Part shown: one piece after another, positions 1 through 64,000 of the stretch | Numbering within the stretch: the stretch's first letter is position 1 | Layout: every line of letters starts with the position of its first letter | Assembly (NCBI RefSeq): GCF_001677475.2 | Contig: NZ_CP015229.1 | Direction: 5' to 3' (one strand) | DNA: 64,000 bases | From: Escherichia coli | GTDB lineage: Bacteria > Pseudomonadota > Gammaproteobacteria > Enterobacterales > Enterobacteriaceae | Made by a program: the position numbers and the translations under genes | Notes under the pieces: model-generated | What the model saw: the letters and a program-made list of their open reading frames with translations, nothing else | What the model was told of the DNA's origin: nothing | Database searches by the model: none

Positions 1-1
1 C

Positions 2-280
2 CGTGAATATCGCCGCCGCCAGAAACAACTGAAATCTGCAACTAAAGCAGCCATTAAGGCGCAGAAACAAATGGACGCGCTGGAAGTTGCTGAACTGCTG
101 CCGCAGATAGCCGAACCAGCAGCACCAGAATCAAGGGTTGTTGGTATTTTCCGGCCTGTGGGTAACACAGTACGGGTTAAATATCGCACCCCCGATGATA
201 AATACGAACCCGCTCGTGATGAATATCTGAATCAGTCACTGGATATTCTGGAACAGAAAAGACGTAAAAAAGCCATTTAA
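2..280 (+). CDS. A: Mu-type transposase A, C-terminal fragment (5' part outside window)
   Basis: Frame open from window edge; ends ...LDILEQKRRKKAI, matching my recollection of the MuA C-terminal RRKKAI tail; sits directly upstream of B. Confidence 0.75.
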   Translation, partial: REYRRRQKQLKSATKAAIKAQKQMDALEVAELLPQIAEPAAPESRVVGIFRPVGNTVRVKYRTPDDKYEPARDEYLNQSLDILEQKRRKKAI

Positions 281-318
281 TTAACGTTTAAACAAAATTT
301 AATTACGAGGTTATTTAG

Positions 319-1278
319 ATGAATATTTCCGATATTCGCGCAGGACTGCGCACGCTTGTAGACAATGGAGAAACCACGCTGACACGCATCGCCAGTGAAT
401 CAGGCGTGGCCCTGAGCACAGTCAGTGGTTTTGTGAATGATAAATATAACGGCAACATGGAATCAGTCGGGCGCACACTGGAACGCTGGCTGGAAAACTA
501 TCACCGCGCAGAAGAACTGCCGGAACCCCCGCGTTTTGTGGAAACTGCAACAGCCCGTCAAATCTGGACAAGTATGCGTTTTGCTAATCTGACCGGAACC
601 ATTGCTGTTATCTGTGGCAATCCAGGAGTGGGTAAAAGCGAAGCAGCCCGTGAATTTTGTCGCACTAATAATAATGTCTGGATGATCACCATCGCGCCAT
701 CCCGTGCCAGTACGCTGGAATGTCTGACTGAACTTGCCGAAGAGTTGGGAATGAATAATGCACCCTGTCGCAAAGGGCCGCTTTCCCGTAATCTGCGTCG
801 CCGCCTGAAAGGGACGCAGGGACTGGTCATTGTTGACGAAGCTGATCACCTTGACACCGAAGCGCTGGAAGAGCTCCGTCTGTTACAGGAGTCCGCCTGT
901 ATTGGTCTGGTTCTGATGGGGAATCACCGTGTTTATTCAAATATGACCGCTAATGGCGACAGAACAATTGAGTTTGCCCGTCTGTTTTCCCGTATTGCAA
1001 AGCGCACAGCAATTAATAAAACCAAAGAAGACGATGTAAACGCAATTGCGGATGCCTGGCAGATTACCGGGAAAAATGAACGGGAATTATTACAGCAGAT
1101 TGCACAAACGCCTGGTGCGCTCCGCATTATGAATCAAACGCTGCGCCTTGCTGTTATGAATGCCTTCGGTAAAGGCGAACGTGTTAATGAGGATTATCTG
1201 CGTGAGGCTTACAAAGAGTTAGACCAGGACGTTGATGTTTCGATGCTGCTGGGTGTGCAAGGGGATGCTGAATCATGA
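319..1278 (+). CDS. B: Mu B-type AAA+ transposition target-DNA activator
   Basis: 319 aa, N-terminal HTH-like region, Walker A GNPGVGKS, Walker B VIVDEAD; position after A as in Mu. Confidence 0.9.
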
Positions 1279-1502
1279 TGTCACGGAATATCAAAATGGC
1301 AACGGAAGTAAAGAGCTGGTTACAGGAGCGCGGCAGCCACGTCAACGAATCCTGGCTGGGCGTGGCCCGCCCGGTGCTTGAAATCACCTGCCCACCACCG
1401 GAGCTTGTCAGGAATGCTGTCAGGATTATGGAGCGTAAATCAGGGGTTGCCCGTTCAGTCTGGACGGCCCGCCTTAATGGTTGCCAGATTATCTGGCGTT
1501 AA
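1275..1502 (+). CDS. small early protein in the position of Mu kil
   Basis: 75-aa ORF overlapping the B stop (ATGA); assignment by position only. Confidence 0.4.
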
Positions 1503-1534
1503 TAACGGCTTATTTATTTGTGAGGAATAACAAA

Positions 1535-1804
1535 ATGGCAAAAGTAATCTTTGAATTTAACCGCATGGAAGATGTTGAGTTTCAGAAAAAAGGAGGTTTC
1601 TTTGTAGGAATGAGTGTGCAACTGGAAGAACAGTCTCCTAAGGAGCAAACCGGACCGCATGACGTGATGGCAGTCATTATCAAGAGCATGGCTCCTGAAA
1701 TTATTGAAAAAGCAACCCAGGAGTTGTTGAAGTCAGCCAGAGAACTTGGGCTGGAAGCCGAAGGCGAGTTATTCCGGTATAACCCGGATGCAGCTAAATA
1801 TTAA
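1535..1804 (+). CDS. hypothetical early-region protein
   Basis: ATG at 1535 preceded by GAGGAA; 89 aa; no recognisable motif. Confidence 0.5.
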   Translation: MAKVIFEFNRMEDVEFQKKGGFFVGMSVQLEEQSPKEQTGPHDVMAVIIKSMAPEIIEKATQELLKSARELGLEAEGELFRYNPDAAKY

Positions 1805-1824
1805 TTCGCAAAGGAACGCTGACA

Positions 1825-2244
1825 ATGAAAGCCAAAATCAGAAACGAAATTCAGGCATTAATTCGGATTAAAGAGCGTAATAGCAATGGTGGAGACTTGC
1901 GCGAATTTATTTGCGCGCGCGAAGTTGAGGGATATGGCGAAAAGACTTACCTGATTGCATTCGACCATTACAGCATTTGTGCGCGTTATTGCGGGGAGGC
2001 GGTATTCCGCGCCATTACGTTTGGCAATGCCTTCAATGTGGATTTATGGGAATACGTCATGGACCGCGAATACATCAGCGCGTCAGACCCGGACGCACGG
2101 GAGCAGTGGAAGAACATCTGGCGCGATTACCGGCAAATGGCGAAAGGCTGGACGCAGGGGACGTATTCTTCCCTTGCCCTGAAAGCGGTTCAGCTATCTG
2201 TGCGGCATATGCTGTCGGCACGATTCGAACTCCCGGTGCACTGA
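1825..2244 (+). CDS. hypothetical early-region protein
   Basis: 139-aa ORF with AAGGAA-type RBS; fits the tight + strand gene string. Confidence 0.55.
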   Translation: MKAKIRNEIQALIRIKERNSNGGDLREFICAREVEGYGEKTYLIAFDHYSICARYCGEAVFRAITFGNAFNVDLWEYVMDREYISASDPDAREQWKNIWRDYRQMAKGWTQGTYSSLALKAVQLSVRHMLSARFELPVH

Positions 2245-2260
2245 TAAGGAGGGCATCATC

Positions 2261-2548
2261 ATGATAATCCCTCGCAAAAGATGGTCACGTGAAGACCGGG
2301 AATTTATCGAAGCCAGTGTCGGGAAAATGACAGTTGAAGAAATGGCGAAAAAACTGAACGTTGCCACAAGCGCCCTGCGGGCACATGCCAGAAGGTACGG
2401 AATATCGTTGTGTGTATACAAAATCAGTGAGCACGACAAATATTTGTGTCGAGAACTTTATAAAGAAGGGGTGGCTATTCATGTCATTGCCCAAAAGATG
2501 GAATTAAGCAATCGGGCTGTATCCAGCGTTGTATACAGTGAATATTAA
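2261..2548 (+). CDS. small HTH-like early protein
   Basis: 95 aa with two HTH-like segments (TVEEMAKKLNVATSALRAH; IHVIAQKMELSNRAVSS). Confidence 0.5.
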   Translation: MIIPRKRWSREDREFIEASVGKMTVEEMAKKLNVATSALRAHARRYGISLCVYKISEHDKYLCRELYKEGVAIHVIAQKMELSNRAVSSVVYSEY

Positions 2549-2568
2549 TTAACAGGAGCTTTATTTAT

Positions 2569-3093
2569 ATGGCTAAACCAGCAAAACGAATCAGGAATGC
2601 CGCAGCAGCTTATGTTCCTCAATCCCGCGATGCCGTGGTGTGTGATATTCGCTGGATTGGTGACCTGCAACGCGAAGCGGTACGACTTGAAACGGAAATG
2701 AATGACGCTATTGCTGAAATTACGGAGAAATACGCCTCACGGATTGCGCCGCTTAAAACCCGTATTGAAACCCTTTCAAAAGGCGTTCAGGGGTGGTGTG
2801 AAGCGAACCGTGACGAACTGACGAACGGCGGCAAGGTGAAGACGGCCAACCTGGTAACCGGTGATGTGTCATGGCGTCAGCGCCCACCATCAGTAAGTAT
2901 TCGCGGTGTGGATGCGGTGATGGAAACGCTGGAGCGTCTTGGCCTGCAACGCTTTATTCGCACGAAACAGGAAATCAACAAGGAAGCGATTTTACTGGAA
3001 CCGAAAGCGGTCGCAGGTGTTGCCGGAATTACAGTTAAATCAGGCATTGAAGATTTTTCTATTATTCCGTTTGAACAGGAAGCCGGTATTTAA
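2569..3093 (+). CDS. gam: Gam host-nuclease inhibitor (Ku-like DNA-end binding)
   Basis: 174 aa, near-identical over long stretches to my recollection of Mu Gam (MAKPAKRI...GDLQREA..RLETEMNDAIAEITEK...IIPFEQEAGI). Confidence 0.92.
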   Translation: MAKPAKRIRNAAAAYVPQSRDAVVCDIRWIGDLQREAVRLETEMNDAIAEITEKYASRIAPLKTRIETLSKGVQGWCEANRDELTNGGKVKTANLVTGDVSWRQRPPSVSIRGVDAVMETLERLGLQRFIRTKQEINKEAILLEPKAVAGVAGITVKSGIEDFSIIPFEQEAGI

Positions 3094-3191
3094 TACCACC
3101 ACGAATATTTAATTAGTTCACTTTCTTTTAATTATGGCGCGATGCGTCAGGGGATTGCTCGCGCCTGAATCTGATATACGGGATATAAAAA

Positions 3192-3734
3192 ATGATTAAT
3201 ACAAAAGTTCTGAGCGGCGTCAGCACATTATTACAGGTTTACGGGCGTCTGACCTGCGGCGTACTGGCTGAAAAAATGAAGATGCCACCTTCCTCAATGG
3301 TGTATTTCCTGCGTGATGCGGTTGATGCCGGAGTTCTCACTGAATGCAACGGATTTTATGACGTTCCGCGCCCTCGTCCGACGCCGCCAGTAATACGAAA
3401 CGCAACAACGGAGCACCCCGATGTTGATGATGCTCAATGGTGCGCGTTCCGCCGCTCTTTGCCCTGGCTGGAAGGCAATGCCATTCCGGCACTGGCAAAA
3501 GAATTTGCGACAGGCGTACTGACCTGCGAGTCGGTTTACATCGTTGCTGAAGTGGATGACGATATGTGCAAACAGGGAATGCCCCGTTTTGTGATGGCTT
3601 ATATCGATATCCGGCTGGGTCGTTTTATTTGTGGCTCCAGTGGCTGGAATATCACCGACCACATCCTGCGCTATCTCATTCTTGATTATTCACCAGCTCC
3701 GGCAGCAACACAGGAAGTCAGTGAACATGATTAA
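3192..3734 (+). CDS. hypothetical early-region protein, N-terminal winged-helix-like
   Basis: 180-aa ORF; N-terminus resembles MarR/wHTH; otherwise unrecognised. Confidence 0.5.
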   Translation: MINTKVLSGVSTLLQVYGRLTCGVLAEKMKMPPSSMVYFLRDAVDAGVLTECNGFYDVPRPRPTPPVIRNATTEHPDVDDAQWCAFRRSLPWLEGNAIPALAKEFATGVLTCESVYIVAEVDDDMCKQGMPRFVMAYIDIRLGRFICGSSGWNITDHILRYLILDYSPAPAATQEVSEHD

Positions 3735-3909
3735 GTCAACTGGCTTTGTCCTGCTGGTTGGCACCTGCGGGAATGATGCCTGCGATGCCATTCCGGTAAC
3801 GGAAAAAATCTGGCCCACAGAGCAGGCATGTATGCAGGTGATGGAGCGCATACAAAAACGTTATCCCAGTGAAATCTTTTATTGCGAAGAGGTATTACGA
3901 AATGAATAA
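3727..3909 (+). CDS. small hypothetical protein with N-terminal hydrophobic/lipobox-like segment
   Basis: ATG at 3727 overlaps the previous stop; MIKSTGFVLLVGTCG... then Cys-containing 45 aa. Confidence 0.4.
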   Translation: MIKSTGFVLLVGTCGNDACDAIPVTEKIWPTEQACMQVMERIQKRYPSEIFYCEEVLRNE

Positions 3910-4228
3910 ACCAGAGAATAAAGAAATGAAATTCACACCAGTTGATATTGATGGCGTCATGGCTAATTTAAAGATGCTGGAACGTATGCACGATATCGTT
4001 AAATATGGTATTGAGCATGACCTCACCGCCAGAGAAGTCCGGAGCATTATTAACCGTGAAATGAACCAGGTGGAAGCTGCCGTGGCGCTACAAAATGAAG
4101 CAGCCCGCGAGGAATACATTCGTCGCAGGCTGGGACTATCAAATAAAGATATTCTTACGGATGCTCAGATGGCTGAGGCTTTTGATATTCATCAGAATCT
4201 TGGTCTAACAAACGGATGGTATCAGTGA
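3902..4228 (+). CDS. hypothetical early-region protein
   Basis: ATG at 3902 after GAGGTA; 108 aa; the 3' end overlaps a convergent minus-strand ORF. Confidence 0.5.
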   Translation: MNKPENKEMKFTPVDIDGVMANLKMLERMHDIVKYGIEHDLTAREVRSIINREMNQVEAAVALQNEAAREEYIRRRLGLSNKDILTDAQMAEAFDIHQNLGLTNGWYQ

Positions 4229-4421
4229 TTAGCTGTGATATTTGCAGAATGGGATTATTCGTTGTTCTCAATGCCGGAGCCTCTGCCGCTCCGCTTGCTG
4301 CGGCTTCGAGGATCGTTTTGCCTTCCTCTGCGGTAATCAGCCCCTTTCTGACAAGGAGTATCAGCAACCTTGAAGCAATGACATACCCTGCAACATCATA
4401 AGGCTGTTCACTGTTTTTCAT
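4155..4421 (-). CDS. reverse-oriented small ORF (moron-like) inside the early operon
   Basis: ATG at 4421 preceded by AGAGGAAA RBS; 88 aa (MKNSEQPYDV...); the only credible minus-strand gene in the Mu-like part. Confidence 0.5.
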   Translation of the reverse strand: MKNSEQPYDVAGYVIASRLLILLVRKGLITAEEGKTILEAAASGAAEAPALRTTNNPILQISQLITDTIRLLDQDSDEYQKPQPSEHP

Positions 4422-4494
4422 AAAAAGTTTCCTCTGTTTAGTGAGTGGATTCTGGCGGTGTTGCCGCACCGCCCCCTTTTCTGGAGGTACGATA

Positions 4495-5046
4495 ATGAAT
4501 CGCACATCCCTGATTAAATTAATTCATGTCGCCCGTCGTGATCTACAACTCGACGATGACACTTACCGCGCCTTTCTGGTGCAGTGCACAGGCAAGACCA
4601 GCTGCCGCGAGCTGTCCGTTGCACAACTGGAACGTGTGCTCGATGCCATGAAAGAGTGCGGTTTTAAAAAGCAGAAAAAACATCCCCGCCGTCGCTTTAA
4701 GGGGCATGTCACACCGCGCGAGAAGATTTATAAAATCTGGCAGCAGATGTTTCAGGATGGCTTTATCGCTGATGGCAGCGATGTCGCGCTGGACAAATAC
4801 GTTGCACGCCTGACGGCCAGACGTAATGGCGGTCAGGGGGTTTCCACGCTGGCCTGGTGTCACGGGGAATCGTTGCAGGTTGTGCTCGAAACGCTCAAGC
4901 AGTGGCACATGCGCTGCATCCGGGAAGCCTTTGCCCGACATGGTGTGCCGTTACCTGCAAGCCCATCCGGGCGGGAACTACGCGGATATGATGCACTGAC
5001 CAGTGCATATGCCCGCGCACGAAACAGCGGGAGAATTGCTGTATGA
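4495..5046 (+). CDS. gemA: GemA-like regulatory protein (DUF1018 family)
   Basis: MNRTSLIKLIHVARRDLQLDDDTYRAFL... typical GemA N-terminus; sits just before mor as in Mu. Confidence 0.8.
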   Translation: MNRTSLIKLIHVARRDLQLDDDTYRAFLVQCTGKTSCRELSVAQLERVLDAMKECGFKKQKKHPRRRFKGHVTPREKIYKIWQQMFQDGFIADGSDVALDKYVARLTARRNGGQGVSTLAWCHGESLQVVLETLKQWHMRCIREAFARHGVPLPASPSGRELRGYDALTSAYARARNSGRIAV

Positions 5047-5492
5047 AACAGATGAAAGAGCAGGATTTATTCGAAGACCTTCGGGACGACAGCGTTCTGG
5101 AATATCTTCATGATTACCAGGAAAACACCGCTTATCCGGCGTTACTTTCTGAACTGAACGCACTGCTGCGTAAAGAGCTGGCCCGGATTGGCGCAGACCC
5201 TGCTCATTCCCTTGAGCTGGTTGTGGCGATTTGTCGCCATATCGGCGGGATGCAGGTTTATGTTCCGAGGGGGAATATTCTGGAGAATCTTGTCCGGGAT
5301 ATGCGTATCTGGCGTGATTTTAACGGTCATAATATTCCTGAACTGGTTCAGCGTTACGGGGTGACGTATAAAACCGTCTACAAGGCCATCAAACGGATGC
5401 GACGTCTGGAGCGCAATAAATACCAGCCGGATTTGTTTTACCCCTCCCCGAACCTGCCTCACCCCGTTCGTCGTCCACCACGACGCCCTTAA
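5043..5492 (+). CDS. mor: Mor middle-operon transcription activator (Mor/C family)
   Basis: Strong similarity to recalled Mu Mor (DPAHSLE.VVAIC.H.GG.QVY.PRG...IW.DFNG.N..EL..RYGVT..TVYKAI.RMRRL); 149 aa. Confidence 0.88.
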   Translation: MKQMKEQDLFEDLRDDSVLEYLHDYQENTAYPALLSELNALLRKELARIGADPAHSLELVVAICRHIGGMQVYVPRGNILENLVRDMRIWRDFNGHNIPELVQRYGVTYKTVYKAIKRMRRLERNKYQPDLFYPSPNLPHPVRRPPRRP

Positions 5493-5496
5493 TCAA

Positions 5497-5522
5497 TGAA
5501 GCCGGTAAATCCGGCTTTTTTT
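5497..5522 (+). terminator. intrinsic terminator after mor
   Basis: TGAAGCCGG-TAAAT-CCGGCTTTTTTT; the identical 26-mer recurs at 13232-13257. Confidence 0.75.
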
Positions 5523-5577
5523 ATGCCTCCGGCACCATGAAGCAGACCACGTTTAAATCTGCTTCACAGGTGCTTTT

Positions 5578-6174
5578 ATGGAAAATCAAAAATTCTCCCC
5601 GGCCTTTGAACATGCGCTGAATTTCATTCTGCGTCCCGATATCGAAGGCGTCTATGCCAATGACCCCACTGACCGTGGCGGTGAAACCAAATACGGCATT
5701 TCTGACCGCCGCGACGGTGTGACTGACGGCAAAACCGATGTCAACGGCGACGGCAAACCGGATACCCGCATCAGGGATTTAACCCGCGAACAGGTTGCTC
5801 AGATTTACTGGCGCGATTACTGGCTGCCTGCCGGATGTGACCAGTGGCCTGATGGCGTGGCGATGTTTGTGTTCGATGCGGCGGTTCAGCATGGCGTTAA
5901 AAAAGCTATCAGGATTTTGCAGGAAGCCGCGGATGTGGATGCTGACGGCATCATCGGCCCCCGTACCCGTAAGGCCGTGAGCCTGTCCACCCCGGACTGG
6001 CTGCTGGCCCGCTGCATTGTCCGTCGTTCCCGCTTTTATGCCGACATCATCAAGTCCAAACCCGCCCAGGGCAAATACCTGAACGGCTGGTTTAACCGCA
6101 TGGAAAAGCTGACCGACGCCTGTCTGGAAATCATCGATACCCCTCCAGGCATCATGTCCGCCACGCGGGGGTGA
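5578..6174 (+). CDS. endolysin, GH108-type N-terminus with C-terminal peptidoglycan-binding domain
   Basis: F..AL.F.L..EGVYANDPTDRGGETKYGI motif of glycoside hydrolase 108; C-terminal DADGIIGPRT PG-binding-like repeat. Confidence 0.8.
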   Translation: MENQKFSPAFEHALNFILRPDIEGVYANDPTDRGGETKYGISDRRDGVTDGKTDVNGDGKPDTRIRDLTREQVAQIYWRDYWLPAGCDQWPDGVAMFVFDAAVQHGVKKAIRILQEAADVDADGIIGPRTRKAVSLSTPDWLLARCIVRRSRFYADIIKSKPAQGKYLNGWFNRMEKLTDACLEIIDTPPGIMSATRG

Positions 6175-6175
6175 T

Positions 6176-6427
6176 ATGGGCAAAGGCTGGGATGCCTCTC
6201 TGAAAGCCGGGCGGCGCGACCGCCTGCGTCAGGAGGTTCTGCACCGCATGGCCGGAGGTCCGCCCCCGAAACCGCTGGACTATACCGGCCATGACGGCAC
6301 ACACGCCAGCTACTACATGCGTGGCTGGAACTCCGTGGATACACGGGACATTTTCTGGCAGTGCCAGAAGTACAGGGAAAAATTCAATGTGGAAAAAGGT
6401 TATGAACAAAATTTTAAAACTGTGTGA
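6176..6427 (+). CDS. hypothetical protein in the lysis block
   Basis: 83-aa ORF starting 2 nt after the endolysin stop. Confidence 0.45.
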   Translation: MGKGWDASLKAGRRDRLRQEVLHRMAGGPPPKPLDYTGHDGTHASYYMRGWNSVDTRDIFWQCQKYREKFNVEKGYEQNFKTV

Positions 6428-6812
6428 CTGGCTGATTTGTTCCCGACTGATGAGAACCCCATGGCCGCTGGCCGGACTGACGCTCTGTATGTTCATCATC
6501 AGCATGTTATGTGGCTGGCGATCGTTCGTGTTGATGTTGTTGTCCTTTGCCGGGGTGGTGTTGTTTTCATACAGCGCAAGCCTCGGGAATGTGCCATTTC
6601 GCCTGCTGCCTGAGGTCCGTTACCGGGCTTTTGGTCGCCACATCATCGTGTGGTCATGGGTGGTCTGGGCGCTGGGATATTTCTGCTGCGTCTTCAGCAC
6701 GCTGATGATGATGTCACCGGCACACCCGGTGTTCTGGCTGTGTGGTGGCGGTTGCGGCGCTCTGCTCTGTCTTCAGCGTTATCTGTATGGAGGTTTCCCG
6801 TGGATCCGTTAA
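6387..6812 (+). CDS. multi-pass membrane protein (holin/antiholin candidate); start uncertain (6387 or 6402)
   Basis: About 140 aa with 3-4 hydrophobic spans, in the lysis region. Confidence 0.5.
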   Translation: MWKKVMNKILKLCDWLICSRLMRTPWPLAGLTLCMFIISMLCGWRSFVLMLLSFAGVVLFSYSASLGNVPFRLLPEVRYRAFGRHIIVWSWVVWALGYFCCVFSTLMMMSPAHPVFWLCGGGCGALLCLQRYLYGGFPWIR

Positions 6813-7408
6813 CCCTTTCAGGCATCGCCTCCGTTCTGCTGAAAGCCGGGCCGGGGCTGATTCGTTCCGTCGGGCGCTGGTTTGGTGGCGGTACATCTGC
6901 CGCCGCTGACTCGGTGGCCGGTATGGTGGAAAGCGTCCGGGAAAGCCTGCCGGTGGCTGAACAGCAGCGCGTTCTGGAACAGAAGATGGCGATGTTACCA
7001 CCGGAACAACAGATACAACTGGAAACCCTGAAAATTCAGCTGCAACAACTGGAGGTGGAGCGGCAGAAGCTGGTGCTGGCTGACCAGCAGGCCGCACACC
7101 ACGAACAGCAGGAAACCATCCGCAATGGTGACAACGCCACGGACAGCTATGTGCGCCAGACGCGCCCGCTGCTGGCCCGCCTTTCCTGTTACAGCGGTCT
7201 GGCCTATGTGCTGTTGCTCTCCTGCGGCCAGATTGCCGGAGCCGTTGCCGGTGCCAGAGGTATCACGCTGCATATGCCAACACCGGACTGGGATATCACG
7301 CTGATGTTGCTTACCCCTGCGCTGGGCTATCTCGGCGTGCGAACCCTTGACGGCTTTGCCCGTTACAGCAAATCAAGCCGTCACAAAATGTCTGCGGGGC
7401 TGAAATGA
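6800..7408 (+). CDS. membrane protein with coiled-coil and C-terminal TM spans (holin-family candidate)
   Basis: GTG at 6800 with GGAGG 7 nt upstream; Q/E-rich coiled coil then 2-3 TM segments. Confidence 0.55.
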   Translation: MDPLTLSGIASVLLKAGPGLIRSVGRWFGGGTSAAADSVAGMVESVRESLPVAEQQRVLEQKMAMLPPEQQIQLETLKIQLQQLEVERQKLVLADQQAAHHEQQETIRNGDNATDSYVRQTRPLLARLSCYSGLAYVLLLSCGQIAGAVAGARGITLHMPTPDWDITLMLLTPALGYLGVRTLDGFARYSKSSRHKMSAGLK

Positions 7409-7632
7409 CCGATGAAATCGACCGCATCAGTGAAGTGGTTCTGAACGAGCGTCAGTGCGTCGTTAAAGCCTGGCAGACGCGGACAAAAGAAGCGCCCCAC
7501 AGTCGGGGCTTCTGCAATGACTGCGGGAACGTTATTCCGGCACAGCGCCTTGCGGCGCTGCCGGATGTGGTGACCTGTATTGACTGCCAGCAGATGCGTG
7601 AGCGCAGGAGGAAGACATGTCCTGGGAAGTGA
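7405..7632 (+). CDS. TraR/DksA-type C4 zinc-finger protein
   Basis: CNDCG...19 aa...CIDCQ motif in 75 aa. Confidence 0.8.
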   Translation: MTDEIDRISEVVLNERQCVVKAWQTRTKEAPHSRGFCNDCGNVIPAQRLAALPDVVTCIDCQQMRERRRKTCPGK

Positions 7633-7922
7633 TCCGGGCCAACTGGCCCATTTTATGGGCGCTGTTGATGACAGCGATAAATTTGCTTCAGCTGATTCTG
7701 GCAAAGACTTACGTCAAACGCGAAGAGTTTGATTCGCTGCGTTCCCGTGTGTCGGTGATGGAAGGTCTGGTGAATCAGCTCCCCGACCGCAATGAATTTC
7801 ACCGCCTGCAACTGGATATCAGCAACCTGCGGGGCGAAATCCGGGAACTGGGGCCATCCATACGCCAGGTTTCCCGCATCAGTGATTTGTTATTAGAGAA
7901 CGAGTTAAAGGTAAAAAATTAA
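7617..7922 (+). CDS. N-terminal TM + coiled-coil protein (DUF2730-like, Mu gp25 position)
   Basis: WPILWALLMTAINLLQLILA TM segment followed by a heptad-rich region. Confidence 0.6.
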   Translation: MSWEVIRANWPILWALLMTAINLLQLILAKTYVKREEFDSLRSRVSVMEGLVNQLPDRNEFHRLQLDISNLRGEIRELGPSIRQVSRISDLLLENELKVKN

Positions 7923-8215
7923 TGGCGATGAAAGAGATCCTCACTGAAGACCGTCGTCTGGTGTTGCTGCGTTCCCTGCTGGACTGTGGCGACAGCGCGA
8001 ATGAATCCGTGTTGCAGACCTGCCTTCAGGCTTATGGTCATAAGGTATCCCGTGATGTGGTGCGCACCCAGCTTGCATGGCTTCGCGAGCAGGGGTTGGT
8101 TCGTCTGTCTGATGTGGGCGGCTGTTACGTGGCTGAAATCACCGGCAGCGGCGAGGATGTGGCAAACGGCCTGTCCAGCGTTCCGGGCGTTAAAAAACCC
8201 CGTGCGAGGGGCTGA
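7922..8215 (+). CDS. small winged-helix-like protein (Mu gp26 position)
   Basis: 97-aa ORF, start overlaps the previous stop (TAATG). Confidence 0.55.
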   Translation: MAMKEILTEDRRLVLLRSLLDCGDSANESVLQTCLQAYGHKVSRDVVRTQLAWLREQGLVRLSDVGGCYVAEITGSGEDVANGLSSVPGVKKPRARG

Positions 8216-8217
8216 GC

Positions 8218-8517
8218 ATGGCCCGAAAACTGAAGCCGTTAAGTCGCGGAGAACGGGCCGTCGTGCGGCAACTGGCGTACTGCCTTGTGCTGGCAGATAT
8301 TGAGCAAAACGCCATTGTCCGTGCATACGAACAACAGACCGGAAAGCCCTGGAGCCCGGATGCACCGGACAGCCCCATGAAACGCTTTCTGCGGTCATCA
8401 CCGGCATGTGCGCGGCTGTGGAAGCTGCTGGGTAAGGATATCCGGTCCGTTCGCGAAGAAATATACGCCGGTCTGAAAACACCGGGAACTGAAGACGGGG
8501 GCCGTCGTGAACCGTAA
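8218..8517 (+). CDS. hypothetical protein
   Basis: 99-aa ORF in the + strand string upstream of terminase. Confidence 0.5.
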   Translation: MARKLKPLSRGERAVVRQLAYCLVLADIEQNAIVRAYEQQTGKPWSPDAPDSPMKRFLRSSPACARLWKLLGKDIRSVREEIYAGLKTPGTEDGGRREP

Positions 8518-8654
8518 AAAGAATCCGATAAGTAAAGCGTCCCGTGATGAACTCCGCCGTCTGGCGCACAACCTGACATGGCGGGAAATCCAGAGCGGCG
8601 CGCTGAAATCTGCATACGAAAGTTTACAGCGTAGTGAGCAACAGGAGGGCAAAC

Positions 8655-9236
8655 ATGGAAAATGAACAACGCCCCACCCGTGGCCGTCTTTCCAAAGTGG
8701 ATTTACTCCCGGACAGCATCCGGGAGCAGTTGCATCAGATGCTGCGGGAAAAGCGGCACACGCAGGAAGAAATCCGCGAAGCCATCAACGCCCTGATTGA
8801 CGAACACAACCTGCCGGAAGAGATGCAGTTAAGCCGGACGGGTTTAAACCGTTATGCCAGCCGCATGGAAAAAGTCGGGGCCAAAATCCGCGCCTCCCGC
8901 GAAATGGCCGAAGTCTGGGCGGCAAAGCTGGGTTCCGCGCCAACATCAGACGTCGGCAGGCTGCTGATGGAGTTTGTAAAAACGCTGGCCTTTGAAACGT
9001 CCATGTCGATGGCAGAAGACGACAAACCTGTAGCACCAAAGGCGCTGGGGCAACTGGCGCTGGTTGCCCAGCGTCTGGAAGCGGCAGCCATGACCAGCCA
9101 TAAACGCGAGAAAGCGATCCGCGATGCGTTTGCACAGGAGATGGCTGAGAAAACCGAAGAGCTGGTCAGAACGGGTGGTCTGTCAGGCGGTGCGGCTGAC
9201 ACCATCAAACGAGACATTCTGGGGATTAGCGCATGA
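8655..9236 (+). CDS. terminase small subunit (Mu gp27/DUF3486-like)
   Basis: ATG at 8655 after AGGAGGG; RGRLSKVDLLPDSIREQL... N-terminus; directly precedes the large terminase. Confidence 0.7.
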   Translation: MENEQRPTRGRLSKVDLLPDSIREQLHQMLREKRHTQEEIREAINALIDEHNLPEEMQLSRTGLNRYASRMEKVGAKIRASREMAEVWAAKLGSAPTSDVGRLLMEFVKTLAFETSMSMAEDDKPVAPKALGQLALVAQRLEAAAMTSHKREKAIRDAFAQEMAEKTEELVRTGGLSGGAADTIKRDILGISA

Positions 9237-10768
9237 CACAGATGAACACGTTCAGTGAATCCGATGTTCTGCTGCCGTATCAGAAACGCTGGGTGGCGGA
9301 TGATTCAAAACTGAAAATCGCCGAGAAATCACGCCGTACCGGGTTAACCTGGGCGGAAGCGGCAGATGCAGCACTGACCGCATCACTGAAGAAGGAAAAC
9401 GGCGGGCGCGATCACTTTTATATCGGTTCGAATAAGGAGATGGCCCGCGAATTTATCGACGCCGTAGCGATGTGGGCGAAAGCGTTTAATGCGGCAGCGG
9501 AAGAAATCCGCGAGGAAGTGATCACCGACGAAGACATGGACATTCTGACGTTCGTCGTGTACTTCGCCAGCGGTTTTAAGGTCAAGGCGCTGTCCAGCAA
9601 TCCGGGCAACATTCGCGGGATGCAGGGGAATGTCACCATCGACGAAGCGGCGTTTCATGAAAAACTGGATGAGGTACTCAAGGCGGTCACACCACTGACC
9701 ACGTGGGGCGGTAAGGTTCGCCTTATCTCCACCCATGACGGCGTGGACAACCCGTTTAACCAGCTGATTCAGGAGAGCCGCGCAGGCAAAAAAGATTACC
9801 GTATTCACACCATCACGCTGGATGACGCCTGCAGTGACGGGCTGTACCGGCGTATCTGTCAGGTACGCGGCATGGAGTGGTCACCGGAGGCCGAGGCGGA
9901 ATGGAAAGAAGGCCTGCTGCGAAATACCGCCACCCGCGAAGACGCCCTGGAGGAATATTACTGCGTCCCGAAAAACGGCGGCGGCACGTATATCCCCCGC
10001 TCAATGCGTGAACGTGCAGCCCGTGGCACCGGAAAAGTGTTGCGCTTTACCGGCACACCGGAATTTAACGCACTGACGGAAAGCCAGCGCCGGGCAGATA
10101 TCCGGGAATGGCTGGAAACGGTGGTGCGCCCTGAACTGGAAAAACTCCCACAGAACCTGCGCCACTGTCTGGGGGAAGACTTTGCGCGTTCGGGTGACCT
10201 GACTGTGCTGGCCCCGGTGACGGTGAACGACGACACCACCCGCGAGGTGCCGTTCCTGGTTGAGCTTGCCAATGTGCCGTTTAAACAGCAGGAGCAGGTA
10301 CTGTTCTGGCTTTGCGATCGTCTGCCCCGTCGTGACGGCATCAAAATGGATGCGCGGGGGAATGGTCAGTATCTGGCAGAACAGGCGGCGGAGCGGTACG
10401 GCGACGAGGTGGAACAGGTGATGCTGTCCGTGGCGTTTTACCGTGAAAACATGCCCCGTTTCCGTGCGGCGTTTGAAGATGATGAGCTGATCCTTCCGAA
10501 GCATGAAGACGTGATCAATGACCTCGGGGCCATTCAGTTACTGCGTGGCGTTCCCGGCATTGATGATTCACGAACCAGAGGCAGCGACGGTCACAAACGT
10601 CACGGCGACGCCGCTGTGGCCATTTTCCTGGGCTTCCTTGCCAGTAAAGATGACTGCCACCGTTACGAACTGCACCGTCTGAACCGCCCGGCGAAACCGG
10701 AAGAACGCAACGCGCGCCGCCAGCTGAAGCTGACGCGCGGCCTGAAAAATGAGGGAGGTTTACTGTGA
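9233..10768 (+). CDS. terminase large subunit (Mu gp28-like)
   Basis: 511 aa; Mu-type TerL position and length; ATPase then nuclease-like halves. Confidence 0.8.
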   Translation: MTQMNTFSESDVLLPYQKRWVADDSKLKIAEKSRRTGLTWAEAADAALTASLKKENGGRDHFYIGSNKEMAREFIDAVAMWAKAFNAAAEEIREEVITDEDMDILTFVVYFASGFKVKALSSNPGNIRGMQGNVTIDEAAFHEKLDEVLKAVTPLTTWGGKVRLISTHDGVDNPFNQLIQESRAGKKDYRIHTITLDDACSDGLYRRICQVRGMEWSPEAEAEWKEGLLRNTATREDALEEYYCVPKNGGGTYIPRSMRERAARGTGKVLRFTGTPEFNALTESQRRADIREWLETVVRPELEKLPQNLRHCLGEDFARSGDLTVLAPVTVNDDTTREVPFLVELANVPFKQQEQVLFWLCDRLPRRDGIKMDARGNGQYLAEQAAERYGDEVEQVMLSVAFYRENMPRFRAAFEDDELILPKHEDVINDLGAIQLLRGVPGIDDSRTRGSDGHKRHGDAAVAIFLGFLASKDDCHRYELHRLNRPAKPEERNARRQLKLTRGLKNEGGLL

Positions 10769-12336
10769 ACCAGAAACAACAGGCCGGGGCCGCACGCCGT
10801 CTGCTGAACCCGGCAACCGGTGAGGAAGACACGCTGAAAAAAGAGGCGCTCAACGAAGCACAGGCCCGTCCGCGTCAGGCTGGCGTGCGTCCGGCCTCGC
10901 CGGGCATCAGCATCGCCTCCGGGCTGAATCCCGGCAGGCTGGCAGGCATTCTGCGCAATGCCGCCAACGGTATCACGCGTGATTTTTTTATCCTTGCCGA
11001 AGAGATGGAAGAACGCGATTTGCATTACGCCTCGGTGCTGCGCACCCGCAAGCTGACGGTGGCGGGTATTGAACCGGTGGTGGTGGCTGCCAGTGATGAC
11101 GATGCCGACGTACAGCTGGCGGATGCCATACGTGCGCTGATGGAAGCCCCGCAAATCCCCGAGCTGATGTTTGATTTGCTCGACGGGCTGGGAAAAGGCG
11201 TGGCGGTCTGTGAAATTTTGTGGAACACCCGCAACAACCACTGGGTGCCCCGTGATTATGAGTGGGTTGATCCCCGTTTTCTGAAAGCCGAAAAGCCCAC
11301 TCTGCGCCGGTTCCGCCTGCTGACTGACGATGAACCGGTGGATGGCGTACCGCTGACACCGGGAAAATTCATTGTTCACCAGCCGCGTCTGAAATCCGGT
11401 CTGCCGCTGCGTAACGGTCTGGCCCGTCTGGTGGCTGTGATGTATATGCTGAAATCCTTTACCGTGCGTGACTGGTGGGCATTTGCGGAAAAATTCGGCA
11501 TTCCGGTTACGGTGGGGAAATACGGTCCCAACGCCACGGAGGAGCAAATCCGCGTGCTGATTGATGCGATTGCCTCCATTGCCTCAGATGCCGGGTGTGC
11601 CATTCCGCAGTCCATGCAACTGGAGATGCAGGAAACCGCCAGCCGGAATAACGGCGGCGCGCTGTTCCGTGAAATGGCTGAATGGTGCGATGCGCAAATC
11701 AGTAAAGCCGTACTGGGGCAGACCATGACCACAGATAATGGCAGTTCGCGTTCACAGGCGGACGTGCACAATCAGGTGCGCATGGACATTGTGCGCTGGG
11801 ACGCGCGACAGCTGGCTAACACGCTGAATGAATATCTGGTGCGTCCCTACATCGAGGCCAACTACGGGCCACAGGCGCACTATCCCCGTGTTGTTCTGCG
11901 TATCAGTGAAGCCGAAGATCTGAAGGCGCTGACTGATGCTCTGGTGCCACTGATTGACCGGGGGATGCGGGTTCAGGAATCGGAGCTGCGGGATCGGTTC
12001 GGCCTGGCGGAACCGGACGAAGGGGCTGATGTTCTGCATCCGGTGTCTGCCGGAATGTCAGGTGATATGGCGATGAACCACGAGCGCGTCGCCCTGAACC
12101 GGGAACACCCCGACGAACTGGCACAGATGGTGGATGATGCCCTGCGTGACTGGCAGAAAACCGGCGAGGCGTTCACAAACCCGGTGCTGACACTGGCGCA
12201 GGAATGCGACAGTTTTGATGACTTTCTGAAACGCCTGCCTGAGCTTCAGGAAACGCTGAACGCGGACGACTTTGCCCTGCAACTGGCGGAGGTGTGCTTT
12301 AAGGCCCGTGCGCTGGGAGACACTGGTCATGCGTGA
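10765..12336 (+). CDS. portal protein (Mu gp29/H, DUF935-like)
   Basis: 523 aa immediately after TerL; acidic C-terminus. Confidence 0.8.
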   Translation: MNQKQQAGAARRLLNPATGEEDTLKKEALNEAQARPRQAGVRPASPGISIASGLNPGRLAGILRNAANGITRDFFILAEEMEERDLHYASVLRTRKLTVAGIEPVVVAASDDDADVQLADAIRALMEAPQIPELMFDLLDGLGKGVAVCEILWNTRNNHWVPRDYEWVDPRFLKAEKPTLRRFRLLTDDEPVDGVPLTPGKFIVHQPRLKSGLPLRNGLARLVAVMYMLKSFTVRDWWAFAEKFGIPVTVGKYGPNATEEQIRVLIDAIASIASDAGCAIPQSMQLEMQETASRNNGGALFREMAEWCDAQISKAVLGQTMTTDNGSSRSQADVHNQVRMDIVRWDARQLANTLNEYLVRPYIEANYGPQAHYPRVVLRISEAEDLKALTDALVPLIDRGMRVQESELRDRFGLAEPDEGADVLHPVSAGMSGDMAMNHERVALNREHPDELAQMVDDALRDWQKTGEAFTNPVLTLAQECDSFDDFLKRLPELQETLNADDFALQLAEVCFKARALGDTGHA

Positions 12337-13093
12337 AACCCTCATCCCGAAAGAGGCGCTGGCGTGGCTGAAGGCGAAGAAGCTGCGCCCCGGTTTTGAT
12401 TACCGGGATGTGTGGCGGGAAGAACACCGGAACAGCTTCACCGTGGCAAAAATGCTGCAACTGGATTTGTTGTCGGATGTGAAATCCCTTGTGGAAGACG
12501 CCCTGCAAAGCGGGCAGACGTTCAGCGAGTTCCGGGAGATGCTGCAACCGCTGCTGATAAAACGCGGATGGTGGGGCGTACAGGAGATGGATGATCCGCT
12601 GACGGGCGAAAGGCGCACCGTGCAACTGGGCAGCGACCGCCGCCTCCGCACGATTTTTGACACCAACATGCGCACCGCCCGCGCGGCGGGCCAGTGGGAA
12701 CGCATTCAGCGGACAAAGCGGGCCATGCCGTATCTGATTTATGAGCTGGGGCCATCCCGCGAGCACCGGGCGGAGCATGTGAAATGGGCGCGTCTGTGTC
12801 TGCCTGTAGACCACCCGTTCTGGCAGACGCATTTCGCCCCTAACGGCTGGGGCTGCAAATGCACCATCCGTCAGGTCAGCCGTGGTGAGTATGCGCAACT
12901 GGCGGCACAGGGCACCATTCACACCGAAGCGCCGGAAATCAGGACTGTCCGCTGGGTGAACAAACGTACGGGCGAAGAGGAAGAGGTGCCGGAAGGGATT
13001 GATCCGGGCTGGAACTACAATCCCGGTATAAACCGTGAGCAGGAGCTGGCGCGCCAGCTGGCGACAAAACAGGCCCGTTTTGACAGTGAGTAA
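12329..13093 (+). CDS. Mu F-like head morphogenesis protein (gp30)
   Basis: ATG at 12329 overlapping the portal stop; WGCKC motif typical of the Mu F/SPP1 gp7 family. Confidence 0.75.
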   Translation: MRETLIPKEALAWLKAKKLRPGFDYRDVWREEHRNSFTVAKMLQLDLLSDVKSLVEDALQSGQTFSEFREMLQPLLIKRGWWGVQEMDDPLTGERRTVQLGSDRRLRTIFDTNMRTARAAGQWERIQRTKRAMPYLIYELGPSREHRAEHVKWARLCLPVDHPFWQTHFAPNGWGCKCTIRQVSRGEYAQLAAQGTIHTEAPEIRTVRWVNKRTGEEEEVPEGIDPGWNYNPGINREQELARQLATKQARFDSE

Positions 13094-13168
13094 CCCTCCC
13101 GCCGTAAATCCCCCTGAAACGCATCAGAAACGCGTTTTTTATTCTGATGGCGTGAATGTGCATTCTGA

Positions 13169-13235
13169 CGTTTTTGAAGATGCTGTGGCGTTTTTGAAGG
13201 GGTTTTGAAGGGGGTATTTCCCCGTTTTCAGTGAA
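13169..13235 (+). repeat. short direct repeats GTTTT(T)GAAG x3-4 in the F-I intergenic region
   Basis: cgtttttgaag (13169), cgtttttgaagg (13189), ggttttgaaggg (13201), cgttttcagtgaag (13222). Confidence 0.6.
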
Positions 13236-13257
13236 GCCGGTAAATCCGGCTTTTTTT
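13232..13257 (+). terminator. intrinsic terminator, exact copy of the post-mor terminator
   Basis: TGAAGCCGGTAAATCCGGCTTTTTTT, identical to 5497-5522. Confidence 0.7.
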
Positions 13258-13306
13258 CTGCCTTCCGCATACTGACCGTCGGTAACCCCAGACGACGGAG
13301 ACTGAC

Positions 13307-14263
13307 ATGCAACCGGAACTGCTGGCGCTGTGTTTTTCCCTGCCAGAACCCATCCCTGAGCTGACACCTGCTCAACTGCCGGAATGGCTCGAACTTGTCC
13401 CTGCGGGTGAGTTCACCGGGCGCGATGGCCGGACGTGGATTAACCGCAATCCGCATGAGGTGGTTGCCCGTTCGTCCGGCATCAAAATTCCGGTGGATAT
13501 TGAACACGCCACCGAAATTAAAGGCCCGCGTGGTGAAGATGCTCCGGCGTATGGCTGGGTGGAAGAACTGCGGGTGACGGACAGCAGCACCATTGAAGGG
13601 CGTGTTGTCTGGAGCGAGTCCGCCCGCTGGATGCTGAGCGAGCGCCGCTACCGCTATTACAGCCCGGCGTTTTTCTTTGACGCGGAAGGCGTAGTGACGC
13701 GCCTGTCCAGCGTCGGGCTGACCAACAAACCTAACCTGGATTTTCCTGCACTGAATACGGAGAAAAACCTGATGACAGTACCTGTGCAAATCACCGGCCT
13801 GCTTGGGCTGGCTGAATCTGCCACGGTGGACGATACCGTGGCCGCCATTAAACAACTTCAGGAGAACGAACAGGTGGCGCTGAACCGCGCACAGACACCT
13901 GATCTGACGAAGTTTGTGCCGGTGGAAACCCACAATCTGGCCCTGAACCGTGCCGAAACCGCAGAACAACGCCTTCAGCAACTTGAAGAGAAGGAAGCAG
14001 AAGCGCTTGTGGATGCGGCCATCGAAGCCGGAAAAGTGGCCCCGGCAAACCGTGACATGTTCCTTGCCACCTGCCGCACGGAAGAAGGCCGCAAACAGTT
14101 TGCGGAGTACACCAGAGGCGCACAGCCGCTGGTGAACAACGACAAGCCCAGCCAGGGCAAGGATAAACCCGCGCAGACACTGACCGACACCGAACTGGCG
14201 ATGTGCCGCAGCATGGGTATTACCGGGGAAGAGTTCCTCGCCGCTAAACCGAAACAGGAGTAA
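13307..14263 (+). CDS. head maturation protease/scaffold (Mu I, gp32-like)
   Basis: 318 aa; N-terminal protease-like half and C-terminal coiled-coil scaffold-like half; precedes the major capsid gene. Confidence 0.75.
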   Translation: MQPELLALCFSLPEPIPELTPAQLPEWLELVPAGEFTGRDGRTWINRNPHEVVARSSGIKIPVDIEHATEIKGPRGEDAPAYGWVEELRVTDSSTIEGRVVWSESARWMLSERRYRYYSPAFFFDAEGVVTRLSSVGLTNKPNLDFPALNTEKNLMTVPVQITGLLGLAESATVDDTVAAIKQLQENEQVALNRAQTPDLTKFVPVETHNLALNRAETAEQRLQQLEEKEAEALVDAAIEAGKVAPANRDMFLATCRTEEGRKQFAEYTRGAQPLVNNDKPSQGKDKPAQTLTDTELAMCRSMGITGEEFLAAKPKQE

Positions 14264-14270
14264 GTAACAC

Positions 14271-15176
14271 ATGTCACAGACTATCAGTTCTGAAATCCTT
14301 CATGCACTGACCACCTGCCTGAGCGCCGCCTTTACCCGTGGACTGAGTGGTGTCGAACCGCAGTGGAATCGTATTGCTTCTGAGGTGCCGAGTTCGTCCG
14401 CCTCCAACACCTACGGCTGGATGAAAGATTTACCGGACATCAAAGAATGGGTCGGTGAGCGTCAGCTGGCAACGCTGGACGGTTATGGTTACACCATCAC
14501 CAACAAACTCTGGGAAAGTTCCATTCGCGTTAAGCGCGAACACATTGAAGATGACCAGATAGGTCAGTACAGCATTACCGCCGAACGCTATGGCCGTATG
14601 ACTGCTGTGTTCCCGGACAAGCTGTGTTACGCCCTGTTGTGTGCCGGGTTTAACACCCTGTGCTTTGACGGCCAGAACTTCTTTGATGAAGACCACCCGC
14701 TGGGCGACGGCACCTACAGCAACGTTGTCGGTACACCAGGAACGGACCAGGGCGAACCGTGGTTTCTGATTGATGAGTCGCAGGTGCTGAAACCCATCAT
14801 CTGGCAGACGCGACGCGCCTTTAAATTTGAAGCCCTGGACGATCTGAACAGCGAGCACACCTTCAAGAACCACGAGTTCCTGTACGGCGTGGACGGTCGC
14901 TGTAATGCGGGCTTCGGCTTCTGGCAGACCGCCGTCGGTTCCCGTGCAGCACTGACGGTGGAGAACTACAAAAAAGCCAATGAGTTGCTGCGGGGCATGA
15001 AGGGCACCAACGGTGAGCCGCTGGGCATCCGCCCGACCACCCTTGTGGTGGGGCCGAAAAACCGTGCGGACGCGAAGCTCATTATTGACGCCATGCTGGT
15101 TAACGGCGGCGATTCCAACATCTGGTACAAGGATGTGGAGATCGTGGACAGCCCGTACATCACCACCCCGGCATAA
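14271..15176 (+). CDS. major capsid protein (Mu T, gp34-like)
   Basis: 301 aa following protease/scaffold; followed by strong hairpins. Confidence 0.8.
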   Translation: MSQTISSEILHALTTCLSAAFTRGLSGVEPQWNRIASEVPSSSASNTYGWMKDLPDIKEWVGERQLATLDGYGYTITNKLWESSIRVKREHIEDDQIGQYSITAERYGRMTAVFPDKLCYALLCAGFNTLCFDGQNFFDEDHPLGDGTYSNVVGTPGTDQGEPWFLIDESQVLKPIIWQTRRAFKFEALDDLNSEHTFKNHEFLYGVDGRCNAGFGFWQTAVGSRAALTVENYKKANELLRGMKGTNGEPLGIRPTTLVVGPKNRADAKLIIDAMLVNGGDSNIWYKDVEIVDSPYITTPA

Positions 15177-15201
15177 CCCGTCATCCGTAATCTGTAACCC
15201 G

Positions 15202-15250
15202 CAGTTAAAAGGCGCTGCGAATGCCCTTTTAACTGCCTTTTAAAAGGCAG
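15202..15250 (+). terminator. two overlapping hairpins after the capsid gene (terminator/attenuator)
   Basis: CAGTTAAAAGG...CCCTTTTAACTG and perfect palindrome CTGCCTTTTAAAAGGCAG. Confidence 0.5.
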
Positions 15251-15254
15251 AGTC

Positions 15255-15566
15255 ATGAGTGAAAAAGCAGGAACCAAAGGCGCGAAAGCCGCAAAGAACA
15301 GCGCTGCACAGGAAAACCCGGCACCGCTGGCAGACGTTATTGTGGCTGACGGTCAGGCGAATGAACCACGTCCGGCTGAAGACCCGGTTGCTGTACAGGG
15401 TGACGCCCCTGTCCGGCTGAACGTCCGGGCCGTGTCTGAAAACGGGTTCTGGCGCTGTGGCCGTTTCTGGTCACATGCCGGTGAGAATGTGGCGGTGATC
15501 GCTGCGGTTGCCACCCGCCTGATGGCAGAGCCGAATCTGATTGTCCGGGAAGCGGAGAAAGGCTGA
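15255..15566 (+). CDS. hypothetical head-associated protein (Mu gp35 position)
   Basis: 103-aa ORF, A/E-rich N-terminus. Confidence 0.55.
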   Translation: MSEKAGTKGAKAAKNSAAQENPAPLADVIVADGQANEPRPAEDPVAVQGDAPVRLNVRAVSENGFWRCGRFWSHAGENVAVIAAVATRLMAEPNLIVREAEKG

Positions 15567-16003
15567 TGGGGTACATCACGCAGGAAGACCTGTTACGCGC
15601 GGACGGCAATCTTGTCTGGAACATGGCGATTAACCGGGAAACCAACGGGCTGGACGAGGACAAAATCCGTCAGGCCATCAGTGATGCCGAAGCGGAAATT
15701 GATTCGTTTCTGTCCCGCCGCTACCAGCTGCCGCTGGGAGTGACGGAAATCCCGCGCCCGCTGCAACGCGTGGCAGTATCGCTGGCGTTTTACTGGTTGT
15801 CAGAGCGTGACAATCAAATCACTGAGCTGATCCAGAAACGCTACGACGACGCCATTAAAACCCTGCGTGAGATGGCGAACGGCACCCGTGACCTGGGTCT
15901 GCCGACGTATGCCACCCCGGCAGAAACCGACCACGGGAAGATCATTGTAGTGGGTGCCAATGCCCGGCTGTTCACCCGTAACAACCTGAAAGGGGTGCTG
16001 TGA
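15566..16003 (+). CDS. head-tail connector/head completion protein (DUF1320-like, Mu gp36 position)
   Basis: 145 aa; ATGA start overlap; position. Confidence 0.6.
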   Translation: MGYITQEDLLRADGNLVWNMAINRETNGLDEDKIRQAISDAEAEIDSFLSRRYQLPLGVTEIPRPLQRVAVSLAFYWLSERDNQITELIQKRYDDAIKTLREMANGTRDLGLPTYATPAETDHGKIIVVGANARLFTRNNLKGVL

Positions 16004-16545
16004 TGGGGATTTCTGTACAGGTCAGCGGTGACCAGCGTCTGGAGGATATCCGCCGCGCCGTTGAAAAGCTGGCAGATGGTTCATTGCAGGCAGAGCTGCT
16101 GGAAAGCATCGGTGCGGTGGTGGAATCACAGACCCGCCGCCGCATCATCGATGAGAAAACCAGTCCGGGTGGCGAACGCTGGCCGGACTGGTCTGACGGG
16201 TACAAAAAGACCCGCCACGGCAACCAGAGTCTGCTGCGCGGTGAAGGCCATCTGCTGGAGAGTATCCAGTACATCGTGGAAAACCGTGTGGTGCGTATCG
16301 GTTCACCGCTGGATTATGCCCGCATCATGAATGACGGCTTTTCCGGCAGTGTGCCGGTCAGCGCCCACAAACGGCTTATCTCGCAGTGTTTCGGGCGGGC
16401 GCTGAAATATCCGGTCTGGCAGACCGTCGGCGCACATAACCGCATGATGAACATTCCACAACGTGAATTTCTGGGGCTGTCTTCTGCCAACCAGCAGGAG
16501 CTGCAACAGGTTATCAGTCATTTCTGGAAGGAGGTTCTGCCATGA
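16000..16545 (+). CDS. phage virion morphogenesis (tail completion) family protein
   Basis: 181 aa; pattern ...LLRGEGHLLESI...V.IGSPL.YARIMNDGF typical of that family. Confidence 0.65.
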   Translation: MMGISVQVSGDQRLEDIRRAVEKLADGSLQAELLESIGAVVESQTRRRIIDEKTSPGGERWPDWSDGYKKTRHGNQSLLRGEGHLLESIQYIVENRVVRIGSPLDYARIMNDGFSGSVPVSAHKRLISQCFGRALKYPVWQTVGAHNRMMNIPQREFLGLSSANQQELQQVISHFWKEVLP

Positions 16546-17153
16546 CAGAACAACGCCCTGAACTGCGCACACCGGGGAGCACCGTTGCGGCCGCAGAGCG
16601 CATTGTGGCCTGGCTGAAAACAGCACTTCAGGGGAAAACCCCTGACCGGGCCGACGTGGTGGAGCGTCACATCGGCCAGTTCAACAGCCCGGAAGAAGTG
16701 AAGCGCTATCTGTCCGGTCGTACCGGCTGTATCCGGGTAGCTGCCCTGCGTGTCCGGGATATCAACCCGCGCGGCGGGCTGTCCGGTCTGGTCACCTGGG
16801 TGGCTTACATCATGGCAACGGATTCGTGGGGGTATTCCCGCGACGTGCGCTGTGAAGTGCTGGCCGAAAAGGTGATCAAACGCCTGCTGTCGTCGGATGC
16901 CACAGCGGGCATGGGGGCTGAACGCATGGCCGCTGATGTGCGGGCAGACAACATTTACTCCGCCAGCCTCGACGGGCTGGGTGTCACCATGTGGGCGGTG
17001 ACGTGGGAGCAGGAATTTCAGCTGGATGAAGAGATTGATCTCGCCGCGCTCCCGGACTTCCTGCGCCTCGGAGCGACGCTGCGCAGCGGTGAACATACTG
17101 AGATTAACGACGTGATCCATGTACGGGGTGACGATGGAACAGAAACTGATTAA
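16542..17153 (+). CDS. Mu gp38-position protein (DUF1834-like)
   Basis: 203-aa ORF, overlapping start/stop with neighbours. Confidence 0.55.
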   Translation: MTEQRPELRTPGSTVAAAERIVAWLKTALQGKTPDRADVVERHIGQFNSPEEVKRYLSGRTGCIRVAALRVRDINPRGGLSGLVTWVAYIMATDSWGYSRDVRCEVLAEKVIKRLLSSDATAGMGAERMAADVRADNIYSASLDGLGVTMWAVTWEQEFQLDEEIDLAALPDFLRLGATLRSGEHTEINDVIHVRGDDGTETD

Positions 17154-17337
17154 GCCAGCGCGGGAAAACGTCCGTGTCCGTAAACCGGATGGCGCGCATT
17201 TATCCCCGGAAGGGGAACGTCTCGACGTCGGGGCGTACTGGCGACGTCGTGAAGCCGAGGGGGATGTGGTGATTGCTGATGTTCCGGCAGAAACATCCCT
17301 CCCTGAAACCAAAAATCAGAAACGAAAGAGGAAGTAA
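17134..17337 (+). CDS. small protein (DUF2635-like)
   Basis: MEQKLIKPARENVRVRKPDG...; 67 aa immediately before the sheath gene. Confidence 0.5.
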   Translation: MEQKLIKPARENVRVRKPDGAHLSPEGERLDVGAYWRRREAEGDVVIADVPAETSLPETKNQKRKRK

Positions 17338-17341
17338 ATCT

Positions 17342-18817
17342 ATGTCGCTGGGTTCAATTCCTGATGATATCCGCGTCCCGCTCGTCGTGATCGATATTGA
17401 CAATTCACAGGCGCTGGACAGTGCATCCGCGCAAAGCCGAAAAATTCTGGTCATGGGCCATGCGGTATCGTCCGGCAGCGCAGACGCCCTGTCACTGACC
17501 CGCATCACCAGTGACAGCCAGGCAGAGCAGCTTTATGGCAAAGGGTCTATGCTGGCTGAAATGCTCAAAATACTGCGTCGTGCCAACACGTACACGGAAA
17601 CCTGGGCAATGCCGGTTGCCGCACCTGTTGGCGCTGCCGCAAAAGCCACGCTGACCGTGCTGGGGACAGCAACAGAGGCCGGAACGGTGGCACTACTGAT
17701 TAACGGTGTCTCCGTTCAGGTGGGCGTGAGCGCCGGGGATACCAAAGAAAACATTGCAAAAGCCATTGCTGATGCGGTGACGAAAAAGCCTGCCACGCAG
17801 GTGGCCGCTGCGGTGAAGGATGATGCCACGGATACCGTGGAGCTGACCGTGAACTGGCACGGCGTCACCGGCAACGGTGCCGACGTTCGCCTGAACTACT
17901 ACACCGGTGAAGCCTTCCCGGCAGGTGTGAAGGTGACCGCAACCGCGTTTACCGGCGGCACCGGGACACCGGAAATGGCAGACGCCGTTGCGGCCATCGG
18001 CCCGGAGTGGTTTACCGATATCATCGCCCCGTTCACCGACACGCAAAGCCTGAACACCCTGCGTGATGAACTGCTGAACCGCTGGGGGCCGCTCAGGATG
18101 ATGGAAGCGCAGCTATGGACGGCGTTTCGTGGCACGCACGGCGAGACAGGCACGTTTGGTGAAACCCGCAATGACTGGCTGATTAGCTGTATCGGCACCA
18201 ACCTGTCACCGCATCCGGCGTGGATGTGGGCCGCGTCATACGGCGCAACGGCAGCGTATCACCTTGCCATTGACCCGGCGCGTCCGCTTCAGACGCTGGT
18301 CCTGACCGGCATTCTGCCGCCTGCGCGTAATGTTCGCTGGGATATGCCGGAACGTAACCTGCTGCTGCATGACGGCATTGCCACGCACATGGTGGACGCC
18401 GGGGATAACGTCTGCATAGAGCGTGAAATCACCATGTACCGGGTTAATCAGTACGGTGATGCGGATGTGTCGTACCTGGATGTGCAGTCGCCCGCCACGC
18501 TGGGCCGTATCCGTTACATCATCAAAAACCGTTTCTCGAACCGTTATCCGCGCCACAAGCTGGCGGATGATGACGTGCTGGACTCGCTGGATGCGGGGCA
18601 GCCGGTGATGACGCCGAAGCTGTGCACCGCAGAGCTGCTGGATATCTGCCAGACCGAACTTATCCCGGCAGGCCTTGTGGAGAACTTCAGCGATTACAGG
18701 GACACGCTTCAGGTGACACGCGACAGCAGCGATAAAAACCGCCTGAACTTTATCTGCCACCCGAATCTGGTGAACCAGCTGCGTGTGCTGGCAGGCCTGA
18801 TTCAGTTCAGAGTTTAA
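17342..18817 (+). CDS. contractile tail sheath protein (Mu L, gp39-like)
   Basis: ATG at 17342; 491 aa; MSLGSIPDDIRVPLV..IDIDNSQA N-terminus; followed by the tube gene. Confidence 0.85.
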   Translation: MSLGSIPDDIRVPLVVIDIDNSQALDSASAQSRKILVMGHAVSSGSADALSLTRITSDSQAEQLYGKGSMLAEMLKILRRANTYTETWAMPVAAPVGAAAKATLTVLGTATEAGTVALLINGVSVQVGVSAGDTKENIAKAIADAVTKKPATQVAAAVKDDATDTVELTVNWHGVTGNGADVRLNYYTGEAFPAGVKVTATAFTGGTGTPEMADAVAAIGPEWFTDIIAPFTDTQSLNTLRDELLNRWGPLRMMEAQLWTAFRGTHGETGTFGETRNDWLISCIGTNLSPHPAWMWAASYGATAAYHLAIDPARPLQTLVLTGILPPARNVRWDMPERNLLLHDGIATHMVDAGDNVCIEREITMYRVNQYGDADVSYLDVQSPATLGRIRYIIKNRFSNRYPRHKLADDDVLDSLDAGQPVMTPKLCTAELLDICQTELIPAGLVENFSDYRDTLQVTRDSSDKNRLNFICHPNLVNQLRVLAGLIQFRV

Positions 18818-18826
18818 GGGGGCCGC

Positions 18827-19183
18827 ATGGCAAAAATTCTTGGCATGGCGACCATTCGCGTGAATGGCCGCGAAATTAAAACCGAGGGGAAATCCACGCT
18901 GAATCCAGGCGGCTTCAGTCGCACCCAGCATATGGGCGGCGGCAAGGTCTGGGGCATCTCCAGCAAGATGGCCTCGCCGTCCATCAAAGTGACCATTGCG
19001 GCGGCTGCGGATATGGACGTGATTGAAATCAGCAGCTGGGAAGACGTCACGGTGATGTTCTACGGCGACAACGGCCTGAACTACATGATGACGGGGTCCG
19101 CCACGGATAACCCGGCGGAGCTGGACGAGGATTCCGGCACCATCAGTGCAAACTTTATCGGTGAAAAATGCGTGAAGGTGTGA
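18827..19183 (+). CDS. tail tube protein (Mu M, gp40-like)
   Basis: 118 aa directly after the sheath gene. Confidence 0.8.
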   Translation: MAKILGMATIRVNGREIKTEGKSTLNPGGFSRTQHMGGGKVWGISSKMASPSIKVTIAAAADMDVIEISSWEDVTVMFYGDNGLNYMMTGSATDNPAELDEDSGTISANFIGEKCVKV

Positions 19184-19184
19184 C

Positions 19185-19580
19185 ATGGCCGCGATGGAAT
19201 TTGAACTGAAACACGGGCTTCTGACCGGCAAAGGCACGGCAGATGAAACCCTGCATAAAACCGTGAAGCTGCGCGAACTGACTGCCAGTGATGTGATTGA
19301 TGCGCAACTGGCCGCAGAACGCGTCGTCATGGGCGGGAACGGAAAGGCGGTGGCCTACTGCTCTGAAGTGCTGATGGGGCTGGAGATGATGCGCCGTCAG
19401 GTTGCGGCCATCGGCAGTATTCCCGGCCCGCTGGACATGAAACAGTTGCGAATGCTCCACCCCGCAGACCTTGAGCTTATCAGCACGAAAGCTGCTGCGC
19501 TGGATGACATGCTTGAGGAGGTGGCAACGCGGGGGCGAACTGATGCCGCTGGCGGCGGCACTGATGAACCTGCTGGTTAA
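19185..19580 (+). CDS. tail assembly chaperone (Mu gp41-like)
   Basis: 131 aa between tube and tape measure. Confidence 0.7.
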   Translation: MAAMEFELKHGLLTGKGTADETLHKTVKLRELTASDVIDAQLAAERVVMGGNGKAVAYCSEVLMGLEMMRRQVAAIGSIPGPLDMKQLRMLHPADLELISTKAAALDDMLEEVATRGRTDAAGGGTDEPAG

Positions 19581-19680
19581 CCTGTCTTCGAGATTCAGCA
19601 TTCAGTACCTGGAACAGCTGCCCCTGCGGCAGCTGTTCCGCCTGATAAAGCAACTGGAGAAACAGCATGGCAACAGGTAA
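19471..19680 (+). CDS. overlapping +1/-2 frame ORF, probable frameshift extension of the tail chaperone
   Basis: No convincing own start; protein-like only after the G-run at 19530-19538 (GELMPLAAALMNLL...); ends at the tape-measure start. Confidence 0.5.
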   Translation: MSLSARKLLRWMTCLRRWQRGGELMPLAAALMNLLVNLSSRFSIQYLEQLPLRQLFRLIKQLEKQHGNR

Positions 19681-21514
19681 CCGTCTCAGCACGGAAATCA
19701 TGATCAACCTTGCCGGGAACCTGACCGCCAAAGCCCGGCAGTACGGCGCAAATATGTCGCAGTTCGCCCGGAACCATCAGAAGGCTATGAGCCTTGTCAA
19801 AGCCACAACGGAGGCCGCAGGACGCGGCCTTGATACGCTTGGTAACCGCTACACGGCAATGATAGCCGGGCTTGGCAGTAGTCTTACCATCAAACAGGTT
19901 GCCGATTTTGATGCGCAGATGCGCCGGATGGGTACGGATGCCCAGTTAACCACTGAACAGGTAAAGACGCTTCACGACAAAATCAGGGATGTATCGAACC
20001 AGAAAGATATTCGTATTGATGCTTCTGCGCTTGGTCAGGGGGCCAGCGAACTTCTGGGGAAAACCGGTGATTATCAGTATGTGGTGGACAACCTCCGCAA
20101 CATGGGGTTGATGATGCAGGCGTTCGGTGTTGACGGACAGGTTGCAGCCGGGCTGATGGCCCAGTTCTGGGAAAAAAACGTCCGGGGTGCTGAGGCGGTC
20201 AATAACATGATGGACAGGCTGTATTCGCAGTTCGCAGTGGGGTCTGTTAGCGTTGCCGATGTTGCCCGCGCTGCCCCGAAACTGTTTTCCATCATTCAGG
20301 ATCAGGGACCGGAAGCCATTGCCCAGATGGGGGCATTTGCTCAGGTGTTCGCCAAAAACAAAGGCAGCATTGATGAGACGGTAACCAGTATTCAGGCCAT
20401 GTATGCTTCCCTGTCGGACAAAAAGAACATCGAGTTCCTGAAAAAAAACGGCATTGACGTTTTTGTCAAAGGCACAAAAGACATCAAAAAGCCCTATGAG
20501 CTGATGATGGAAATCCTTAAACGGGCCAAATACGATCCGCTGAAACTTCAGGATGTGTTTGATCTGACCGGAATGCAGGGGATTAAGGCGCTGCTTAACC
20601 CTGAAAACCGGCAACTGATGGAACAAATGATTTACGGCACGATTGAGCTGGGTTCCACGCAAAAGGCCGCACAGACCAATGCCGAAGGCTTTAATGCCGC
20701 AATACAGTCACTGAATAACGAATGGCAACGTTTTGCTGAAGGACAACTGGCAAAACCCGTTCAGGAGCTGGCGGATGCGCTCAACAGCGTGGACCAGCAT
20801 ACCGTCCAGAACTGGTTGCAGGTCGGTAAATATATGGCGATTGCTGTGGGCGGCATTATCGCCATCAGAAAAACGTACCAGTTAGGTAAAACCCTCCACG
20901 ACATCATGAATCCCAAAGGGAAAGGCAAAGGAATACCCGGTGCCATTACTGACGTTTTTGGTTCCGGCGTGATACCTGTTTATGTGGTCAATATGGGCAG
21001 CTTTGGTCCGGGTAAGGACGGTGGTCTGCCGGATCTCCCTGACCTCCCGGAGTTACCGGAAAACTCCGGCGGTTCAGGTAACGGTCGGGGACGTTTTATA
21101 GGGAAAATCCTCGGTCCTGTGCTGGGGGCAATGGCTGTAAAAGAGCGTCTGGAAACACTATACGCCCTGCCGGATGAAACAGACTCACTCACGAAATCTG
21201 TGGCTGCTGACCCCAGCGCCAGCCCGTGGGAGCGCGAGTTCGCGCAACAAAGTCAGGACAACCAGAAAGCGCTCGAGTCCGTCTGGCGTAAGGTAACGGA
21301 CTGGTTCAGTTCGCTGGGTGACAAGAACATTGCTGACCCGCGACCGTGGGCAGGTATGCAGGGCACACAGAATTATCCTTTCCTTCCGCAGCAGTTGCAG
21401 GGGGAAATCCGTGTGGTGGTGGAAGGTGACGCCCGCGTGAAAAGTGTCAGAGTGGATCAACCCGGCGTCAGACTCAGTGCGCAGGCTGGCGTCACCAGCG
21501 TGGAGCAAGGGTAA
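19667..21514 (+). CDS. tail tape measure protein (Mu Y, gp42-like)
   Basis: 615 aa, helical, hydrophobic central segment, after chaperone pair. Confidence 0.85.
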   Translation: MATGNRLSTEIMINLAGNLTAKARQYGANMSQFARNHQKAMSLVKATTEAAGRGLDTLGNRYTAMIAGLGSSLTIKQVADFDAQMRRMGTDAQLTTEQVKTLHDKIRDVSNQKDIRIDASALGQGASELLGKTGDYQYVVDNLRNMGLMMQAFGVDGQVAAGLMAQFWEKNVRGAEAVNNMMDRLYSQFAVGSVSVADVARAAPKLFSIIQDQGPEAIAQMGAFAQVFAKNKGSIDETVTSIQAMYASLSDKKNIEFLKKNGIDVFVKGTKDIKKPYELMMEILKRAKYDPLKLQDVFDLTGMQGIKALLNPENRQLMEQMIYGTIELGSTQKAAQTNAEGFNAAIQSLNNEWQRFAEGQLAKPVQELADALNSVDQHTVQNWLQVGKYMAIAVGGIIAIRKTYQLGKTLHDIMNPKGKGKGIPGAITDVFGSGVIPVYVVNMGSFGPGKDGGLPDLPDLPELPENSGGSGNGRGRFIGKILGPVLGAMAVKERLETLYALPDETDSLTKSVAADPSASPWEREFAQQSQDNQKALESVWRKVTDWFSSLGDKNIADPRPWAGMQGTQNYPFLPQQLQGEIRVVVEGDARVKSVRVDQPGVRLSAQAGVTSVEQG

Positions 21515-22788
21515 TGACAACAAGCAACGGCAAATGGGACGGGCTGCGCGACGCTTCGTTTCGTGGCGTCCCCTTCTTTCTGGTGGATACGGAAGGCACC
21601 GGTGGCCGTCGTGCCATTCCCCGTGCGTATCCCCGGCGTGAAACCGCCTGGACGGATGATAACGGGGCCGTTCCGGGGCAACAGCAGATTAACGCAAAGC
21701 TGTTGGGTAAAAACTTCCAGGATGATTTAAACGCCCTTTTAGATGCACTCAATACCCCCGGCCCCGGTGAGCTTATCCACCCGTGGTTCGGAATACAGAC
21801 CGTACAGGTTGGCAAGGTCACCCATCGCCTCAGCACGGAGGAAGATGGCATTGCATATGTCACCTTTGAAGTGTTTGAGGCAGGCGAGCGCCTGTTCCCG
21901 TCTGCGGCGGATAACACGCAGCAGGAGGTGCTGACGGGTATTGATGCGGTAAAAGCGGCTATTGATGCTGGCGACTGGTTCGGTGTACCTGACGGGCTGG
22001 GTGACATGGCCGACAGCTTTCTGGCCGATATGGAAAACCTTGTGGCTAACCTGCCCACGTTACCGGCAGCACTGAATCAGTGGATGGACAGGCTGAACCA
22101 TTTTAAGGAGATGGCCGGAACCATCATTGCCACGCCGGGGCGTCTGGTCAGTGAGCTGTCCTCGTTCATTAACGGCGTGGTTGATCTGGTGACGGAAGCA
22201 CCCGAAGCACTGGCGGTTTACACGACATTACGCAACCAGTGGGCCGGAGAACGCTCCCGACAGGTTGCCACCGGCGCACTGCCGGAAGATATCACAGTGA
22301 AGCCAGGCAGCGTGGCAGACGGCGAACCTGGCTTTGCTATCGGGCTGTCACCGGATTATCAGCCTGTATCTGACAGCCTGCAAAAGAACATTGACGACTT
22401 CCGCCTGGTGGTTGTGCTGGAAACTCTGCTGGGACAGGCAAATGCCGTGGCCTCGATGACGTTCGATACCAGTGATGCGGCATTATCTGCCGGTGACGTG
22501 CTGGCGGCTGAACTGCATGAGCAGGCGGTGGCAGCAGTGGAAAATAACCAGCGGGCATTGTGGCGAACGCTGCGCGATTTACGGCAGGCCGTGATTACGG
22601 ATGCCCGCGAGCGTGCCGCCCGTCTGCCGGAAACCCGGCAGGTGACGCTGACCACAACCACATCTGCCGCATTGCTGGCATGGCGCGAGCATGGGGATAC
22701 AAGCCGACGGGATGAAATCGTGCAGCGTAACCGCCTGCGCCATCCATCATTCATTCTGCCGACGCAACCTGTGGAGATCACCGACTGA
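21514..22788 (+). CDS. DNA circularization protein N (gp43-like)
   Basis: 424 aa; N-terminus NGKWDGLRDASFRGVPFFL typical of Mu N family. Confidence 0.75.
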   Translation: MTTSNGKWDGLRDASFRGVPFFLVDTEGTGGRRAIPRAYPRRETAWTDDNGAVPGQQQINAKLLGKNFQDDLNALLDALNTPGPGELIHPWFGIQTVQVGKVTHRLSTEEDGIAYVTFEVFEAGERLFPSAADNTQQEVLTGIDAVKAAIDAGDWFGVPDGLGDMADSFLADMENLVANLPTLPAALNQWMDRLNHFKEMAGTIIATPGRLVSELSSFINGVVDLVTEAPEALAVYTTLRNQWAGERSRQVATGALPEDITVKPGSVADGEPGFAIGLSPDYQPVSDSLQKNIDDFRLVVVLETLLGQANAVASMTFDTSDAALSAGDVLAAELHEQAVAAVENNQRALWRTLRDLRQAVITDARERAARLPETRQVTLTTTTSAALLAWREHGDTSRRDEIVQRNRLRHPSFILPTQPVEITD

Positions 22789-23858
22789 TGGGATCCGTGA
22801 TTCTTACCGTTGACGGTAAACTGTGGGAAGGCTGGACGGAAATGTCCGTCAGCCGTTCCCTGAAGGCGATTGCCGGTGAGTTTGATCTCAGTGTGACAAC
22901 ACGCTGGTCAGCGGCGGCACCGCGCGTGATTCGTGAGGGGCAACCCTGTACGGTCAGGCTGGGTGCGGATACCGTGCTGACGGGGTATATCGATGATTTT
23001 ATTCCCAGCTATGACGCGGACAATGTGGAAATTCGTGTCATGGGGCGCGACAAAACCGGCGACCTGGTGGACTGCTCTGTGGTGCATTCGTCCGGGAAAT
23101 GGAAAGGCGTGCGGCTTGAACAGGTGGCGGCGGATGTCTGCCGCCCGTTCGGAATAACCGTCATCACGGAAACCCCGACCGGGGAGGCGTTTGCGTCCGT
23201 TGTTCTGGAACAGGGTGAAACGGGTTTTGAACTGCTCGACCGGCTGGCAAAACAGCGCGGTGTTCTGCTGACGTCTGACGGAGCGGGTAACCTGATTATC
23301 ACCCGCGCTTCTTCCGTTCGCGCGGGCGTGTCACTGGTGCTGGGAAAAAATATCCTCGCCGCCCGTGGGCGCTTCAGCTGGCGGGAGCGTAACAGTCAGT
23401 ACATCATCAAGGGCACCACCAGTGCCGGTGGCAAACTGTGGGACAGCCAGCCTGCCCCGATGGTGGGCGGTCGCCAGTACATCACCGAAGACCCGGAAAT
23501 TAACCGTTACCGCCCGCGCATTCTGGTCAATGAAGACAGTCTGACCGTGGGCGGTGCCAGCATTCGCGGGGAATGGTACAAAGCCCGGATGCTGGGAGAG
23601 GCCCGCACGACGGAAATCACGGTGGCAGGCTGGCGCGAACAGGGCGACAGCGGTCCGCTGTGGCAGACCAACCGCCTTGTCGATATCGACGACAGCATTC
23701 AGAACCTGAAAACCACCTGGCTGATATCCGGGGTGACCTGGACGGATGGTGCACAGGGGCGGATGACGGTTCTGGCGCTGGTTCCGCCTGAATCACTGGA
23801 TATGCCGGAAATGAAAGCGAAGACGAAGAAAACAAAGGCGGTGGCCACATGGGATTAA
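22788..23858 (+). CDS. baseplate hub/tail protein P (gp44-like, phage late control D family)
   Basis: 356 aa, position after N. Confidence 0.7.
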   Translation: MGSVILTVDGKLWEGWTEMSVSRSLKAIAGEFDLSVTTRWSAAAPRVIREGQPCTVRLGADTVLTGYIDDFIPSYDADNVEIRVMGRDKTGDLVDCSVVHSSGKWKGVRLEQVAADVCRPFGITVITETPTGEAFASVVLEQGETGFELLDRLAKQRGVLLTSDGAGNLIITRASSVRAGVSLVLGKNILAARGRFSWRERNSQYIIKGTTSAGGKLWDSQPAPMVGGRQYITEDPEINRYRPRILVNEDSLTVGGASIRGEWYKARMLGEARTTEITVAGWREQGDSGPLWQTNRLVDIDDSIQNLKTTWLISGVTWTDGAQGRMTVLALVPPESLDMPEMKAKTKKTKAVATWD

Positions 23859-24385
23859 ACGCCATTGCCCGCCGTCTGCGACTGATGGTTGACCGTGCCA
23901 TTGTCCGCATGGTGTCTGACAGTCTGGAGCGGCAGAACCTGCAAATCCAGACGCTGGCAGATGCCACCGACGACGACGTGGAACGCTTCCAGAACTACGG
24001 TTTTACATCCGTGCCGCCGGAAGGTTCTGAAGCCATAGTGCTGGCCGTTAGCGGGCGGCGTGACGGGCTGGTTGCCATCGCGGTGGAGGACAAGCGATGT
24101 CGCCCGAAAGGGCTGTCCCCCGGCGACGTCCGGCTGTATCACCAGGACGGCAAATCACATATCACGTTAAGGAAAGGCGGAATTATTGAAATCACAGGGG
24201 AACAATTAAACGTTTCAGGGAAAACGGTAAATCTCACCGCCGACGAATTACTGGCTATAAATGCAGGAAATATGAAATTCGTCGGTCCCTGTGAGTTTAC
24301 TGAAGATGTCAGAATCAACGGCAAATCTTTCAGCGAACACATTCATAAGGACGGCGACAATGAGAATACATCACCGCCCGTATGA
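23849..24385 (+). CDS. baseplate assembly protein V / spike (gp45-like)
   Basis: 178 aa, OB-fold-like N-terminus (LQIQTLADATDDDVERFQNYGFTS). Confidence 0.7.
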   Translation: MGLNAIARRLRLMVDRAIVRMVSDSLERQNLQIQTLADATDDDVERFQNYGFTSVPPEGSEAIVLAVSGRRDGLVAIAVEDKRCRPKGLSPGDVRLYHQDGKSHITLRKGGIIEITGEQLNVSGKTVNLTADELLAINAGNMKFVGPCEFTEDVRINGKSFSEHIHKDGDNENTSPPV

Positions 24386-24834
24386 CGACAGGAATCCGCT
24401 GGAATAACATGCTCTCACGGGGTGACATCACCGTCACCCATAACGGCCTCTCACTGGATGAGGGGCTGGTCACTCAGGTTCTTATCTGCCTTTTCACCGA
24501 TGCCCGTGCTGATGACGATGATGTCATTCCTGATGGTTCCGGCGACCCGCGCGGATGGCCGGGCGACACGTACAGCGATTTTTCGTGGGGTTCCCGCCTG
24601 TGGCTGCTTGAGCGCGAAAAACTGACGGAAGATGTCCGCCTGCGCGTGGAAGACTACGCGCGGTTGTCCATGCAACCGCTGCTGCGGGCCGGTTACGCCC
24701 GTAACGCCACCGTCACGGCCAGAATCATCGTCCCTGACCGTATTGCCTTTCAGGTGGTGTTAACCCGCCCGGACAAAACCACGCTCACAATTGAAATCAC
24801 CCGCCGATGGGAGGCCACCATTAATGCCGTATGA
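24382..24834 (+). CDS. baseplate protein gp46-like
   Basis: 150 aa; LFTDARADDDD...GDPRGWWGD-like motif of the GP46 family. Confidence 0.7.
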   Translation: MTTGIRWNNMLSRGDITVTHNGLSLDEGLVTQVLICLFTDARADDDDVIPDGSGDPRGWPGDTYSDFSWGSRLWLLEREKLTEDVRLRVEDYARLSMQPLLRAGYARNATVTARIIVPDRIAFQVVLTRPDKTTLTIEITRRWEATINAV

Positions 24835-25900
24835 AATCCCCACGCTGGGCAAACTGATTGCCGACGGCGAAAAAGATATTGCGTATGAACTCGGCCTGCA
24901 AAAGCTGCCGCCTGTCAGTGTTGAGCAGGCACTGAACGTGTCATTCAGCAGTCAGGTCCGGGATTTATACGACCATCAGAGCTGGATTAAGGACCAGATA
25001 ATTCCGTCCACCGCGTCTGATGATGAAACCATTATCAAAACAGCAACGTATGAAGGGGTTATCCGCAAGCAGGCCACCTTTGCCAGCGGGCCGGTGACCT
25101 TCACCAGTCAGTCCCCCATTCCGGCAGAAACCCGGATGCAGTACGACACGAATCAGGTGTATCAGGTACTCACATCCGGCGAGGTACAGAACGGCGAGGT
25201 CACTGTCATCGTGCAGGCTGAAGAAGCCGGTGTTGCGGGCAATCTTGCTGCCGGTGCCGTGCTGACCCTGCTGTCCCCGTTGCCCGGAACGGGCAGCACA
25301 GGCGCGGTGACTGAAAGTGGCATCACCGGTGGCGCAGATATCGAATCCATCGCAGAGCTGCTGGACCGTCTGCTGTATGTGCGCCGTAATCCCCCGGTAG
25401 GTGGTGCGCTGCATGACTACGTGATATGGGCGCGTGAAGTGCCGGGCGTCAGCCGTGCGTGGGCGTGGGATGCGTGGCACGGCCCCGGCACGGTCGGGCT
25501 GGCATGGCTTTATGATGACCGTGAAGACATTATCCCCACACGGGACGACCTGAAGACCATGGAGCAGTATCTGTTCTGCCACAAACACCCGGCCACCGGC
25601 GTGATGGTGGGCAAACCGGGCGGCATCGAGGTCTGGCCGGTACAGGTCAGGCTGAAGAAAATCGACCTGTCCATCCGTCTGACACCGGACAGCCAGGCGA
25701 ACAGGAACGCCGTCCGGGCAAACCTGACCGCATTACAGAAAACGCTGGCCCCCGGTCAGATGCTGCCGGTGTCCTCGCTGCGCACGGCCATCGGTATGAC
25801 GTCCGGTATCACGGATTACTTTCTTAACATCGGGGAAGACACCACCAGTGATGTGGATGAGCTTATCACCATCGGGGAGGTGACATGGCTCACAGCGTGA
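24824..25900 (+). CDS. baseplate J-like protein (gp47-like)
   Basis: ATG at 24824 overlapping the previous stop; 358 aa. Confidence 0.75.
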   Translation: MPYEIPTLGKLIADGEKDIAYELGLQKLPPVSVEQALNVSFSSQVRDLYDHQSWIKDQIIPSTASDDETIIKTATYEGVIRKQATFASGPVTFTSQSPIPAETRMQYDTNQVYQVLTSGEVQNGEVTVIVQAEEAGVAGNLAAGAVLTLLSPLPGTGSTGAVTESGITGGADIESIAELLDRLLYVRRNPPVGGALHDYVIWAREVPGVSRAWAWDAWHGPGTVGLAWLYDDREDIIPTRDDLKTMEQYLFCHKHPATGVMVGKPGGIEVWPVQVRLKKIDLSIRLTPDSQANRNAVRANLTALQKTLAPGQMLPVSSLRTAIGMTSGITDYFLNIGEDTTSDVDELITIGEVTWLTA

Positions 25901-26469
25901 CGGAATGGCTGACCGCACTGCAACAGGTCATGCCACGGGGTAAGGCATGGCCTCGTGATAACGACGCGGATTTAAACCGCTTTTTAAGGGCACTGGCAGA
26001 GCGTTTAACCCGCGTTGAATACGATGCCTCGCGCCTGCATGTGGAGATGCGACCGGAAACCACGCTCCAGCTGCTGCCGGAGTGGGAGCAATATCTGGCG
26101 CTGCCGGAATGCGGAATTGCCGCCACCACAACGGAAGCCCGCCGCCGGGCCGTTGTGGAGAAATACCGCCGCAAAGGCGGGCTGGCAACCTGGCAGATTG
26201 AAGCCGCTGCGGCGGCGCTGGGCTTCACCATTAAGGTGACGGCCGTTCTGCCGCACCACTGCCTGCGTGACTGCATGTACCCGCTGCATCCGGCACGGTA
26301 TCGCTGGCTGCTGAAAGTGGAAGTCCCGGACAACGATGCCGGGCGGTTTACCTGTATTGATGACGTCATGACGCCATTAATCAGCGAACGTACCCGCGAG
26401 CTGGAATGCCTGCTGAAGCATTACCGGCTGGCGGGTACGGAATATGAATATTATTACACCGGAGAATAA
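25885..26469 (+). CDS. tail protein gp48-like (DUF2313)
   Basis: 194 aa; LLP.G.AWPR....L...L...A.E motif. Confidence 0.7.
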   Translation: MAHSVTEWLTALQQVMPRGKAWPRDNDADLNRFLRALAERLTRVEYDASRLHVEMRPETTLQLLPEWEQYLALPECGIAATTTEARRRAVVEKYRRKGGLATWQIEAAAAALGFTIKVTAVLPHHCLRDCMYPLHPARYRWLLKVEVPDNDAGRFTCIDDVMTPLISERTRELECLLKHYRLAGTEYEYYYTGE

Positions 26470-26472
26470 TTT

Positions 26473-27468
26473 ATGTTTCACGTGGACAATAATACGGGTG
26501 TGCCTGTTATGCCGCCTGTTGCGGCTGAATTAAGCAAAACAACGCTTTATTTCACCGAAGGCGGGAACGGTATTCCACCCACTTATCCAGGACCAGACTG
26601 GTTTAATATTATTCAGTCTGAATTACTGAAAATTCTCGAAGAAGCCGGAATAACGCCGGATAAAGCAGATACCGGTCAGATAATGGCAGCCCTGAAAAAA
26701 CAGTTTATTACGAACAGTGGTTCAGCCGGAGCTATTGCCGGATTAACCGGTGAGAATAATACGTTCCCGTATTTTACCGGCGAAGACACAATGGCATTAA
26801 CGCCGCTCAGTGCGTTTGTGCGCAGTATTCTTGGAAAAAACAGCGGCAGTGAGTTTATTAAAGCAATTGGCCTGTCACCGGACACCCTTTTATCATCAGG
26901 GCGAATAACAGCATTAAGCGGTGGCTCACAGGGAGCAACCGGACTTCAGATGTACGAAGCGTATAACAACGGCTATCCCATTCCATACGGCAATGTGCTG
27001 CATCTGAAGGGGGGGACAGCGTCAGGTGAAGGCGAATTACTGATTGGCTGGAGTGGCACAAGTGGTGCACATGCCCCGGTTTACATCCGCTCAAGACGAG
27101 ACAATGACGAGGCGGAATGGTCTGAATGGGCACAGGTTTTTACCTCAAAAGACAGTTTCAACGCAGCAACTGCTACAAAACTCCAGACAGCCCGCAAGAT
27201 TAATAATGTGGCATTTGATGGCACCAGCGATATCACCATCAGCAGTACCGATTCTGGTGCTGTGCGTGATTTCAGATACACCAGCGAAGTGTTTCACAAT
27301 CCCGGAGGTAACGAAATCACCTGGACGTTTCGCGCGCCCTCAGGTTGCGTTTTGTCAGGTATTTACGTTCAGGAAACGGGAAGAAGTTCTTCGGATAACA
27401 TCGGCGGCGTGTATTACAAACAAACTCAGGTTTATATCAATGGCTCATGGCGCACCGTATCCGGTTAA
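26473..27468 (+). CDS. tail fibre protein (short, S-like)
   Basis: 331 aa; conserved fibre N-terminus (TEGGNGIPPTYPGPDWFNIIQSEL) and fibre repeat KLQTARKINNVAFDGTSDITI. Confidence 0.8.
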   Translation: MFHVDNNTGVPVMPPVAAELSKTTLYFTEGGNGIPPTYPGPDWFNIIQSELLKILEEAGITPDKADTGQIMAALKKQFITNSGSAGAIAGLTGENNTFPYFTGEDTMALTPLSAFVRSILGKNSGSEFIKAIGLSPDTLLSSGRITALSGGSQGATGLQMYEAYNNGYPIPYGNVLHLKGGTASGEGELLIGWSGTSGAHAPVYIRSRRDNDEAEWSEWAQVFTSKDSFNAATATKLQTARKINNVAFDGTSDITISSTDSGAVRDFRYTSEVFHNPGGNEITWTFRAPSGCVLSGIYVQETGRSSSDNIGGVYYKQTQVYINGSWRTVSG

Positions 27469-27482
27469 TTAAGGAGAAAATA

Positions 27483-28013
27483 ATGGAACTCAGAAACGTC
27501 ACGCGTTATTACCCGGAAGAAATGCCTTATGGTGAAAACATTCAGTATTTCCGCAGTGAAGACGGACAGGATTTTTATGAATCACTGGATAAATTCACGA
27601 AGAAATACAAATTGTGTATTCACCCTGACACAGGCGTGATTTTTTCGATGGCGGAAGATGTGTCCCGTCTTTATCCGGCTGGTTTCACTATTGTGGAAGT
27701 GGACGAACTGCCGGAGGGTTTTGGCATTGAAGCCTGCTGGTATTACCTGGATGGCGAAGTGCTGCCGGTTCCGGTTGATTATTCGCAACTGGCAGAAAAG
27801 CAACGCCAGCGTCTTCTGGCTGAAGCCAGGGACATCACCTCCGACTGGCGAACCGAGCTGGATCTGGGCACCATCAGCGACGATGACAAAGCCCGTCTTA
27901 CGCAGTGGATGGCATATATCAAAGCGGTGAAGGCGCTGGATTTAAGCACCGTTACTGATGAAGCCTCCTTTAATGCCATCAACTGGCCGGAGCGTCCCGA
28001 TGCCGCAGCTTAA
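27483..28013 (+). CDS. tail fibre assembly chaperone (U-like)
   Basis: ATG at 27483 after AAGGAG; 176 aa directly after the fibre gene. Confidence 0.7.
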   Translation: MELRNVTRYYPEEMPYGENIQYFRSEDGQDFYESLDKFTKKYKLCIHPDTGVIFSMAEDVSRLYPAGFTIVEVDELPEGFGIEACWYYLDGEVLPVPVDYSQLAEKQRQRLLAEARDITSDWRTELDLGTISDDDKARLTQWMAYIKAVKALDLSTVTDEASFNAINWPERPDAAA

Positions 28014-30249
28014 AGGTGTGATTAAAACGCCCACGGGAGAAGCGCTGGGCGGCGCAACCATTACTCTGACCTCCCTGCACAACCGTGCAGGGATCCTGAA
28101 AGGTGTTTTCAGCCACGTAACCACACAGAGCGGGGAGTACGACTTTTCCGTTCAGCCGGGTGTGTACAGCGTTCGCCTGACACAAAGCGAACAGCGCCTT
28201 TCAGAAATCGGTGTCATTCGTGTTTATGAAGATTCACAGGACGGTTCACTGAATGATTTTCTGGGTGCAACCGATATTGACCTGCGCCCGGAAGCCCTGA
28301 AGAAATTCGAAGAACTGGCGCAACAGGCGCAGCAAAGCGCGGAAGAAGCCGGAGAGCACGCGGACGCGGCTGAACAGGCCCGCCAGGATACAGAAACCCT
28401 CGCCGGGGAAATACGGCAGGATGCAGAAGAAATTGCAGGCAATGTGCAGAAAGCTGAAGAGCTTGCCTCTGAAACCAGTCAGAATGCAGCCCGCGCAGAG
28501 CAGGCCGTTAAGGATGCCGACACGATAGTCCGGAAAGCGGTCGATAAACTTGCTGATGCTGCAACGCTGACCGGCGAGGCAAAAGCCAGTGCCAAAGCTG
28601 CCGCACAAAGCGAACAGAATGCGGAAAATCACGCTGATAATGCAGCACAAAGCGCACAGCAGACCGCACAGGATGTGCAGGCAACGGTAACAGCCCGCAG
28701 TGATGCGGAACGTTTTGCGGGTGAGGCAGAAAACAGCGCACAGTCATCAGGCACAGCGCGGGACGAATCAGTCGATGCCGCCGAACGCGCCCGCCTTTAT
28801 CATAATGCCGCATCATCAGCTGCAACCAGCGCGGAAAATGCAGCAAATGCTGCACTCGGGCATGAAAACAGCGCCGCCGAATACGCCCGACAGGCTAAAG
28901 CCAGCCAGGATGCAGGTGCAGACAATGCGCAGGAAGCGAAACAGTACAGGGATGAGGCGCAGCAGATAGTTGATGACCTGAATGCAACAAATGCCTCCAC
29001 GACAGAAAAAGGTCTGGTGCAACTGTGTAGTGATACGGACAACGACAGCGAGGAACTGGCTGCCACGCCAAAGGCTGTCAAAACCGTCATGGACGAGACG
29101 AAAACAAAAGCGCCACTGGACAGCCCGGCCTTCACCGGCACCCCAACCACCCCAACCCCACCGGATGATGCCGCCGGTCTGGAAGCAGCGAACGCAGCGT
29201 TTGTGCGCAAACTGCTTGCTGCGCTGGTTGGCTCATCGCCGGAAGTTCTGGACACCCTGAACGAGCTGGCAGCGGCGCTGGGCAATGACCCGAACTTTGC
29301 GACGACAATCACAAACGCGCTGGCAGGCAAACAACCGCTTAATGACGTCTTAACGGCAATCAGCGCACTGACGCAACGGGCAGATAATCTTCTGTACTTC
29401 AATACAGACGGGAATGCCTCACTGTCTCTGCTGTCAGAGAAGGGCCGCGCATTGCTGGCGCATGACACGGCTGAAGCCATGCGCACGGAGCTTGAGCTGA
29501 GCACGGCTGCGACGATGGAACCCCAGAGTGATATCCGTGACCGCACACCGGGCAGGCTGGCCCTGTCCGGGATGTATGGGTTTGGACAGGCATTCACCAG
29601 CGCCGAAGCTCTGTCATTTAACGGACAGGCTGATTTCGTTATATGGCTGCAGACAGTCACCCCGGGGCGTTATGCGGTCAGTATTGCGGACTCCTCCACG
29701 CTGCTGGTGGGCACCACGAAATTTAACGGTATCATTGATGTGATGTGGTCACCCTCTGATAACGATGGTTCAGACTCAGCGCGTAAATTCAAAACGCTGC
29801 TGTACTACAACCAGTATTACGAGGATGAGCACAGCATACATTGTATGCGTTATCGCTACAGTGGTAACAGCTGGAATGCAACATCAAGCCTTATTGTGTA
29901 TGACGGCAACTCCCTGGCATATCTGATGTCCTCAACCGCCGGTAATGGTCCGTTCTCATATTACCAATACCCGGCCGTCGGTGTGCCGATTATGGCGGTA
30001 TATCAGGGAGAAAGTTTTGGTGAAAATGCTTCTCTGGGACTCGGTGATACTGTGCCGGGTTCCCGTCTTGGTCCTCTGGCCATGAGTGCACAGGTTAGTG
30101 ATACAGGGACATACGCATCCTCACCGCAGGTTGTGATTGGCGGTGCCGGTGAATACAACTTCCCCGGTCGTTACACGGCGCTTTCGGGCCTGGGTAACAA
30201 TTATGGTACTCAGCGTGGCTTTATCGGTCTTTTTGTACGCATTGAGTAA
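28000..30249 (+). CDS. second, long tail fibre (prophage side-tail-fibre type)
   Basis: 749 aa; N-terminus MPQLKGVIKTPTGEALGG.TITL typical of StfR/StfE-type fibres, long A/E/Q coiled coil, fibre repeat (TTEKGLVQLCSDTDNDSEELAATPKAVK). Confidence 0.8.
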   Translation: MPQLKGVIKTPTGEALGGATITLTSLHNRAGILKGVFSHVTTQSGEYDFSVQPGVYSVRLTQSEQRLSEIGVIRVYEDSQDGSLNDFLGATDIDLRPEALKKFEELAQQAQQSAEEAGEHADAAEQARQDTETLAGEIRQDAEEIAGNVQKAEELASETSQNAARAEQAVKDADTIVRKAVDKLADAATLTGEAKASAKAAAQSEQNAENHADNAAQSAQQTAQDVQATVTARSDAERFAGEAENSAQSSGTARDESVDAAERARLYHNAASSAATSAENAANAALGHENSAAEYARQAKASQDAGADNAQEAKQYRDEAQQIVDDLNATNASTTEKGLVQLCSDTDNDSEELAATPKAVKTVMDETKTKAPLDSPAFTGTPTTPTPPDDAAGLEAANAAFVRKLLAALVGSSPEVLDTLNELAAALGNDPNFATTITNALAGKQPLNDVLTAISALTQRADNLLYFNTDGNASLSLLSEKGRALLAHDTAEAMRTELELSTAATMEPQSDIRDRTPGRLALSGMYGFGQAFTSAEALSFNGQADFVIWLQTVTPGRYAVSIADSSTLLVGTTKFNGIIDVMWSPSDNDGSDSARKFKTLLYYNQYYEDEHSIHCMRYRYSGNSWNATSSLIVYDGNSLAYLMSSTAGNGPFSYYQYPAVGVPIMAVYQGESFGENASLGLGDTVPGSRLGPLAMSAQVSDTGTYASSPQVVIGGAGEYNFPGRYTALSGLGNNYGTQRGFIGLFVRIE

Positions 30250-30263
30250 TGAGGAAATCAGGC

Positions 30264-30839
30264 ATGAAAATCAGAGCGGTGAAAGGTATCAGAAACGCAC
30301 ATTATCTTGAAAATGGTGCGGTTGACTGCGAGGTGTTATTTGAAGGTGAAACGGAGTTCGCCCTGTATACTGCCATACAGGATGATATGGCCCCGACAGG
30401 CCAGCACATCTGGCAGGAGCTGCAAAGCGGGAAATGGGGCGAAATCGCCCCGTTCACCGTCACGCCGGAACTTATTGCAGCGGCAAAGGATGCCAAAAGG
30501 CGGGAAATTGAGGCATGGCGCGACAGTCAGGAAAACGTTGAGTTTATTTTCACGTTTGATGGCCGTCGTTTTGATGGCGGAAAAACCTCGCAGTCACGCC
30601 TTGCCCCCGTGGTTGCAGCAGCGCAGGCCGGACTGCTTCCGGAGGGATTTTTCTGGACTGATGCGGATAATAACAACGTCGTACTGACCAGGGAGAAACT
30701 TATTGCGCTGAACGATGCCATGATGGTGGCCATGGTGGCGGAGGGCTTTAAAATCCACGAACGCCAGCGCGAGATGAAAGAGCAACTTTCCCTGCTGTCC
30801 ACACTGAGCGATATAAGAGCGTTAACGCCCGGTTATTAA
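30264..30839 (+). CDS. tail fibre assembly protein (Tfa-like)
   Basis: ATG at 30264 after GAGGAA; 191 aa with Tfa-type N-terminus. Confidence 0.75.
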   Translation: MKIRAVKGIRNAHYLENGAVDCEVLFEGETEFALYTAIQDDMAPTGQHIWQELQSGKWGEIAPFTVTPELIAAAKDAKRREIEAWRDSQENVEFIFTFDGRRFDGGKTSQSRLAPVVAAAQAGLLPEGFFWTDADNNNVVLTREKLIALNDAMMVAMVAEGFKIHERQREMKEQLSLLSTLSDIRALTPGY

Positions 30840-30863
30840 GTCATCATTTTGTATAGTTTATAA

Positions 30864-30887
30864 CGATCGATACAATCGTATCGATCG
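30864..30887. promoter_or_regulatory. 10-bp inverted repeat carrying two GATC sites upstream of com-mom
   Basis: CGATCGATAC-aatc-GTATCGATCG; GATC at 30865 and 30883; Mu mom is known to be Dam/OxyR-controlled through upstream GATCs. Confidence 0.5.
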
Positions 30888-30961
30888 TCAGTTTGCATCA
30901 TCTGTGATTAAATACCCTGGCCCTCAGGGCTATCGTATCTGGTTAATACACAGGTGGGATC

Positions 30962-31147
30962 ATGGATGCTGTTCGTTGTAAAAACTGCAATAAATTGCTG
31001 TTTAAAGGAAGTTTTAAGCATATAGAAATCAAATGCCCTCGTTGTAAACGTTACATTGTCATGTCGAGTGCCCGGGAGCATCCCACGGAGCTGTATTGTG
31101 GGAAAAGAGAAGAAATCACGCATCCTTACAAAACCCTGCGTTATTGA
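30962..31147 (+). CDS. com: Com zinc-finger translational activator of mom
   Basis: 61 aa, C..C...17 aa...C..C (CKNCNKLLF...IKCPRCKRY), overlaps mom start as in Mu. Confidence 0.9.
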
Positions 31148-31793
31148 GTATGAAGGCCGTATTGTCGGCTATGGTTCAAGGGAACTGCGCGTTGAAACCA
31201 TATCCTGCTGGCTGGCCCGCACAATCATTCAGACAAAGCACTATTCCCGCCGTTTTGTGAATAACTCCTGGTTGCATCTGGGGGTATTCAGCGGACGTGA
31301 TCTGGTTGGCGTTCTCCAGTGGGGATACGCCCTTAATCCCAACTCAGGGCGTCGGGTCGTGCTGGAAACGGATAACCGGGGCTATATGGAACTGAACCGC
31401 ATGTGGTTACACGACGACATGCCCCGCAACTCTGAATCACGGGCTATCAGCTACGCACTGAAAACCATCAGGTTACTGTATCCATCAGTGGAGTGGGTTC
31501 AGTCCTTTGCAGACGAACGCTGCGGACGTGCAGGTGTTGTGTATCAGGCATCTAATTTTGATTTTATTGGTAGCCATGAAAGCACGTTCTACGAGCTGGA
31601 CGGCGAGTGGTATCACGAGATAACGATGAACGCGATTAAGCGTGGAGGACAACGAGGCGAGTATTTGCGGGCTAATAAGGAGCGGGCGGTGGTACACAAA
31701 TTTAATCAGTATCGCTACATCAGATTCCTGAACAAGCGCGCAAAAAAGCGACTAAATACTAAGCTATTCAGGATTCAGCCATACCCGAAGTGA
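31098..31793 (+). CDS. mom: Mom DNA-modification protein
   Basis: GTG at 31098 with GGAG 7 nt upstream gives 231 aa (length I recall for Mu Mom); sequence [46 protein letters not shown]. Confidence 0.85.
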
Positions 31794-31810
31794 TCCCACG
31801 TAATGAATAA

Positions 31811-31837
31811 AAAAGCAGCGGCCAATGCCGCTGTTTT
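31811..31837 (+). terminator. intrinsic terminator after mom
   Basis: CAGCGGC-CAAT-GCCGCTG followed by TTTT. Confidence 0.75.
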
Positions 31838-32227
<390 letters not shown>

Positions 32228-32356
32228 TTACCCGATTCTACGAGTTGTCATTTGTTACCGGTCAGTCTACACATTTCAGATGCTGCGTTAAAAAACCCAA
32301 GTACTTCAAGTAGCACATCGTCATCAACACCCAGCCCCAAGATACGGTGATAAAAT

Positions 32357-33391
32357 TCAAGCCTTAAGAGGCTTTGTGTATGTTCGTGTAATCCATCCAG
32401 TAATAAACTCGTCCCCTGATTTAACCTGCACGAAAAGCCATTGGCGATCTTTTTTATCTAAAACAGCCACTATAGTATTTTTGCCAATGCATTCAATCAC
32501 CTCACTATTTATAGAAGGACTGACGTGTAATCTTACGTTCTCACCAGTTATAAAACGAAAACCATTGAGATCTTCCCAACTAATTTCTTTGTTTTCTTTA
32601 ATTAATTGTTGTTTTGATATTGGTTTATCCTCAAACAGAGATATAAAATATGATTCTGCCTTGTGTATTCCCAGCAAGGTTTTCTCTTTTCCGTAATCAA
32701 TAAAAGCACCAAACACAACTTGAGAAAATATAACCATTAGTAACCATTGCAGTGGATAAGGAAGCTCTTTAAATGAATCAACAAACTTTGAGCTAGGTTT
32801 ATTTAATCCTTTATTTTGAACATTACTTTTGGTGTGTGATGTTTCAGTAGCACCTTCAGCATAAGCCTGCGCAATAGATGAAATCCCCTGCTCTATTATT
32901 TGATGTAATGAAGCATTTCTTGTTCTAGCATAGTGATCTAGTACTTTCTTTATGTCTTGGCTTACATCTGTTTTATAACTTGCACTTTGTTGTAATTCTT
33001 TAAGTATCGCTTGCATGTTATTTAAACCAGCTTGCTTATTAAGCACCTCAAGCTGTTTTCGTAATGGCATAGCTATTTCGGCCTGTTTCCTTAGCATTTG
33101 AATATATCTATTTGCGTCATGAGGGAAAAGAGCCTGAGTCTGTTTCTGTAAAATCGCGATATGTTCACGATACTTGCTGCCTATTCCAGCCAAGTTCGGC
33201 ATACTAGCCAATTGTTTTCGAAGAGAGTTACTAATTACAGCTTGTCTATTCAATCTTGTCATATTTTGAAAAGAATGTTTTTCTATTCCTAATTGTTTTT
33301 GCAAGATCGCTACGTGATCTTTGTATGATGGAATGAGCACTGACTGTTTATACAGTAACTTCAACTCATTAGAATTAGTAATTTTTGTCAT
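32357..33391 (-). CDS. repeat-containing protein with one TM segment and C-terminal SH3b-like domain
   Basis: ATG at 33391 (the track start 33424 is TTG); five L(Q/R)KQ repeats, TM LQWLLMVIFSQVVFGAFIDYG, C-terminus ...RLHVSPSINSEVI..IGKNTIVAVLDKKDRQWLFVQVKSGDEFITGWI; AT-rich. Confidence 0.6.
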   Translation of the reverse strand: MTKITNSNELKLLYKQSVLIPSYKDHVAILQKQLGIEKHSFQNMTRLNRQAVISNSLRKQLASMPNLAGIGSKYREHIAILQKQTQALFPHDANRYIQMLRKQAEIAMPLRKQLEVLNKQAGLNNMQAILKELQQSASYKTDVSQDIKKVLDHYARTRNASLHQIIEQGISSIAQAYAEGATETSHTKSNVQNKGLNKPSSKFVDSFKELPYPLQWLLMVIFSQVVFGAFIDYGKEKTLLGIHKAESYFISLFEDKPISKQQLIKENKEISWEDLNGFRFITGENVRLHVSPSINSEVIECIGKNTIVAVLDKKDRQWLFVQVKSGDEFITGWITRTYTKPLKA

Positions 33392-33465
33392 ATTATTCCA
33401 TTTATATAATAGAATATTACGCAACCAATGTTTTATTGATTGCGTTAATCTTTAACACAGAAAGA

Positions 33466-33942
33466 TCATTTGCCTCGTTTAATACATCCATCCATTTTGG
33501 CTTGTTGATACAACTTACTTAGCCCAGAAAGAGGGAATGTAGCAATTTTTTCATTATCAACATAAGCATCAATCATATTAGCATTTGAATCTGCTGCATC
33601 TTGCCAAAAGGCATACCACCAAGAATCTCCAACCATTGATCCAAGATTGCTAAAAGGATATTGCTCACCATCTATAGTTAATACTATTTTATTCTTGTCA
33701 GCATTATACTCTTTTTTATTATTCGACGAACTTAGCAACAAGCCTAAACTACCTGCACTATCTGGTGAACCATACATGAATCCCATATCACATAAAAAAC
33801 TTATCTTATCACCATTATGATTATGGATTGTATATTCTCTCCCCCCTCTCTCTTCAATTACATTCCATTGTAGAGGATCAATTTTTGCAAATGTTCCTGC
33901 TGAAACTAACGATACAAATAATAAAAACCATCTCATATTCAT
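33466..33942 (-). CDS. secreted/periplasmic protein of unknown function
   Basis: Signal peptide MNMRWFLLFVSLVSAGTFA-KI; 158 aa; AT-rich. Confidence 0.6.
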   Translation of the reverse strand: MNMRWFLLFVSLVSAGTFAKIDPLQWNVIEERGGREYTIHNHNGDKISFLCDMGFMYGSPDSAGSLGLLLSSSNNKKEYNADKNKIVLTIDGEQYPFSNLGSMVGDSWWYAFWQDAADSNANMIDAYVDNEKIATFPLSGLSKLYQQAKMDGCIKRGK

Positions 33943-33964
33943 TCTTTTCGCTTCTTATCTGTAA

Positions 33965-34315
33965 TTATTCTGCAATATCATTTGCCCATTGCACGGCAGC
34001 AAAATGAGTACCCAAACCACTCAGGAAAGCAATTACCCCCAAAACAATACTTGCTGCTGTTGATTCAAACAAAGTACCAATACTATAGCCAATAGCTCCC
34101 CATACTAAGCTAAATACAATCATCAATGGTATTGCCAGAAATTTTATTCTTAAACTAAAAATCAGTCCAAGAAAAGAACCGCCAAAGGCCCACCATGATT
34201 TAGACATTAAACCTATCAGTATTGACAGAATTCCTATTTCAATAAAGAGAATATTAGATTGCTCTTCATTGAATTTCGCATTTGTTACACCTTTACGAAC
34301 ATGTTCAGATGACAT
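33965..34315 (-). CDS. small 4-TM inner-membrane protein
   Basis: 116 aa with four hydrophobic spans; first gene of the minus-strand AT-rich cassette divergent from immI. Confidence 0.6.
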   Translation of the reverse strand: MSSEHVRKGVTNAKFNEEQSNILFIEIGILSILIGLMSKSWWAFGGSFLGLIFSLRIKFLAIPLMIVFSLVWGAIGYSIGTLFESTAASIVLGVIAFLSGLGTHFAAVQWANDIAE

Positions 34316-34461
34316 GATTAACTATCTCCTGCCACAGATAAAACGCCTTAAAATAACATTTTGTAGCATAAAGTTTCACCATGCAATGGTCAAAATCTTT
34401 GACCCATATCAATTAAACTCATACATTTTAGTTACCAGGGAAATAATTTACATGGTTACAA

Positions 34462-34478
34462 GTTGCTCTAATTATTTT
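34462..34478 (+). promoter_or_regulatory. C1 repressor operator (Op51-like)
   Basis: GTTGCTCTAATTATTTT, 14/17 to the P1 consensus ATTGCTCTAATAAATTT; upstream of immI. Confidence 0.6.
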
Positions 34479-34604
34479 ATTTTTTTAGCTTCATATGCTA
34501 CATTAACTTGCTTGCGTGCTAATGCATTTTCGGTTTATCCTAAACAGGCATCTTAGTAAAATGGATGCCGGGATTGGAACCCCGGATAATGCAAAAGGCG
34601 ACAC

Positions 34605-34627
34605 AGACGCCAAAAGCGTCTTTTTTT
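34605..34627 (+). terminator. strong intrinsic terminator upstream of c4
   Basis: AGACGC-CAAAA-GCGTCT + T7. Confidence 0.7.
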
Positions 34628-34676
34628 GTGTCATGCCATCGCACAGCCATACGTAGCACATAGCTCCGAGATCAAT

Positions 34677-34756
34677 GGTAGTGCTGGCTGGGCTGCCGAA
34701 AGGCAGGCCGGTTCCCTTTTGCGCCGGTAGTTCCAACCCAGTCAGTGCTACCGCCA
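34677..34756 (+). ncRNA. c4: c4 antisense immunity RNA (tRNA-like, RNase P substrate type)
   Basis: 11-bp terminal helix GGTAGTGCTGG/TCAGTGCTACC followed by GCCA; loop GTTCCAACCC complementary to ATTGGAAC at 34573-34580 and 34762-34769 (just upstream of the icd RBS). Confidence 0.65.
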
Positions 34757-34812
34757 TTGAGATTGGAACCTCACGCGGTAGCTCCTTAAATTAGCAAAAG
34801 GAGGCTGCCATT

Positions 34813-35034
34813 GTGGCTACTATCCCTACCCCTACTCATCCTGAATTTATCTGGCGCTTTTACTCCTGCCAAAAACACCACTATCACTTCGTTATCGCAG
34901 CAACAGAAGACGAAGCACGCTCTCAATTGCCTGATGGCCCCTGCATTTTTACTGCCCGTTTTTCAACTAACTCGCGCAATTCACTTAGTTACTGGAACCT
35001 CCCCTTCTCTGCCGACGTTCAGGGGGGTTTATGA
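34813..35034 (+). CDS. icd: Icd cell-division inhibitor / ant translational coupler
   Basis: 73 aa (P1 Icd length as I recall), GTG start after AAAGGAGG, stop overlaps ant start (ATGA). Confidence 0.75.
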   Translation: MATIPTPTHPEFIWRFYSCQKHHYHFVIAATEDEARSQLPDGPCIFTARFSTNSRNSLSYWNLPFSADVQGGL

Positions 35035-36074
35035 AAAAACCTCTCGTCACCCGGAATGAAATAGCCGAAGCGATCGCCCTGCATACTGCCTGTATGCCGA
35101 CACGGGAGATCCCCGGCGCAATTGCCAACTATTTCATGATAACCAAGCGTTTTTATACCCGGATAGATAAGGCTGTGATCAACAGGCTACTGATAGCCGA
35201 GATCAGGGATTATTTGATTGAACAAGGACGTCTACGTTACGCAACAGTGGCAGCAGAAATGAGAAAGGAGGCACATAGAATGACCGGTAATAATTTGAAT
35301 GTTGAAAAACCAGCACCTGTTGCTTCAGCTACGCCAGCACCAGCCGTGAATGTCATCCCCAACACCGGAGACACAATCGACAGCCAAACATTGTTGAAGA
35401 TGGTCAATGAGGCACGCAAGTTATGTGGAGAACCATTGGTTAGAAACAATAAATTCATCGAAAAAATACTCGACGAATTAGAAGGTGAGGACGGTTACAC
35501 AAAAAGTGCAACCGTGCCGCCAGGTGGCGGTACGCCTATGGTTGTCATAACCATGACCTACAAACAAGCCCTGCGAGTTGCCGCGCGCGAGTCAAAAGCG
35601 GTCCGCCGTTCGCTGATCGACAAACTGGAAGAATTGCAGCAGGCAAACTCCCCTGCCCCATCGATCCCCCAAACATTACCAGAAGCTCTACGCCTGGCTG
35701 CCGAGTTGGCAGAACAGAAAATGCAGTTGGAACAACAGCTGGTGGCCGCAGCCCCTAAAGTCGATTTTGCCGACCGGGTATCAGTGGCCAATGGAATCCT
35801 GATCGGGAACTTTGCAAAGGTCGTTGGACTTAAGCAAAACGCCCTTTTCTCATGGTTGCGCCAGAGCGGCATTCTCATGGCTTTTGGTGAGCGCAAAAAC
35901 GTACCGCGCCAGCAATACATTAATGCCGGGTATTTCACGGTGAAAGAAGTGGTGCTGGATGATGAAAATGGCTACCAGATACGGCTGACGCCCCAATTAA
36001 CGGGTAAAGGCCAGCAGTGGTTAACTCGCAAGCTACTTGATGCTGGTTTGTTAAAACCAGTAGCAATAGGTTAA
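35031..36074 (+). CDS. ant1: antirepressor Ant1 (Ant2 from an internal in-frame start)
   Basis: 347 aa; C-terminal KilA-C/ANT domain shared with KilA; immI position. Confidence 0.8.
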   Translation: MKKPLVTRNEIAEAIALHTACMPTREIPGAIANYFMITKRFYTRIDKAVINRLLIAEIRDYLIEQGRLRYATVAAEMRKEAHRMTGNNLNVEKPAPVASATPAPAVNVIPNTGDTIDSQTLLKMVNEARKLCGEPLVRNNKFIEKILDELEGEDGYTKSATVPPGGGTPMVVITMTYKQALRVAARESKAVRRSLIDKLEELQQANSPAPSIPQTLPEALRLAAELAEQKMQLEQQLVAAAPKVDFADRVSVANGILIGNFAKVVGLKQNALFSWLRQSGILMAFGERKNVPRQQYINAGYFTVKEVVLDDENGYQIRLTPQLTGKGQQWLTRKLLDAGLLKPVAIG

Positions 36075-36086
36075 TAAAAGAAAAAA

Positions 36087-36110
36087 ACCTGCCAGCAAAC
36101 TGGCAGGTTT
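36087..36110 (+). terminator. intrinsic terminator after ant
   Basis: ACCTGCCAG-CAAA-CTGGCAGGT + TT. Confidence 0.75.
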
Positions 36111-36152
36111 CTGAGCAGATCGTCCAACCCGATCTGGATCGAGTTAGAAAAA

Positions 36153-36169
36153 TTTGCTCTAATAAATTT
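36153..36169 (+). promoter_or_regulatory. C1 operator (Op53-like) controlling kilA-repL
   Basis: TTTGCTCTAATAAATTT, 16/17 to consensus, about 70 bp upstream of kilA. Confidence 0.8.
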
Positions 36170-36238
36170 CGTTTTATAAGTGCAAATAATCACCATTTCG
36201 AGCTGGTGATTGAAGGTTGATGCAAATTTGGAGAAAAA

Positions 36239-37039
36239 ATGCAACAAACATTCAATGCGGATATGAATATATCAAACCTTCATCAAAATGTCGATCCTTC
36301 AACCACTCTGCCCGTTATTTGTGGTGTTGAAATTACGACCGACCGCGCTGGCCGTTACAACCTTAATGCTCTACACAGAGCGAGCGGACTCGGTGCCCAT
36401 AAAGCGCCAGCTCAATGGCTAAGAACGCTGTCAGCCAAACAGCTCATCGAAGAGCTTGAAAAAGAAACTATGCAGAATTGCATAGTTTCGTTCGAAGGCC
36501 GTGGCGGCGGCACGTTTGCCCATGAATTGCTCGCTGTGGAGTACGCAGGCTGGATTTCTCCCGCGTTTCGGCTGAAGGTAAACCAGACATTTATCGACTA
36601 TCGAGCCGGAAGATTACAACCTGCTATTCCGCAGAGTCTCCCTGAAGCTCTCCGTTTGGCTGCCGACCTGGCAGAGCAAAAGCAACGGCTGGAGCAAAAA
36701 ATGCTTATGGATGCACCTAAAGTCGAATTCGCCGAACGCGTTGCTACCGCCAGCGGGGTTCTAATCGGCAACTATGCCAAAGTGCTCGGCCTGGGCCAAA
36801 ACTATCTCTTCACCTGGTTGCGTGATAACGGAATTCTGATCGCAACCGGTGAACGCAGGAACGTCCCCAAACAAGAATACATATCCCATGGGTATTTCAC
36901 CCTTAAAGAAACCGTGATCGATACAAGCAATGGAAGCAGGATTTCTTTCACGACTCGTATAACCGGCAAAGGTCAGCAGTGGCTGATGAAGCGATTGCTT
37001 GATGCTGGTGTGCTGGTACCTGTCGCGGCAACGCGCTAA
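36239..37039 (+). CDS. kilA: KilA (KilA-N + KilA-C domains)
   Basis: 266 aa; KilA-N motif (RYNLNALHRASG...KAP.QWLR); position before repL. Confidence 0.85.
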   Translation: MQQTFNADMNISNLHQNVDPSTTLPVICGVEITTDRAGRYNLNALHRASGLGAHKAPAQWLRTLSAKQLIEELEKETMQNCIVSFEGRGGGTFAHELLAVEYAGWISPAFRLKVNQTFIDYRAGRLQPAIPQSLPEALRLAADLAEQKQRLEQKMLMDAPKVEFAERVATASGVLIGNYAKVLGLGQNYLFTWLRDNGILIATGERRNVPKQEYISHGYFTLKETVIDTSNGSRISFTTRITGKGQQWLMKRLLDAGVLVPVAATR

Positions 37040-37068
37040 CAGACGTAGTAAGAACCACCAGCATTGTA

Positions 37069-37914
37069 ATGCTGGCTAAAGTCACTTTCCTGAGCTGTAT
37101 AACGATGAGCGATTTTACTTTTTCTGGCTATGAATTGGCCTGCTTTGTAACACACTCCGGTCTATCCCGTAGCGCCGGGCATATCCTGTCGCAATGTGCA
37201 AATCTCGCGGCAACAACCAGTGAATACTTCATTCACAAGCCTCACCGCCTGATCGCGGCAGAAACTGGTTATAGCCAATCAACCGTCGTTCGTGCATTCC
37301 GTGAAGCTGTAAACAAAGGAATCCTGTCGGTAGAGATTGTTATCGGCGATCACCGTGAACGCCGCGCTAACCTGTACCGGTTTACACCATCCTTTTTAGC
37401 CTTTGCTCAACAAGCCAAAAATGCGCTAATTGAAAGCAAATTAAAGATCTCTTCAGCCGCAACCAAGGTTAAAGCTGTTCTCGCTAACACATTGGCTTTA
37501 TTTGATTTTTTATCCACACCCCCATGTCAAAATGATACCCCCTCCCCCTGTCAGGATGACGTGGCAATAAAGAATAAGAAGTCACAAATTAAAAAAACAA
37601 AAAGATCAGTTTCCGGCGGTACCGGAACGACCAGCCTCAAAAAACTGACTTCATGGATCGCTGAGGCAAAAGCAAAGGCTGACAATCTGCGGTTATCCAA
37701 AAAACGCGCTCAAAAACATGAGTTCAAGCAGAAAGTAGAGGCGGCAGCGCGGAAATATGCTTACCTGAAGAACAAGCGTTCTCCTGATATTGGCGGGATA
37801 TCAAACTTCGATAATCTGCCGCATTGCATGACGGTAAACGAAGCTCTTAATGAGGTTTTAGCCAAAAATAAAGATAACGAACAATGGGGTATACCGGCAG
37901 GATTCAGAGGTTAA
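37069..37914 (+). CDS. repL: RepL lytic replication initiator (oriL lies inside the gene in P1)
   Basis: 281 aa (P1 RepL length as I recall); HTH-like GYSQSTVVRAFREAVNKGIL; downstream of kilA. Confidence 0.8.
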   Translation: MLAKVTFLSCITMSDFTFSGYELACFVTHSGLSRSAGHILSQCANLAATTSEYFIHKPHRLIAAETGYSQSTVVRAFREAVNKGILSVEIVIGDHRERRANLYRFTPSFLAFAQQAKNALIESKLKISSAATKVKAVLANTLALFDFLSTPPCQNDTPSPCQDDVAIKNKKSQIKKTKRSVSGGTGTTSLKKLTSWIAEAKAKADNLRLSKKRAQKHEFKQKVEAAARKYAYLKNKRSPDIGGISNFDNLPHCMTVNEALNEVLAKNKDNEQWGIPAGFRG

Positions 37915-37917
37915 TGA

Positions 37918-37934
37918 ATTGCTCTAATTAGAAC
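37918..37934 (+). promoter_or_regulatory. partial C1-operator-like site just after repL
   Basis: ATTGCTCTAATTAGAAC: first 11 nt perfect, 12/17 overall. Confidence 0.35.
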
Positions 37935-38082
37935 TATACATACTTTCAACACTTCTAGTTTGCCATGAGGCAAACTCATAGGCGTCTTGGTAAGAGGACA
38001 CAGTTGCCAAAACTGGACGTCCCATTATTGCAATTAATAAACAACTAACGGACAATTCTACCTAACAATAAGTGGAGTTAAC

Positions 38083-38787
38083 ATGTTGAACCGAAGAACA
38101 TTTAATGTATTCTGCGATGAATCCTGTCACCTACTAAATGATCATAATAAAGTCATGGTATTGGGTGCGCTTTGGTGTCCAGGCACTATCACAAAAAAAA
38201 TTGCTAGAGACATCAAGGAATTAAAATTAAAACACAATCTAAAACCTGATTTCGAAATCAAGTGGACTAAAGTATCTGCGTCCAAAGTTGAATTTTACTT
38301 AGATGTCGTAGATTACTTCTTCAGCAACCCAGCATTGCGCTTTAGAGGTGTTGTTGTTCCTGATAAAGAGCAACTGGACCATGCTCGATTCCATCAAGAT
38401 CATAATACTTTCTATTATAAGATGTTTTTTTATGTCTTAAAAAACATAATAGAAAGTAACAACACATACAATATCTACCTAGATATAAAAGATACTTTAG
38501 GTATTGAAAAAATTGAGAAATTAAGAGGGGTTCTTCACAATGATCGCTATGATTACAATCATGAGTCGATAAACAGAATTCAACATATACGATCTCATGA
38601 AGTGCAACAATTGCAGCTAACGGATCTTTTCATTGGTGCGTTAGGCTACGTTCATCGAGGAATGAATAGCAACGCGGGAAAAATCCAAGTCATAAACAGG
38701 ATAAAATCACATACAAACAGGGAGTTACTAAAAAGCACTCTTCCAACAGAAAGTAAATTTAATATTTTCGTGTGGGAGGCTCGCTGA
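38083..38787 (+). CDS. DUF3800-family protein
   Basis: N-terminal signature FNVFCDESCH (DUF3800 xxxYxDESG-type motif), 234 aa, AT-rich; slot of P1 rlfA. Confidence 0.65.
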   Translation: MLNRRTFNVFCDESCHLLNDHNKVMVLGALWCPGTITKKIARDIKELKLKHNLKPDFEIKWTKVSASKVEFYLDVVDYFFSNPALRFRGVVVPDKEQLDHARFHQDHNTFYYKMFFYVLKNIIESNNTYNIYLDIKDTLGIEKIEKLRGVLHNDRYDYNHESINRIQHIRSHEVQQLQLTDLFIGALGYVHRGMNSNAGKIQVINRIKSHTNRELLKSTLPTESKFNIFVWEAR

Positions 38788-39251
38788 TGCTTCAAATGCC
38801 AGATTTATTGTACTTCAATGGAAGTTGGCAAGAGTATATAGACGATGTATATGATGTTGTCAGAGAAGATATTTTAATCTCTAATATAACGTTTAAGGGT
38901 CTCCCTGTTCGATTACGTTATTCACCGGAATATGATGGGAAAGAGTTCGGATTTTGGCATTTAGTATCAGAGGGAAAAATAGAAGAAGAACGTATACCCG
39001 ATCTTGAACGGTGCAAACGAATTCGCTGGATCGCGCATATGATAAGGAATTATAACCATTGCGATATATCATGTTGGTCTGAAAGACGAGGACCAACTGA
39101 AGAGTGGGTAATCTGGAATGAGTATGAAAACTACGTTGTTGTGCTATCCGCACGTAGAGACTATTGGCTTCTCAAAACAGCCTATGTTGTAACCTATGAC
39201 AGTAAAATCAGAACACTCAAACAAAGCAGAAAAAGAGCACTTGGGACATAA
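38787..39251 (+). CDS. uncharacterised partner protein, translationally coupled to the DUF3800 gene
   Basis: ATG at 38787 overlaps the upstream stop (TGATG), GGGAGG RBS; 154 aa; slot of P1 rlfB. Confidence 0.6.
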   Translation: MLQMPDLLYFNGSWQEYIDDVYDVVREDILISNITFKGLPVRLRYSPEYDGKEFGFWHLVSEGKIEEERIPDLERCKRIRWIAHMIRNYNHCDISCWSERRGPTEEWVIWNEYENYVVVLSARRDYWLLKTAYVVTYDSKIRTLKQSRKRALGT

Positions 39252-39416
39252 AAAGCTGAACCCGACACATATTACTATGTATCGGGTTCGATCGCTCTTT
39301 CTACACATGGTAGATGAGTAAGGCAAATCTAACCGATCTACTTTAGCTTTTCAATAGCTAGCTATAACTTTCCGCACATATTCTTCTGATAATTACGGGA
39401 GAGCGGTTGGGTTTTC

Positions 39417-39713
39417 TCATGCTTTTCTGCGCAGAGAAGCACACTTATTCAGCAATAATAAATGCAATTCTTTGTTATCACTAAGTATTTCTACACACCA
39501 ATATCGTAACGTGTTCACTTCAAGTGTAGCCAGCACCTTATGTCGAAAAGCCCCCTCCCCTACACATAACGATGCCTGACATTCTGCTAAGGCACATAAC
39601 CATGTATTGGCATCATAGAGAATCCAATAATGCTCATCTGAAATAGTTATGCATCCAATTATTTCGAATCTTCTTTCTATCGTCTCAGGAGAGTATGAAA
39701 AATCAATTTCCAT
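39417..39713 (-). CDS. hypothetical 98-aa protein (pmgF slot)
   Basis: AT-rich ORF convergent with the DUF3800 pair; Cys/Trp-rich. Confidence 0.45.
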   Translation of the reverse strand: MEIDFSYSPETIERRFEIIGCITISDEHYWILYDANTWLCALAECQASLCVGEGAFRHKVLATLEVNTLRYWCVEILSDNKELHLLLLNKCASLRRKA

Positions 39714-39753
39714 AACATGCTCAAAATCTATCTATACCGGCATAATTTAAGCA

Positions 39754-39780
39754 CAAAAAAGCTCCCGTAGGAGCTTTAAA
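39754..39780 (-). terminator. intrinsic terminator ending the minus-strand late operon
   Basis: On the minus strand AAAGCTCC-TACG-GGAGCTTT + TTTTT. Confidence 0.7.
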
Positions 39781-39796
39781 ATACAAGGGATGACTT

Positions 39797-40306
39797 TTAA
39801 TCCCACTCAATCCAGTTGTAGACGATACGAAGTGACGGGCGCACAGCAGCATTCACATCTTCGGTACTAAAGTCGATTGCATCACTGTAGATTTTGCAGT
39901 CCAACATTTCAATTGTTGTAGCAGCTTTTGTCACGGCGTTAACCCCGGAAGATTTGGATTCAGGGGTCGCAGCCATCGTGATATCAACATAGTCCTTCGC
40001 CGCAATGCGATCTTTAATGAACTGAAGAATATCGCCTTCGATAGTCTCCACGCACTGGACCTGGATTTCCCCGGAGTTACGGATTGGACCGTGCTGGTTG
40101 AACTTCACACCATTCGGGCCATAGTCCTCCACATCCTCGCGGGTCATTTCAGGGATTTGCGACGTGCGAACCAGTACGCTGATATCTTCATGGCCTGCAA
40201 AAGTGAGCTGGAATTCAGAAGATACCAGTCGTTCGCCTTTGGCCGCGTTGGCAGTATAGCGGCCCTTAATAAATTTACGGTTTCCCTTAGTGTTATTGTG
40301 CCCCAT
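39797..40306 (-). CDS. T4 gp19/gp54-like tube/baseplate-tube initiator protein (bplB slot)
   Basis: 169 aa; C-terminus ...LRIVYNWIEWD resembles the tail-tube family ending (...LALDYWE in T4 gp19). Confidence 0.55.
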   Translation of the reverse strand: MGHNNTKGNRKFIKGRYTANAAKGERLVSSEFQLTFAGHEDISVLVRTSQIPEMTREDVEDYGPNGVKFNQHGPIRNSGEIQVQCVETIEGDILQFIKDRIAAKDYVDITMAATPESKSSGVNAVTKAATTIEMLDCKIYSDAIDFSTEDVNAAVRPSLRIVYNWIEWD

Positions 40307-40317
40307 ATAAAATCCTT

Positions 40318-40899
40318 TTACTGGAACGCCCGAACAATATCGGAGCTGTTATATATCGAAGAACCGGTCAACTGGAGGTTGACGGTGTTTTTCAGGAAAT
40401 ATCCATTACTGTCCCTTGGCGCATCGAGATCAAAACTTAAGTCCTGGATGGCGACATCGGTGATGTTGATCCGGCGACCAATGTTTAGCGTCACGCGCTC
40501 CGGGATTCGACCACCAACATTGGCCGCTTTTAGTTCCGGGCTAATCATGGCTGTCAACGCGGCGATAGCGCCTGAAACTTCAATGAATGGATTGTTCAAA
40601 GCAATGAAAGTTACAGGCAGCGTGAACGTCGGCGGAGTCCCCCCTTCCCAAACCATTAAGCTATTCCAACGGGCAACCGACGTTGTTTCAGTACCTACTT
40701 GCACAAAACCACCCAGAGCACCAGAAACAGATCCCATGGACATACCGGTAAACGGCGCTTCCCAATTCTGGGCCATGTTCATTGCCGCTCCCTGGCTGAT
40801 ATATCCGGTAACCTGGTACTGAGAGTTCGTTAAAGTAACTTTCAGATATGGCGATACACCGTCAGCCTGGCTGTAAACCCCATAAGCTATAGGAGCCAT
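40318..40899 (-). CDS. structural protein (pmgG slot)
   Basis: 193-aa ORF in the late operon. Confidence 0.5.
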   Translation of the reverse strand: MAPIAYGVYSQADGVSPYLKVTLTNSQYQVTGYISQGAAMNMAQNWEAPFTGMSMGSVSGALGGFVQVGTETTSVARWNSLMVWEGGTPPTFTLPVTFIALNNPFIEVSGAIAALTAMISPELKAANVGGRIPERVTLNIGRRINITDVAIQDLSFDLDAPRDSNGYFLKNTVNLQLTGSSIYNSSDIVRAFQ

Positions 40900-40934
40900 T
40901 CAAGTTAAAGGCCGGAGTTCTCCGGCCTCCTCCT

Positions 40935-41750
40935 TTAGCCAAGGCGCTTACGGCGCAGTTTCATTGACTTTTTGCGGGCAAGTTTTGCCGCGCCGGTCTG
41001 GGCTTTTCGACGAGCTTTTTTCAGCGCCGATTTTTGAGCCGCAGTCAGACGTTTTTTACGCAGGCGTTTACGGATGAGTTTGATCTCACCGTTACGAACA
41101 ACCTTCTTAAATGCTTCAGTCAGCATTTCATCAGAAGTGCCAGCAACAACAAACGCCGCTTCCAGTTCGTCGCGGTCGTCGCTATCTAAACCAGCGATAG
41201 AGGCACCAACATCAGCAGCTGCGTCGTCGTCCTCATCGTCAGCCAGTGCTTCGATCAGGTCATCATCTACACCGCATGCTGCGAGGAAGTCAGCAACATT
41301 TGCCCATGCTTCGTTATAGGCATCGTCCTGTTCTTCTGTAACTTCGGAGTCGTCGTCGTCAGAGATACCAGCGATAGCTTGAACGAAACCATCAAGGGAG
41401 TCGAAAGTCAGATCACCGCTATCAGCCCAGGCGAAAACGGCGTCGGCCGCATCACTCAACGCATTCTGCATAGCACTTCGATTTGCAGCTTCCAGAATCA
41501 TCTGGTGCGCCTGTTCGACGGTCCATTCTTTACCGTCTTTCCCTTCCAGAATTTGCTCAGGAGCCGGGTCAGATGGAACGTTATCGTTAGTCTGTGCCGC
41601 CGGTTCCGGATTATTATTAATAACAGGATCTGTTAGCGGTTCGGCGCTTGCTCGGGCAGACTCCATCAGCTGCACAGGATCAGAGTTCAAAGCGAAACGG
41701 GACAGTCCATTCCCCAAAAATGCCCCGGATTGAAAAAAGTTTTTGCTCAT
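40935..41750 (-). CDS. acidic protein with highly basic C-terminal tail (P1 gene 21 slot)
   Basis: 271 aa; D/E-rich core, C-terminus RKRLRKKRLTAAQKSALKKARRKAQ...RRKRLG. Confidence 0.55.
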   Translation of the reverse strand: MSKNFFQSGAFLGNGLSRFALNSDPVQLMESARASAEPLTDPVINNNPEPAAQTNDNVPSDPAPEQILEGKDGKEWTVEQAHQMILEAANRSAMQNALSDAADAVFAWADSGDLTFDSLDGFVQAIAGISDDDDSEVTEEQDDAYNEAWANVADFLAACGVDDDLIEALADDEDDDAAADVGASIAGLDSDDRDELEAAFVVAGTSDEMLTEAFKKVVRNGEIKLIRKRLRKKRLTAAQKSALKKARRKAQTGAAKLARKKSMKLRRKRLG

Positions 41751-41759
41751 TGTATTCCC

Positions 41760-43349
41760 TTACTTAATAAGCAGCGGTACGCCCTGGATACGACGGGCTA
41801 CGCCAGTCGGGCAGCAGGCCCAGACTACTTCCCATTTATCGAATTCCGCCTGCGTAACTTTCAGCACATACGGTTCTGTACCGTCAGCATCAGGATCACG
41901 AGGAGCCACCAGAGCGCCGGAGGCGACAAAGCGATCTAAAAGTTTGGTCATCCCTTTAGTCAGTCCAGACTCAGTAATGCCGTCCGGGTTATGCTTCATC
42001 TGTCGGGCTAACTGGACAAAGAAACGGCTGATTGCGTTCATCAGGGATGGTACGTGCTGGAAATGCAGATAGTTGTCCTGCGTGCAACAAGTTAAAGCAT
42101 CATCGATGATCATCTGGCCCGAAGTACCTACAGATACTTTATTGAGTCGGCCCTTGACCATAGCTTCTTCGTCCGGGGTGTCTTCAGGATACAGCGGCTG
42201 AAGTGATGCACGAGCAATGACGGCACGTTCTTCACCAGCCGGTGAGTAATGCCAACCGCCGACATCGGAGTTTTTCTTAACGCCACGAGCTTTCGCCGCA
42301 TACGCCGCGCCAGACAGACCGAAGACCACACGGGATTGGGTCCATTTGTCTTTGCAGGAGAACGGGAAGTGATAGACAGAACAGCTTACATAATCGGTAC
42401 CAAGTAAACCGGTATCCTCAACAGCTGGTAGTGCTTCTGCGTACGTTAATGTCGGTTTGACATCAAAGAAGCCATCAATCAGGCGATCTGCACAGATTTT
42501 ACCTAATGCGGTGATAGCCGCATTGTCATAGCAGCCCAGGCCAAGAACAGCGGTGTACATGTACGGCGCATTGTTCAGCACTTTCACCGCACGCAGGTAC
42601 GCAGCGGTTGAGATTTTCGACTGATCACCGTTGGTACCACCAGTGAACGCCAACGATTTTTTATTTGTTACTTTCGCCGTCGAAATCAGCTCTTCATTAA
42701 CAACCGCGCGCAGATATTTAGAACGGGCTTCCAGAGCCGTAGGCAGATAACACAAGCGGCCCATGTCATCTTTCGCTTCTTCCGCCAAAGACACAGTGTG
42801 TGTCTCCAGGGTCGTTACCACGCCGAGCGAAGTCGTCTGGGTCAGTTTCAGGAGGAAGCGTTCATTACCTGCGCTGTCCGCTGTTGCCGTTTCGATGGTT
42901 AACTCACGGGTAGGTGAAATACACGGATCACCATCATCAACGTAGATAGCAAAGGCTTCGCCGCTATCAAGTTCAATTTCAGAACCGTATGGCAACGCAC
43001 TGTAAGCCGGTTCGCCTGATTCATCGAACATAATAACCGGGAACTTCGCATCATCCGGAACAGCACGGACAACATAACCAGACGTTTGCTGAATAGCTTC
43101 GTATACATGGCGAATTGGTTCGAACTGTGAGCCGGAAGACGGCTTCAGCGGTTCGCCGAGAACATCTTCGTAATTGGACTCAGTAACCGCAAGAACAGTA
43201 AACGGCTTGCCACGCGCAAATACGCCAATACCAGCCCACAAGCTGCTATTTAATGCAACACCGGTAGATAACGTCGCATCTGCATTGATCGGGCTAACCG
43301 CGACGCCGGATGCATTACCTAATGACTGTTGAATTGAATATTGAGACAT
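41760..43349 (-). CDS. contractile tail sheath protein (P1 gene 22 slot)
   Basis: 529 aa (~58 kDa), sheath-like; adjacent to the major head gene as in P1. Confidence 0.65.
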   Translation of the reverse strand: MSQYSIQQSLGNASGVAVSPINADATLSTGVALNSSLWAGIGVFARGKPFTVLAVTESNYEDVLGEPLKPSSGSQFEPIRHVYEAIQQTSGYVVRAVPDDAKFPVIMFDESGEPAYSALPYGSEIELDSGEAFAIYVDDGDPCISPTRELTIETATADSAGNERFLLKLTQTTSLGVVTTLETHTVSLAEEAKDDMGRLCYLPTALEARSKYLRAVVNEELISTAKVTNKKSLAFTGGTNGDQSKISTAAYLRAVKVLNNAPYMYTAVLGLGCYDNAAITALGKICADRLIDGFFDVKPTLTYAEALPAVEDTGLLGTDYVSCSVYHFPFSCKDKWTQSRVVFGLSGAAYAAKARGVKKNSDVGGWHYSPAGEERAVIARASLQPLYPEDTPDEEAMVKGRLNKVSVGTSGQMIIDDALTCCTQDNYLHFQHVPSLMNAISRFFVQLARQMKHNPDGITESGLTKGMTKLLDRFVASGALVAPRDPDADGTEPYVLKVTQAEFDKWEVVWACCPTGVARRIQGVPLLIK

Positions 43350-43409
43350 AACTTTCCCTGTTATGCGCCCCGCACGGGGGCGCTATGTTAAACGGAGAAC
43401 TTCCCCTGA

Positions 43410-45137
43410 TTACTCAGAGTCACCGGCATCAATCGTGTCGCCGCTTATGAAGTTAAGCCCGCCTTTTTTGGCCATTGTCAGCGTTACACGAGTGAAGTAA
43501 TCAGCGCCGTTGCGTGGGTGCATATCGTTGATAGCCGAACCCCACAGCGTGGTACGGTTGACCAGCGCCGGAGTGGTCGGATGCTGGAACGGGATGGCCG
43601 GGACAGCATCACCAGTCACGAAGCCTGCTTTACCCGGATTTTCATCACGGACGTAGCACAGCACATCCATCGAGCTGAACTGAATGTTCTCTGTCGTTAA
43701 GTTCTTACAAATACCAGCAGGTACTTCGTACACTTTCACGTTACCGAACAGGGTACCGATGTAGTGAACATACGGAGTCTGGATATAGTCTTCGGCTGGC
43801 TGGAAGAAATCCTTCGGCAACTGTTTGAAGAAAGATGCTGCATCAGCACCAGCAAACATCCCCATCGCACCAGAAGATTTAACGCGCTCAATAATGTCGC
43901 GATATACAGTCTGGAATTTGCCACGAATGATGGTTGCCCATACATCAAAGGACTGGTTAACCGGCAGAGCGATGTCAAAGGTGTCGGTCGCAAGAGTGCG
44001 CCAGATCATGATGCGAAGACGCAGCATATCCTGTTCATGAGACAGGTATTCCTTCAGGGTGCGGAACTGTAGGGAACCCAGGTCCAGACCAAATTCACGC
44101 TGTGCTTCATACGCCGCCTGTACCGTGTGCTCAGCCGCGATAACGAACTGGCTTGGGAACAGGGTGTATTTCTTCATTTCGTGGTTGATCAGCGGGATCA
44201 GCTCAGGAGCGGCTTCAATATTGATTTCCGTCTCAATTGCGATCTCAGTGCCTTTATCCGGCGCTTTGGAGAACGACAGGGCAATCTGACCAATGTTGTA
44301 GTTCAGAGAGCAAGTAACAGTGATTTGCTCACCAGCAGCATTAGTAAACGAGTGAAGTAGGCTGCCGGAACCGTTATCAACAACAGACTTAATACGGTTA
44401 ACGTAGATGTTAGTGCGACCTTTTCGGATTGGTACATTCTGGCCTTCGAAGTCTTCCATCTTGAAGGTTGCGGTTTTGCTGGTGCCATCGGAGCTTGCCA
44501 CCAGCACATAGCGGCGGCGTAACTGGCTGTACACACCGACGGATTGCATGTCCAGAACATCACCAGCAGCATAAGAACCAAAAGAGGAACCTGCCACGTT
44601 AAAGACTTCATAGATGTCGGACTGGTCACGCGTAACCGGAATGAAGGTACACGCATCAGCGGTAGCTGCCCCCAACTGAACAGGCAGGATCATCGCGAGG
44701 AATAAAGGCAGACGCATAACACCGTCAGAAACGCTCATCATCTCTGCTGCGACGGATTCCAGCATCGCTTTATTAGTGGCATCCATGCTATTGCGGGTGG
44801 ACTCAATCAGGCAGTTTTCCAGCGTCTGGTGGCAGGAGGCCAGAATTTCCGGACGCGGCATAGATTTATGTGCTGCGGCGTAGTCAGCCAGTGCACTTGC
44901 CCACGCTGTAGCGATTTGAGCGGTGGCATTATCAGAGATACCCGCAAAAATCGGGTCTTTGCGTGCAGCTTCAAGGATAGATGCGGCACGCGCGGCATCA
45001 TCTTTGATGAATTGGTTATCAGTACCGAACTGTGCTGCACTTGCCCAGCCAAGAACGGCTTTAGAGCGTTTTGCGATATCTGCAATACGATTCTGGTATT
45101 CGCGTAAGTTACTCAAGTTACTCTTCCTTAAACACAA
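43410..45137 (-). CDS. major head protein precursor (P1 gene 23 slot); start uncertain (TTG at 45137 or TTG at 45116 after AAGGAAG)
   Basis: About 570 aa ORF immediately downstream of parS/parB as in P1. Confidence 0.65.
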   Translation of the reverse strand: MCLRKSNLSNLREYQNRIADIAKRSKAVLGWASAAQFGTDNQFIKDDAARAASILEAARKDPIFAGISDNATAQIATAWASALADYAAAHKSMPRPEILASCHQTLENCLIESTRNSMDATNKAMLESVAAEMMSVSDGVMRLPLFLAMILPVQLGAATADACTFIPVTRDQSDIYEVFNVAGSSFGSYAAGDVLDMQSVGVYSQLRRRYVLVASSDGTSKTATFKMEDFEGQNVPIRKGRTNIYVNRIKSVVDNGSGSLLHSFTNAAGEQITVTCSLNYNIGQIALSFSKAPDKGTEIAIETEINIEAAPELIPLINHEMKKYTLFPSQFVIAAEHTVQAAYEAQREFGLDLGSLQFRTLKEYLSHEQDMLRLRIMIWRTLATDTFDIALPVNQSFDVWATIIRGKFQTVYRDIIERVKSSGAMGMFAGADAASFFKQLPKDFFQPAEDYIQTPYVHYIGTLFGNVKVYEVPAGICKNLTTENIQFSSMDVLCYVRDENPGKAGFVTGDAVPAIPFQHPTTPALVNRTTLWGSAINDMHPRNGADYFTRVTLTMAKKGGLNFISGDTIDAGDSE

Positions 45138-45251
45138 GGCACTTGTGTGAATCCCTTTTCGGAAGAGATTTTATTGAAAGTCACTTGTTGACTTTCTCGC
45201 GAAAAGTAATTTTTTAAATTTTTTATGCGGGGAAGTGGACGGTGAAAGCAG

Positions 45252-45334
45252 GCGTTAAATCGTGGGAATTTCAGTCTGAAATTTTTCTAAAAAATATATT
45301 TAAATCATAATGTTATCAATGAAATTGGCGCAGG
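45252..45334 (-). promoter_or_regulatory. parS: parS partition site (box A heptamers + box B hexamers around an AT-rich IHF-type core)
   Basis: Minus-strand reading: GCGCCA-ATTTCAT...AT-rich...ATTTCAG-ACTGAAATTCCCAC-GATTTAAC; same layout as P1 parS but different B boxes. Confidence 0.6.
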
Positions 45335-45381
45335 ACATTTTAGGCAGGGGAGGAGGCTAAAACCACCTCCCACCAGCGGGA

Positions 45382-46347
45382 TTATTCCCCAGCAGACATT
45401 TTCCCAATGATTTTTTTTATTGCTTCGTCAATTTCAGTTTGCACTTCAGACGGGAGTCTGGAGAACTCGTAGGCGACTACCCGTTTTTTCGGATCGGACT
45501 TCTTTCTGGCGTATTGACGACGGTCAGAGAAGTCTCGCAGCTTCTCAATCACCACAGATTTAACCGGCGCGGGCTTCAGGCTTTTGCTTTCCGCTTTGAA
45601 GATAGCCAGTATCTTCGATTTATCCTCTTTCGCGCCCTCAGTCTCTGCAATTCGTTCGCGCACCGTATCAACCAGCTCTTCAATCGGCACGCTTTTAGCG
45701 TTAGCATCCTCGGCGATCTGGAGCAGTAACTGGTAATCTGGCAGGGCGAGATCGCTGGCAACAGGGAAGACAGCAATCATCTCATCCGGCACCGCGGCAG
45801 CCTGGAAAGCTCGCGTCACTTTAGCCTTTGAGATGTTCTCAGCTCGGGCGATCTCTTCTTTGGTCATATTCTTACCGTACATAACCTCGAAGCGTTTACC
45901 CAGCTCGCGCAGAGTGTGTTCGCGGGCTGTCTGGATATCAATGGCCAGCTGGCGGGCATCTGCCAGGCTGATCTCATCTTTCGTCACCAGAATCTCAAAT
46001 TTCGTTTCATTGAAGATACACGCAGCGCGGCGACGTGATCCGTCCAATACCTCAATGCGCTCCCCAACCATACGACCGATAGCCGGGAAGAACTGTTGCA
46101 ATTTAATGGTGCGGGAAATATCGCTTACCGACTCAGGGGTGAGCAGAGACTGATCGCGGCCGTTAACTGCCGGGTCAACGAACGTGCGCGACTCAATCTC
46201 ACCACTCAGCACAACGGTAAGCAAAAATTTAGCCTGGCGGCCAGATTTTAGGGTAAAGGTTTTGGTGCCTTCACTGCCTTCAAGCATGCGAGCAAACTCG
46301 GAGCTATTCTTGCCCAGCACTCGTCCACGGGAAACTATTTTTTTCAT
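45382..46347 (-). CDS. parB: ParB centromere-binding protein
   Basis: 321 aa, ParB N-terminal motif (EVLDGSRRR) and HTH; overlaps the parA stop. Confidence 0.9.
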   Translation of the reverse strand: MKKIVSRGRVLGKNSSEFARMLEGSEGTKTFTLKSGRQAKFLLTVVLSGEIESRTFVDPAVNGRDQSLLTPESVSDISRTIKLQQFFPAIGRMVGERIEVLDGSRRRAACIFNETKFEILVTKDEISLADARQLAIDIQTAREHTLRELGKRFEVMYGKNMTKEEIARAENISKAKVTRAFQAAAVPDEMIAVFPVASDLALPDYQLLLQIAEDANAKSVPIEELVDTVRERIAETEGAKEDKSKILAIFKAESKSLKPAPVKSVVIEKLRDFSDRRQYARKKSDPKKRVVAYEFSRLPSEVQTEIDEAIKKIIGKMSAGE

Positions 46348-47555
46348 GCCGCCTCACCCCTAACAAACTCAATTCGATCAAACACAGCCTTAGTGAAACG
46401 CTCGGCCTCGGTTCGTGCCTTCTTCAGCGCCTCTGCACTGCCTGGATACGATTGCGGGTTGGCACTGATTACGGTGTCGAAAGACTCGCCGCATCGCTCA
46501 AAGCCATCCAGACGAGGCAGAGAAGAGTCCAGAATGTTGCTGGCGTAAACCTCACGCGCAAGGCTGTGTGATGTCTCGTGATCGCGCTTGCCGGTCATCT
46601 TCGACATAAAACCAATGCTGGCGCTCAAACGCGGTTCTACGCCTTCCTCCTCCAGTTGCTCCAGCATTTCTGGCAGACGGGTGAGATATTTCAGTGTTGA
46701 GTGGAAGTCAACCTGGGCTGGTGGGGTAGGGGTAAGCAGCAAATCGCTGGCCGCCAGACCGTTGAGCAGGAACGGATCCAGGTGTGGACCGGTATCAATA
46801 AAGATAAAGTCATAATCATCCGCAACACGATCAATGATATTGCGTCGAAGGATTTCGTACTGATTTTGTCCGGGAAGATGCTCTTCAACCAGCTCTTTCC
46901 ATTGGCTGGCAACAAAGCCATCGTCGATAGAGGCTGGAATCACGTCTACGCCAGGAACGATGGTCGGACGAATCACCTCTTTGCGTAGCGTCTCCGCGTC
47001 CAGGTCGTTCAGCATCGCCTGCGCGGCGGTTTCCAGGATGGAACCAATACTGTGAGTATGGTCGAGGAACATTGTGCTGGATGCCTGAGGGTCAAGGTCA
47101 ATTACCAGAATGCGCAGATCGTGACGCAGTAAATCCTGATGCACACGCAGAGCGTGCGCCAACGTAACTGTGGAAACCGTTTTGGATACGCCACCCTTCA
47201 GGTTTACGACAAAAATAACGTAAGGCGATTTGTGAATGTCGCGATATTTGGGGATCTTACGGTGGGCATAGATATCAATGACGTTCTGGATGGTCAGCGC
47301 GTACTGTTCAACGTTACCGACCTGTTTCTTGTTGAACTGGTACCCATCATCTTCCATCTCTTTGATGGCCTGCTCCACAATGCGGCGGCTCAGCTTCGGC
47401 AACTTTGCCACAGCGTTACGAGTGAACGTCTGATAATACTCGGTCTGATTGAACTCTTTGCGCTGATCTTCAATATCCTGACTCATGGCCTTAAGTAATG
47501 CGCTTGCACGAAGAGCTATGGTGCCAACACCGCCGTAATCGCGTTTCATCATCAT
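46344..47555 (-). CDS. parA: ParA type Ia partition ATPase
   Basis: 403 aa, deviant Walker A KGGVSKT, N-terminal HTH extension. Confidence 0.92.
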   Translation of the reverse strand: MMMKRDYGGVGTIALRASALLKAMSQDIEDQRKEFNQTEYYQTFTRNAVAKLPKLSRRIVEQAIKEMEDDGYQFNKKQVGNVEQYALTIQNVIDIYAHRKIPKYRDIHKSPYVIFVVNLKGGVSKTVSTVTLAHALRVHQDLLRHDLRILVIDLDPQASSTMFLDHTHSIGSILETAAQAMLNDLDAETLRKEVIRPTIVPGVDVIPASIDDGFVASQWKELVEEHLPGQNQYEILRRNIIDRVADDYDFIFIDTGPHLDPFLLNGLAASDLLLTPTPPAQVDFHSTLKYLTRLPEMLEQLEEEGVEPRLSASIGFMSKMTGKRDHETSHSLAREVYASNILDSSLPRLDGFERCGESFDTVISANPQSYPGSAEALKKARTEAERFTKAVFDRIEFVRGEAA

Positions 47556-47598
47556 CTCCTTATCATTTCGTATGAGTGAATTGTACGTTTGATTCTGC

Positions 47599-47641
47599 TA
47601 CGTGCAACTTTTTTTGATTCGTGCGTCAATTATTGCACGTA
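47599..47641. promoter_or_regulatory. par promoter/operator inverted repeat
   Basis: TACGTGCAA...25 bp...TTGCACGTA just upstream of parA. Confidence 0.5.
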
Positions 47642-47664
47642 AAGAAATGGCGATGAGGCTATTA

Positions 47665-47949
47665 GATGTGTGCTGGAGGGATGATGCAGGACCAGAATGT
47701 GCGATAGAGGGAAGTCGCATTGAATTATGTGCTGTGGAGGGATCGCTGGTATCAAATATGTGTGCTGGAGGGAAAGGCAGAGAATTACATGTGCACTGGA
47801 GGGAAAAACGGATGGACAGATGTGTGCTGGAGGGAAAGTCTGGGCAAACTGCGGGGCGTCCCCCTCCAGCGCACATCAAAAACAGGAAATTGGACAAGCC
47901 TTCCCGTCAGCACACATTTTTTTAATGCAGCTTCCCTCCAGCACACACT
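47665..47949. repeat. incA: incA: nine 19-bp RepA iterons (6 in one orientation, 3 inverted)
   Basis: GATGTGTGCTGGAGGGAAA-type repeats at 47665, 47696, 47726, 47757, 47788, 47819 and inverted at 47859, 47900, 47931. Confidence 0.9.
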
Positions 47950-48809
47950 TATTCGGGAAGTTTCAGCTTTGGATTGCGAGAATGGACGATTACAAAACTT
48001 TCCCGGCCTTTCTTCTCAATTGAACAGTCGAGATAGCCGATTGTTTTAAGCTGTTCTATCGCTTTCTTAATGATACGGTTTTGCTCGCCAACAGCTGACT
48101 GCAAAGCCAAGCGCTCACGGATTCGCGCGAACGATAGGGGCAACGGGTTCTGCGGAAGGCTTTCGATGAAAGTGTAAATGGCTTGTGCAGCTTCTTTCTT
48201 CGGAAGGGCACGCAAGGCGTGGTGTTGCAACAGAACGCGATAATCAAGCTGGAACAGCTCCCACAGCTTCGAATCAGCCTCCAGCTCTATCAGATCAAGG
48301 TCAGCATCAAAACGCCCGACCTTCAGCAGACCAGTCTGATAGCCGCCTTTAGCATCTTTTCCGCGCTTAAAGGCGATACCCTTGTTACGCAAGCGACCAA
48401 GTGATTCATGAATGGTTAAACGCAGTTTCGCATCCAGACGTTTTGAGGGGAAACCACAGGCTTTAGCGAATTCCTGAAACGATAACTGGATGGTGTTTGA
48501 GGACAAGCCGTATTTGCTGAACGCGTAGATGACACCGATCCACGTTTTGAAATCAGTATCCATATCGAGTCGAGGACCAGTGATTTTAATATCATCGTAA
48601 CCCTCGGCTTTAGCTATCTCCAGCTGGGAAAACGCTTTGGTGGCATCAATCTCTTTACTTTCTCCTTTGCTCTTTGATGGCTTCGGCACGAATACCCCCA
48701 AGCGCATCAACGCTACAGGCTGCACAGTGTTGTTTGAATTAACTGTTAGTTCTTTTGCCTTACTTTCAATGTCTGCGTAAAGAATATCGGAGATAAATGA
48801 TTGATTCAT
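47949..48809 (-). CDS. repA: RepA plasmid replication initiator
   Basis: 286 aa, flanked by P1-type iterons on both sides. Confidence 0.93.
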   Translation of the reverse strand: MNQSFISDILYADIESKAKELTVNSNNTVQPVALMRLGVFVPKPSKSKGESKEIDATKAFSQLEIAKAEGYDDIKITGPRLDMDTDFKTWIGVIYAFSKYGLSSNTIQLSFQEFAKACGFPSKRLDAKLRLTIHESLGRLRNKGIAFKRGKDAKGGYQTGLLKVGRFDADLDLIELEADSKLWELFQLDYRVLLQHHALRALPKKEAAQAIYTFIESLPQNPLPLSFARIRERLALQSAVGEQNRIIKKAIEQLKTIGYLDCSIEKKGRESFVIVHSRNPKLKLPE

Positions 48810-48865
48810 ATTACTTTTTCCGAATTATGTGGATAGTTTTTATTAGTGGTGATAACTACCCAGGC

Positions 48866-48969
48866 TTTCCCGTCAGCACACATCCTATATCCCGCCAGCA
48901 CACATTAGCAACCCGTCAGCACACATTTTTATCCCTCCAGCACACATCGTTTTCCCTCCAGCACACATC
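48866..48969. repeat. incC: incC: five 19-bp RepA iterons of oriR
   Basis: ...CCC(G/T)(T/C)CAGCACACAT(C/T) at 48866, 48888, 48909, 48930, 48951. Confidence 0.9.
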
Positions 48970-49007
48970 GCGATACACTTCTAAGCCAGACGTGACGCGG
49001 CCTGCAA

Positions 49008-49086
49008 CGATCAGGGATCTATATGGATCTAATTGGGATCTGTATGGACCTAATTATTGGATCTACCCAGTGGATAATGTGGATAA
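49008..49086. promoter_or_regulatory. oriR: oriR core: five GATC-containing heptamer repeats and two DnaA boxes
   Basis: GATC at 49008, 49015, 49025, 49036, 49059; AGTGGATAA (49068) and TGTGGATAA (49078) = TTATCCAC(T/A) on the other strand. Confidence 0.85.
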
Positions 49087-49088
49087 GT

Positions 49089-49113
49089 GAAAAACCGGCC
49101 AACATAGCCGGTT
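49089..49113 (-). terminator. intrinsic terminator of the minus-strand PAAR-to-49127 operon
   Basis: Minus strand: AACCGGC-TATGTTG-GCCGGTT + TTTT. Confidence 0.65.
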
Positions 49114-49126
49114 GGAAGGAAGGGTA

Positions 49127-49519
49127 TTATTCTACGCTTTCGATAAGAAGACCATGTTCATAACATTTAAGCTCATCGCCTTCGTACAGGAATTGGTATC
49201 CAATACCACCATTTTCATGGACATTAGGGAATAACTCATAACTCACTGAAGAGCAAATCACACCAATGCAACGATCAACGCCTTCTCGTTCTTCAGTGCT
49301 GAAAAAATCCTCTTCGGTAAGAACATGAGTACATTGCTCATCAGCATAGGTCGGAAATACATGCTCGATGCAATCCGGGTGTTTTAAACCAAGCTGATCG
49401 GCAAGCTCGAAAGCATGACGGTATTGTTCAGATCCTGGCTTGCCAACAGTGATGTGCTCAATTTTGTAGATTGAAGTCGCTTTGTTGATAGTTTGCTTTA
49501 CTGTTACTTTATCAGACAT
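49127..49519 (-). CDS. hypothetical protein (upfA slot)
   Basis: 130-aa ORF with good RBS spacing. Confidence 0.55.
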   Translation of the reverse strand: MSDKVTVKQTINKATSIYKIEHITVGKPGSEQYRHAFELADQLGLKHPDCIEHVFPTYADEQCTHVLTEEDFFSTEEREGVDRCIGVICSSVSYELFPNVHENGGIGYQFLYEGDELKCYEHGLLIESVE

Positions 49520-49530
49520 AAAAATCCCTT

Positions 49531-49782
49531 TTAGTTACCGCTGATAGCGCGGTTGTAATCATTAACGTTGCGATTCTTCCTGTTAATCCCCATCAGCATC
49601 GTTTCTGTATCGAGGATATACGCTGGCAGATCATCAAAATATTCACTGCTAAACTCTGGCATTCTGCACATAAATGCACTTTTGGGGGCAGGGTGGTTAA
49701 CCTTTGTCGGCGTCGGCGTTAAATTCGCTGATCGACTCCCGGAGCAACCGCTGAGTGTCAGCAGGAATGCGCTGGCGAACAT
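49531..49782 (-). CDS. outer-membrane lipoprotein, o-spanin-like (P1 mlp slot)
   Basis: Lipobox LTLSG-C after a hydrophobic leader; start inside, and out of frame with, the upstream Rz-like gene. Confidence 0.6.
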   Translation of the reverse strand: MFASAFLLTLSGCSGSRSANLTPTPTKVNHPAPKSAFMCRMPEFSSEYFDDLPAYILDTETMLMGINRKNRNVNDYNRAISGN

Positions 49783-50119
49783 TACCCGCCGCAACCAGTT
49801 GTTTCTGAACTTCAGCTTTTCGTTCCATTTGCCTGTCAGCATATTTGGCTTGTTCTGATTCATTTTTCACTTCCTGGCTGTGAAAATGTTGCTCTGCTTT
49901 GTTCATCGTCTCAATGGTCTGGTTAAGATCCATTATTGACTTATCACGTTCCTTAACAGCCTGATCAAGACTGCCAATTTTCTCCATGGCTTGCTTTAGC
50001 TGATGACGTTCCCATGCAAACCCAGCACCAACAAGTGCGCAAATCAGAACAAGAACACCAGTAGCAGCAAGTTTCTCCTTCAAAGACAAAGCTGTTTTTA
50101 ACGTAGAAAAGAATGACAT
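49697..50119 (-). CDS. N-terminal TM + periplasmic coiled-coil protein, i-spanin (Rz)-like (P1 ppfA slot)
   Basis: ATG at 50119 after AGGAGG; TM GVLVLICALVGAGFAW; coiled coil; C-terminal RIPADTQRLLRE resembles the P2 LysB motif PLPDDVVRL. Confidence 0.6.
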   Translation of the reverse strand: MSFFSTLKTALSLKEKLAATGVLVLICALVGAGFAWERHQLKQAMEKIGSLDQAVKERDKSIMDLNQTIETMNKAEQHFHSQEVKNESEQAKYADRQMERKAEVQKQLVAAGNVRQRIPADTQRLLRESISEFNADADKG

Positions 50120-50158
50120 GTCTTCCTCCTGAAGAAAAATTATCAATGAAGTCCTTTG

Positions 50159-50946
50159 TTACTGTGCCGCTTTGTTTAATTCATCAAGAACAGAATCAGG
50201 AACCAAAGCGGCGACTGCGCTGGCTGTGCTGGTCTTATTTGCTGATGCTTCCGCAAGCGCGGTACCAATAGCATGGCCATAAGCAGTTATGGCTATGCTG
50301 GCGCTTTCCTTCGCCCGTTCATACTGCTGTTGCAATGCAACAGTGGGCGCTGTTGTTTGGTTGAAAACTCCCCCAAACTGTTCAGTTGCTACTTTCAGAG
50401 CTTCAATTTGCTTTTCTGTTAGTGCTGGTGGGGGAATGGCAGTGCCGCCGCCTGAACCAGTGCCTGACGAGCTTTCAGAGCCAGTGTTAAGGGTCTGGTT
50501 AATCTCCCCATAGCAGCGACTAAACTTGATGTATTAAGCGCGTTTACAGCGTCCTCAAGCGATTTAGTAATAGTCACATCACCAATGGCAATAGAGATTG
50601 GCAGTTCTGAAACTTCTCGCTCATTAGCACGGCAGTAAACATCCCAACCAATATCGAGTTGAAGCAGCATTGACAGATCTGCATAACCAGCCAACAGGTC
50701 CGCGTGCTTAGTTGCCAGTTCTCCAATGTTCGTTAAGCCGGTTGTGGTTGTTCTGATCGTTGAAACATAGCTGGTAATAGTGTCAGGATAGACAATTGTA
50801 TCCAAAATTAATCCGGTCAATTCTTCTGCAAGCTGTTTTGCCGTGTTAGCACTGCTTCGTGCCGATGTTATGGCACCTGGTGTTTTCATCCCACCGGCTG
50901 CGGCCAATTTTTTATATGCGGATAATTGGTAGTCTTTTTCCAGCAT
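50159..50946 (-). pseudogene. upfB-slot gene split by a -1 frame change at a G4 run
   Basis: The ORF 50419-50946 stops after junk-like residues. The -1 frame from 50508 to 50159 is open, protein-like (EINQTLNTGSESSSGTGSGGG...DELNKAAQ) and has no start codon. Confidence 0.6.
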
Positions 50947-50954
50947 GATATCTC

Positions 50955-51239
50955 CTAACTTACCTGAACCAGGCCGTCACCTGACGCTACGGTAGAGCCG
51001 CATGAAACAGGGTCACCAACGCATACGATCCCTTTACCATTGACGGTAAACCATGCCCTGGTTGATATAGCTTGCCCACCGTGCGTACTGTTTCCATCGG
51101 TATGCTGTGCATATTGCTTACCATCAACTAACACTTCGACTCCGTTGACTTTAAGTAGTGGTTCACTCTCTACAGGAGGCCTGGATGGGAATCCTCCGTG
51201 CCCCGAACAAATGCTGTCTTTTGTTGCAATACTTGCCAC
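50955..51239 (-). CDS. PAAR-like small beta-rich protein (upfC slot)
   Basis: 94 aa; CSGHGG..., THGG, VGDPVSCG motifs resembling PAAR/spike-tip proteins. Confidence 0.5.
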   Translation of the reverse strand: MASIATKDSICSGHGGFPSRPPVESEPLLKVNGVEVLVDGKQYAQHTDGNSTHGGQAISTRAWFTVNGKGIVCVGDPVSCGSTVASGDGLVQVS

Positions 51240-51319
51240 GTAATCACCAATTATTTGCTCTGGTTTTCGTTATTTTAACCTATGTTACTTGTGGTCTACA
51301 TAGCGTTCACTATTGCATA

Positions 51320-51336
51320 ATTGCTCTAATGAATAT
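51320..51336 (+). promoter_or_regulatory. C1 operator upstream of the uhr-hrdC-dmt operon
   Basis: ATTGCTCTAATGAATAT, 15/17 to consensus. Confidence 0.7.
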
Positions 51337-51407
51337 TGTTTTTTATGTAGTATTTTCGGTACCATTCAGCCATCGCCCTTCAATGGGCATTTGTTTGGAG
51401 TCGTCAG

Positions 51408-51692
51408 ATGCAGATGGAGCTAATAAGCCGCAAGGAGTTCGATAGCCGTGTAACCAGCGGTGAACTCGACAACTTGCAGGCTATCAAGGTGAAAGAAGGC
51501 TTTTGCCTCATTGGGAATCAGAGCGGAACAAATCGCGTTTTTATGCTTCGCCGTACGGATTTGAAGCCATTTGTCTGGAAGAACGAAATTGGTCCCAGCT
51601 CATACGCTCAAACGAGGGGGTGCCACAACTTGGCCTTTTTCTACAAAGACGAGCTTTCTGTGGTTGATATTCAAGGGTTACAACATGTTTAA
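51408..51692 (+). CDS. hypothetical protein (uhr slot)
   Basis: 94-aa ORF whose stop overlaps the hrdC start. Confidence 0.5.
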
Positions 51693-52590
51693 GCACTGGA
51701 AAAACATTACTATTTATAAACTTTCTCGTGAGGCGGATCTGACCGACTTAGAAGATAAAAAGAAAATGATCCTTTTCACGCCATGCGGTAGTCAGGATAT
51801 GGCCAAGTTCGGTTTTGTATCGCCATTTGGTGATAATTCCGAAGTTATCGCTATGCATGGAAATGGTTTTATCCTTGTTGAAGCAAAGCGCGAAACAAAA
51901 ATTCTTCCCCCGCCGGTTATCCAGCGAGCTATTCAAGAAAAAATTGAAAAACTTGAGCAAGAACAAGCGCGTAAACTGAAGAAAACAGAGAAGGATTCCC
52001 TGAAAGACGAAGTTCTGCATTCTCTTCTGCCACGGGCTTTTTCAAAGTTTTCTGTTATCCAGGCGATCTACGATGGTTCAACTAAACGTATCTATATCAA
52101 TGCCAGCGCGCGGCAGGCAGAGGATATGCTCGCACTTATGCGTAAGTCTCTGGGTTCTCTTCCTGTTGTTCCCCTAAGTGTTGAAAATCCCATTGAATTA
52201 ACGCTGACCGACTGGGTACGTGATGGTAGTGCTCCACAGGGATTTCAAATGGGGGATGCGGCAGAACTTAAGGCAGTGCTTGAGGATGGCGGTATTGCCC
52301 GAGTGAAAAAGCAGGATTTGGGAAGCGATGAAATTTCCACACACCTGGAAGCTGGCAAGCTCGTCACTAAGTTGGCACTCGACTGGCAGAACCGCATTAA
52401 ATTTACACTGGACCATAACTTCAGCCTTACCAGCGTCAAATTTGCGGATGAATTGCTTGAGCAGAACTCTGATATTGATAGTGAAGATGTTGCGCAGCGA
52501 CTGGACGCAGATTTCTTCCTGTTGACCAGTGAAATTTCGTGCCTGGTTGATGCTCTGGTAAATGCCCTTGGCGGAGAGGCTAAGCAGTGA
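51685..52590 (+). CDS. hrdC: RdgC-homolog recombination-associated protein
   Basis: 301 aa; long identical runs to E. coli RdgC ([62 protein letters not shown]). Confidence 0.9.
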
Positions 52591-55500
52591 AAGAGCTGTG
52601 CTATGGATCTGTTTGCAGTGGAATTGAAGCCGCGAGTATTGCCTGGGAACCGTTGGGTATGCGTCCGGCGTGGTTTGCTGAAATCGAGCCTTTTCCATCT
52701 GCCGTTCTTGCGCTCCGCTGGCCCCATGTCGCCAACCTTGGCGACATGACAAAACTTGCCAAAAAAGTCTTGGCTGGGGAAATCGAATCCCCTGACGTGC
52801 TCGTCGGGGGAACACCATGTTTTACCGCGGGGCATATGGTTCTTTGTAAAAATGGTTATAAACCAATAGAAGATGTTTGCCCTGGCGATTACGTAGTCAG
52901 TCATCTCGGGCGGTTACAACAAGTAAAAAGAGTTGGTTCAAAAATAGCTAATACGGGGTTACTTAATGCCGTTGGGCAGCCTTTAGGTATAAGAACAACC
53001 AATGACCATCCCTTCCTGGCTGTTCGGTGGAAAGCCCAAAACACCCGGAAAAATGGCACATATTTTAAGAGAGAGTTGTTGTCTGAACCGGAATGGCGAG
53101 CAGCATGTGATATGCCGGGATATCAATGGTGCGCTCTAACTAATTTCAATATTGCATCTCCAGATATTTGTTCTCGGTTCTTGTCTGAAGAACAGGCTAT
53201 GTATCTTGCGGGCGCTTATGTTGGCGATGGATATATTAGGAGATGGAGAGGTAAATCTAAGAAGGCGGTTGTTTTTGGCATAAATTGCCAGAAATTGAGA
53301 AAGTTTCATTGCCGCATACCAGAAAACATATTTTCCGTGGCAAGCGAAATCCGAGGGAGCATCAAAGTAACCTTGAATGATACGTGTTATGCCAATTGGC
53401 TTAATGAACATTTTGGCGAGTTAAGCCATGCTAAGCGTATCCCTGCATGGGTGATGTCGCATCCATTGCGTCATGTGTTTTTACAAGGCTATCTTGATAC
53501 TGATGGGACACCAAGTGGTAAAGCGGGATTTAGAATTAATAGTGTTAGTCCTGCGCTTGCTTGGGGCGTTGCGGGGTTGTCACAGACTTGTGGTTATGTT
53601 TCTTCGGTCAGCTTTATTGAAGTTGAGCCCAAAAAAGTGATCGAGGATCGCGTGGTAAATCAACGGAATTATTATCAGGTAACAATCTGCCCGCAGAAAT
53701 TGTCACGTAAATCAAGATTGGCTCATGGAATGCTTTTACGAACAGTCAAAGAGTTTAAATCGGTAGGCCTAGATACTGTATACAACATAGAAGTCGAAGG
53801 TGATCATTCCTATATCCTCAATGGTGCGGTGGTCCATAACTGTCAGGCATTCAGTATCGCGGGCTTACGTGGTGGGCTTGATGATGAACGCGGCGCGCTA
53901 ACTTTGAAGTATGTGGAGCTTGCAAATGCAATTGACGACAAACGGTCTGAGTCCTTCCTCAAACCGACAGTTATCGTCTGGGAAAATGTCCCAGGAGTCC
54001 TGTCATCGGCAGATAACGCCTTCGGATGTTTCCTTGCCGGATTGGCTGGAGAAGATGCGCCATTTGAACCAGGTGATCGACCTGAATCAGGAAAAAGTAA
54101 CGCGTTCTGGCGGTGGGATGGCAAAACCGGTTGCCATGCTCCAAAGTGGCCGCAGTGTGGTTGTATTTATGGACCGCAGCGAAAGGTGGCCTGGAGAATC
54201 CTTGATGCCCAATACTTCGGAGTGGCACAACGACGCCGACGCGTGTTTGTTGTCGCAAGTGCTCGAACAGACCTCGATCCCGCAACGGTACTTTTTGAGT
54301 TCGAAGGCGTGCGCCGGAATATTGCGCCGAGCCGAAAAAAGAAGGAAATCGCTTCCGCCATTATTGCAAATGGCGCTGCAATCAGTGGCGAAAGCCTAAA
54401 TCCATGCCTACACGCTGACATGCCACCCGGTATGAAATCGACGAAAGCCGTAAACGCTTTCAGGATGGCGGCATTTGGGGAATATATTGACGATGAAACC
54501 GCATCGACAGTAAAGGCAAGAGATTTTAAAGATGCCACTGACCTTGCCGTTTTTAGCAGCACAGGAGCAGGTTTTTGGTCAGAAGGGCATGGTACATTGC
54601 GGGCACGTGAGCAAGAAAGCCATGAGCATCTTGTTACATTGGCTTTTCCTGAGCGTATGAGCGGTACACAACATGCTGCAACTAAGAATACTTCACCATC
54701 TCTAATGGCTAAAAATCCAACAGCTGTTTGCTATGAAGTAAGAAACGCAGAAGTAGCTGTCCGCCGTCTTACCCCTGTCGAATGTGAAAGGCTGCAAGGT
54801 TTTCCTGATGGGCATACGTTGATCCCGACGGAAAAGCGTAAAAAAGTTAATTCAGATGAACTGGCATATCTTCGCAATCACTATCCAGATTTAAGCGAAG
54901 AAGAGGCCGCGATGCTTGCAGCTGACGGACCGCGTTACAAAGCGATCGGCAATAGTATGGCAATACCAGTAATGCGCTGGATTGGCGATCGGATTACTAA
55001 GGCCGTATGTCGGCAGAAAGAAGGAAGTGAAACAAAAGAGCGAAAAGTTAAACCAGCGGCAGAATTCGAACGGTCCATATTCAAATGGGCTGGTGGAAAA
55101 TTTGGTGTTCTGGAACAAATCTTTCGCTATTTGCCAGAAGGGAAGCGCCTGATTGAACCTTTCGTTGGTGGCGGAGCTGTCTTCATGAATGCCGGATACC
55201 AGGAAAATCTGCTAAATGATGTGAATGCTGACCTGATTAACTTTTACAAGACTCTGCAACGCGAGGCGCATTCACTTATCACTCTGGCACATCGTTTCTT
55301 CCAGGACTACAACACACAGGAAGGATACCTGGCAGTACGGAATGCGTTTAACAAACAAGTCTATGATGATTTACATCGCGCAGCGGCGTTTTTGTTCCTG
55401 AACCGACATTGTTTTAACGGATTGACGCGTTACAACCAGGCCGGTGAGTTCAATGTCGGTTACGGGAAGTATAAAACTCCGTATTTCCCATTACAGGAGA

Positions 55501-55844
55501 TGGAAGCCTTCCTCGGTGCGGAAGGGCGGTCTGAGTTTGTATGCGGTGATTTTGCAGCGGTGATTGAAGCTGCCGGAGAAGGAGATGTCATCTTTTGCGA
55601 TCCGCCGTATGAACCGCTTCCAAATACAGAGGGATTCACGAACTATTCCGGTCATGACTTTAAGTTTGAAGAGCAAAAACGCCTGGTGTCTCTGTTGACG
55701 GATGCTCATCGTCGAGGTGCAAAGGTTCTCATTACTAACAGTGGCGCGCCAAACATCAGAGAGCTTTATCATGACAGTGGCTTCAGAGTGGAACCTCTTT
55801 TTGCCAGACGTTCTGTGTCTTGTAAGGGGACACTCGAGGTGTAG
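52587..55844 (+). CDS. dmt: Dmt: C5-cytosine MTase (N-terminal, intein-interrupted) fused to Dam-type N6-adenine MTase (C-terminal)
   Basis: Motif I SVCSGIE; motif IV split GGTP|C..intein..HN|CQAFSIAG; motif VI VWENVPG; C-terminal half FKWAGGK...EPFVGGGAV...DPPY. Confidence 0.9.
52818..53840 (+). mobile_element. 341-aa class-1 intein with LAGLIDADG homing-endonuclease domain
   Basis: Starts CFTAGHMV (block A), TTNDHPF (block B), [11 protein letters not shown] and [10 protein letters not shown] (LAGLIDADG x2), ends [21 protein letters not shown] followed by +1 Cys. Confidence 0.88.
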
Positions 55845-55863
55845 CTCATGACGTTTTGGGTAT

Positions 55864-55891
55864 ATTGCTCTAATAAATTTATTAGTGTAAT
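55864..55891. promoter_or_regulatory. overlapping inverted C1 operator pair (Op72a/b-like) on the ban-operon promoter
   Basis: ATTGCTCTAATAAATTT 17/17 (55864-55880) and, on the minus strand, ATTACACTAATAAATTT 15/17 (55875-55891); -35 TTGCTC (55866), 17 bp, -10 TAATAT (55889). Confidence 0.85.
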
Positions 55892-55894
55892 ATC

Positions 55895-56080
55895 GCCTCA
55901 ATGAATCGTGATTTATAGAGCGATTTAGCTGTTAGCCGCGACAGGCGCGGCGGTAAGCATGGCTGGGCCTAGTCCTCCCAGACAAACCACCGAGTTGCCA
56001 GGTTGACCATGCGCCTAAGTGGCAACGCCGAAGTGCGTTACGAGCTTCCAGTTTGCCCATCTTCGGGTGGGCGTTTTTTT
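55895..56080 (+). ncRNA. structured leader/sRNA ending in an intrinsic terminator
   Basis: Hairpins 55935-55951, 55963-55981, 55994-56026, then GCCCAT-CTTCGG-GTGGGC + T7 (56055-56080); no credible ORF. Confidence 0.55.
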
Positions 56081-56261
56081 CAGGGTTTTCGTCATAGTTA
56101 GCGACTTTGCGGCGGTTTAGAAACTGACCATTAAAGTAAATGCAAACGATGATCTGATGATGGTAGCGGCCTAAGAAGCCAGATGCCACGGGGTATGAGT
56201 CGTCCCCCGTCAAAAAATCGACCGCAGAGTGTCCCCGTCTGTGTATTAGGGAACGGGGAGG

Positions 56262-56342
56262 CACAACAGGTAAGGGCGCTGGTGTGATTAACCAGATGAA
56301 CGAGAAGGGGCCATCTGTTGGTCAGCGTCCTTTCCTGTTGCG
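56262..56342 (+). ncRNA. structured repeat module A (long terminal helix)
   Basis: CACAACAGGTAAGGGCGCT...AGCGTCCTTTCCTGTTGCG closing helix; internal hairpins TGGT-gtgatta-ACCA and CAGATG...CATCTG. Confidence 0.5.
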
Positions 56343-56545
56343 TTTTCTTTTCAGCGTAACAGCGGTGCTTAACAGCACTTTGGGTACAGTTCCACGAATT
56401 TACGGGTATATCCCGTCATGCTGAAGGCGCTAATCACGCTGGAAGCCAGGGTTGTGCATCCCCTGTTACCGAATTGCAGCCAGGGCGCGGTGCGCCGAAA
56501 AGCATACGGAGGTGGAAGCCCTCGCCGGAGACGTACCCGGCAAGT

Positions 56546-56621
56546 GATGGTGTAGCTCAGCGGTTAGAGCGGTTGACTGTTAATCAACGGGTCGATGGTT
56601 CAAATCCATCCACCATCGCCA
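56546..56621 (+). tRNA. trnA: tRNA-Asn (GTT)
   Basis: Manual cloverleaf: acceptor GATGGTG/CACCATC, D arm GCTC/GAGC, anticodon arm GTTGA-CTGTTAA-TCAAC, T arm GATGG-TTCAAAT-CCATC, encoded CCA. Confidence 0.9.
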
Positions 56622-56623
56622 AT

Positions 56624-56699
56624 GCCGGTTTAGCTCAGTTGGTAGAGCGCCTGCCTTGTAAGCAGGATGTCAGCGGTTCGAGTCCGTTAATCGGCACCA
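56624..56699 (+). tRNA. trnT: tRNA-Thr (TGT)
   Basis: Acceptor GCCGGTT/AATCGGC, anticodon arm CCTGC-CTTGTAA-GCAGG, T arm AGCGG-TTCGAGT-CCGTT, encoded CCA. Confidence 0.9.
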
Positions 56700-56700
56700 G

Positions 56701-56810
56701 CACAACAGGTAAGGGTATTTTGCGACGTCGGAGATCGCCGAGCTTGGCAGAGGGTTCGAATCCCTACGAAGTACCCTTACCGTTGTGATGAATGCGCAGG
56801 CTGATGCGCG
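56701..56810 (+). ncRNA. structured repeat module B (terminal helix with bulged A + perfect T-arm + trailing hairpin)
   Basis: CACAAC(A)GGTAAGGGTA...TACCCTTACCGTTGTG; internal AGGG-TTCGAAT-CCCT; trailing GCGCA-ggctga-TGCGC; starts 2 nt after tRNA-Thr. Confidence 0.55.
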
Positions 56811-56915
56811 AAAGACATTGCAGCTATTGCGGAAAAGAGCTGTTCGGCGGGGCAATTAAACGCCCGTGAGAGTCTGAAATAACCGCAAGCCGGAGATCAG
56901 CACCGGTCATCACAA

Positions 56916-56983
56916 CACAACAGGTAAGGGCATTCTCCCTTATGGGGCTTGGCTTAAATGCATCGAGTGCTCTTACCGTTGTG
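56916..56983 (+). ncRNA. structured repeat module C
   Basis: CACAAC(A)GGTAAGGGCATTC...GAGTGCTCTTACCGTTGTG closing helix with the same bulged A. Confidence 0.5.
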
Positions 56984-57119
56984 ATGAAGTGCAGCTCTTT
57001 GAAGCAACCAGAAGATAAGCATCTGGCTTCACAACATAAACCGCAGGAACGACCAATAAACGGTAGTCCGTATGGAGAACACCCCGTTGAGGAAGAGGCC
57101 TGGCCGGAACCGTAACCGG

Positions 57120-57240
57120 CACTACAACGTTGAGAACACTGGCGTAACGGGGTCATATCCCAATCTACGAATAAATGTTGCGTTGCAGCGTGACAACCAG
57201 TGTTCTCAACATTGTGGTGAATGCACAGGCTGATGTGCCG
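57120..57240 (+). ncRNA. structured repeat module D
   Basis: ACAACGTTGAGAACACTGG...CCAGTGTTCTCAACATTGTGG helix; internal GGG-TCATAT-CCC AATCTAC; trailing GCACA-ggctga-TGTGC (compensatory relative to B). Confidence 0.5.
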
Positions 57241-57396
57241 CAACTACAGTAGTGCGCGCTTTGCGGGGCTTGCTACAACCCTGTGTCGGAGTTCAGCACC
57301 GACCATCACAGTTTGATTCTCTGGCATGAGCATAACGCTGAAATAAGTCCAGTCTGGTGCGGCCCGATCACCCGCCGTTAGCTCCACGAAACGGAG

Positions 57397-57496
57397 CACG
57401 TAACAGGTAAGAGCATTCTCCTGTAACGGGTTCATATCCCAATCTACAGGTCCACCAGGAATGCTCTTTCCGTTGCGGTGAATGCGGCTAAGCGCA
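57397..57496 (+). ncRNA. structured repeat module E
   Basis: CACGTAAC(A)GGTAAGAGCATTC...GAATGCTCTTTCCGTTGCGGTG helix; internal CCTGTA-ac GGG-TTCATAT-CCC aatc-TACAGG; trailing TGCG-gctaag-CGCA. Confidence 0.5.
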
Positions 57497-57626
57497 CGCG
57501 GGGAAATGGTTATATCTGTCCATTATTTCTCCTTATTTCCCCGTCCACGGTGGATAACCAGCCAAAGGACACCGGGAGGCACCCGGCACCGCAACCTTAT
57601 TTCCCAACCAGTAATGAGGTTAATAA

Positions 57627-58052
57627 ATGCTCGGTATTCTCAAAAAGAAATTCCGCAAAGCGGCTGGCGGAGTCAAGAAGATGGAAAACCGTGATGCGGT
57701 GGAAGCGACTGTCTGGGGCGCATATTCCATTGCATACTCTGACGGCACCTGCGATGCGAAAGAAATTGCAGTATTGGAAAAAACCATTGCAGCACTTCCT
57801 GCCTTTGCGCCGTTCTCCGGTGAAATTGCCCAGATGAGCGCCAATATTCGCGCTCAATATGAAGCCTCGCCGCGCCGAGCGAATGCCCAGGCTTTACGTG
57901 AACTGGCTGACGTGTCTGGAACTAATGATGCGGTAGATGTTCTGTGCCTATGCATTGATATTGCTGACCAGGATGGCATTGGGGCAGAAGAGCAGGAGCA
58001 ATTGAAGAAAATTGCCCAGGCTCTTCAATTGCCACTGGAACAGTATATCTGA
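57627..58052 (+). CDS. tciA: TerB-domain protein TciA
   Basis: 141 aa; TerB-like features (AY.IA.SDG..D..E...L...I; DGI...E...L..IA..L). Confidence 0.7.
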   Translation: MLGILKKKFRKAAGGVKKMENRDAVEATVWGAYSIAYSDGTCDAKEIAVLEKTIAALPAFAPFSGEIAQMSANIRAQYEASPRRANAQALRELADVSGTNDAVDVLCLCIDIADQDGIGAEEQEQLKKIAQALQLPLEQYI

Positions 58053-58216
58053 TGGTTATAAAAGCACGTCTAATTCTGGCTTTGGTTTTTCTCGTGCTAT
58101 CTGTGCTGGTGGATTTCACCAGCACAATCCTGTCGGTTTTATCCGACGGGGCGTTGGTAGCAGTAGCTGTAACATTGGTATGGCCGATATTTAAACCAGC
58201 CTCGAAGGATCAGTGA
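58052..58216 (+). CDS. small 2-TM membrane protein (tciB slot; below the ORF-track cutoff)
   Basis: Hand translation: MVIKARLILALVFLVLSVLVDFTSTILSVLSDGALVAVAVTLVWPIFKPASKDQ; start overlaps the tciA stop. Confidence 0.5.
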   Translation: MVIKARLILALVFLVLSVLVDFTSTILSVLSDGALVAVAVTLVWPIFKPASKDQ

Positions 58217-58323
58217 TGAGCTTCTGGGATTTTGCAGATAAGTATCCAATTGTTCTCATTATCATTGTTGCCATAGTTGTAGGCGGTATTGTTAGCGCCA
58301 TTGAAGCACTTAGGAAACAGTAA
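58216..58323 (+). CDS. small 1-TM membrane protein (tciC slot; below the ORF-track cutoff)
   Basis: Hand translation: MSFWDFADKYPIVLIIIVAIVVGGIVSAIEALRKQ; TGATG overlap with the previous ORF. Confidence 0.5.
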   Translation: MSFWDFADKYPIVLIIIVAIVVGGIVSAIEALRKQ

Positions 58324-58326
58324 TCC

Positions 58327-58402
58327 GGCCCTTTAGCTCAGTGGTTAGAGCTGGCGACTCATAATCGCACGGTCACCGGTTCAAGTCCGGTAGGGGCCAC
58401 CA
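58327..58402 (+). tRNA. trnI: tRNA with CAT anticodon, Ile2 (lysidine) type
   Basis: Cloverleaf with acceptor GGCCCTT/AGGGGCC, loop CTCATAA, T arm ACCGG-TTCAAGT-CCGGT, CCA; closely resembles E. coli ileX as I recall it. Confidence 0.85.
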
Positions 58403-58687
58403 TATTTGGTTGTAACACGGCGTCTGGCACATGCGTCGTTAGCGGTCTGGTAACGTTAAAGGGGTTACCTTTTCCCCTAGCTCAGGCAACAAACCAGGTA
58501 GCCGAAATGTGCAAGTCACCGTTGGAGGGATAGCGGATACAGGGACTCACCATCCTGGCGATTCGGTGTGACAGCCGGGAAGAGTCCGGCGCATTAATCC
58601 TGATTTTCTGGTGATGACTCATATCGTTAGGAGTGATTTGAGTATGCCGATTATATCTGACATTCAGCACGCCTGGGTGGAGTGCTA

Positions 58688-60052
58688 ATGTCTGCATCCC
58701 CTCTTGAATCCATGCCAAATTCCCTTAGTGCAGAACAAGCTGTACTTGGTGGCTTAATGCTTGATAACTGCCGCTGGGATGAAGTTGCAGATCGTATAGT
58801 TGCTGATGATTTTTATACCAGTGCTCATCGTGAAATTTTCAGTGAGATGGAGAGGTTATTAAGTCATGGCAAACCGATTGATTTGATAACACTTGCTGAA
58901 GCACTTGAACAGAACGGTAAATTAGAACGCGCCGGTGGTTTTGCGTACCTTGCGGAGATGTCAAAGAACACGCCCAGCGCGGCAAATATTTGTGCTTATG
59001 CGGATATCGTTCGTGAACGCGCGGTTGTTCGTGAAATGATTTCCGTCGCAAATGAAATAGCTGAAGCTGGATATGCGCAGGATGGCAGGGGCAGCAATGA
59101 ATTGCTGGATATGGCCGAGCGCCGCGTTTTTGAAATAGCTGAAAAACGACAAAAGAGCGGTAGTGGTCCAAAAGATATCGCCAGCATTCTCGATGCAACG
59201 GTATCTCGCATAGAAGAGTTGTTTCAGCGACCGCATGATGGTGTAACGGGGCTTGATACCGGATTTACCGATCTCAATAAGAAGACGGCAGGACTTCAGG
59301 CGTCCGATCTCATTATTGTCGCCGCCCGCCCATCGATGGGGAAGACTACGTTTGCGATGAATCTCGTCGAAAATGCCGCAGTCCGTAACGATAAGCCCGT
59401 ATTGGTTTTTAGCCTTGAGATGCCGAGCCACCAGCTGATGATGCGCTCACTGGCTTCTCTTGCACGCGTTGATCAGACTCGTATTCGAACAGGGCAACTT
59501 AACGACGAGGATTGGGCGCGGGTTTCTGGCGCAATGGGGATTCTGTTGGACAAGCAGAATATTTTTATTGATGACTCAAGCGCCCTGACACCTACAGAGC
59601 TTCGTTCCCGCGCTCGTCGTGTTTATAAAGAAAATGGTGGTTTGAGCATGATTATGATCGACTACCTGCAACTTATGCGCGTCCCCGAGCTGCAAGATAA
59701 CCGAACGCTGGAAATTGCCGAGATTTCTCGCTCACTGAAGGCTTTGGCGAAGGAATTACAAGTACCGGTGGTGGCATTGTCACAACTTAATCGATCGCTT
59801 GAACAGCGTGCGGACAAACGACCGGTAAATTCAGATTTACGTGAATCAGGAGCAATTGAGCAGGACGCAGACCTGATCATGTTTCTGTATCGTGACGAAG
59901 TTTATCACCCGGATAGCGAAATGAAGGGCATTGCCGAGGTAATTATCGGTAAGCAACGAAATGGCCCAATTGGCACGGTGAGATTGGCTTTTAACGGCCA
60001 ATACTCACGGTTTGATAACTATGCCGGTGCTGACTGGCAAGAGGATTATTAA
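58688..60052 (+). CDS. ban: Ban, DnaB-family replicative helicase
   Basis: About 454 aa from ATG 58688; DnaB N-terminal domain (AEQAVLGGLMLDN), Walker A ARPSMGKT, Walker B MIMIDYLQL. Confidence 0.93.
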   Translation: MSASPLESMPNSLSAEQAVLGGLMLDNCRWDEVADRIVADDFYTSAHREIFSEMERLLSHGKPIDLITLAEALEQNGKLERAGGFAYLAEMSKNTPSAANICAYADIVRERAVVREMISVANEIAEAGYAQDGRGSNELLDMAERRVFEIAEKRQKSGSGPKDIASILDATVSRIEELFQRPHDGVTGLDTGFTDLNKKTAGLQASDLIIVAARPSMGKTTFAMNLVENAAVRNDKPVLVFSLEMPSHQLMMRSLASLARVDQTRIRTGQLNDEDWARVSGAMGILLDKQNIFIDDSSALTPTELRSRARRVYKENGGLSMIMIDYLQLMRVPELQDNRTLEIAEISRSLKALAKELQVPVVALSQLNRSLEQRADKRPVNSDLRESGAIEQDADLIMFLYRDEVYHPDSEMKGIAEVIIGKQRNGPIGTVRLAFNGQYSRFDNYAGADWQEDY

Positions 60053-61050
60053 TGCAATGGAATGAGGAAAAGCCGATGAACATCCTGATCATTGGGCGAA
60101 AATTTGAAGCTATCAGTGATGTGAAAACATATACGGAAATGTGGGCTTATAACCTGGCCTGCGCCTTTAGTGAGGCAGGGGTAACATTGCAATACCATCG
60201 TCCATATTCCCCCAGCGTCGAAAGCCCGGAGGATTATGTTGAAGCTGTGTTGACCGCTGCGACCTCGTGTTCTGCGAAAGCCATTTTAGCGCCAGGATTG
60301 CGGTATTTTACTACGGTGCCCAGGGAAATAGGCGTGCAACTGCGTCGTCGATTCACTGGATGGGTAGCCCAGGTATACGACGGTTCTATGCTGGATTCGG
60401 CACCAGTCGATATTACTTTTACTGTCCGCGATGATACCTGGCGGTACCTGGATAATCCCGGCAGGTTAGAGCGTCATAATCGCTTTAACAAACATGTTGG
60501 ATGGGCAGCGAATCAGGATCTGTTCCATCTGGAAACCAAAACAGACGATGTTCTGCGTATTTTTGTAGACCACGCTGCATTTGATGTTAGTGGTTTTGAT
60601 CACTCCTTAAGTATCCTTATGAACCTTCAGCGTCTGACCGTTCCGTATGAGGCCAGAACGTTGACTGATGACGGATTGGTTACCATTGATCCGGGGAATA
60701 TTTCGGTAATTCCATACAGACGGACGCCGGTGCCAGCAACCGAATTTGCAGCTGAATTGCGTAAGAGTGACGTTTTTATCGTTACGCATCCCGAAAGCCT
60801 TGGATTAACTGTTCTTGAGGCGGCAATGTGCGGGGCGTTGGTATTAACGCCTCCCGATTGCCTTCCGCCAGATCGCCTGGCTTTGGTGAACCATATGGTT
60901 ATCAAGTCGCGGATTGATTGGGATGAGGTTATTGCTCGCGTTGATCGCGTGAAAAATGCTGAAAAGGTCCAGTGTCACACCTGGTCGGCAATTGCGGAAA
61001 AGATGCTTGAGACGTTTATCACGCAGAAACCGTCGTGCGGTAACGGATAA
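60052..61050 (+). CDS. protein downstream of ban (dbn slot), C-terminal half glycosyltransferase-like
   Basis: 332 aa; ...DVFIVTHPESLGLTVLEAAMCGALVLTP resembles the GT-B family E-x7-E region. Confidence 0.45.
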   Translation: MQWNEEKPMNILIIGRKFEAISDVKTYTEMWAYNLACAFSEAGVTLQYHRPYSPSVESPEDYVEAVLTAATSCSAKAILAPGLRYFTTVPREIGVQLRRRFTGWVAQVYDGSMLDSAPVDITFTVRDDTWRYLDNPGRLERHNRFNKHVGWAANQDLFHLETKTDDVLRIFVDHAAFDVSGFDHSLSILMNLQRLTVPYEARTLTDDGLVTIDPGNISVIPYRRTPVPATEFAAELRKSDVFIVTHPESLGLTVLEAAMCGALVLTPPDCLPPDRLALVNHMVIKSRIDWDEVIARVDRVKNAEKVQCHTWSAIAEKMLETFITQKPSCGNG

Positions 61051-61071
61051 AAATTGAACCCATTATAAAAG

Positions 61072-61094
61072 AAAAGCCCGATCGCCGGGCTTTT
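61072..61094. terminator. bidirectional terminator between convergent operons
   Basis: AAAAGCCCG-ATC-GCCGGGCTTTT. Confidence 0.75.
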
Positions 61095-61095
61095 C

Positions 61096-63999
<2,904 letters not shown>

Positions 64000-64000
64000 A

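Follow-up and report, generated by a model that had tools for sequence, protein, structure and literature searches.

The sim locus of phage P1 confers superinfection exclusion, according to a passage in PMC9177967 that cites Kliem & Dreiseikelmann (1989), and none of its three genes, simA, simB and simC, is needed for plaque formation (PMC10695390). Within P1-like phage-plasmids simABC constitutes a low-GC hypervariable region, and the low-GC variable regions of these elements act as general sites of foreign-DNA uptake (PMC9603915). A description of what fills the sim slot outside P1 was not found in the literature that we searched. Other phages encode small inner-membrane, periplasmic or lipoprotein exclusion factors, such as T4 Imm and Sp, P22 SieA, HK97 gp15, T5 Llp and T1 Cor, which block DNA entry or the receptor and are accessory and fast-evolving. 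In Enterobacteriaceae, P1-like phage-plasmids commonly carry resistance genes, and the sim slot is an obvious candidate locus for the coexistence or displacement of such elements.

We analyzed a 64,000-nucleotide stretch of Escherichia coli DNA (hereafter the window; contig NZ_CP015229.1) that contains a cassette of three genes, which we call orfA, orfB and orfC. An earlier note, made from the letters of the sequence, had placed three minus-strand genes in AT-rich DNA at the position that sim occupies in P1, and both points are confirmed. ORF calls put orfA, orfB and orfC on the minus strand in DNA of ~34% GC (0.31-0.37 over 32400-34600, versus 0.44-0.58 in the flanks), and the order pmgC, orfC-orfB-orfA, operator, c4-icd-ant, taken from the annotation and the comparison with P1, corresponds to the annotated P1 order pmgC, simC-simB-simA, Oc4-c4-icd-ant. 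The cassette thus sits between pmgC/LPsit and Oc4/c4, with the flanks that sim has in P1, and reads towards pmgC as sim does. The downstream edge of the variable slot is LPsit, the late promoter of the pmgC-tub-pmgB-sit operon (32235..32252, minus strand), which was located by P1 annotation, pattern search and sequence and carries 1 mismatch to P1; BLAST breakpoints show that homology to P1 restarts at ~32256. The upstream neighbour, divergently oriented, is the C4 antisense RNA of the immI region (34671..34758, plus strand; Rfam RF01695, 76.7 bits, gathering score 45). Breakpoints further delimit a segment from ~33336 to ~34840 that is peculiar to the window allele relative to both P1 and a sibling allele, S1, described below. 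We conclude that what the window carries here is one of the alleles of the sim slot, the hypervariable low-GC site of P1-like phage-plasmids. Replacement of simABC in this slot is not new in itself, since its hypervariability has already been published (PMC9603915). The complete cassette occurs in 36 of 5,426 complete E. coli genomes, on plasmids in every case; in the INPHARED phage collection neither the cassette DNA nor, by tblastn, orfC found a match, and the cassette is known from plasmid records only.

Its place directly upstream of pmgC-tub-pmgB-sit, in the same orientation, would suit a lytic-cycle accessory, for example a peptidoglycan-binding helper for lysis, tail assembly or virion release whose transcription runs on into the late operon downstream. 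For T1-like coliphages, standalone SH3 proteins have been put forward as lysis-module accessories, among them an SH3-fold protein of KanT1 (Drexlerviridae), a phage of a Gram-negative host, for which cell-wall binding was suggested (PMC13164509). The KanT1 protein, however, belongs to another family (DUF7244), is encoded beside holin, endolysin and spanin genes and has no membrane anchor or repeats described (PMC13164509). orfC is not so linked, the neighbours of the cassette being pmgC and c4/icd/ant, with no endolysin or spanin gene, and the only lysis-related match of the cassette was a weak one between a PHROG amidase and the SH3 region of orfC (E 0.008). The lysis genes of P1 map away from the sim region. 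Moreover, a search for late-promoter motifs returned only LPsit, downstream of the cassette, and none inside it, P1 and 137 PLSDB plasmids carry sim in place of the cassette, and sim is dispensable for plaques. We therefore regard a lytic function as very improbable.

The cassette resembles simA-simB-simC in slot and orientation, in consisting of three small low-GC genes with export signals, and in forming a non-essential accessory region, but sequence or profile similarity to P1 sim was not detectable. The comparison with the P1 Sim proteins that the earlier note had asked for was negative throughout: BLASTP against SimC gave best E values of 2.2 for orfC and 6.5 for orfB, orfA produced no alignment with SimB, and hhalign assigned the profile of YfjT, the family of orfB, a probability of 1.6% against SimC and 1.4% against SimB, with the signal peptide as the only matching part. 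Neither pairwise BLASTP nor profile comparison thus showed the clear Sim homology that, in the terms of the earlier note, would have made the cassette a known system. The products also differ in kind, as all three Sim proteins are signal-peptide proteins, whereas two of the three cassette products are integral membrane proteins, one with an SH3b domain, and an exclusion phenotype is known for sim only.

Family libraries placed the cassette proteins in three PHROGs labelled unknown function. A Pfam scan of the three proteins yielded only SH3_3, NCBIfam gave nothing, and neither library matched them to virulence or resistance families. PADLOC-DB 2.0 left orfA, orfB and orfC unmatched at E values up to 1; PADLOC also misses SimC, so that its silence means little, exclusion proteins lying outside its coverage. 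The literature searched, which covered YfjT, ypjK/yfjS, the sim slot in phage-plasmid surveys and SH3 in P1-like elements, did not describe these genes. Each of them has homologues, and dN/dS against divergent alleles indicated purifying selection on orfA and orfC and, on weaker evidence, on orfB, ruling out that the region is junk DNA.

orfA (33965..34315, minus strand) encodes a protein of 116 aa that is predicted by hydropathy to be a small inner-membrane protein. The four TM spans ascribed to it earlier correspond to four hydrophobic segments, at approximately residues 20-38, 41-56, 58-77 and 88-108, and Arg and Lys are placed in the tail at the N-terminus and in the short stretch that joins segments 2 and 3, which fits an N-in/C-in four-TM topology. 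A Shine-Dalgarno sequence, AGGAG, can be read 9 nt 5' of the ATG. The protein had no match in Pfam, NCBIfam or PADLOC and corresponds to PHROG 15014; its homologues fall into 13 clusters, and dN/dS was 0.09 versus the Salmonella allele. Homologues are also found among metabolic genes on a chromosomal-looking contig, and a Vibrio homologue adjoins an AAA_15/AAA_21 ATPase gene.

orfB (33466..33942, minus strand) encodes a protein of 158 aa, predicted to be secreted to the periplasm, whose N-terminus, MNMRWFLLFVSLVSAGTFA, followed by K at the predicted cleavage position, has the n-, h- and c-regions of a Sec signal peptide (residues 1-19; 33886-33942, minus strand). The signal-peptide region aligns in all members of the family alignment, and AF2 confidence is low at residues 1-20, as expected of a signal peptide; it is without Cys, indicating that orfB is not a lipoprotein. 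The secretion signal reported in the earlier note is thereby corroborated, and the protein is not an orphan: family comparison assigns it to the uncharacterised YfjT family, which includes a member in E. coli K-12. The cluster of orfB carries the precomputed Pfam annotation PF27224 (YfjT), and hhalign of the orfB family profile with K-12 YfjT gave 99.7% probability (E 1.7e-25) over the full length, with 147 columns aligned; a Pfam scan of orfB itself did not match PF27224, its sole match being a sub-threshold one to DUF7713 (13.7 bits). As is characteristic of YfjT, orfB is a secreted protein of ~150 aa with a signal peptide and a conserved Cys pair, Cys51 and Cys153; across the family alignments Cys51 and Trp109 are invariant and Cys153 and Trp26 nearly so. 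The AF2 model (pLDDT 85, pTM 0.78) comprises nine beta-strands and two helices. Foldseek found nothing for it in the PDB at E <= 0.001, sequence searches of the PDB were negative, and in the structure search the fold was unlike those of known lysozyme/transglycosylase inhibitors or known exclusion proteins, while BFVD returned uncharacterised phage proteins only, one of them labelled 'putative adhesin'. The modelled fold of orfB is therefore confidently predicted and without a solved relative. Two dN/dS comparisons gave 0.38 and 0.76, at 28% amino-acid identity and dS 1.0-2.1.

YfjT of the K-12 element CP4-57 is a true homologue of orfB that shares its signal peptide and Cys pair, and the K-12 genes ypjK-yfjS-yfjT are like the window in that, on a mobile element, the YfjT gene comes after a gene for a small polytopic membrane protein. 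They differ in that a lipoprotein, YfjS, lies between the two and the SH3 protein is absent, and CP4-57 is an integrated cryptic prophage, unlike the P1-like plasmid of the window. A small multi-TM gene stands by a YfjT gene in four settings, namely the window, the Salmonella allele, K-12 ypjK-yfjS-yfjT and contig L018; the small proteins of the first two are homologous, whereas YpjK and the L018 protein have no sequence similarity to orfA. The literature searched gave no function for ypjK-yfjS-yfjT.

orfC (32357..33391, minus strand, called from its ATG) encodes a predicted bitopic membrane protein of 344 aa, named 'SH3 domain-containing protein' by RefSeq, whose annotators use the ATG; an alternative TTG start at 33424 would yield 355 aa (32357-33424). 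Repeats, one TM helix and an SH3b-like domain had been claimed for this protein, and a shuffle test, hydropathy and the SH3_3 score agree on all three. An N-terminal helical repeat region of ~210 residues precedes the single TM helix; self-alignment and motif count locate the repeats in residues 22-125 (33017..33328, minus strand), where an internal duplication of ~40-50 residues bears HxAILQKQ and LRKQ motifs. Residues 22-60 align with residues 73-113 at a score of 65 (shuffles, 24.7 +/- 4.8), and the motif phi-x-[KRNQ][KR]Q is seen 4 times versus 0.3 expected. The TM helix, PLQWLLMVIFSQVVFGAFID (residues 213-232; 32696..32755, minus strand; hydropathy 1.8 over 19 residues), keeps its position across the family. 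The SH3b domain (Pfam SH3_3, PF08239; residues 285-338; 32378..32539, minus strand) scored 26 bits on the 355-aa form, just short of the gathering cut-off of 27, and 28.4 bits, above the cut-off, when the C-terminal domain was isolated, and SH3_3 matches 13 of 13 family members (best E 1.1e-10). AF2 placed six beta-strands in this region with low confidence, in a model whose mean pLDDT was 39 despite a 32-sequence alignment and which we used for secondary structure only. Profile and single-sequence searches of the PDB with orfC found nothing.

The two ends of orfC evolve differently. Family members range from 344 to 481 aa, and the repeat region is hypervariable: its sequence, the number of copies and the repeat period (13 to 19 residues in the family alignment) all change, whereas the SH3b domain stays almost invariant from Escherichia to Salmonella, Citrobacter and Yersinia; all 28 invariant columns of the family lie from residue 239 on, in the C-terminal third, and dN/dS is 0.11-0.15 in the SH3 domain and 0.39-0.61 in the N-terminal region. 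That the TM-SH3b end stays nearly invariant across genera, even at a different locus, argues for a conserved ligand. The homologues form 48 clusters, all enterobacterial and mostly on ~90-100 kb contigs, and we conclude that orfC represents a small family found only in P1-like elements of enterobacteria and their close relatives. As to topology, the missing signal peptide and the 212-residue N-terminal region before the TM helix argue for N-in/C-out; the flanking charges (K+R of 1.6 N-terminal and 2.5 C-terminal to the helix) weakly favour C-in, an orientation that, if real, would put the SH3 domain in the cytoplasm.

Hypervariable repeats joined to an invariant anchor resemble a sensor under diversifying pressure, and orfA, with four TM spans, belongs to the size class of holins and membrane toxins, so that the pair could be pictured as an abortive-infection system in which orfC senses envelope damage or a phage component and orfA is a holin-like killer; the ATPase gene beside the Vibrio orfA homologue is of a type common in defence loci. 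The repeat region nevertheless has dN/dS below 1, orfA is under strong purifying selection with a secreted partner and no obvious antitoxin, no PADLOC match was obtained, and orfA and orfC are unlinked, each being found without the other. We consider such a toxin mechanism improbable.

Sibling alleles show how the cassette was put together. Allele S1 (SimA-long/YfjT/SH3) shares orfC with the window at 60-69% amino-acid identity, allele S2 (SimA-long/orfA-like/YfjT) shares orfA at 72% identity, allele S3 consists of SimA-long/YfjT, and allele W2 (orfA/orfB/DUF4760), whose DUF4760 gene is on the opposite strand, shares orfA and orfB at 95% DNA identity. Window orfB has only 28% identity to the YfjT proteins of S1 and S2, and window orfC lacks ~50 N-terminal residues of its S1 counterpart because the breakpoint falls at ~33336. 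orfA and orfB are seen together without orfC, and orfC is seen with other partners or alone at another locus, whereas a YfjT-family gene is present in 5 of the 5 non-sim alleles examined. The window allele is thus a recombination product of two independently moving units, orfA+orfB and orfC. The three-gene module proposed earlier stands as regards the shared slot and the envelope-directed products, but it is not a fixed unit, and the occurrence of orfC alone elsewhere means that the three genes need not share one function. All slot products, that is orfA, orfB and orfC, SimA, SimB and SimC, and the SimA-long protein of the other alleles (163-222 aa), are exported or membrane-bound, and the slot draws on a pool of shuffling proteins made up of the YfjT family, the four-TM, TM-SH3b repeat and SimA-long proteins, SimB and SimC.

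The genes may instead be lysogenic-conversion or host-fitness morons that change the envelope in ways unrelated to exclusion, for instance by making the host tolerate envelope stress, colicins, peptidoglycan-targeting effectors or host factors, and the slot would then be a permissive site for AT-rich cargo. Members of the YfjT and orfA families are also seen in chromosomal-looking, non-phage surroundings, the latter among metabolic genes, and these fit a general envelope role as well as they fit exclusion; YfjT is found in a cryptic prophage other than P1, orfC homologues stand alone at another locus, the slot accepts unrelated cargo such as the opposite-strand DUF4760 gene, and low-GC variable regions take up foreign DNA in general (PMC9603915). 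However, the only slot occupant characterised so far acts in exclusion, the confinement of the orfC family to P1-like phage-plasmids and closely related elements suggests a role connected with the phage rather than a general host one, and known virulence and resistance families were unmatched. We accordingly treat the moron reading as a serious but less probable alternative; were it correct, the cassette would be ordinary accessory cargo in a known recombination hotspot.

Our best inference, held tentatively and drawn from position and export signals only, is Sim-like exclusion acting at the envelope, and the cassette is probably one more variant of a module for exclusion or envelope modification. 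The proteins would act in the envelope as a functional stand-in for Sim and would block a superinfecting phage after adsorption, at peptidoglycan penetration or during passage of its DNA through the periplasm and inner membrane. orfB would be the most likely core effector, because it is periplasmic and a YfjT gene is the sole element common to all non-sim alleles, possibly acting in concert with the product of the neighbouring small membrane-protein gene. The invariant SH3b domain of orfC could engage peptidoglycan or a tail or ejection protein of an arriving phage, which would need the N-in/C-out orientation, and the fast-evolving repeats of orfC could be a spacer, an oligomerisation or a specificity element. 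T4 Imm and Sp, P22 SieA, HK97 gp15, T5 Llp and T1 Cor are like the cassette in architecture and context only, and none of these is known to combine with a YfjT-like protein or to have a TM-anchored SH3b domain. If the slot proteins are exclusion factors, they define incompatibility or exclusion groups of phage-plasmids, a peptidoglycan-binding, membrane-anchored architecture joins the known blocks to phage entry, and E. coli K-12 yfjT acquires a testable function. A broader joint reading, which we think unlikely, is that YfjT-family periplasmic proteins and adjacent small polytopic proteins constitute an unrecognised, widespread envelope exclusion class of mobile elements and that the orfC family is a second, independent factor specific to P1-like elements; there the anchored SH3b domain would bind peptidoglycan or the incoming tail/ejection apparatus, and the hypervariable repeats would determine specificity as P1-like phages compete in an arms race. 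If true, this would give the K-12 y-ome genes yfjT and ypjK their first function.

The cassette is probably transcribed from its own sigma-70 promoter. A consensus scan gave a weakly matching sigma-70-like candidate, TTGACC-17 nt-TATGCT (34365..34393, minus strand), whose -10 element ends 50 nt 5' of the orfA ATG and which is clear of the C1 operator-like site, so that the cassette proteins would be made in a lysogen. Promoter-like sites in the region number 7 versus 10.3 expected in shuffles, and the scan alone is thus no evidence of promoter function; in E. coli, H-NS typically targets DNA of such low GC content (33%), and cassette expression in the lysogen is accordingly not assured. The C1 operator-like site itself, GTTGCTCTAATTATTTT (34462..34478, plus strand), has 3 mismatches to the C1 operator consensus, at a stringency (<=3 mismatches) that yields 6 sites in the window versus 0.16 expected. 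It aligns with P1 Oc4 (the Oc4/Op51 position), overlaps a plus-strand promoter-like site for c4, and lies 147 bp from the orfA ATG, in accord with the ~150 bp noted earlier between an Op51-like operator and the cassette start. Two hairpins emerged from a terminator-like scan and the sequence: one between orfB and orfC (33419..33445, minus strand) has 11 base pairs, of which 4 are G-C, and overlaps the TTG at which orfC might alternatively start, and the other, AAGCCTCTTAAGGCTT (32359..32374, minus strand), lies inside the orfC 3' end, reaches the first base of its stop TGA (32357-32359) and, with its poor T-tail, is a weak terminator candidate at the cassette end.

The P1-like DNA of the window runs from about 31919 rightwards and carries three minus-strand genes, orfA (33965-34315, 116 aa), orfB (33466-33942, 158 aa) and orfC (32357-33391, 344 aa from RefSeq's ATG or 355 aa from an upstream TTG), with a GC content of 0.31-0.37 against 0.44-0.58 in the flanks on both sides, bearing out the three AT-rich ORFs described in the earlier note. 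P1 has the gene order pmgC, LPsit, simC, simB, simA, Oc4, c4, icd, ant; that of the window is pmgC, LPsit (32235-32252, one mismatch to P1), orfC, orfB, orfA, a C1 operator-like site aligned with P1 Oc4 (34462-34478, three mismatches), C4 RNA (34671-34758; Rfam, 76.7 bits), icd and ant. The place that the earlier note gave for sim on the P1 map is therefore correct, and orfC-orfB-orfA lie exactly in the sim slot. Judged by sequence comparison, their products are not Sim proteins: the search for Sim homology which that note had proposed gave no BLASTP match of any of the three to SimA, SimB or SimC, and an orfB-family profile scored 1.6% and 1.4% probability against SimC and SimB, with the signal peptide alone aligned. 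Homologues were found for each product, and AGGAG forms the ribosome-binding site of orfA. Comparing each gene with divergent alleles on other plasmids, we obtained dN/dS values of 0.09 for orfA, 0.38 and 0.76 for orfB (28% identity, dS 1.0-2.1), 0.11-0.15 for the orfC SH3 domain and 0.39-0.61 for its N-terminal region. The three are real genes.

Genomic-context look-ups and BLAST breakpoints distinguished no fewer than six slot alleles, whose gene orders are read here towards pmgC. The P1 allele, SimA-SimB-SimC, occurs in 137 PLSDB records at >= 80% coverage; allele W, that of the window (orfA, YfjT, SH3), in 26 PLSDB records and in 36 of 5,426 complete E. coli genomes, every copy plasmid-borne; and S1 (SimA-long, a longer SimA relative, then YfjT and SH3) in 34. 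S2, from Salmonella, consists of SimA-long (222 aa), an orfA-like gene (72% amino acid identity) and YfjT, and S3 of SimA-long and YfjT. W2 (plasmid NZ_CP019075.1) carries orfA, orfB (95% DNA identity) and, on the opposite strand and in place of the SH3 gene, a gene for a 297-aa DUF4760 protein (L019:1550-2443) without a PADLOC match. DNA homology between the window and S1 starts at 33336, within the 5' end of orfC, so that the window's protein lacks about 50 N-terminal residues of the S1 protein; the DNA shared with S2 is the orfA ORF only. These gene combinations indicate that orfA and orfB form one unit and orfC another. Thus all three genes of the cassette proposed earlier are present, as a mosaic of two units rather than a single one. 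P1 SimA (52 aa; L002:3913-4071) itself resembles a 5' remnant left by truncation of a longer secreted protein: relatives of 163-222 aa are found in other slot alleles (L008:2901-3419, L006:2928-3419, L013:4234-4902, L017:3372-3866), and residues 1-45 of the L008 protein match P1 SimA without a difference, implying that in the P1 lineage a recombination breakpoint fell within simA. SimA-long matched Pfam PTPlike_phytase below threshold (25.2 bits, cut-off 27).

The YfjT-family gene is the sole constant among all non-sim alleles. The orfB cluster bears Pfam PF27224 'YfjT', and a 14-sequence orfB-family profile aligned with E. coli K-12 YfjT over its full length (99.7% probability, E 1.7e-25). 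The family is small: when 1.84 billion representatives were scanned exhaustively with HMMER, 21 had E <= 0.001. Its members, of about 150 aa, have a signal peptide, in keeping with the secreted product first proposed. Cys51 and Trp109 are invariant in them, while the second residue of the conserved Cys pair, Cys153, and the other conserved Trp, Trp26, are almost so. The AF2 model of orfB is confident (pLDDT 85, pTM 0.78), with two helices and nine strands. In four settings, namely the window, S2, K-12 ypjK-yfjS-yfjT and contig L018, a small multi-TM gene flanks the YfjT gene; the S2 protein and orfA are homologous (72% identity), and orfA showed no similarity to YpjK. The searchable literature assigns no function to yfjT, ypjK or yfjS. 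The expected four TM spans of orfA are seen as four hydrophobic segments, with a charge pattern compatible with N-in/C-in. Some of its homologues (13 clusters) are found outside P1-like elements: one from Vibrio metschnikovii (62% identity; L011:950-3060) lies, on a contig of 3.4 kb, directly 3' of the gene for a 482-aa ATPase (AAA_15/AAA_21/AAA_23), an arrangement that may represent a defence-island setting for the family, and another sits amid metabolic genes on a JGI contig.

The repeat-TM-SH3b architecture attributed to orfC was also borne out: its isolated SH3_3 domain scored 28.4 bits (cut-off 27), with 13/13 family members matching, and residues 22-60 are duplicated as 73-113 (alignment score 65 vs 24.7 +/- 4.8 shuffled). 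Its homologues form 48 clusters from Escherichia, Salmonella, Citrobacter, Pseudocitrobacter and Yersinia, most of them on contigs of about 90-100 kb. The family alignment splits strikingly into a C-terminal anchor of ~135 residues (TM helix, linker, SH3b), nearly invariant, and an N-terminal helical region variable in length, copy number and repeat period (about 13 to 19 residues), whole proteins ranging from 344 to 481 aa. The N-terminal region, 212 residues without a signal peptide, favours N-in/C-out, in which case the SH3 domain would be periplasmic, while the flanking charges lean weakly the opposite way; the quality of the AF2 model of the whole protein was too low for use (mean pLDDT 39). 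Distant homologues (L003-L005 and L010) are solo genes. Those of more distant P1-like elements and of Yersinia occupy a different locus, a few kb from a DarB-like 2,262-aa methyltransferase/helicase gene in elements of about 84-98 kb from Salmonella and Citrobacter, with genes for small hypothetical, HNH or KilA-N proteins as immediate neighbours, and directly 3' of umuD/umuC-like genes in Yersinia. Repeat arrays of solo homologues are longer and more regular, P0046 having a 19-residue unit, SERITKLAQGSTIADSVSL, in about 8 copies.

In P1, sim confers superinfection exclusion, according to work cited in PMC9177967, and simABC is one of eight hypervariable low-GC regions in P1-like phage-plasmids (PMC9603915). 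All proteins seen in the slot are membrane-inserted or exported, and the simplest reading is that it contains interchangeable envelope-acting modules. On that reading allele W would be a functional counterpart of Sim without homology to it, a view we take tentatively and at a little short of even odds; its main rival, that the genes are morons with general envelope or fitness roles in a permissive hotspot, is somewhat less likely, and abortive infection less likely still. PADLOC returned nothing for the cassette proteins, a silence of no weight because SimC was missed too. Replacement of sim is already known as 'variable region 4'; new relative to the searchable literature are the gene content, the two-unit structure, the link from YfjT to K-12 and, in orfC, the pairing of an invariant anchor with variable repeats.

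At 34393-34365, 50 nt from orfA on its upstream side, there is a sigma-70-like candidate promoter (TTGACC, 17 nt, TATGCT). It is clear of the C1 operator-like site, and that site overlaps instead a candidate promoter for c4 on the plus strand. The orfA candidate is a weak match in a region not enriched in promoter-like sites; expression of the cassette in the lysogen is plausible from these motifs. No late-promoter motif was found within the cassette, sim genes are not needed for plaque formation (PMC10695390), and a role as a lytic-cycle accessory is also a less likely explanation than a counterpart of Sim. An Rfam match to isrK, an Hfq-binding sRNA (34548-34626, plus strand; 58.9 bits, gathering score 50), directly precedes the C4 antisense RNA, and the immI leader that contains it is not homologous to that of P1. 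Further C1 operator-like sites occur at 51320, at 36153 (1 mismatch; upstream of kilA, in the Op53 position), at 55864 and 55875 (an overlapping inverted pair, 0 and 2 mismatches) and, within the Mu-like part, at 26851 (3 mismatches), which may be a chance match.

P1 homology ends at 31918/31919, within pmgC at about codon 95 of 188, and the interrupted ORF runs on into foreign DNA (110 aa, 31871-32203). Since pmgC is required for infectious P1 virions (PMC9024508; PMC10695390), the P1-like element probably no longer works as a phage. The cassette is intact despite this interruption, identical across 1,959 bases to that of plasmid NZ_CP080229.1 and, with flanks, 99.9% identical to CP099272.1, in which pmgC is intact. 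The DNA to the left belongs to a Mu-like transposable prophage, inserted in pmgC by its right end (30962-31919); its com and mom (30972-31818) share 89% identity with Mu 35778-36627, up to 90 bp from the Mu terminus. The final 90 bp or so (31830-31918) did not align to Mu attR and contain ATCTTGAA(T/A)(A/G)A three times (31838, 31873, 31895), with TTCCATAT and GCGCGCTT each duplicated; these repeats may be end-binding sites for a transposase differing from MuA in specificity.

Follow-up and report, generated by a model that had tools for sequence, protein, structure and literature searches.

What do the genes in the AT-rich DNA between repL and the late tail operon do? The window in which this question arises is a stretch of 64,000 nucleotides of Escherichia coli DNA (contig NZ_CP015229.1). 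The original prediction described its region 37918-39713 as a two-gene cassette, encoding a DUF3800 protein and a partner, which might be wired to a C1 repressor operator and might act in defense or abortive infection.

Identity of the Locus

Judged from its sequence, the region 37918-39713 is the block Orlf(Op55)-rlfA-rlfB-pmgF already known from phages P1 and P7. At the nucleotide level, the complete block shares 97.8% identity with P1 and 98.3% with P7, the gene order and the operator are the same as in these phages, and the RlfA protein of the window is 100% identical to that of P1. Thus, the homology of the two genes to rlfA and rlfB of P1, which had been left open, is established. In P7, they are called rapA and rapB. 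The label "replication-associated," which both genes carry in P1 and P7, is a guess from their position. The block comprises the following features:

37918..37934, plus strand: C1 repressor operator Orlf (former Op55), with position and sequence as annotated in P1 and P7
37929..39754, no strand: AT-rich block, replaced by different cargo in the majority of P1-like plasmids (from homology breaks and junction alignments)
38028..38056, plus strand: predicted sigma-70 promoter PrlfA (annotation of P1, NC_005856, mapped via ungapped alignment)
38083..38787, plus strand: rlfA, DUF3800 protein of 234 aa, RNase HII-like fold; D12, E13, D134 and Q178xxD181 conserved
38787..39251, plus strand: rlfB, 154-aa partner with TGATG coupling; H58 and R75 invariant
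39417..39713, minus strand: pmgF, 98 aa (P1 annotation; PHROG 7349, unknown function)

The switch to AT-rich DNA after repL, noticed earlier by eye, is borne out by a GC content of 0.372 (37918-39790), as compared with values of 0.453 in repL, 0.488 in bplB and 0.51 over the window. The convergent 98-aa reading frame at 39417-39713 proved to be pmgF of P1. This gene was seen in P1-like loci alone, where it accompanies the block, and it was dropped as a candidate third protein of the module because of this restriction.

The sequence ATTGCTCTAAT, beginning at 37918, is identical to the C1 operator annotated in P1 as Orlf/Op55 and is a predicted site of C1 binding. An operator-like site had been proposed here and is indeed present, although the gap after the repL stop codon is 3 nt and not 2. 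All 11 core bases match (11/11), and hand-counting against the 17-bp C1 consensus, ATTGCTCTAATAAATTT, gives 12 matches out of 17. With at most one mismatch, the operator 11-mer is found six times in the window, against 1.2 matches expected by chance. The promoter PrlfA was not flagged by our own consensus promoter scan of the window.

A Variable Cargo Slot in P1-Like Plasmids

The block is found in this slot in 97 of the 679 P1-like plasmids, and ~85% of those that keep repL and/or bplB are without it. Homology to plasmids with an alternative cargo ends at query positions 860 and 2687, and the alternatives include hok, which encodes a Hok/Gef toxin, a 198-aa cargo, and Ail/Lom variants. Replacement at this slot has also been described elsewhere (PMC6906374). 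In the variants inspected, the first 11 nt of the operator are still present ahead of the hok cargo and the 198-aa cargo, and they are missing in the Ail/Lom variant; in these alignments, they belong to the conserved backbone and mark the left edge of the cargo slot. Since the 11 nt persist with other cargo, Orlf is not a wiring particular to rlfAB, and the idea that the operator ties specifically this cassette into prophage control does not hold.

The rlfAB operon of P1 is co-induced with repL early in lytic growth. In a CRISPRi analysis of P1 plaque formation, rlfA, rlfB and pmgF were all scored as non-essential (PMC10695390), which argues against an essential role at oriL. Together with the presence of the block in a minority of the P1-like plasmids, this result bears out its supposed status as accessory cargo: it is horizontally acquired, AT-rich DNA in a slot flanked by the lytic replicon (repL) on one side and the late tail operon on the other.

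RlfA and RlfB

RlfA matches Pfam DUF3800 (PF12686) with an E-value of 3.5e-14 and a score of 54.2 bits (cut-off, 21), as had been predicted from its N-terminal signature; the match spans profile positions 1-148 of 149. Members of this family are characterized by an N-terminal DE and a C-terminal QxxD motif (PMC7736814). RlfA contains both motifs and has the RNase H2-like fold of the family. The residues D12, E13, D134, Q178 and D181 are invariant among 30 diverse homologs, and the carboxylates among them terminate strand 1, follow the strand 127-133, and fall within the helix 175-191. This placement is consistent with that in RNase HII, and the residues may correspond to the catalytic DEDD positions for cleavage of RNA/DNA hybrids. 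When aligned by hhalign to E. coli RNase HII (a sequence identical to PDB 7uwe_C), RlfA showed no profile similarity, with a probability of 0.1%, and searches of PDB sequences with single sequences and profiles yielded nothing for either RlfA or RlfB. The RNase H-like fold of RlfA is common to PIWI and RuvC-type RNA-guided nucleases.

The rlfB gene overlaps rlfA by 1 nt, and its TGATG start, located 8 nt after a GGGAGG sequence, is confirmed; from this arrangement, rlfB is predicted to be translationally coupled to rlfA. The statement that the partner carries no nameable motif was upheld, as neither Pfam nor NCBIfam gave a match for RlfB or for any of the 93 diverse members of its family. A Foldseek comparison of RlfB with the PDB, a check proposed earlier, produced no significant match, and the protein may weakly resemble the colicin-D-like fold of the RelE/ParE-colicin D (BECR-fold) RNase toxins. 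The RefSeq names "oxidoreductase" and "replication protein" given to rlfB products are unsupported. No gene for a cognate protein antitoxin or immunity protein was found beside rlfB, the 234-aa RlfA being its sole constant protein neighbor.

The pairing of the two genes is obligate in the loci that were collected. In all 80 genomic loci picked by similarity to RlfA, which belong to more than 12 bacterial phyla according to record titles, rlfB overlaps rlfA or lies at most 3 nt from it, and rlfA is located upstream in all 32 viral loci found via RlfB. The pair thus also co-occurs outside P1-like elements, very often inside restriction-modification (RM) operons. Median identity is 52% for RlfA and 36% for RlfB, and RlfA is the more conserved protein in 77 of 77 loci. 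Disrupted copies of rlfA and of rlfB were considered as a means of distinguishing the toxin from the antitoxin, but this comparison was dropped, since the way in which the loci were collected biases it.

Association With Restriction-Modification Systems

RlfA and RlfB match PDC-M04A (1e-95) and PDC-M04B (2.1e-51) of PADLOC, in the order A then B. In 38 of the 80 loci, the pair is contained in or adjoins a type I RM operon, as defined by HsdR, HsdM or HsdS within 7 kb. The arrangement M-S-[pair]-R is frequent at hsd loci, and the upstream gene in hsd operons often overlaps the pair by 4 nt. Neighbors of the pair, which were labeled by phmmer rounds, mostly contain domains of type I, III and IIG RM systems, and one pair is nested with MazE/PIN within an hsd operon. 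Further contexts include an island beside a P4-like satellite and an integrative element. Pairs without any RM neighbor include those of P1, an E. coli integrative element and a Citrobacter island. The proposed role in defense gains from the listing of both proteins as the PADLOC candidate PDC-M04 and from their linkage to RM systems, but not from phenotypes: in the literature searched on rlfAB, PDC-M04 and DUF3800-associated RNAs, neither a phenotype, be it anti-phage activity or toxicity, nor an experimental test was found.

A Conserved Small RNA Gene at the 3' End of rlfB

The description as a two-gene cassette is incomplete, as a conserved small RNA gene of ~70-75 nt is also present between rlfB and pmgF. 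It is convergent with rlfAB, located at the 3' end of rlfB, and absent from the annotation of the P1 and P7 records; its identification is new here. The gene and its expression are predicted from the following features:

39244..39320, minus strand: small RNA gene (covariance model R1, 63.9 bits, E-value 2e-13)
39258-39289, minus strand: terminator hairpin P2, separated from P1 by a short linker and followed by a U-run
39295-39318, minus strand: 5' hairpin P1 of 24 nt, near-invariant
39326..39354, minus strand: sigma-70-like promoter TTGAAA-17 nt-TAGATT (consensus scan)

The hairpin that had been noticed in this place exists, with a 14-bp stem, one base away from where it had been put, and it is the terminator of the small RNA, the U-run of which overlaps the rlfB stop codon. 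Hairpin P1 starts 8 nt downstream of the end of the promoter. A TTGA-17-TAtAaT promoter at a fixed distance from the RNA is found in 50 of 71 loci, and a promoter score of at least 9/12 was reached in 58% of the loci, against 6% of shuffles.

The R1 model gave exactly one match per locus, at the 3' end of rlfB, in 85 of 86 sources, and the 24-nt core is 92-100% identical among loci of different phyla (again by record titles). Both helices are supported by covariation: 96% of the cells are paired, compensatory changes occur in 14 of 18 pairs, and none of 500 shuffles was as good. The z-score of the fold is -6. The RNA is encoded on the minus strand, as fixed by G-U wobble pairs, promoter and terminator. 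A 3' untranslated region of rlfAB on the plus strand was rejected, since the wobble pairs would turn into A-C mismatches, and the view that the element simply terminates transcription of pmgF or of the late operon was rejected because it has a conserved promoter and a conserved 5' hairpin of its own. A guide RNA was also considered and rejected: the RNA has no variable segment, and only its terminator stem varies, by covariation.

No Rfam family was found for the small RNA in the 3.5-kb region, the 151-nt element or seven related loci. Specifically, the DUF3800-family models of Rfam gave nothing at E-values up to 10 on the 151-nt and 3.5-kb regions, and no DUF3800 family reached its gathering score on the seven loci, which carry canonical copies. 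All 85 genome-type loci have the RNA as a single, downstream copy convergent with the genes, and in three viral loci it lies on the same strand, yet downstream. Its occurrence in either orientation favors a trans-acting, protein-bound RNA over pure antisense control. The overlap of the RNA with the rlfB reading frame was estimated from core-to-stop distances to range from 0 to ~45 nt.

Orphan RNA Copies in Phages

Copies of the RNA are also found in phages of the SPbeta family and of Vibrio, and numerous contigs of uncultured viruses, including lytic or jumbo-type ones, contain them as well. RlfA and RlfB are absent from 32 of 42 well-flanked viral loci with the RNA, no recurrent protein family was found beside the orphan RNAs, and none of 19 tblastn matches of RlfA fell in SPbeta-family or Vibrio-phage records. 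SPbeta itself carries two copies of the RNA, located 50 nt from the DUF3800-VIII RNA of Rfam. Some of the orphans lie inside phage tRNA clusters and some are present as tandem copies; both observations, and the existence of complete genomes without RlfA, led us to reject the explanation that they are remnants of decayed cassettes. An RNA decoy against a system of this kind would look like this. Phage PhiTE reportedly evades ToxIN by means of a pseudo-ToxI RNA.

As a side observation, a link to tRNA is at most hinted at by the weak colicin-D-like fold of RlfB and the orphan RNAs in tRNA clusters.

Possible Function of the Module

In our best reading, rlfAB and the small RNA form an RNA-controlled nuclease conflict module; we hold this reading tentatively and give it somewhat less than an even chance. 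The conserved core consists of the nuclease-like RlfA, its partner RlfB, and the convergent RNA with its constitutive-looking promoter. We infer that RlfA and RlfB assemble into a nuclease complex, and that the invariant hairpin binds this complex and holds it inactive, like the RNA antitoxin of a type III toxin-antitoxin (TA) system. An invader that disturbs host transcription or RNA stability, or loss of the module, would deplete the short RNA. The freed complex would then cut nucleic acid, i.e., RNA/DNA hybrids or RNA in the case of RlfA and possibly RNA in the case of RlfB, with the outcome that the infection is aborted or the element-free cell killed. A chromosomal module inside an RM operon would thus constitute a second line of defense, and in P1 the module would be an optional cargo behind the C1 operator.

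Several observations are difficult to reconcile with such a module. The literature offers no phenotype for its components, as mentioned above, and the far stronger conservation of RlfA than of RlfB is odd for a mere regulator. The antitoxins of type III TA systems are encoded as upstream repeats on the same strand, whereas the RNA here is single-copy and usually convergent, and it might just as well act as a necessary cofactor or as a substrate. Furthermore, the C1 operator and the early lytic induction, with possible silence in lysogens, fit poorly with a defense function of a prophage. The full claim that PDC-M04/RlfAB is an RNA-gated, RNase HII-like/RelE-like immune pair that backs up RM, and that the orphan RNAs of phages are decoys disarming it, is possible but, in our estimate, rather unlikely.

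Instead of being an inhibitor, the RNA could be a required structural or targeting cofactor of a ribonucleoprotein enzyme. The complex would then be constitutively active, and the phage orphans would hijack the RlfAB proteins of the host or mimic their substrate. The fold that RlfA has in common with PIWI and RuvC-type RNA-guided nucleases would suit such an enzyme, as would the recurrence of DUF3800 proteins beside structured RNAs, retrons, Cas12a2/a3 and Cas13 (PMC5737381, PMC7736814, PMC10910872, PMC13594972, 10.64898/2026.08.25.746378) and the extreme conservation of the hairpin sequence, which points to direct recognition by protein. We nevertheless consider it unlikely, since the RNA is without a variable, guide-like segment and the orphan and tandem copies in phages without the proteins are not easily accounted for.

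Alternatively, the module might serve addiction only, i.e., it would be a TA-like stabilizer of the P1 plasmid prophage, RM operon or integrative element that carries it, with no direct anti-phage activity. The combination of a labile RNA with stable proteins follows the classic logic of post-segregational killing, the module is invariably located on mobile or exchangeable DNA, and a Hok/Gef toxin occupies the same slot in other P1-like plasmids. P1, however, already encodes phd/doc and partition systems. Addiction does not readily account for orphan RNAs in lytic or jumbo-type contigs or for those in tRNA clusters, and the strong linkage to RM operons is typical of defense islands. We therefore regard this alternative as distinctly improbable.

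Hardly any credence is left for the original P1/P7 annotation as accessory of lytic replication, in which RlfA, assisted by RlfB, would process RNA/DNA hybrids from P53 transcription at oriL: the operon does lie directly 3' of repL/oriL behind a C1 operator, is induced early together with repL, and encodes an RNase H-like fold suited to R-loop processing, but it is non-essential for P1 plaques by CRISPRi, missing in the ~85% of P1-like plasmids mentioned above, and conserved as a trio in RM operons of unrelated phyla with no repL nearby. A role in counter-defense or RM modulation, in which the module would shield its carrier from host or competitor systems or tune the linked restriction enzyme, is very improbable too: it agrees with the frequent co-operonic position with hsd genes, often with a 4-nt upstream overlap, with the need of P1 to evade restriction and with early expression during P1 infection, but not with the modules that have no RM neighbor, and it leaves the RNA and its orphan copies unexplained.

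Implications

DUF3800 proteins recurrently adjoin retrons, Cas12a2/a3, Cas13 and eleven different structured RNAs. The locus in P1 is a compact and complete example, in which a conserved small RNA is combined with a nuclease-like protein and its partner, in the easiest experimental setting, P1 and E. coli; SPbeta and B. subtilis offer a matching orphan RNA. Should the RNA gate a nuclease and its phage copies act as decoys, a widespread immune module linked to RM would be defined, the DUF3800-associated RNA motifs, unexplained since 2017, would gain a function, and a class of RNA-only anti-defense genes would emerge that can be searched for by covariance model. Whether or not this reading is correct, a conserved RNA gene is missing from the annotations of P1 and P7.

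Comparison With Known Systems

The definition of PDC-M04 in PADLOC covers the proteins alone, and the RNA falls outside it. Like the module described here, the DUF3800 RNA motifs I-XI (PMC5737381; RF02969, RF02968, RF03075) consist of a structured RNA beside a DUF3800 gene; they and the present RNA occur in either orientation and end with an intrinsic terminator. With its 24-nt hairpin and terminator, the present RNA is unlike the DUF3800-VIII hairpin, and the model of the latter matches another, neighboring element in SPbeta. The RNA matches none of the DUF3800 models deposited in Rfam, to which this comparison is confined. RlfA differs from RNases HII and HIII by extra invariant Cys and His residues, and the rlfAB locus differs from those of the DUF3800 effectors of type VII retrons in that no reverse transcriptase is present.

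The type III TA systems ToxIN, CptIN and TenpIN are similar in that a small RNA gene adjoins the gene for a nuclease-like protein. By analogy, recognition of the RNA would depend on its sequence and structure and not on antisense pairing, and RNA-only copies carried by phages are a further parallel. However, RNAs of the ToxI type are tandem repeats, encoded upstream of the toxin gene on the same strand, and are cut by the toxin, whereas the rlfAB RNA is single-copy, downstream and usually convergent, and is accompanied by two proteins. Thus, a conserved adjacent RNA is present in the rlfAB module, but an upstream, same-strand repeat array with a terminator is not. Nor does the module conform to type I TA systems of the txpA/RatA kind: the orientation of the RNA can flip, conservation extends to the very sequence of the hairpin, although antisense pairing would not demand this, and in place of small hydrophobic peptides there are two soluble-looking proteins, RlfA (234 aa) and RlfB (154 aa). 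Finally, although PrrC has no relation in sequence or fold to the rlfAB proteins, ribonucleases of the PrrC/RloC type and other restriction-linked reading frames of type I RM operons resemble the pair in position, lying among or behind the hsd genes like a back-up module.

The rlfA-rlfB block in P1 and P7

The rlfA and rlfB genes belong to a three-part module that is conserved across bacteria and made up of a small RNA and two proteins, one RNase HII-like and the other its partner. The module is mostly found in restriction-modification (RM) operons; in P1 it is exchangeable cargo, and some phages carry its RNA without the proteins. The window is a P1/P7-like phage-plasmid, of which the segment 37918-39790 is 97.8% identical to P1 (NC_005856 51575-53447) and 98.3% identical to P7. 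According to the P1 record, the block is composed as follows:

37918, C1 operator Orlf (formerly Op55)
38028-38056, plus strand, predicted promoter PrlfA
38083-38787, plus strand, rlfA
38787-39251, plus strand, rlfB
39417-39713, minus strand, pmgF, convergent

In the P7 record, rlfA and rlfB are named rapA and rapB and are described as 'putative replication associated'. The original prediction of an AT-rich cassette formed by a DUF3800 gene and its partner describes a real feature with correct coordinates. The block has a GC content of 0.372, lower than that of the flanking genes (0.45-0.49) and of the whole window (0.51). The 234-aa ORF was confirmed as a DUF3800 protein, and a TGATG overlap preceded by GGGAGG marks the start of the 154-aa ORF. 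The hairpin reported behind these genes is present at 39258-39289, and the operator-like site, ATTGCTCTAAT at 37918, is the annotated C1 operator. The genes are already-known P1 genes, and the pair had been catalogued before as a candidate for defence, the role that was proposed for it: RlfA and RlfB match the two proteins of the PADLOC system PDC-M04 (1e-95 and 2e-51), a name that a literature search found in no paper.

The operator core ATTGCTCTAAT, with 0-1 mismatch, matches six times in the window, where 1.2 matches are expected. The matches at 26857, 34462, 36153, 51320 and 55864 are presumably other P1 operators; judged by their offset in P1, those at 36153 and 34462 should be Op53 and Oc4, respectively. 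Just past the operator at 37918, the rlfA leader contains a hairpin with a perfect 8-bp stem and a loop of 4 nt (AGTTTGCC-ATGA-GGCAAACT, 37957-37976). P1 and P7 have it in nearly the same form, and it could be a repL terminator or a leader structure.

A variable cargo slot in P1-like plasmids

The slot between repL and bplB (37929-39754 in the window; also loci L121-L123) is a cargo hotspot of P1-like plasmids. The rlfA-rlfB-pmgF version is present in only 97 of the 679 plasmids that match the repL-to-bplB stretch; the others have kept repL and/or bplB with different cargo in between, such as an 81-aa ORF with a Hok/Gef toxin, a 198-aa ORF on the minus strand, or an Ail/Lom outer-membrane protein. 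Junction alignments place the left homology break inside the C1 operator, directly past its first 11 nt, and the right one just ahead of the bplB terminator hairpin. Because of the position of the left break, the operator core is considered part of the backbone; it is kept in the aligned hok and 198-aa-ORF variants and missing from the Ail/Lom variant. Replacement of rlfA-rlfB-pmgF was also reported in an independent survey of P1-like plasmids (PMC6906374), and all three genes were non-essential in a genome-wide CRISPRi analysis of P1 (PMC10695390). The cassette is found in 120 of 5426 complete E. coli genomes, nearly always on plasmids of ~90-100 kb, and pmgF was restricted to the P1-like loci among the loci compared.

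The proteins RlfA and RlfB

Relatives of RlfA form 5464 clusters (E up to 1e-3). With 48-58% identity to homologues from Nitrospirota, Bacteroidota, Chloroflexota, Desulfobacterota and others, conservation of this protein is unusually high. Residues D12, E13, D134, Q178 and D181, as well as C15, H16, C32, H100 and H107, are invariant in 30 diverse homologues, and the DE and QxxD motifs match those given for DUF3800 (PMC7736814). Since no similarity to E. coli RNase HII is seen at the level of profiles, the relationship between these proteins is restricted to the fold. Besides the DEDD-type carboxylates, several Cys and His residues are invariant or nearly so in this RlfA subfamily (C11, C15, H16, C32, H100 and H107; CDESCH motif) and might form a metal site. 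Papers mentioning DUF3800 that were found in a literature search reported no function for it.

RlfB has no sequence relative in Pfam, NCBIfam or the PDB and represents a family of its own, consisting of 1779 clusters at 50% identity, almost all of them stand-alone proteins of 150-190 aa. Its structure model is confident (pLDDT 91.5), and only H58 and R75 are invariant among 93 diverse members. The qualification 'RNase-toxin-like' is a lead rather than a finding. RefSeq/PGAP labels the gene at 38787-39251 as 'oxidoreductase', 'replication protein' or 'hypothetical protein', the first two of which found no support in Pfam, NCBIfam, PDB or fold searches. At five loci, i.e., L105 and L106 (P1-like viral contigs), L027, L068 and L077, rlfB is cut short or split next to an intact rlfA; truncated RlfA variants occur in the protein database too (entries P0041, P0045 and P0109), and the way in which the loci were collected precludes any conclusion about an asymmetry in disruption between the genes.

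Linkage to restriction-modification genes

The 80 best RlfA-like loci were compared, taking one genome per species, and their record titles span more than 12 phyla. In all 80, an RlfB-like ORF overlaps the rlfA stop codon or lies ≤3 nt away; conversely, rlfA was found upstream in all 32 viral loci retrieved via RlfB. RlfA is the better conserved of the two proteins in every one of 77 loci, with median identities of 52% vs. 36%. Among the three genes closest to the pair on either side, HsdR, HsdM and HsdS domains dominate, and ResIII, N6_N4_Mtase, Eco57I and MmeI are also common. Type I RM genes are located ≤7 kb away in 38 of the 80 loci, typically in the order M-S-[pair]-R or R-M-S-[pair], and the pair is often joined to the operon by overlapping the upstream gene by 4 nt. 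Elsewhere, the pair is nested with MazE/PIN within an hsd operon or, in Citrobacter, lies in a RhuM/SymE island adjoining a P4-like satellite. Next to guaA on the E. coli chromosome (loci L228-L230), a 67%-identical RlfAB is the first cargo past the integrase of a mobilisable or conjugative integrative element, which also encodes AlpA, RepA_C, a relaxase and TrbL.

A small RNA gene behind rlfB

Comparison of the 200 nt 3' of rlfB in the 80 loci and the window revealed a core of 24-40 nt with 92-100% identity between loci titled as different phyla (window copy, 39295-39318). Read on the strand opposite rlfAB, an unannotated small RNA gene can be discerned, with a promoter, the 5' hairpin CUCAUCUACCAUGUGUAGAARGAG, 5-6 nt of linker and a terminator formed by a GC-rich hairpin with a U-run behind it. 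Its features in the window are:

39354-39326, minus strand, promoter (TTGAAA/TAGATT)
39244-39320, minus strand, small RNA (covariance-model match, 63.9 bits)

The hairpin noticed originally is, in the window, the terminator of this RNA, with its U-run overlapping the rlfB stop codon. The promoter (TTGA-17-TAtAaT) has a fixed spacing: 50 of 71 loci have it 8 nt ahead of the 5' hairpin, and a score of ≥9/12 is reached by 58% of the loci vs. 6% of the shuffles. In the alignment, 96.2% of cells are paired, compared with only 40-53% in slid controls. Compensatory changes occur at 14 of 18 pairs, with 149 doubly changed cells, and none of 500 shuffles equalled the pairing and covariation values. G-U pairs are frequent (18-20 at one pair of the 5' hairpin and 39 at one of the terminator); as these would turn into A-C mismatches on the other strand, they fix the transcribed strand.

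A covariance model built from 65 sequences gave exactly one strong match per locus (E ≤1.3e-6), always opposite in strand to rlfB and at its 3' end. Such a match was obtained for 85 of 86 sources, among them P1, P7 and ~20 non-seed loci; the sole exception is a contig that ends there. The only other match within 1.2 Mb had an E-value of 0.83, and P1-like plasmids in which other cargo fills the slot lack the RNA. In three viral loci (L112, L114 and L117), it is located on the same strand, 80-100 nt 3' of rlfB; therefore, its orientation relative to the proteins is not fixed. No Rfam family matches it. Rfam contains at least DUF3800-I, DUF3800-VIII and DUF3800-IX, derived from a 2017 study (PMC5737381) in which eleven functionally uncharacterised RNA motifs were tied to DUF3800 genes. 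Both the conserved gene described here and the orphan copies of its RNA in phages appear to be new.

Orphan copies in phages

An exact-pattern scan of IMG/VR with the 24-nt hairpin yielded 104 stretches, and the 102 resulting loci that were analysed represent 80 non-redundant ones, of which only ~15 adjoin rlfAB. Even at E up to 10, no RlfA-like ORF was detected in 32 of the 42 non-redundant loci with ≥1.5 kb on both sides. The neighbours of the orphans are ordinary phage genes: the 25 Pfam families listed for 149 neighbours do not include DUF3800, and the commonest was found in only three. The orphans retain both helices, with 97.5% of cells paired and 9 of 10 terminator pairs covarying, figures that are biased to the model structure since the alignment was fitted to the model. 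Several are tandem duplicates, and tRNA genes are nearby in 6 of 12 loci checked, some directly adjacent. One such phage tRNA region (locus L147, IMGVR_UViG_3300028048_000059) also holds a ROOL RNA among its tRNA genes (Rfam RF03087, 283 bits; 2879-3444).

Cultured phages with the motif are two Vibrio phages and the SPbeta family of B. subtilis. When 50,697 phage records were searched with RlfA by tblastn, the 19 matching records included no SPbeta-family or Vibrio phage. In SPbeta, it lies in the 1.7-kb yonN-yonK gap (NC_001884 59152-60834), which has no annotated feature. The positions in this locus (L226) are:

2502-2556, first tandem motif copy
2561-2629, second tandem motif copy
2682-2747, Rfam DUF3800-VIII RNA, 50 nt further on

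Possible functions of the module

Because its hairpin is near-invariant, its orientation is free and orphan copies exist, we infer that the small RNA probably acts in trans, through recognition by a protein, rather than as a cis-antisense RNA. The most economical model would be a toxin-antitoxin-like or abortive-infection-like nuclease complex, which is gated by the RNA and for which phages may carry decoys. Equally, the RNA could serve as a cofactor or substrate, and the module might be an addiction device. The P1 cassette has a C1 operator in front of it and is induced early; it may be expressed chiefly in lytic growth, which fits a classical role in prophage defence poorly. Least supported is the original idea of a replication-accessory role, considering the CRISPRi results in P1, the RM-linked loci and the minority of plasmids that carry this version of the slot.

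If the module is indeed an RNA-gated nuclease complex, the orphan phage RNAs might serve as decoys, by analogy with phage PhiTE, which reportedly uses a pseudo-ToxI as an RNA decoy.

Follow-up and report, generated by a model that had tools for sequence, protein, structure and literature searches.

A predicted class-1 LAGLIDADG intein at the catalytic cysteine of the cytosine methyltransferase motif in P1-like dmt

The nearest precedents in the literature for the element described here are inteins in the DNA methylases of actinobacterial phages. The mycobacteriophage inteins DNMT-1 and DNMT-2 (e.g., in Pacc40 gp60; Kelley et al., 2016, PMC5050341) are, like the dmt intein, LAGLIDADG-containing class-1 inteins hosted by a phage DNA methyltransferase, with Cys1, a ...KN terminus, and Cys+1 at their junctions; they are ~27% identical to the dmt intein and differ from it in their N6_N4_Mtase extein, their insertion site (HV|C...KN|CPLQFD), and their setting in phages of Actinobacteria. 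C-5 methylases are also listed as intein hosts in a PhagesDB survey (bioRxiv 10.1101/2025.01.02.630785), which covers actinobacteriophages only and leaves P1-like phages and enterobacteria outside its scope. Apart from these mycobacteriophage and actinophage methylase papers, the literature retrieved on inteins in cytosine methyltransferases was mostly unrelated; nothing relevant was found on an intein in P1 Dmt, in P1-like phages, or in Punavirus, nor any report of splicing or endonuclease activity by the dmt intein or its relatives at the same site.

P1 has long been a model phage and a mainstay of transduction, and resistance genes are often carried by P1-like phage-plasmids. The window analyzed here, a 64,000-nt stretch of an Escherichia coli genome (contig NZ_CP015229.1), includes a P1-like dmt gene for which the first-pass annotation had reported a 1085-aa product with a contiguous 341-aa excess over the ~754-aa P1 Dmt. 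Alignment to the reference P1 Dmt (AF234172, 754 aa) bears this out, recovering one extra block of 341 aa, gap-free and bounded by Cys1 on one side and HN|Cys+1 on the other; the block is also cleanly missing from six further intein-less alleles. On its N-terminal side it is flanked by ...VLVGGTP, and the insertion separates Pro77 from the catalytic Cys of motif IV, with the junction DNA reading GGA ACA CCA|TGT TTT ACC ... GTC CAT AAC|TGT CAG GCA. Its GC content is 43%, as compared with 49–55% for the exteins. Excision in silico yields a protein 99% identical to P1 Dmt and raises the PF00145 score from 105.2 bits for the precursor to 125.6 bits, with a single continuous N-terminal match running through motif IV; in the unspliced form, and in relatives too, the profile breaks at about position 71. 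The restored ...GGTP-CQAFS and continuous PF00145 match agree with the earlier placement of the insertion exactly before the motif IV catalytic Cys, and the junction position supports the accompanying suggestion that the methyltransferase's own catalytic Cys would serve as the +1 nucleophile in the predicted splicing reaction. The downstream VWENVPG and DPPY motifs, also reported at first reading, are present and in frame. The corresponding site in intein-less dmt, the presumed homing target, is GTCGGGGGTACGCCT|TGTCAGGCATTCAGT.

We put at roughly 87% the probability that this block is a class-1 intein with a two-motif LAGLIDADG homing endonuclease, inserted in a P1-like dmt (Table 1); from its residues and fold we infer that it splices, and from its conserved catalytic residues and population pattern that it homes.

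Table 1. Features of the dmt locus, in coordinates of the window
Feature	Position	Strand	Description and basis
C1 repressor operator (Odmt/Op68-like), promoter of uhr-hrdC(rdgC)-dmt operon	51320..51336	+	Exact match to ATTGCTCTAATRAATAT
dmt precursor ORF	52587..55844	+	1085 aa, 120.6 kDa; N-extein, intein, and C-extein; ORF list
N-extein	52587..52817	+	aa 1–77; alignment to P1 Dmt
C5-methyltransferase motif I	52608–52637	+	Within N-extein
Intein-linked flank tract, presumed co-conversion tract	52714..52817	+	Variable-site tables
Motif IV first half, VLVGGTP	52797–52817	+	N-extein end
Intein	52818..53840	+	341 aa, 38.3 kDa; precursor aa 78–418
Splicing block A	52818..52856	+	Intein aa 1–13; Cys1 (TGT 52818–52820), predicted first nucleophile
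Splicing block B	52986..53015	+	Intein aa 57–66; TxxH pair T61 and H64 (T61-N-D-H64)
LAGLIDADG motif 1	53202..53237	+	Intein aa 129–140; D137, presumed catalytic acidic residue
AKRIPAW segment	53430..53450	+	Invariant Lys206, candidate endonuclease active-site lysine
LAGLIDADG motif 2	53478..53510	+	Intein aa 221–231; D229, presumed second catalytic acidic residue
Splicing blocks F and G	53775..53840	+	Intein aa 320–341; NGAVVHN end; D329, His340, terminal Asn341
C-extein	53841..55844	+	Remaining C5-methyltransferase and Dam-type domain; Pfam/NCBIfam matches, P1 Dmt alignment
C-extein start	53841..53864	+	+1 Cys (53841–53843) is the motif IV catalytic Cys, then QAFSIAG
Motif VI (ENV; VWENVPG)	53976–53996	+	C-extein, in frame
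QRRRR motif	54225–54254	+	C-extein
Variable/TRD region	~54333–54761	+	C-extein
GNS motif	54942–54971	+	C-extein
Dam-type N6-adenine methyltransferase domain	~55074–55829	+	Precursor aa 830–1081; DPPY 55599–55610

The insert displays the sequence features of class-1 inteins, namely Cys1, the block B TxxH pair, and a His-Asn terminus followed by Cys+1, within an insert removable in frame. In the family alignment, C1, T61, H64, D137, D229, D329, and Cys+1 are nearly invariant, and G138, G230, K206, W211, and N341 are invariant; Cys1 is kept in all 143 relatives considered below. Profile searches returned matches above cutoff for Pfam Hint_2 (intein aa 1–49; 28.5 bits against a cutoff of 28.4, and so marginal), for Pfam LAGLIDADG_3 (intein aa 221–284; 35.1 against 22.5), and for NCBIfam TIGR01443 intein_Cterm (25.9 against 15.6), as well as a weak match to Pfam Intein_splicing that falls under its cutoff; the C-terminus of the insert also matches that of the Spl DnaX mini-intein by sequence. 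The hallmarks listed by the first-pass annotation (blocks A and B, two LAGLIDADG motifs, and HN followed by Cys+1) are all found where it had placed them. Among other classifications, a class-3 intein is ruled out by the presence of Cys1 and by a block F (VEGDHSY) without Cys; a bacterial intein-like (BIL) domain by the presence of Cys+1 and a LAGLIDADG domain; and a free-standing endonuclease gene by the reading frame, which continues through the block, by the surrounding Hint domain, and by the interruption of a catalytic motif.

Sequence-only searches of PDB chains gave weak matches (Spl DnaX mini-intein, E 0.0014; PI-PkoII, 0.027), and the structural case therefore required comparison of folds. 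An AlphaFold (AF2) model of the intein was obtained with pLDDT 93.2 and pTM 0.90, and its best PDB matches by Foldseek are all bifunctional inteins (PI-SceI, 8e-17; TliVMA, 2.5e-16; PI-PfuI, 2e-10; PI-PkoII, 1e-9), followed by the LAGLIDADG enzymes I-DmoI and I-SceI; the matches to PI-SceI, TliVMA, and PI-PfuI extend across the whole intein. Taken with the profile scores, these matches go beyond chance. The resemblance to known inteins, together with the marginal Hint_2 match, points to a Hint fold; the two motifs, their conserved acidic residues (D137 lying in model helix 124–137), and the structural matches to I-DmoI and I-SceI are those of a monomeric two-motif LAGLIDADG endonuclease. By analogy with PI-SceI, Lys206 is a candidate for a catalytic role.

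The precursor as a whole carries Pfam domains PF00145, Hint_2, LAGLIDADG_3, and PF02086, and the C5-methyltransferase motifs of the exteins occur in the order I, IV (PCQ), VI (ENV), VIII (QRR), and X (GNS); of the m5C activity of P1 Dmt, the GenBank note on AF234172 says “perhaps.” A 1-bp deletion in the G-run at 55826–55829 leaves the C-terminus 10 aa shorter than in P1 and RCS47 Dmt, such that the spliced product of the window's dmt would be 744 aa rather than 754; this deletion rules out a further insertion or rearrangement as the source of the altered C-terminus. Upstream, the C1 operator sequence has one exact match, against 0 expected by chance, and lines up with Odmt/Pdmt as annotated in P1 AF234172; a C1 operator at the uhr-hrdC-dmt promoter implies that dmt, and hence the intein, is expressed on lytic induction.

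In the mechanism that we propose, a 120.6-kDa precursor would be made on lytic induction from the C1-repressed uhr-hrdC-dmt operon. Cys1 would perform an N-S acyl shift at the Pro77-Cys1 bond; the thioester would then be attacked by the +1 Cys, the methyltransferase's own catalytic cysteine; cyclization of Asn341 would free the 38.3-kDa intein; and an S-N shift would complete ...GGTP-CQAFS... in an 82.4-kDa Dmt. The C5-methyltransferase domain would be inactive before splicing, its motif IV and fold being split by the insert. In an encounter between two P1-like genomes, intein-less dmt would be cut at the motif IV coding sequence by the intein, either free or as part of the precursor, and repair would then copy the intein, with short flanks, into the cut allele. 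In several engineered inteins, Pro at −1 disfavors the N-S acyl shift, and with this residue splicing of the dmt intein might be slow or conditional; a literature search found no citable statement on inhibition of splicing by Pro at −1.

It had been suggested at first reading that splicing could gate either or both activities of Dmt. This is speculation, and only the C5 domain is interrupted, with the Dam domain forming a separate, intact C-terminal module. A narrower version, which we regard as decidedly doubtful, is that conditional splicing switches on the C5 (anti-restriction) half after translation, with Dam working from the start, and that the endonuclease works as a gene drive when P1-like phage-plasmids co-infect. 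Conditional splicing may in that case work through a reversible Cys1-Cys+1 disulfide, or through slow chemistry at the family-wide conserved Pro −1. The C5 half would then be on only in particular redox or lytic-cycle states, and a gene drive would skew the survival of dmt-proximal alleles from one plasmid or the other after superinfection.

The same intein, at ≥99% nucleotide identity, is present in phage RCS47 and in one GenBank record labelled “P1.” Among 5426 complete E. coli genomes, the intein was found in 151, as compared with 489 containing the dmt C-extein (about 31%); in PLSDB, the corresponding numbers of plasmids are 132 and 491. Intein-carrying dmt records are always annotated as methyltransferase only. 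Copies on E. coli, Salmonella, and Shigella plasmids are ≥99% identical, and this near-identity at ~31% occupancy suggests a recent sweep. Nucleotide diversity is three to four times lower in the intein (pi = 0.004) than in its flanks (0.012–0.017); between the window and one other allele (L002), there are no differences across the 1023 nt of the intein, as compared with 14 in 490 nt of the C-extein and 13 in 900 nt upstream.

Linkage between the intein and its flanks was analyzed in 20 alleles, 13 with the intein and 7 without. Synonymous sites at 52714, 52770, 52796, and 52817 are fixed between the two groups, and over the last ~80 nt of the N-extein 12 of the 13 intein-plus alleles share one sequence, the exception (L017; CP010146) differing at 52771 alone. 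On the C-terminal side, haplotypes switch in less than 24 nt in the window and in allele L015, at ~110 nt in RCS47, and farther out in the others. The intein also occurs with at least four forms of the dmt variable region, in products of 1003, 1013, 1085/1095, and 1148 aa. Sporadic presence at one site, lower divergence than the flanks, and linked flank tracts are features of a mobile element, and the combination of low intein diversity, diverged dmt backgrounds, and a linked flank tract suggests recent homing. The population pattern is consistent with homing, without proving that the endonuclease is responsible.

Relatives, each standing for a 50%-identity cluster of genomic or metagenomic proteins, were drawn from a library of 1.84 billion proteins. 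The nearest outside P1-like dmt are 52–57% identical in the intein. Among the 143 complete top relatives, Pro occupies −1 in 127, Cys occupies +1 in 138, and 120 have “CQ” at this junction; 126 of the 143 match the pattern C[QT..]xxS. Of 12 relatives examined closely that retain both junctions, all share the P|C site, and 11 have a Pro-family −1 context with “CQ” or “CT” at +1/+2. The exteins of diverged relatives are still recognizable as C5-methyltransferases, and an intein annotation was absent from every same-site record examined. The same P|C site recurs in many C5-methyltransferases, which marks it as a site that inteins have long occupied; such lasting occupancy requires splicing to work there.

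Several alternatives bear on these conclusions. The intein could be genuine with an inactive endonuclease, its patchiness and low diversity arising from ordinary homologous recombination and the clonal spread of P1-like plasmids. P1-like dmt is indeed mosaic, its variable-region forms and flank haplotypes having been exchanged without regard to the intein, and about half of the few intein polymorphisms are non-synonymous (7, with 6 synonymous), such that no selection on the endonuclease can be demonstrated across so short a timescale. We nevertheless consider this explanation unlikely, as the dmt intein retains both LAGLIDADG acidic residues and the conserved Lys, all of them kept in relatives down to ~30% identity; the N-flank tract is short and sharply bounded, and independent alleles switch on the C side within 24–110 nt of the intein, in keeping with tracts left by double-strand-break repair; and ~31% occupancy by nearly identical copies across plasmids of E. 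coli, Salmonella, and Shigella also argues against it.

Two other readings would leave the insert within the mature protein. The element may be a splicing-dead remnant, its C5 half permanently inactive and its Dam domain alone working in an unspliced 120-kDa fusion, with C5 activity dispensable and fitness unaffected; a P1 CRISPRi screen scores dmt as non-essential, GATC methylation alone is needed for P1 packaging, Pro at −1 may hinder the first splicing step, and decayed copies exist, with the N-extein of the intein carrier L017 bearing a nonsense mutation and the C-extein of Mannheimia phage 587AP2 broken. There is little probability in this reading, given that C1, T61, H64, D329, H340, N341, and C+1 are all intact, that, of the 11 intein-plus alleles readable to a stop, 10 have an uninterrupted dmt ORF, and that Pro −1 and Cys-Gln at +1/+2 recur in about 85% of the 143 diverged relatives, which is hard to reconcile with a dead family. 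Alternatively, the block may be no intein at all and instead a nuclease domain fused within the methyltransferase and retained as a single-chain restriction-modification-like enzyme, a possibility raised for a separate LAGLIDADG insertion in actinophage methylases (Gosselin et al., PMC9957025). For dmt this is scarcely credible: the nuclease is nested in a complete Hint domain with all splice-junction residues, motif IV is split between Pro and Cys in a way incompatible with an active unspliced methyltransferase, and orthologues lacking the insert are otherwise 99% identical.

If the element is an intein, as we favor, about a third of P1-like dmt genes carry it unannotated, including one GenBank record labelled P1, and the database label “Dam family methyltransferase” for a protein of 1013–1148 aa misstates its size, domain structure, and maturation. 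The system is tractable, with intein-plus and intein-less alleles that are 99% identical, a genetically easy phage, and a pattern pointing to ongoing homing; the dmt intein is thereby suited to measuring homing rates, co-conversion tract lengths, and the fitness cost of an intein in a phage-plasmid. Possible tools include a compact 341-aa intein predicted to tolerate Pro at −1 with an enzyme's catalytic Cys at +1, and a LAGLIDADG enzyme predicted to target a widely conserved methyltransferase coding motif. General knowledge of inteins is unchanged by this example.

The initial claim that an intein in a C5-methyltransferase is novel does not hold: same-site inteins occur in many phages and bacteria, and the RCS47 copy was already in GenBank. 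C5-methyltransferase inteins at the identical P|C site, with the pattern ...P|C[intein]HN|CQxxSxAG, are found in Propionibacterium phage B22 gp50, Lactobacillus phage Nyseid, E. coli jumbo phage A4 gp120, and Mannheimia phage vB_MhS_587AP2 orf35 (the last with a disrupted C-extein), as well as in over 120 cluster representatives. These relatives are class-1 and LAGLIDADG-containing like the dmt intein, at 312–352 aa and 27–57% full-length identity to it; their N-exteins are 19–69% identical to that of dmt, and most lack the fused Dam domain. The dmt intein is a real, canonical, previously undescribed member of this large known same-site family. PI-SceI (S. cerevisiae VMA1), TliVMA, PI-PfuI, and PI-PkoII likewise nest a two-motif LAGLIDADG endonuclease in a Hint domain, though they share only 11–16% sequence identity with the dmt intein and are longer (454–537 aa, as compared with 341 aa). 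PI-SceI and the archaeal VMA, RNR, and Pol inteins reside in other host proteins and other domains of life, and have in common the Cys1, His-Asn, and Cys+1 chemistry that is predicted for the dmt intein.

Alignment of the window Dmt with the proteins of P1 (AF234172, 754 aa), phage RCS47 (1095 aa), and OP279344 (1013 aa; the GenBank "P1 del res del mod" record) shows 99% identity to P1 Dmt outside a single uninterrupted 341-aa block, which is present in RCS47 and OP279344 and missing from reference P1. The block is preceded by ...VLVGGTP and followed by [12 protein letters not shown]..., with DNA junctions (slashes) of CCA/TGT TTT at its start and CAT AAC/TGT CAG at its end. The clean insertion claimed in the first-pass annotation is thus borne out to the nucleotide, and all of the motifs quoted there are found in place. 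Independently of the block, a G-run near the 3' end of dmt reads GGGG in the window and GGGGG in P1 and RCS47; this 1-bp deletion shifts the frame of the last codons, such that the protein ends in ...SCKGTLEV* rather than ...[18 protein letters not shown]. Because the exact 1085-aa protein (WP_244585985.1 in NCBI) occurs on four contigs in public data, the deletion is probably either real or a recurrent homopolymer error.

Features of the dmt region (window coordinates)
Feature	Nucleotides	Strand	Dmt residues	Basis or remark
C1-operator match	51320-51336			exact; conserved Pdmt region
dmt ORF	52587-55844	+	1085 aa	
Residue at -1	52815-52817		Pro77	
341-aa block (intein)	52818-53840	+	78-418	alignment to P1 Dmt
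Variable region	~54333-54761		~583-725	middle of C5 half
Dam-type domain			830-1081	TIGR00571, 245 bits
G-run with 1-bp deletion	55826-55829			GGGG
tRNA-Asn(GTT), tRNA-Thr(TGT), then tRNA-Met(CAT)	56546-56699, 58327-58402			first two lie downstream of dmt as in P1

Pfam searches place Hint_2 at the start of the block (28.5 bits, cutoff 28.4) and LAGLIDADG_3 in its middle (35.1 bits, cutoff 22.5), with a weak Intein_splicing match across both ends. Among NCBIfam models, that for the intein C-terminal splicing region covers the 21 C-terminal residues of the block (25.9 bits against a cutoff of 15.6), and those for intein-containing RNR, GyrA, RFC, and DnaB give weak partial matches. In an alignment of the block with 13 homologues drawn from a search of 5.8 billion proteins, little or no variation is seen at Cys1, block B T61 and H64, the acidic LAGLIDADG residues D137 and D229 (each with its following glycine), K206, block F D329, the terminal N341, and the +1 Cys. 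The AlphaFold2 model computed from this alignment is confident (mean pLDDT 93.2, pTM 0.90). Its best PDB matches are without exception bifunctional intein endonucleases, namely PI-SceI (E 8e-17), TliVMA (2.5e-16), PI-PfuI (2e-10), and PI-PkoII (1e-9), followed by free-standing LAGLIDADG enzymes, among them I-DmoI and I-SceI. Homology and modeled fold identify the block as a class-1 intein in which a two-motif LAGLIDADG homing endonuclease is nested, and both splicing and cleavage are predicted for it; the LAGLIDADG intein originally proposed is structurally correct. A class-3 intein or BIL domain is ruled out by Cys1, Cys+1, and the endonuclease domain, and a permanent nuclease fusion by the splitting of a catalytic motif.

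That motif is motif IV of the C5-methyltransferase, whose catalytic Cys is the +1 residue. Removal of the block in silico yields a 744-aa, 82.4-kDa Dmt, raises the PF00145 score from 105.2 to 125.6 bits, and makes the N-terminal match continuous through motif IV, in agreement with the earlier proposal that the methyltransferase supplies its own catalytic Cys as the +1 nucleophile. ENV, QRRRR, the variable region, and GNS of the C5 domain follow in frame, as does an intact Dam-type N6-adenine methyltransferase domain; motif VI and the complete Dam-type half are therefore present as described. The suggestion that splicing could gate either or both activities might apply to the C5 half, to which physical interruption is confined; gating of Dam activity finds no support in the sequence. 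The exact C1-operator match and conserved Pdmt region show, at the sequence level, a dmt operon repressor-controlled as in P1, so lytic growth would be expected to bring expression of the intein.

The variable region, probably the target-recognition domain, is swappable, and total Dmt lengths take several forms (672, 754, and 862 aa in intein-less alleles; 1003, 1013, 1085/1095, and 1148 aa in intein-plus alleles), which together suggest that P1-like elements carry several cytosine-methylation specificities. At residue 74, reference P1 Dmt carries Trp (VLVWGTPCQ), in contrast to the Gly (VLVGGTPCQ) found in each of the 19 other alleles examined; this change, in motif IV at the equivalent of window position 52806 and 12 nt from the insertion point, might impair the C5-methyltransferase of the reference laboratory strain or modify the site presumed to be targeted in homing. 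Downstream of dmt, the stretch leading to the tRNA genes (dicF-like and ban-operator region) is 98% conserved with P1, and the tRNA-Met(CAT) is tRNA-Ile2-like in the P1 annotation.

The whole intein-bearing gene is 99.0-99.5% identical in phages RCS47 and vB_EcoM-Ro157c2YLVW and in OP279344. In PLSDB, 132 plasmids, from E. coli, Salmonella, and Shigella, contain the intein DNA (127 at ≥99% identity), as do 151 of the 5426 complete E. coli genomes (each at ≥99%). A 490-nt C-extein probe for dmt itself matched 489-492 of these genomes and 491 plasmids, giving intein occupancies of P1-like dmt of ~31% and ~27%, respectively. Product names in all records are only "DNA methyltransferase," "Dmt," or [quoted passage not shown] Instead of a plasmid of ~90-130 kb, the contig that bears intein-plus dmt is sometimes of chromosome size (longest 5,498,453 nt; four chromosomal places), which may reflect occasional integration of P1-like elements into the chromosome or their co-assembly with it. 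OP279344.1, labeled an isolate of Escherichia phage P1, carries the intein and a short variable region, unlike reference P1. It is identical to CP061756, a wild E. coli plasmid from Uruguayan beef, throughout the compared ~2.6 kb, which takes in 850 nt of upstream sequence, the N-extein, the intein, and the initial 490 nt of the C-extein. Either laboratory P1 stocks vary at dmt, or this record stems from a different P1-like phage.

The comparison for traces of mobility drew on the alleles of the window and of 19 fetched loci, 13 of them with the intein and seven without. Nucleotide diversity, computed over the first six intein-plus alleles, is lowest in the intein (0.004) and higher in the upstream sequence (0.012), the N-extein (0.012), and the C-extein (0.017); between the window and OP279344.1 or CP061756, differences number 0/1023 in the intein, 14/490 in the C-extein, and 13/900 upstream. 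Four synonymous N-extein sites (52714, 52770, 52796, and 52817) are fixed differences between carriers and intein-less alleles, and 12 of 13 carriers share one sequence over the ~80 nt just 5' of the intein, the exception (NZ_CP010146.1) differing at 52771 alone; farther upstream, the polymorphisms segregating among carriers are those of the intein-less alleles. On the C side, the carrier-linked haplotype gives way to the P1 type within 24 nt in the window and one further intein-plus allele, between 53946 and 53954 in RCS47, and farther out or outside the compared region in the remaining carriers. The intein accompanies at least four variable-region forms, and its GC content is 43%, versus 49-55% for the exteins. 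Ordinary recombination might also have produced such flanks and diversity, the sample being only 20 alleles. Taken together, low intein diversity, linked flanks, varied backgrounds, and GC content suggest that a single intein lineage has recently spread into diverged dmt alleles and carried short co-converted flanks with it, a classic homing footprint; from its intact catalytic residues, the endonuclease is predicted to be active. In NZ_CP010146.1, the T>A change at 52771 creates a stop at N-extein codon 62, and the RefSeq CDS begins downstream of it; this is a decaying, presumably unexpressed intein-bearing dmt.

A literature search found no paper mentioning an intein in P1 Dmt or P1-like phages, and the dmt literature presents Dmt as a plain methyltransferase. 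This agrees with the premise of the first-pass annotation that P1-family dmt is not known to have a described intein; its parallel remark on C5-methyltransferases fails, given the same-site relatives described below and a 2025 survey that places C-5 methylases (IPR001525) among known intein hosts (bioRxiv 10.1101/2025.01.02.630785). Actinophage methylase inteins have also been analyzed (Gosselin et al., 2023; PMC9957025). The window intein is accordingly undescribed in the literature and unannotated in databases, though of a kind already known. The finding amounts to an annotation correction for dmt, offers a convenient natural system for homing studies in a model phage-plasmid, and could provide a Pro(-1)-tolerant intein and a meganuclease.

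A tblastn search of phage genomes turned up homologues, 27-48% identical, inside proteins annotated as cytosine methyltransferases in Mannheimia phage vB_MhS_587AP2, E. coli jumbo phage A4 and relatives, Lactobacillus phage Nyseid, and Propionibacterium phage B22, all four translating to ...P/C...HN/CQxxSxAG, the site occupied in the window. The closest named relative, that of 587AP2 (48% identity), lies in a Dmt-like C5-methyltransferase (positions 964-3284 of the fetched phage locus) whose C-extein is broken directly behind Cys+1-Gln (CQSDKGG...*) and continues in a separate ORF; since the next gene downstream is annotated as an HNH homing endonuclease, two selfish elements are tied to one disrupted methylase. 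A phmmer search of 1.84 billion cluster representatives gave 4453 matches (192 with E ≤ 1e-30); among the 143 complete top matches, Cys1 is present in 143, Cys+1 in 138, Pro at -1 in 127, and "CQ" at +1/+2 in 120, with a median intein start at residue 76. In the inteins most often used for engineering, Pro at -1 stops N-terminal cleavage or makes it slower; its retention in most relatives suggests that the family may be adapted to, or regulated by, this unfavorable junction. By sequence comparison, then, the window intein is a canonical member of a large family at a conserved home site. A more distant relative, in mycobacteriophage Pacc40 gp60, occupies a different site in an N4/N6 methylase, the DNMT-type intein host of Kelley et al. 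(2016; PMC5050341).

Follow-up and report, generated by a model that had tools for sequence, protein, structure and literature searches.

The window, a 64,000-nucleotide stretch of Escherichia coli DNA, was compared with the phage P1 reference (NC_005856) and was 99.5% identical to it over the region 55800-56560; many P1-type plasmid prophages matched likewise. To judge from this identity, the window is a P1-type prophage, and the leader studied here, which a sequence-only reading had suggested comparing with P1, is conserved in the reference. At this locus, the P1 record carries the end of dmt (55844 in the window), the divalent C1 operator Obanab (formerly Op72ab), the promoters P1ban and P2ban, and a "dicF-like region" entered as a misc_feature at P1 68791-68892, approximately 55988-56090 of the window. 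The genes trnA, trnT, tciABC, trnI, and ban follow in that order 3' of the leader, and no terminator is annotated in the P1 record between Pban and ban. The dicF-like similarity of P1 has been carried in GenBank since 2004. The promoter and operator features were as follows.

55864-55880, plus strand: C1 operator Op72a (Obana), ATTGCTCTAATAAATTT, 17/17 match to the consensus, coinciding with the annotation
55875-55891, minus strand: C1 operator Op72b (Obanb), ATTACACTAATAAATTT, 15/17 match, coinciding with the annotation
55865-55893, plus strand: sigma-70 promoter P1ban, with -35 TTGCTC at 55865-55870, a 17-bp spacer, and -10 TAATAT at 55888-55893
approximately 14 bp upstream of P1ban: annotated promoter P2ban

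Op72a and Op72b form an inverted pair with a 6-bp overlap, lying across the sigma-70 promoter. Six sites in the window matched the 17-bp asymmetric operator with at most 3 mismatches, compared with 0.16 expected by chance. The sequence-only reading had described a perfect operator pair; the overlapping pair is real, but only one half is perfect, its partner matching at 15/17 positions. The promoter that it proposed (TTGCTC, 17 bp, TAATAT) is the annotated P1ban. This promoter is weak by consensus (7/12) and was missed by a generic promoter scan, and its transcript is predicted to start at approximately 55900-55901.

Downstream of this start, a terminator was predicted ahead of the tRNA genes by both the terminator scan and folding, and it was also the first terminator downstream of dmt.

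56054-56080, plus strand: predicted intrinsic terminator, U-GCCCAUC-UUCG-GGUGGGC-G followed by U7, at the position held by DicF in lambdoid relatives

The predicted hairpin has a stem of 7 to 8 pairs and a UUCG loop of 4 nt, with a folding energy of -12.8 kcal/mol (z = -3.3; 0/200 shuffles as good). The hairpin and the seven T's had been noticed before, but with a 6-nt loop in place of the 4-nt UUCG found here. The terminator is kept in P1, P7, SJ46, and D6, with a T-run of 6 to 8. An interpretation of the hairpin as the acceptor-like stem of a permuted tmRNA was discarded upon inspection, there being no CCA and the G-U pair being misplaced. The terminator lies 466 bp before tRNA-Asn (56546) and ∼2.6 kb before ban (∼58689, placed from the P1 alignment), in agreement with the ∼470 bp and 2.6 kb estimated previously. 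No plus-strand promoter was annotated or detected by scanning between 56080 and ban, the scan being an insensitive one that also misses Pban.

Since a C1-controlled promoter meets a strong terminator ∼175 nt downstream, either a short RNA, read-through, or both must occur. Finding no plus-strand promoter behind the terminator leads to the same requirement, and because the stop lies ahead of the tRNA and helicase genes, these can be expressed only if RNA polymerase passes it. The sequence-only reading had posed an sRNA and read-through as alternatives; the logic is sound but the either/or is not, as the precedent of DicF makes both outputs probable. In that system, early Rho-independent termination makes the sRNA while a read-through RNA expresses dicB; RNase III cleaves the transcript that reads through, and RNase E processing contributes to DicF (PMC5069750, PMC9438474). 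The site is not discussed in the published P1 RNA-seq papers that we found.

Between promoter and terminator, three hairpins had been proposed, and folding reproduced each at its given position: 55935-55951 (-10.5 kcal/mol), 55963-55981 (-4.9 kcal/mol), and 55994-56026 (-9.4 kcal/mol). Single-sequence thermodynamics was uninformative, with z = -1.6 for the whole leader and -0.1 for the element described below; the main support for the leader hairpins is covariation across relatives, not folding energy. The earlier description of a structured leader was therefore right as to the hairpins, while it missed both their kinship with the RNA of the lambdoid dicBF operon and the dicF-like annotation of P1. 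On comparative grounds, a conserved RNA with four helices and a pseudoknot has these three hairpins as its core and is not specific to P1. The parts of the leader are listed below.

55902-55927, plus strand: 5'-terminal stem-loop of the transcript, P1-lineage-specific (-7.0 kcal/mol, z = -2.0)
55916-56050, plus strand: full covariance-model match to the element (model R1, 96.7 bits, E = 4e-33)
55936-55950, plus strand: helix P2 (CCGCG/CGCGG), the first of the three hairpins
55951-55992, plus strand: junction helix, CGGU at 55951-55954 with ACCG at 55989-55992, enclosing the pseudoknot strand and P3
55957-55962, plus strand: pseudoknot strand GCAUGG, pairing with CCAUGC at 56007-56012 in the P4 loop
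55963-55981, plus strand: variable hairpin P3, the second of the three hairpins
55994-56026, plus strand: helix P4 (GUUGCCA/UGGCAAC) with a 19-nt loop, the third of the three hairpins

The fold of the family comprises an outer closing helix (GUUGUGGY/RCCRCAAC), P2, a 4-bp junction helix (CGGU/ACCG), the variable P3, P4 with its conserved 19-nt loop, and a 6-bp pseudoknot formed by GYAUGG in the junction with CCAURC in the P4 loop. It was evaluated in two alignments, A1 with 26 representatives and the model-based A3 with 74 sequences. Of the cells expected to pair, 92.3% were paired in A1 and 95.7% in A3, compared with 30 to 54% and 32 to 54%, respectively, in slid controls. Pairs changed on both sides numbered 13/36 in A1 and 17/36 in A3, and the covariation was equaled by 0/500 shuffles in each case. 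The variable pair of the pseudoknot, at a position left free in the search patterns, was U-A in 65 sequences, C-G in 4, and U-G in 2, and was never unpaired. The search patterns fixed several loop bases, making the invariance of these bases partly circular, and the homolog set consists mostly of Enterobacterales prophages that are closely related among themselves. Model R1 found a single copy in the whole window. The Rfam search that had been suggested for the leader was run, and no family in Rfam 15 covers the element; the sole matches in the leader were weak and terminator driven (RyhB and nuoG). Models of tRNA, tmRNA, and RNase P substrates gave no match to the element. Within the DicF literature covered, the element is not mentioned.

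A sensitive sequence search found homologs of the element in 4272/5426 complete E. coli genomes (∼79%). Positions 55936-56030 of the window matched E. coli chromosomes at ∼77% identity, and P1-type plasmids were matched as well. In K-12, the copy occupies the interval between ydfC and dicB of the Qin prophage and ends ∼25 nt 5' of DicF. Other copies were found in lambdoid phages, including mEp460, cdtI, Stx2c phages, and a Salmonella phage, and pattern scans extended the range to Citrobacter, Serratia symbiotica, Trabulsiella, Erwinia, and Izhakiella. A match in a Desulfuromonas metagenome-assembled genome (L163, 25.6 bits) was rejected as an artefact, the locus having been picked by the search pattern itself.

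In every annotated context, the element lay 3' of a repressor gene and 5' of dicB, kil, or exo on the same strand. The copies in lambdoid prophages sit in the early-left (dicBF-type) operon directly upstream of DicF, and in Qin-type prophages, >700 nt with three ORFs separate the element from the promoter upstream of it. One copy each was present in cdtI, mEp460, and the window. A boxA-like GUGCUCUYUUC lies 2 to 3 nt 5' of the outer helix in many lambdoid members; P1 and the Qin type have no good boxA at this position. Nine products of ORFs adjacent to the element were scanned, and none was N-type: one belonged to the Kil family, one matched weakly to a family whose sole description is protease, and the others fell in families of unknown function. 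Neither cdtI nor mEp460 has an annotated N. There was no protein family common to the contexts of the element, and P1 has none of the neighbouring genes.

The P1 copy keeps P2, the junction helix, P3, P4, and the pseudoknot, all of them paired. The family outer helix GUUGUGG/CCACAAC is absent from P1 and P7, with the flanks being unrelated, and constrained folding of P1 gave only a short alternative closing helix (GCUG at 55928-55931 with CAGU at 56049-56052). Divergence between P1 and P7 is 13% within the element versus ∼4% for the wider region; the flanks differ hardly at all, and the 5'-terminal stem-loop at 55902-55927 is identical in sequence across P1, P7, and SJ46. In P7, a junction pair is changed from U-A to C-G, a pseudoknot pair from C-G to U-A, and P3 from CUGGG/CCCAG to CGGGG/CCCC. 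As these differences preserve the structure, the fold appears to be under selection in P1-type phages, which lack DicF. Two candidate attenuator pairings in P1, sought by eye, were set aside: UGGGC/GCCCA is lost in P7, and CCGAAG/CUUCGG amounts to only 6 bp.

The region 3' of the core was examined in 46 distinct contexts. In 37/46, the first run of five or more T's, located 56 to 118 nt past the core, directly followed a hairpin of -9.6 kcal/mol or lower. Among the other nine, the first T-run mostly lay inside a small-RNA hairpin with GGCGG...CCGCC-T5 after it, and a Shigella context (L165) had no T-run. The hairpins were DicF itself, DicF-like variants sharing GGCGGUAYCAGUUU, or unrelated hairpins. 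By synteny with Qin and the lambdoid phages, the terminator-ended RNA of P1 holds the DicF position 3' of the element; in this slot only UUCCAGUUU is left, with the terminator ∼8 nt past the element.

Membership in the DicF family was judged by the gathering score of RF00039 (48 bits). This model placed DicF at 2622-2673 of one positive-control locus (L002), and both positive controls (L002 and L003) scored 77 bits; no match was obtained in 55880-56560 at E values up to 10, nor in 55000-60000. An ftsZ antisense seed was likewise lacking, since the duplex of the P1 tail with the ftsZ leader was no better than chance (155/200 shuffles equal), and by inspection only AGUUU is common to the tail and the DicF seed. 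With both the model and the seed failing, the annotated dicF-like region of P1 was rejected as a DicF; the annotation reflects the homology upstream.

Phage D6 has sequence in common with P1 from TTTGCCCATCTTCGGGTGGGC-T6 onward and nothing upstream of that. D6 has the terminator and the downstream block without the element, so that terminator and element are separable modules. By this comparison, the terminator is the left edge of a separate conserved RNA-gene block extending from 56054 to the tRNAs, and the leader is a mosaic, the junction of two modules.

When set against the Qin dicBF leader (ydfABC-dicF-dicB), the P1 leader is similar in carrying the element, which in Qin is the stretch just 5' of DicF, and in having an intrinsic terminator after it, with the protein genes behind depending on read-through. 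The DicF-dicB spacer of Qin (STnc100-like) is also found again in P1 as a third Qin-like piece, just upstream of tciA. P1 differs in having neither DicF nor the ftsZ antisense seed, in placing the element 28 nt from the transcription start rather than after three ORFs, in the replacement of the outer helix, and in its repressor, C1/Bof as opposed to DicA.

We therefore considered, at somewhat less than even confidence, that the P1 leader may be of the DicF type, with a conserved RNA, a terminator in the DicF slot, and mostly termination accompanied by a fraction of read-through. Pban, under control of C1 at Op72, drives the mosaic leader, whose core at 55936-56026 is the conserved element. Most polymerases from Pban would stop at 56074-56080, as would most of those arriving from the dmt operon, and the product of the stop would be a C1-controlled, highly structured RNA of ∼175 to 180 nt. 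The remaining fraction would read on into ∼1.7 kb of RNA genes (tRNA-Asn, tRNA-Thr, and others) and then reach tciABC, tRNA-Ile, and ban.

P1 bac-1 lysogens express ban constitutively while the other lytic operons are kept off by C1, which suggests that read-through needs no other induced phage factor. A long untranslated RNA such as the 1.7 kb of RNA genes would otherwise invite Rho. The element itself might act in cis on RNA polymerase or Nus cofactors and set the level of read-through, as an RNA-mediated antitermination device analogous but not homologous to HK022 put; we regard this step as possible but doubtful. A cis effect is favoured because the element is always located ahead of the first terminator in an early operon, because it stays while the terminator cassette changes, and because the contexts share no protein family and none of the scanned products is N-type. 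It is also favoured by the expression of ban in bac-1 lysogens without other induced functions and by the expected exposure of the untranslated RNA to Rho. Several observations stand against it. No similarity to HK022 put could be detected for the element, which is present in a single copy per phage with none on the PR side and can lie far from the promoter, as in the Qin type. We found no conserved antiterminator that would pair with the terminator, D6 has the terminator and the downstream block without the element, and P1 is without the family outer helix and the boxA-like motif of many lambdoid members. A leaky terminator by itself would also account for ban expression.

In HK022, putL and putR act in cis as RNAs that make RNA polymerase terminator resistant (PMC9378689). 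Like put, the element is a structured early-operon RNA of lambdoid phages without N at the usual place, is located before the first terminator, and has no evident phage protein partner. The read-through conferred by put requires no phage proteins and is sensitive to mutations in the zinc-binding domain of the RNAP beta' subunit. Unlike put, it has four helices and a pseudoknot in ∼110 nt rather than two stems in ∼70 nt, and occurs once per phage rather than as an L and R pair; for the element, antitermination is only a candidate role. A search of HK022 22000-34000, containing the PL and PR regions, with model R1 in one direction gave no match. In phage lambda, the PR'-6S RNA-tR' arrangement resembles Pban in having a strong terminator within ∼190 nt, a short RNA by default, and a long operon that is expressed upon read-through, which is brought about by Q antitermination. 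The lambda system, however, needs Q engaged at the promoter whereas P1 has no Q, and its promoter is constitutive whereas Pban is controlled by a repressor. With the lambda nut sites and rrn leaders, which combine boxA, structured RNA, and Nus factors, many lambdoid members share the boxA-like motif before the outer helix; in contrast to nut, a good boxA is missing in P1 and the Qin type, no N-like protein was found nearby, and the RNA is far larger than boxB.

Taken to its full extent, the proposal of cis action would make the element a second class of cis-acting, protein-independent processive antiterminator RNA, put-like yet unrelated. Lambdoid phages without the usual N would use it to pass the DicF terminator into dicB, kil, and exo, and P1 would have captured it so that polymerase from Pban passes a strong terminator and the ∼1.7 kb of untranslated RNA genes to reach ban. 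This general form is, in our estimation, unlikely.

Alternatively, the terminator may be passively leaky, with the element working within the released ∼180-nt Pban RNA, either in trans or by binding protein, upon C1 derepression; read-through would then be no more than the transcripts that escape termination. The RNA has the anatomy of a stable enterobacterial sRNA, with a stem-loop at its 5' end, a structured middle part, and a Rho-independent terminator ending in U7, and the invariant unpaired stretches and the pseudoknot of the element suggest a bound partner. The element is also better conserved than the DicF-like cassettes 3' of it, and compensatory change between P1 and P7 maintains it where no DicF exists. 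Neither a target nor a partner was found, however, and in the lambdoid operons, the RNase E cut at the 5' end of DicF (PMC5069750) would strand the element on an upstream fragment that has no terminator. The P1 tail, moreover, has no meaningful complementarity to the ftsZ leader. Overall, this explanation was judged somewhat unlikely.

It is improbable that the hairpin is mainly operon punctuation, terminating the uhr-hrdC-dmt operon and late transcripts across dmt, with the element being a relic of lambdoid recombination that has no role in P1. The order of features is compatible with such an arrangement, the hairpin being the first terminator after the end of dmt, and so is the visibly mosaic leader, with the D6 junction located exactly at the terminator, Qin-like sequence again upstream of tciA, and the family outer helix and any DicF seed lost in P1. 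In a relic, however, the helices and pseudoknot would not be maintained by compensatory P1/P7 substitutions amid identical flanks, and because Pban is upstream of the terminator, its transcripts must meet it.

A role as a processing platform, in which the element would position RNase E, RNase III, or RNase P cuts that release downstream RNAs with defined ends, seems very improbable. RNase E does make the 5' end of DicF, cutting in the AU-rich spacer that immediately follows the element (PMC5069750), the P1 operon is rich in RNA genes that need processing, and the element is a four-way junction, loosely resembling a cloverleaf. In P1, however, the terminator stands between the element and the RNAs to be processed, a 110-nt pseudoknotted fold with invariant loops far exceeds the known RNase E guide hairpins, and none of the tRNA, tmRNA, or RNase P-substrate models matched. 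There is just as slight a probability that the leader is a riboswitch-like attenuator, with the element as a metabolite or ion aptamer and the terminator as its expression platform: a pseudoknotted multihelix RNA with invariant unpaired bases and an intrinsic terminator directly 3', only ∼8 nt away in P1, would suit a 5' leader of this kind, but the spacing between element and terminator varies from ∼8 nt to >100 nt, one terminator cassette can stand in for another, none of the riboswitch families in Rfam matches, and no competing antiterminator pairing is conserved, to judge by inspection.

The ban promoter and operator, the dicF-like similarity, and the DicF logic of a short RNA plus read-through are already known. 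Three points appear to be new: the three hairpins are recognised as a pseudoknotted RNA motif that covaries and is widespread, this motif is set apart from DicF, and a terminator-ended Pban RNA is explicitly predicted. For P1, the DicF-type reading would account for the expression of ban and the phage tRNAs in spite of the strong terminator in front of their promoter, and it predicts a C1-controlled RNA of ∼180 nt that has seemingly never been looked for. If the element does control read-through, it would provide a second natural example of RNA-only antitermination and a compact part for terminator-proof transcription units; if it does not, it would still be a candidate regulatory RNA linked to prophage induction. 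For E. coli, the finding means that a conserved structured RNA is present in most genomes, adjoining DicF, one of the oldest known sRNAs.

Between the intrinsic terminator downstream of the C1-controlled promoter Pban and tciABC, long-stem RNA modules were found to be repeated, together with a further candidate structured RNA:

Window 56261-56343: long-stem RNA module, beginning GCACAACAGGUAAGGG
Window 56700-56787: long-stem RNA module, likewise beginning GCACAACAGGUAAGGG
Window 56356-56469: candidate structured RNA with conserved GUAACAG ... CUGUUAC, a potential 7-bp closing helix

The module at 56700-56787 includes a tRNA-like T arm, GAGGGUUCGAAUCCCUA, at 56750-56766, closed by a helix of ~16 bp, and a T-arm-like GGGUUGUGCAUCCC would also be enclosed by the potential GUAACAG/CUGUUAC helix. 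A hairpin that this helix would likewise enclose covaries (GGUGCU/AGCACU in P1, AAUUGCU/AGCAAUU in its relative SJ46, and CCAUUGC/GCAUGG in phage D6), and this stretch looks like one more structured RNA of the ban leader. Compared with the P1 reference, the window carries ~170 bp extra at about 56799-56966, bordered by a duplicated 29-bp sequence (P1 locus 4971-4999). The ORFs plp and upl are annotated in the P1 record near these RNA modules, on the opposite strand.

Sixty nucleotides 3' of the terminator, at 56136-56174, a reading frame resembling a tmRNA tag was observed. Its sequence, GUAAAU/GCA AAC GAU GAU CUG AUG AUG GUA GCG GCC UAA, encodes ANDDLMMVAA-stop; the SsrA tag of E. coli is ANDENYALAA. 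The Rfam model tmRNA_permuted matched the region with 24 bits (E = 0.007), under its gathering score, and ARAGORN found no tmRNA. The frame is kept in P1, SJ46, and D6, and in P7 with V replaced by A. A diverged copy, ANDDVVLMAA-stop, occurs on Klebsiella phage-plasmids of ~111 kb, with the same frame, length, ANDD start, and AA-stop as the P1-type frame and with changed middle codons. The frame was located in two related loci:

L198 1551-1588: tmRNA-tag-like frame
L199, matching stretch: tmRNA-tag-like frame

The Klebsiella copies scored 31 and 30 bits with tmRNA_permuted, and ~290 nt 3' of the frame these phage-plasmids have a tmRNA-type T-arm match followed by ...CUC-U-CCA. The region is possibly a tmRNA-like RNA so far unrecognised.

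A second short frame, AUG AAU CGU GAU UUA UAG (MNRDL-stop, 55901-55918), begins 0 to 1 nt from the predicted Pban start and would thus be a leaderless 5-codon ORF. It falls inside the 5' hairpin of the Pban transcript and may be a chance occurrence. Upstream, dmt (52587-55844) encodes 1085 aa, whereas the P1 reference has a dmt of 754 aa. Its cytosine-methylase motif (GGTPC/QAFS) is interrupted at 52820-53841 by ~1 kb of inserted sequence, which resembles a homing-endonuclease-bearing intein because of its CFTAGHMV start, VVHN/C end, and LAGLIDADG-like blocks.

Phage D6 shares the terminator, and no C1-type operator was found upstream of it (L192 1788-2521). Its candidate promoter is:

L192 1788-1816: sigma-70-like promoter, TTGATT-17-TAGAAT

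An unrelated non-coding leader of ~690 nt separates this promoter from the shared terminator hairpin; the long-leader-then-terminator layout thus recurs with a different upstream module.

Beside the conserved pseudoknotted DicF-upstream element, a conserved single-stranded GUGCUCUYUUC lies 2 to 3 nt 5' of the outer helix (e.g., L006, L007, L034, L179, L187, and L190 among the related loci). This motif, which reads UGCUCUUU in Trabulsiella, is similar to the boxA found in nut sites and in the leaders of rrn operons. The Qin type has GUGCGCUUCC in its place; nothing comparable was found at the corresponding position in P1. The boxA-like UGCUCUUU does occur at 57462-57469, ahead of a stretch of the tciA leader that partially matches Rfam STnc100 (39 bits; gathering score, 47). 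This leader (57462-57593) shares homology with the spacer between DicF and dicB in the K-12 prophage Qin; the sequences that border DicF on either side in Qin are thus both reused in the P1 ban operon, 1.4 kb apart.
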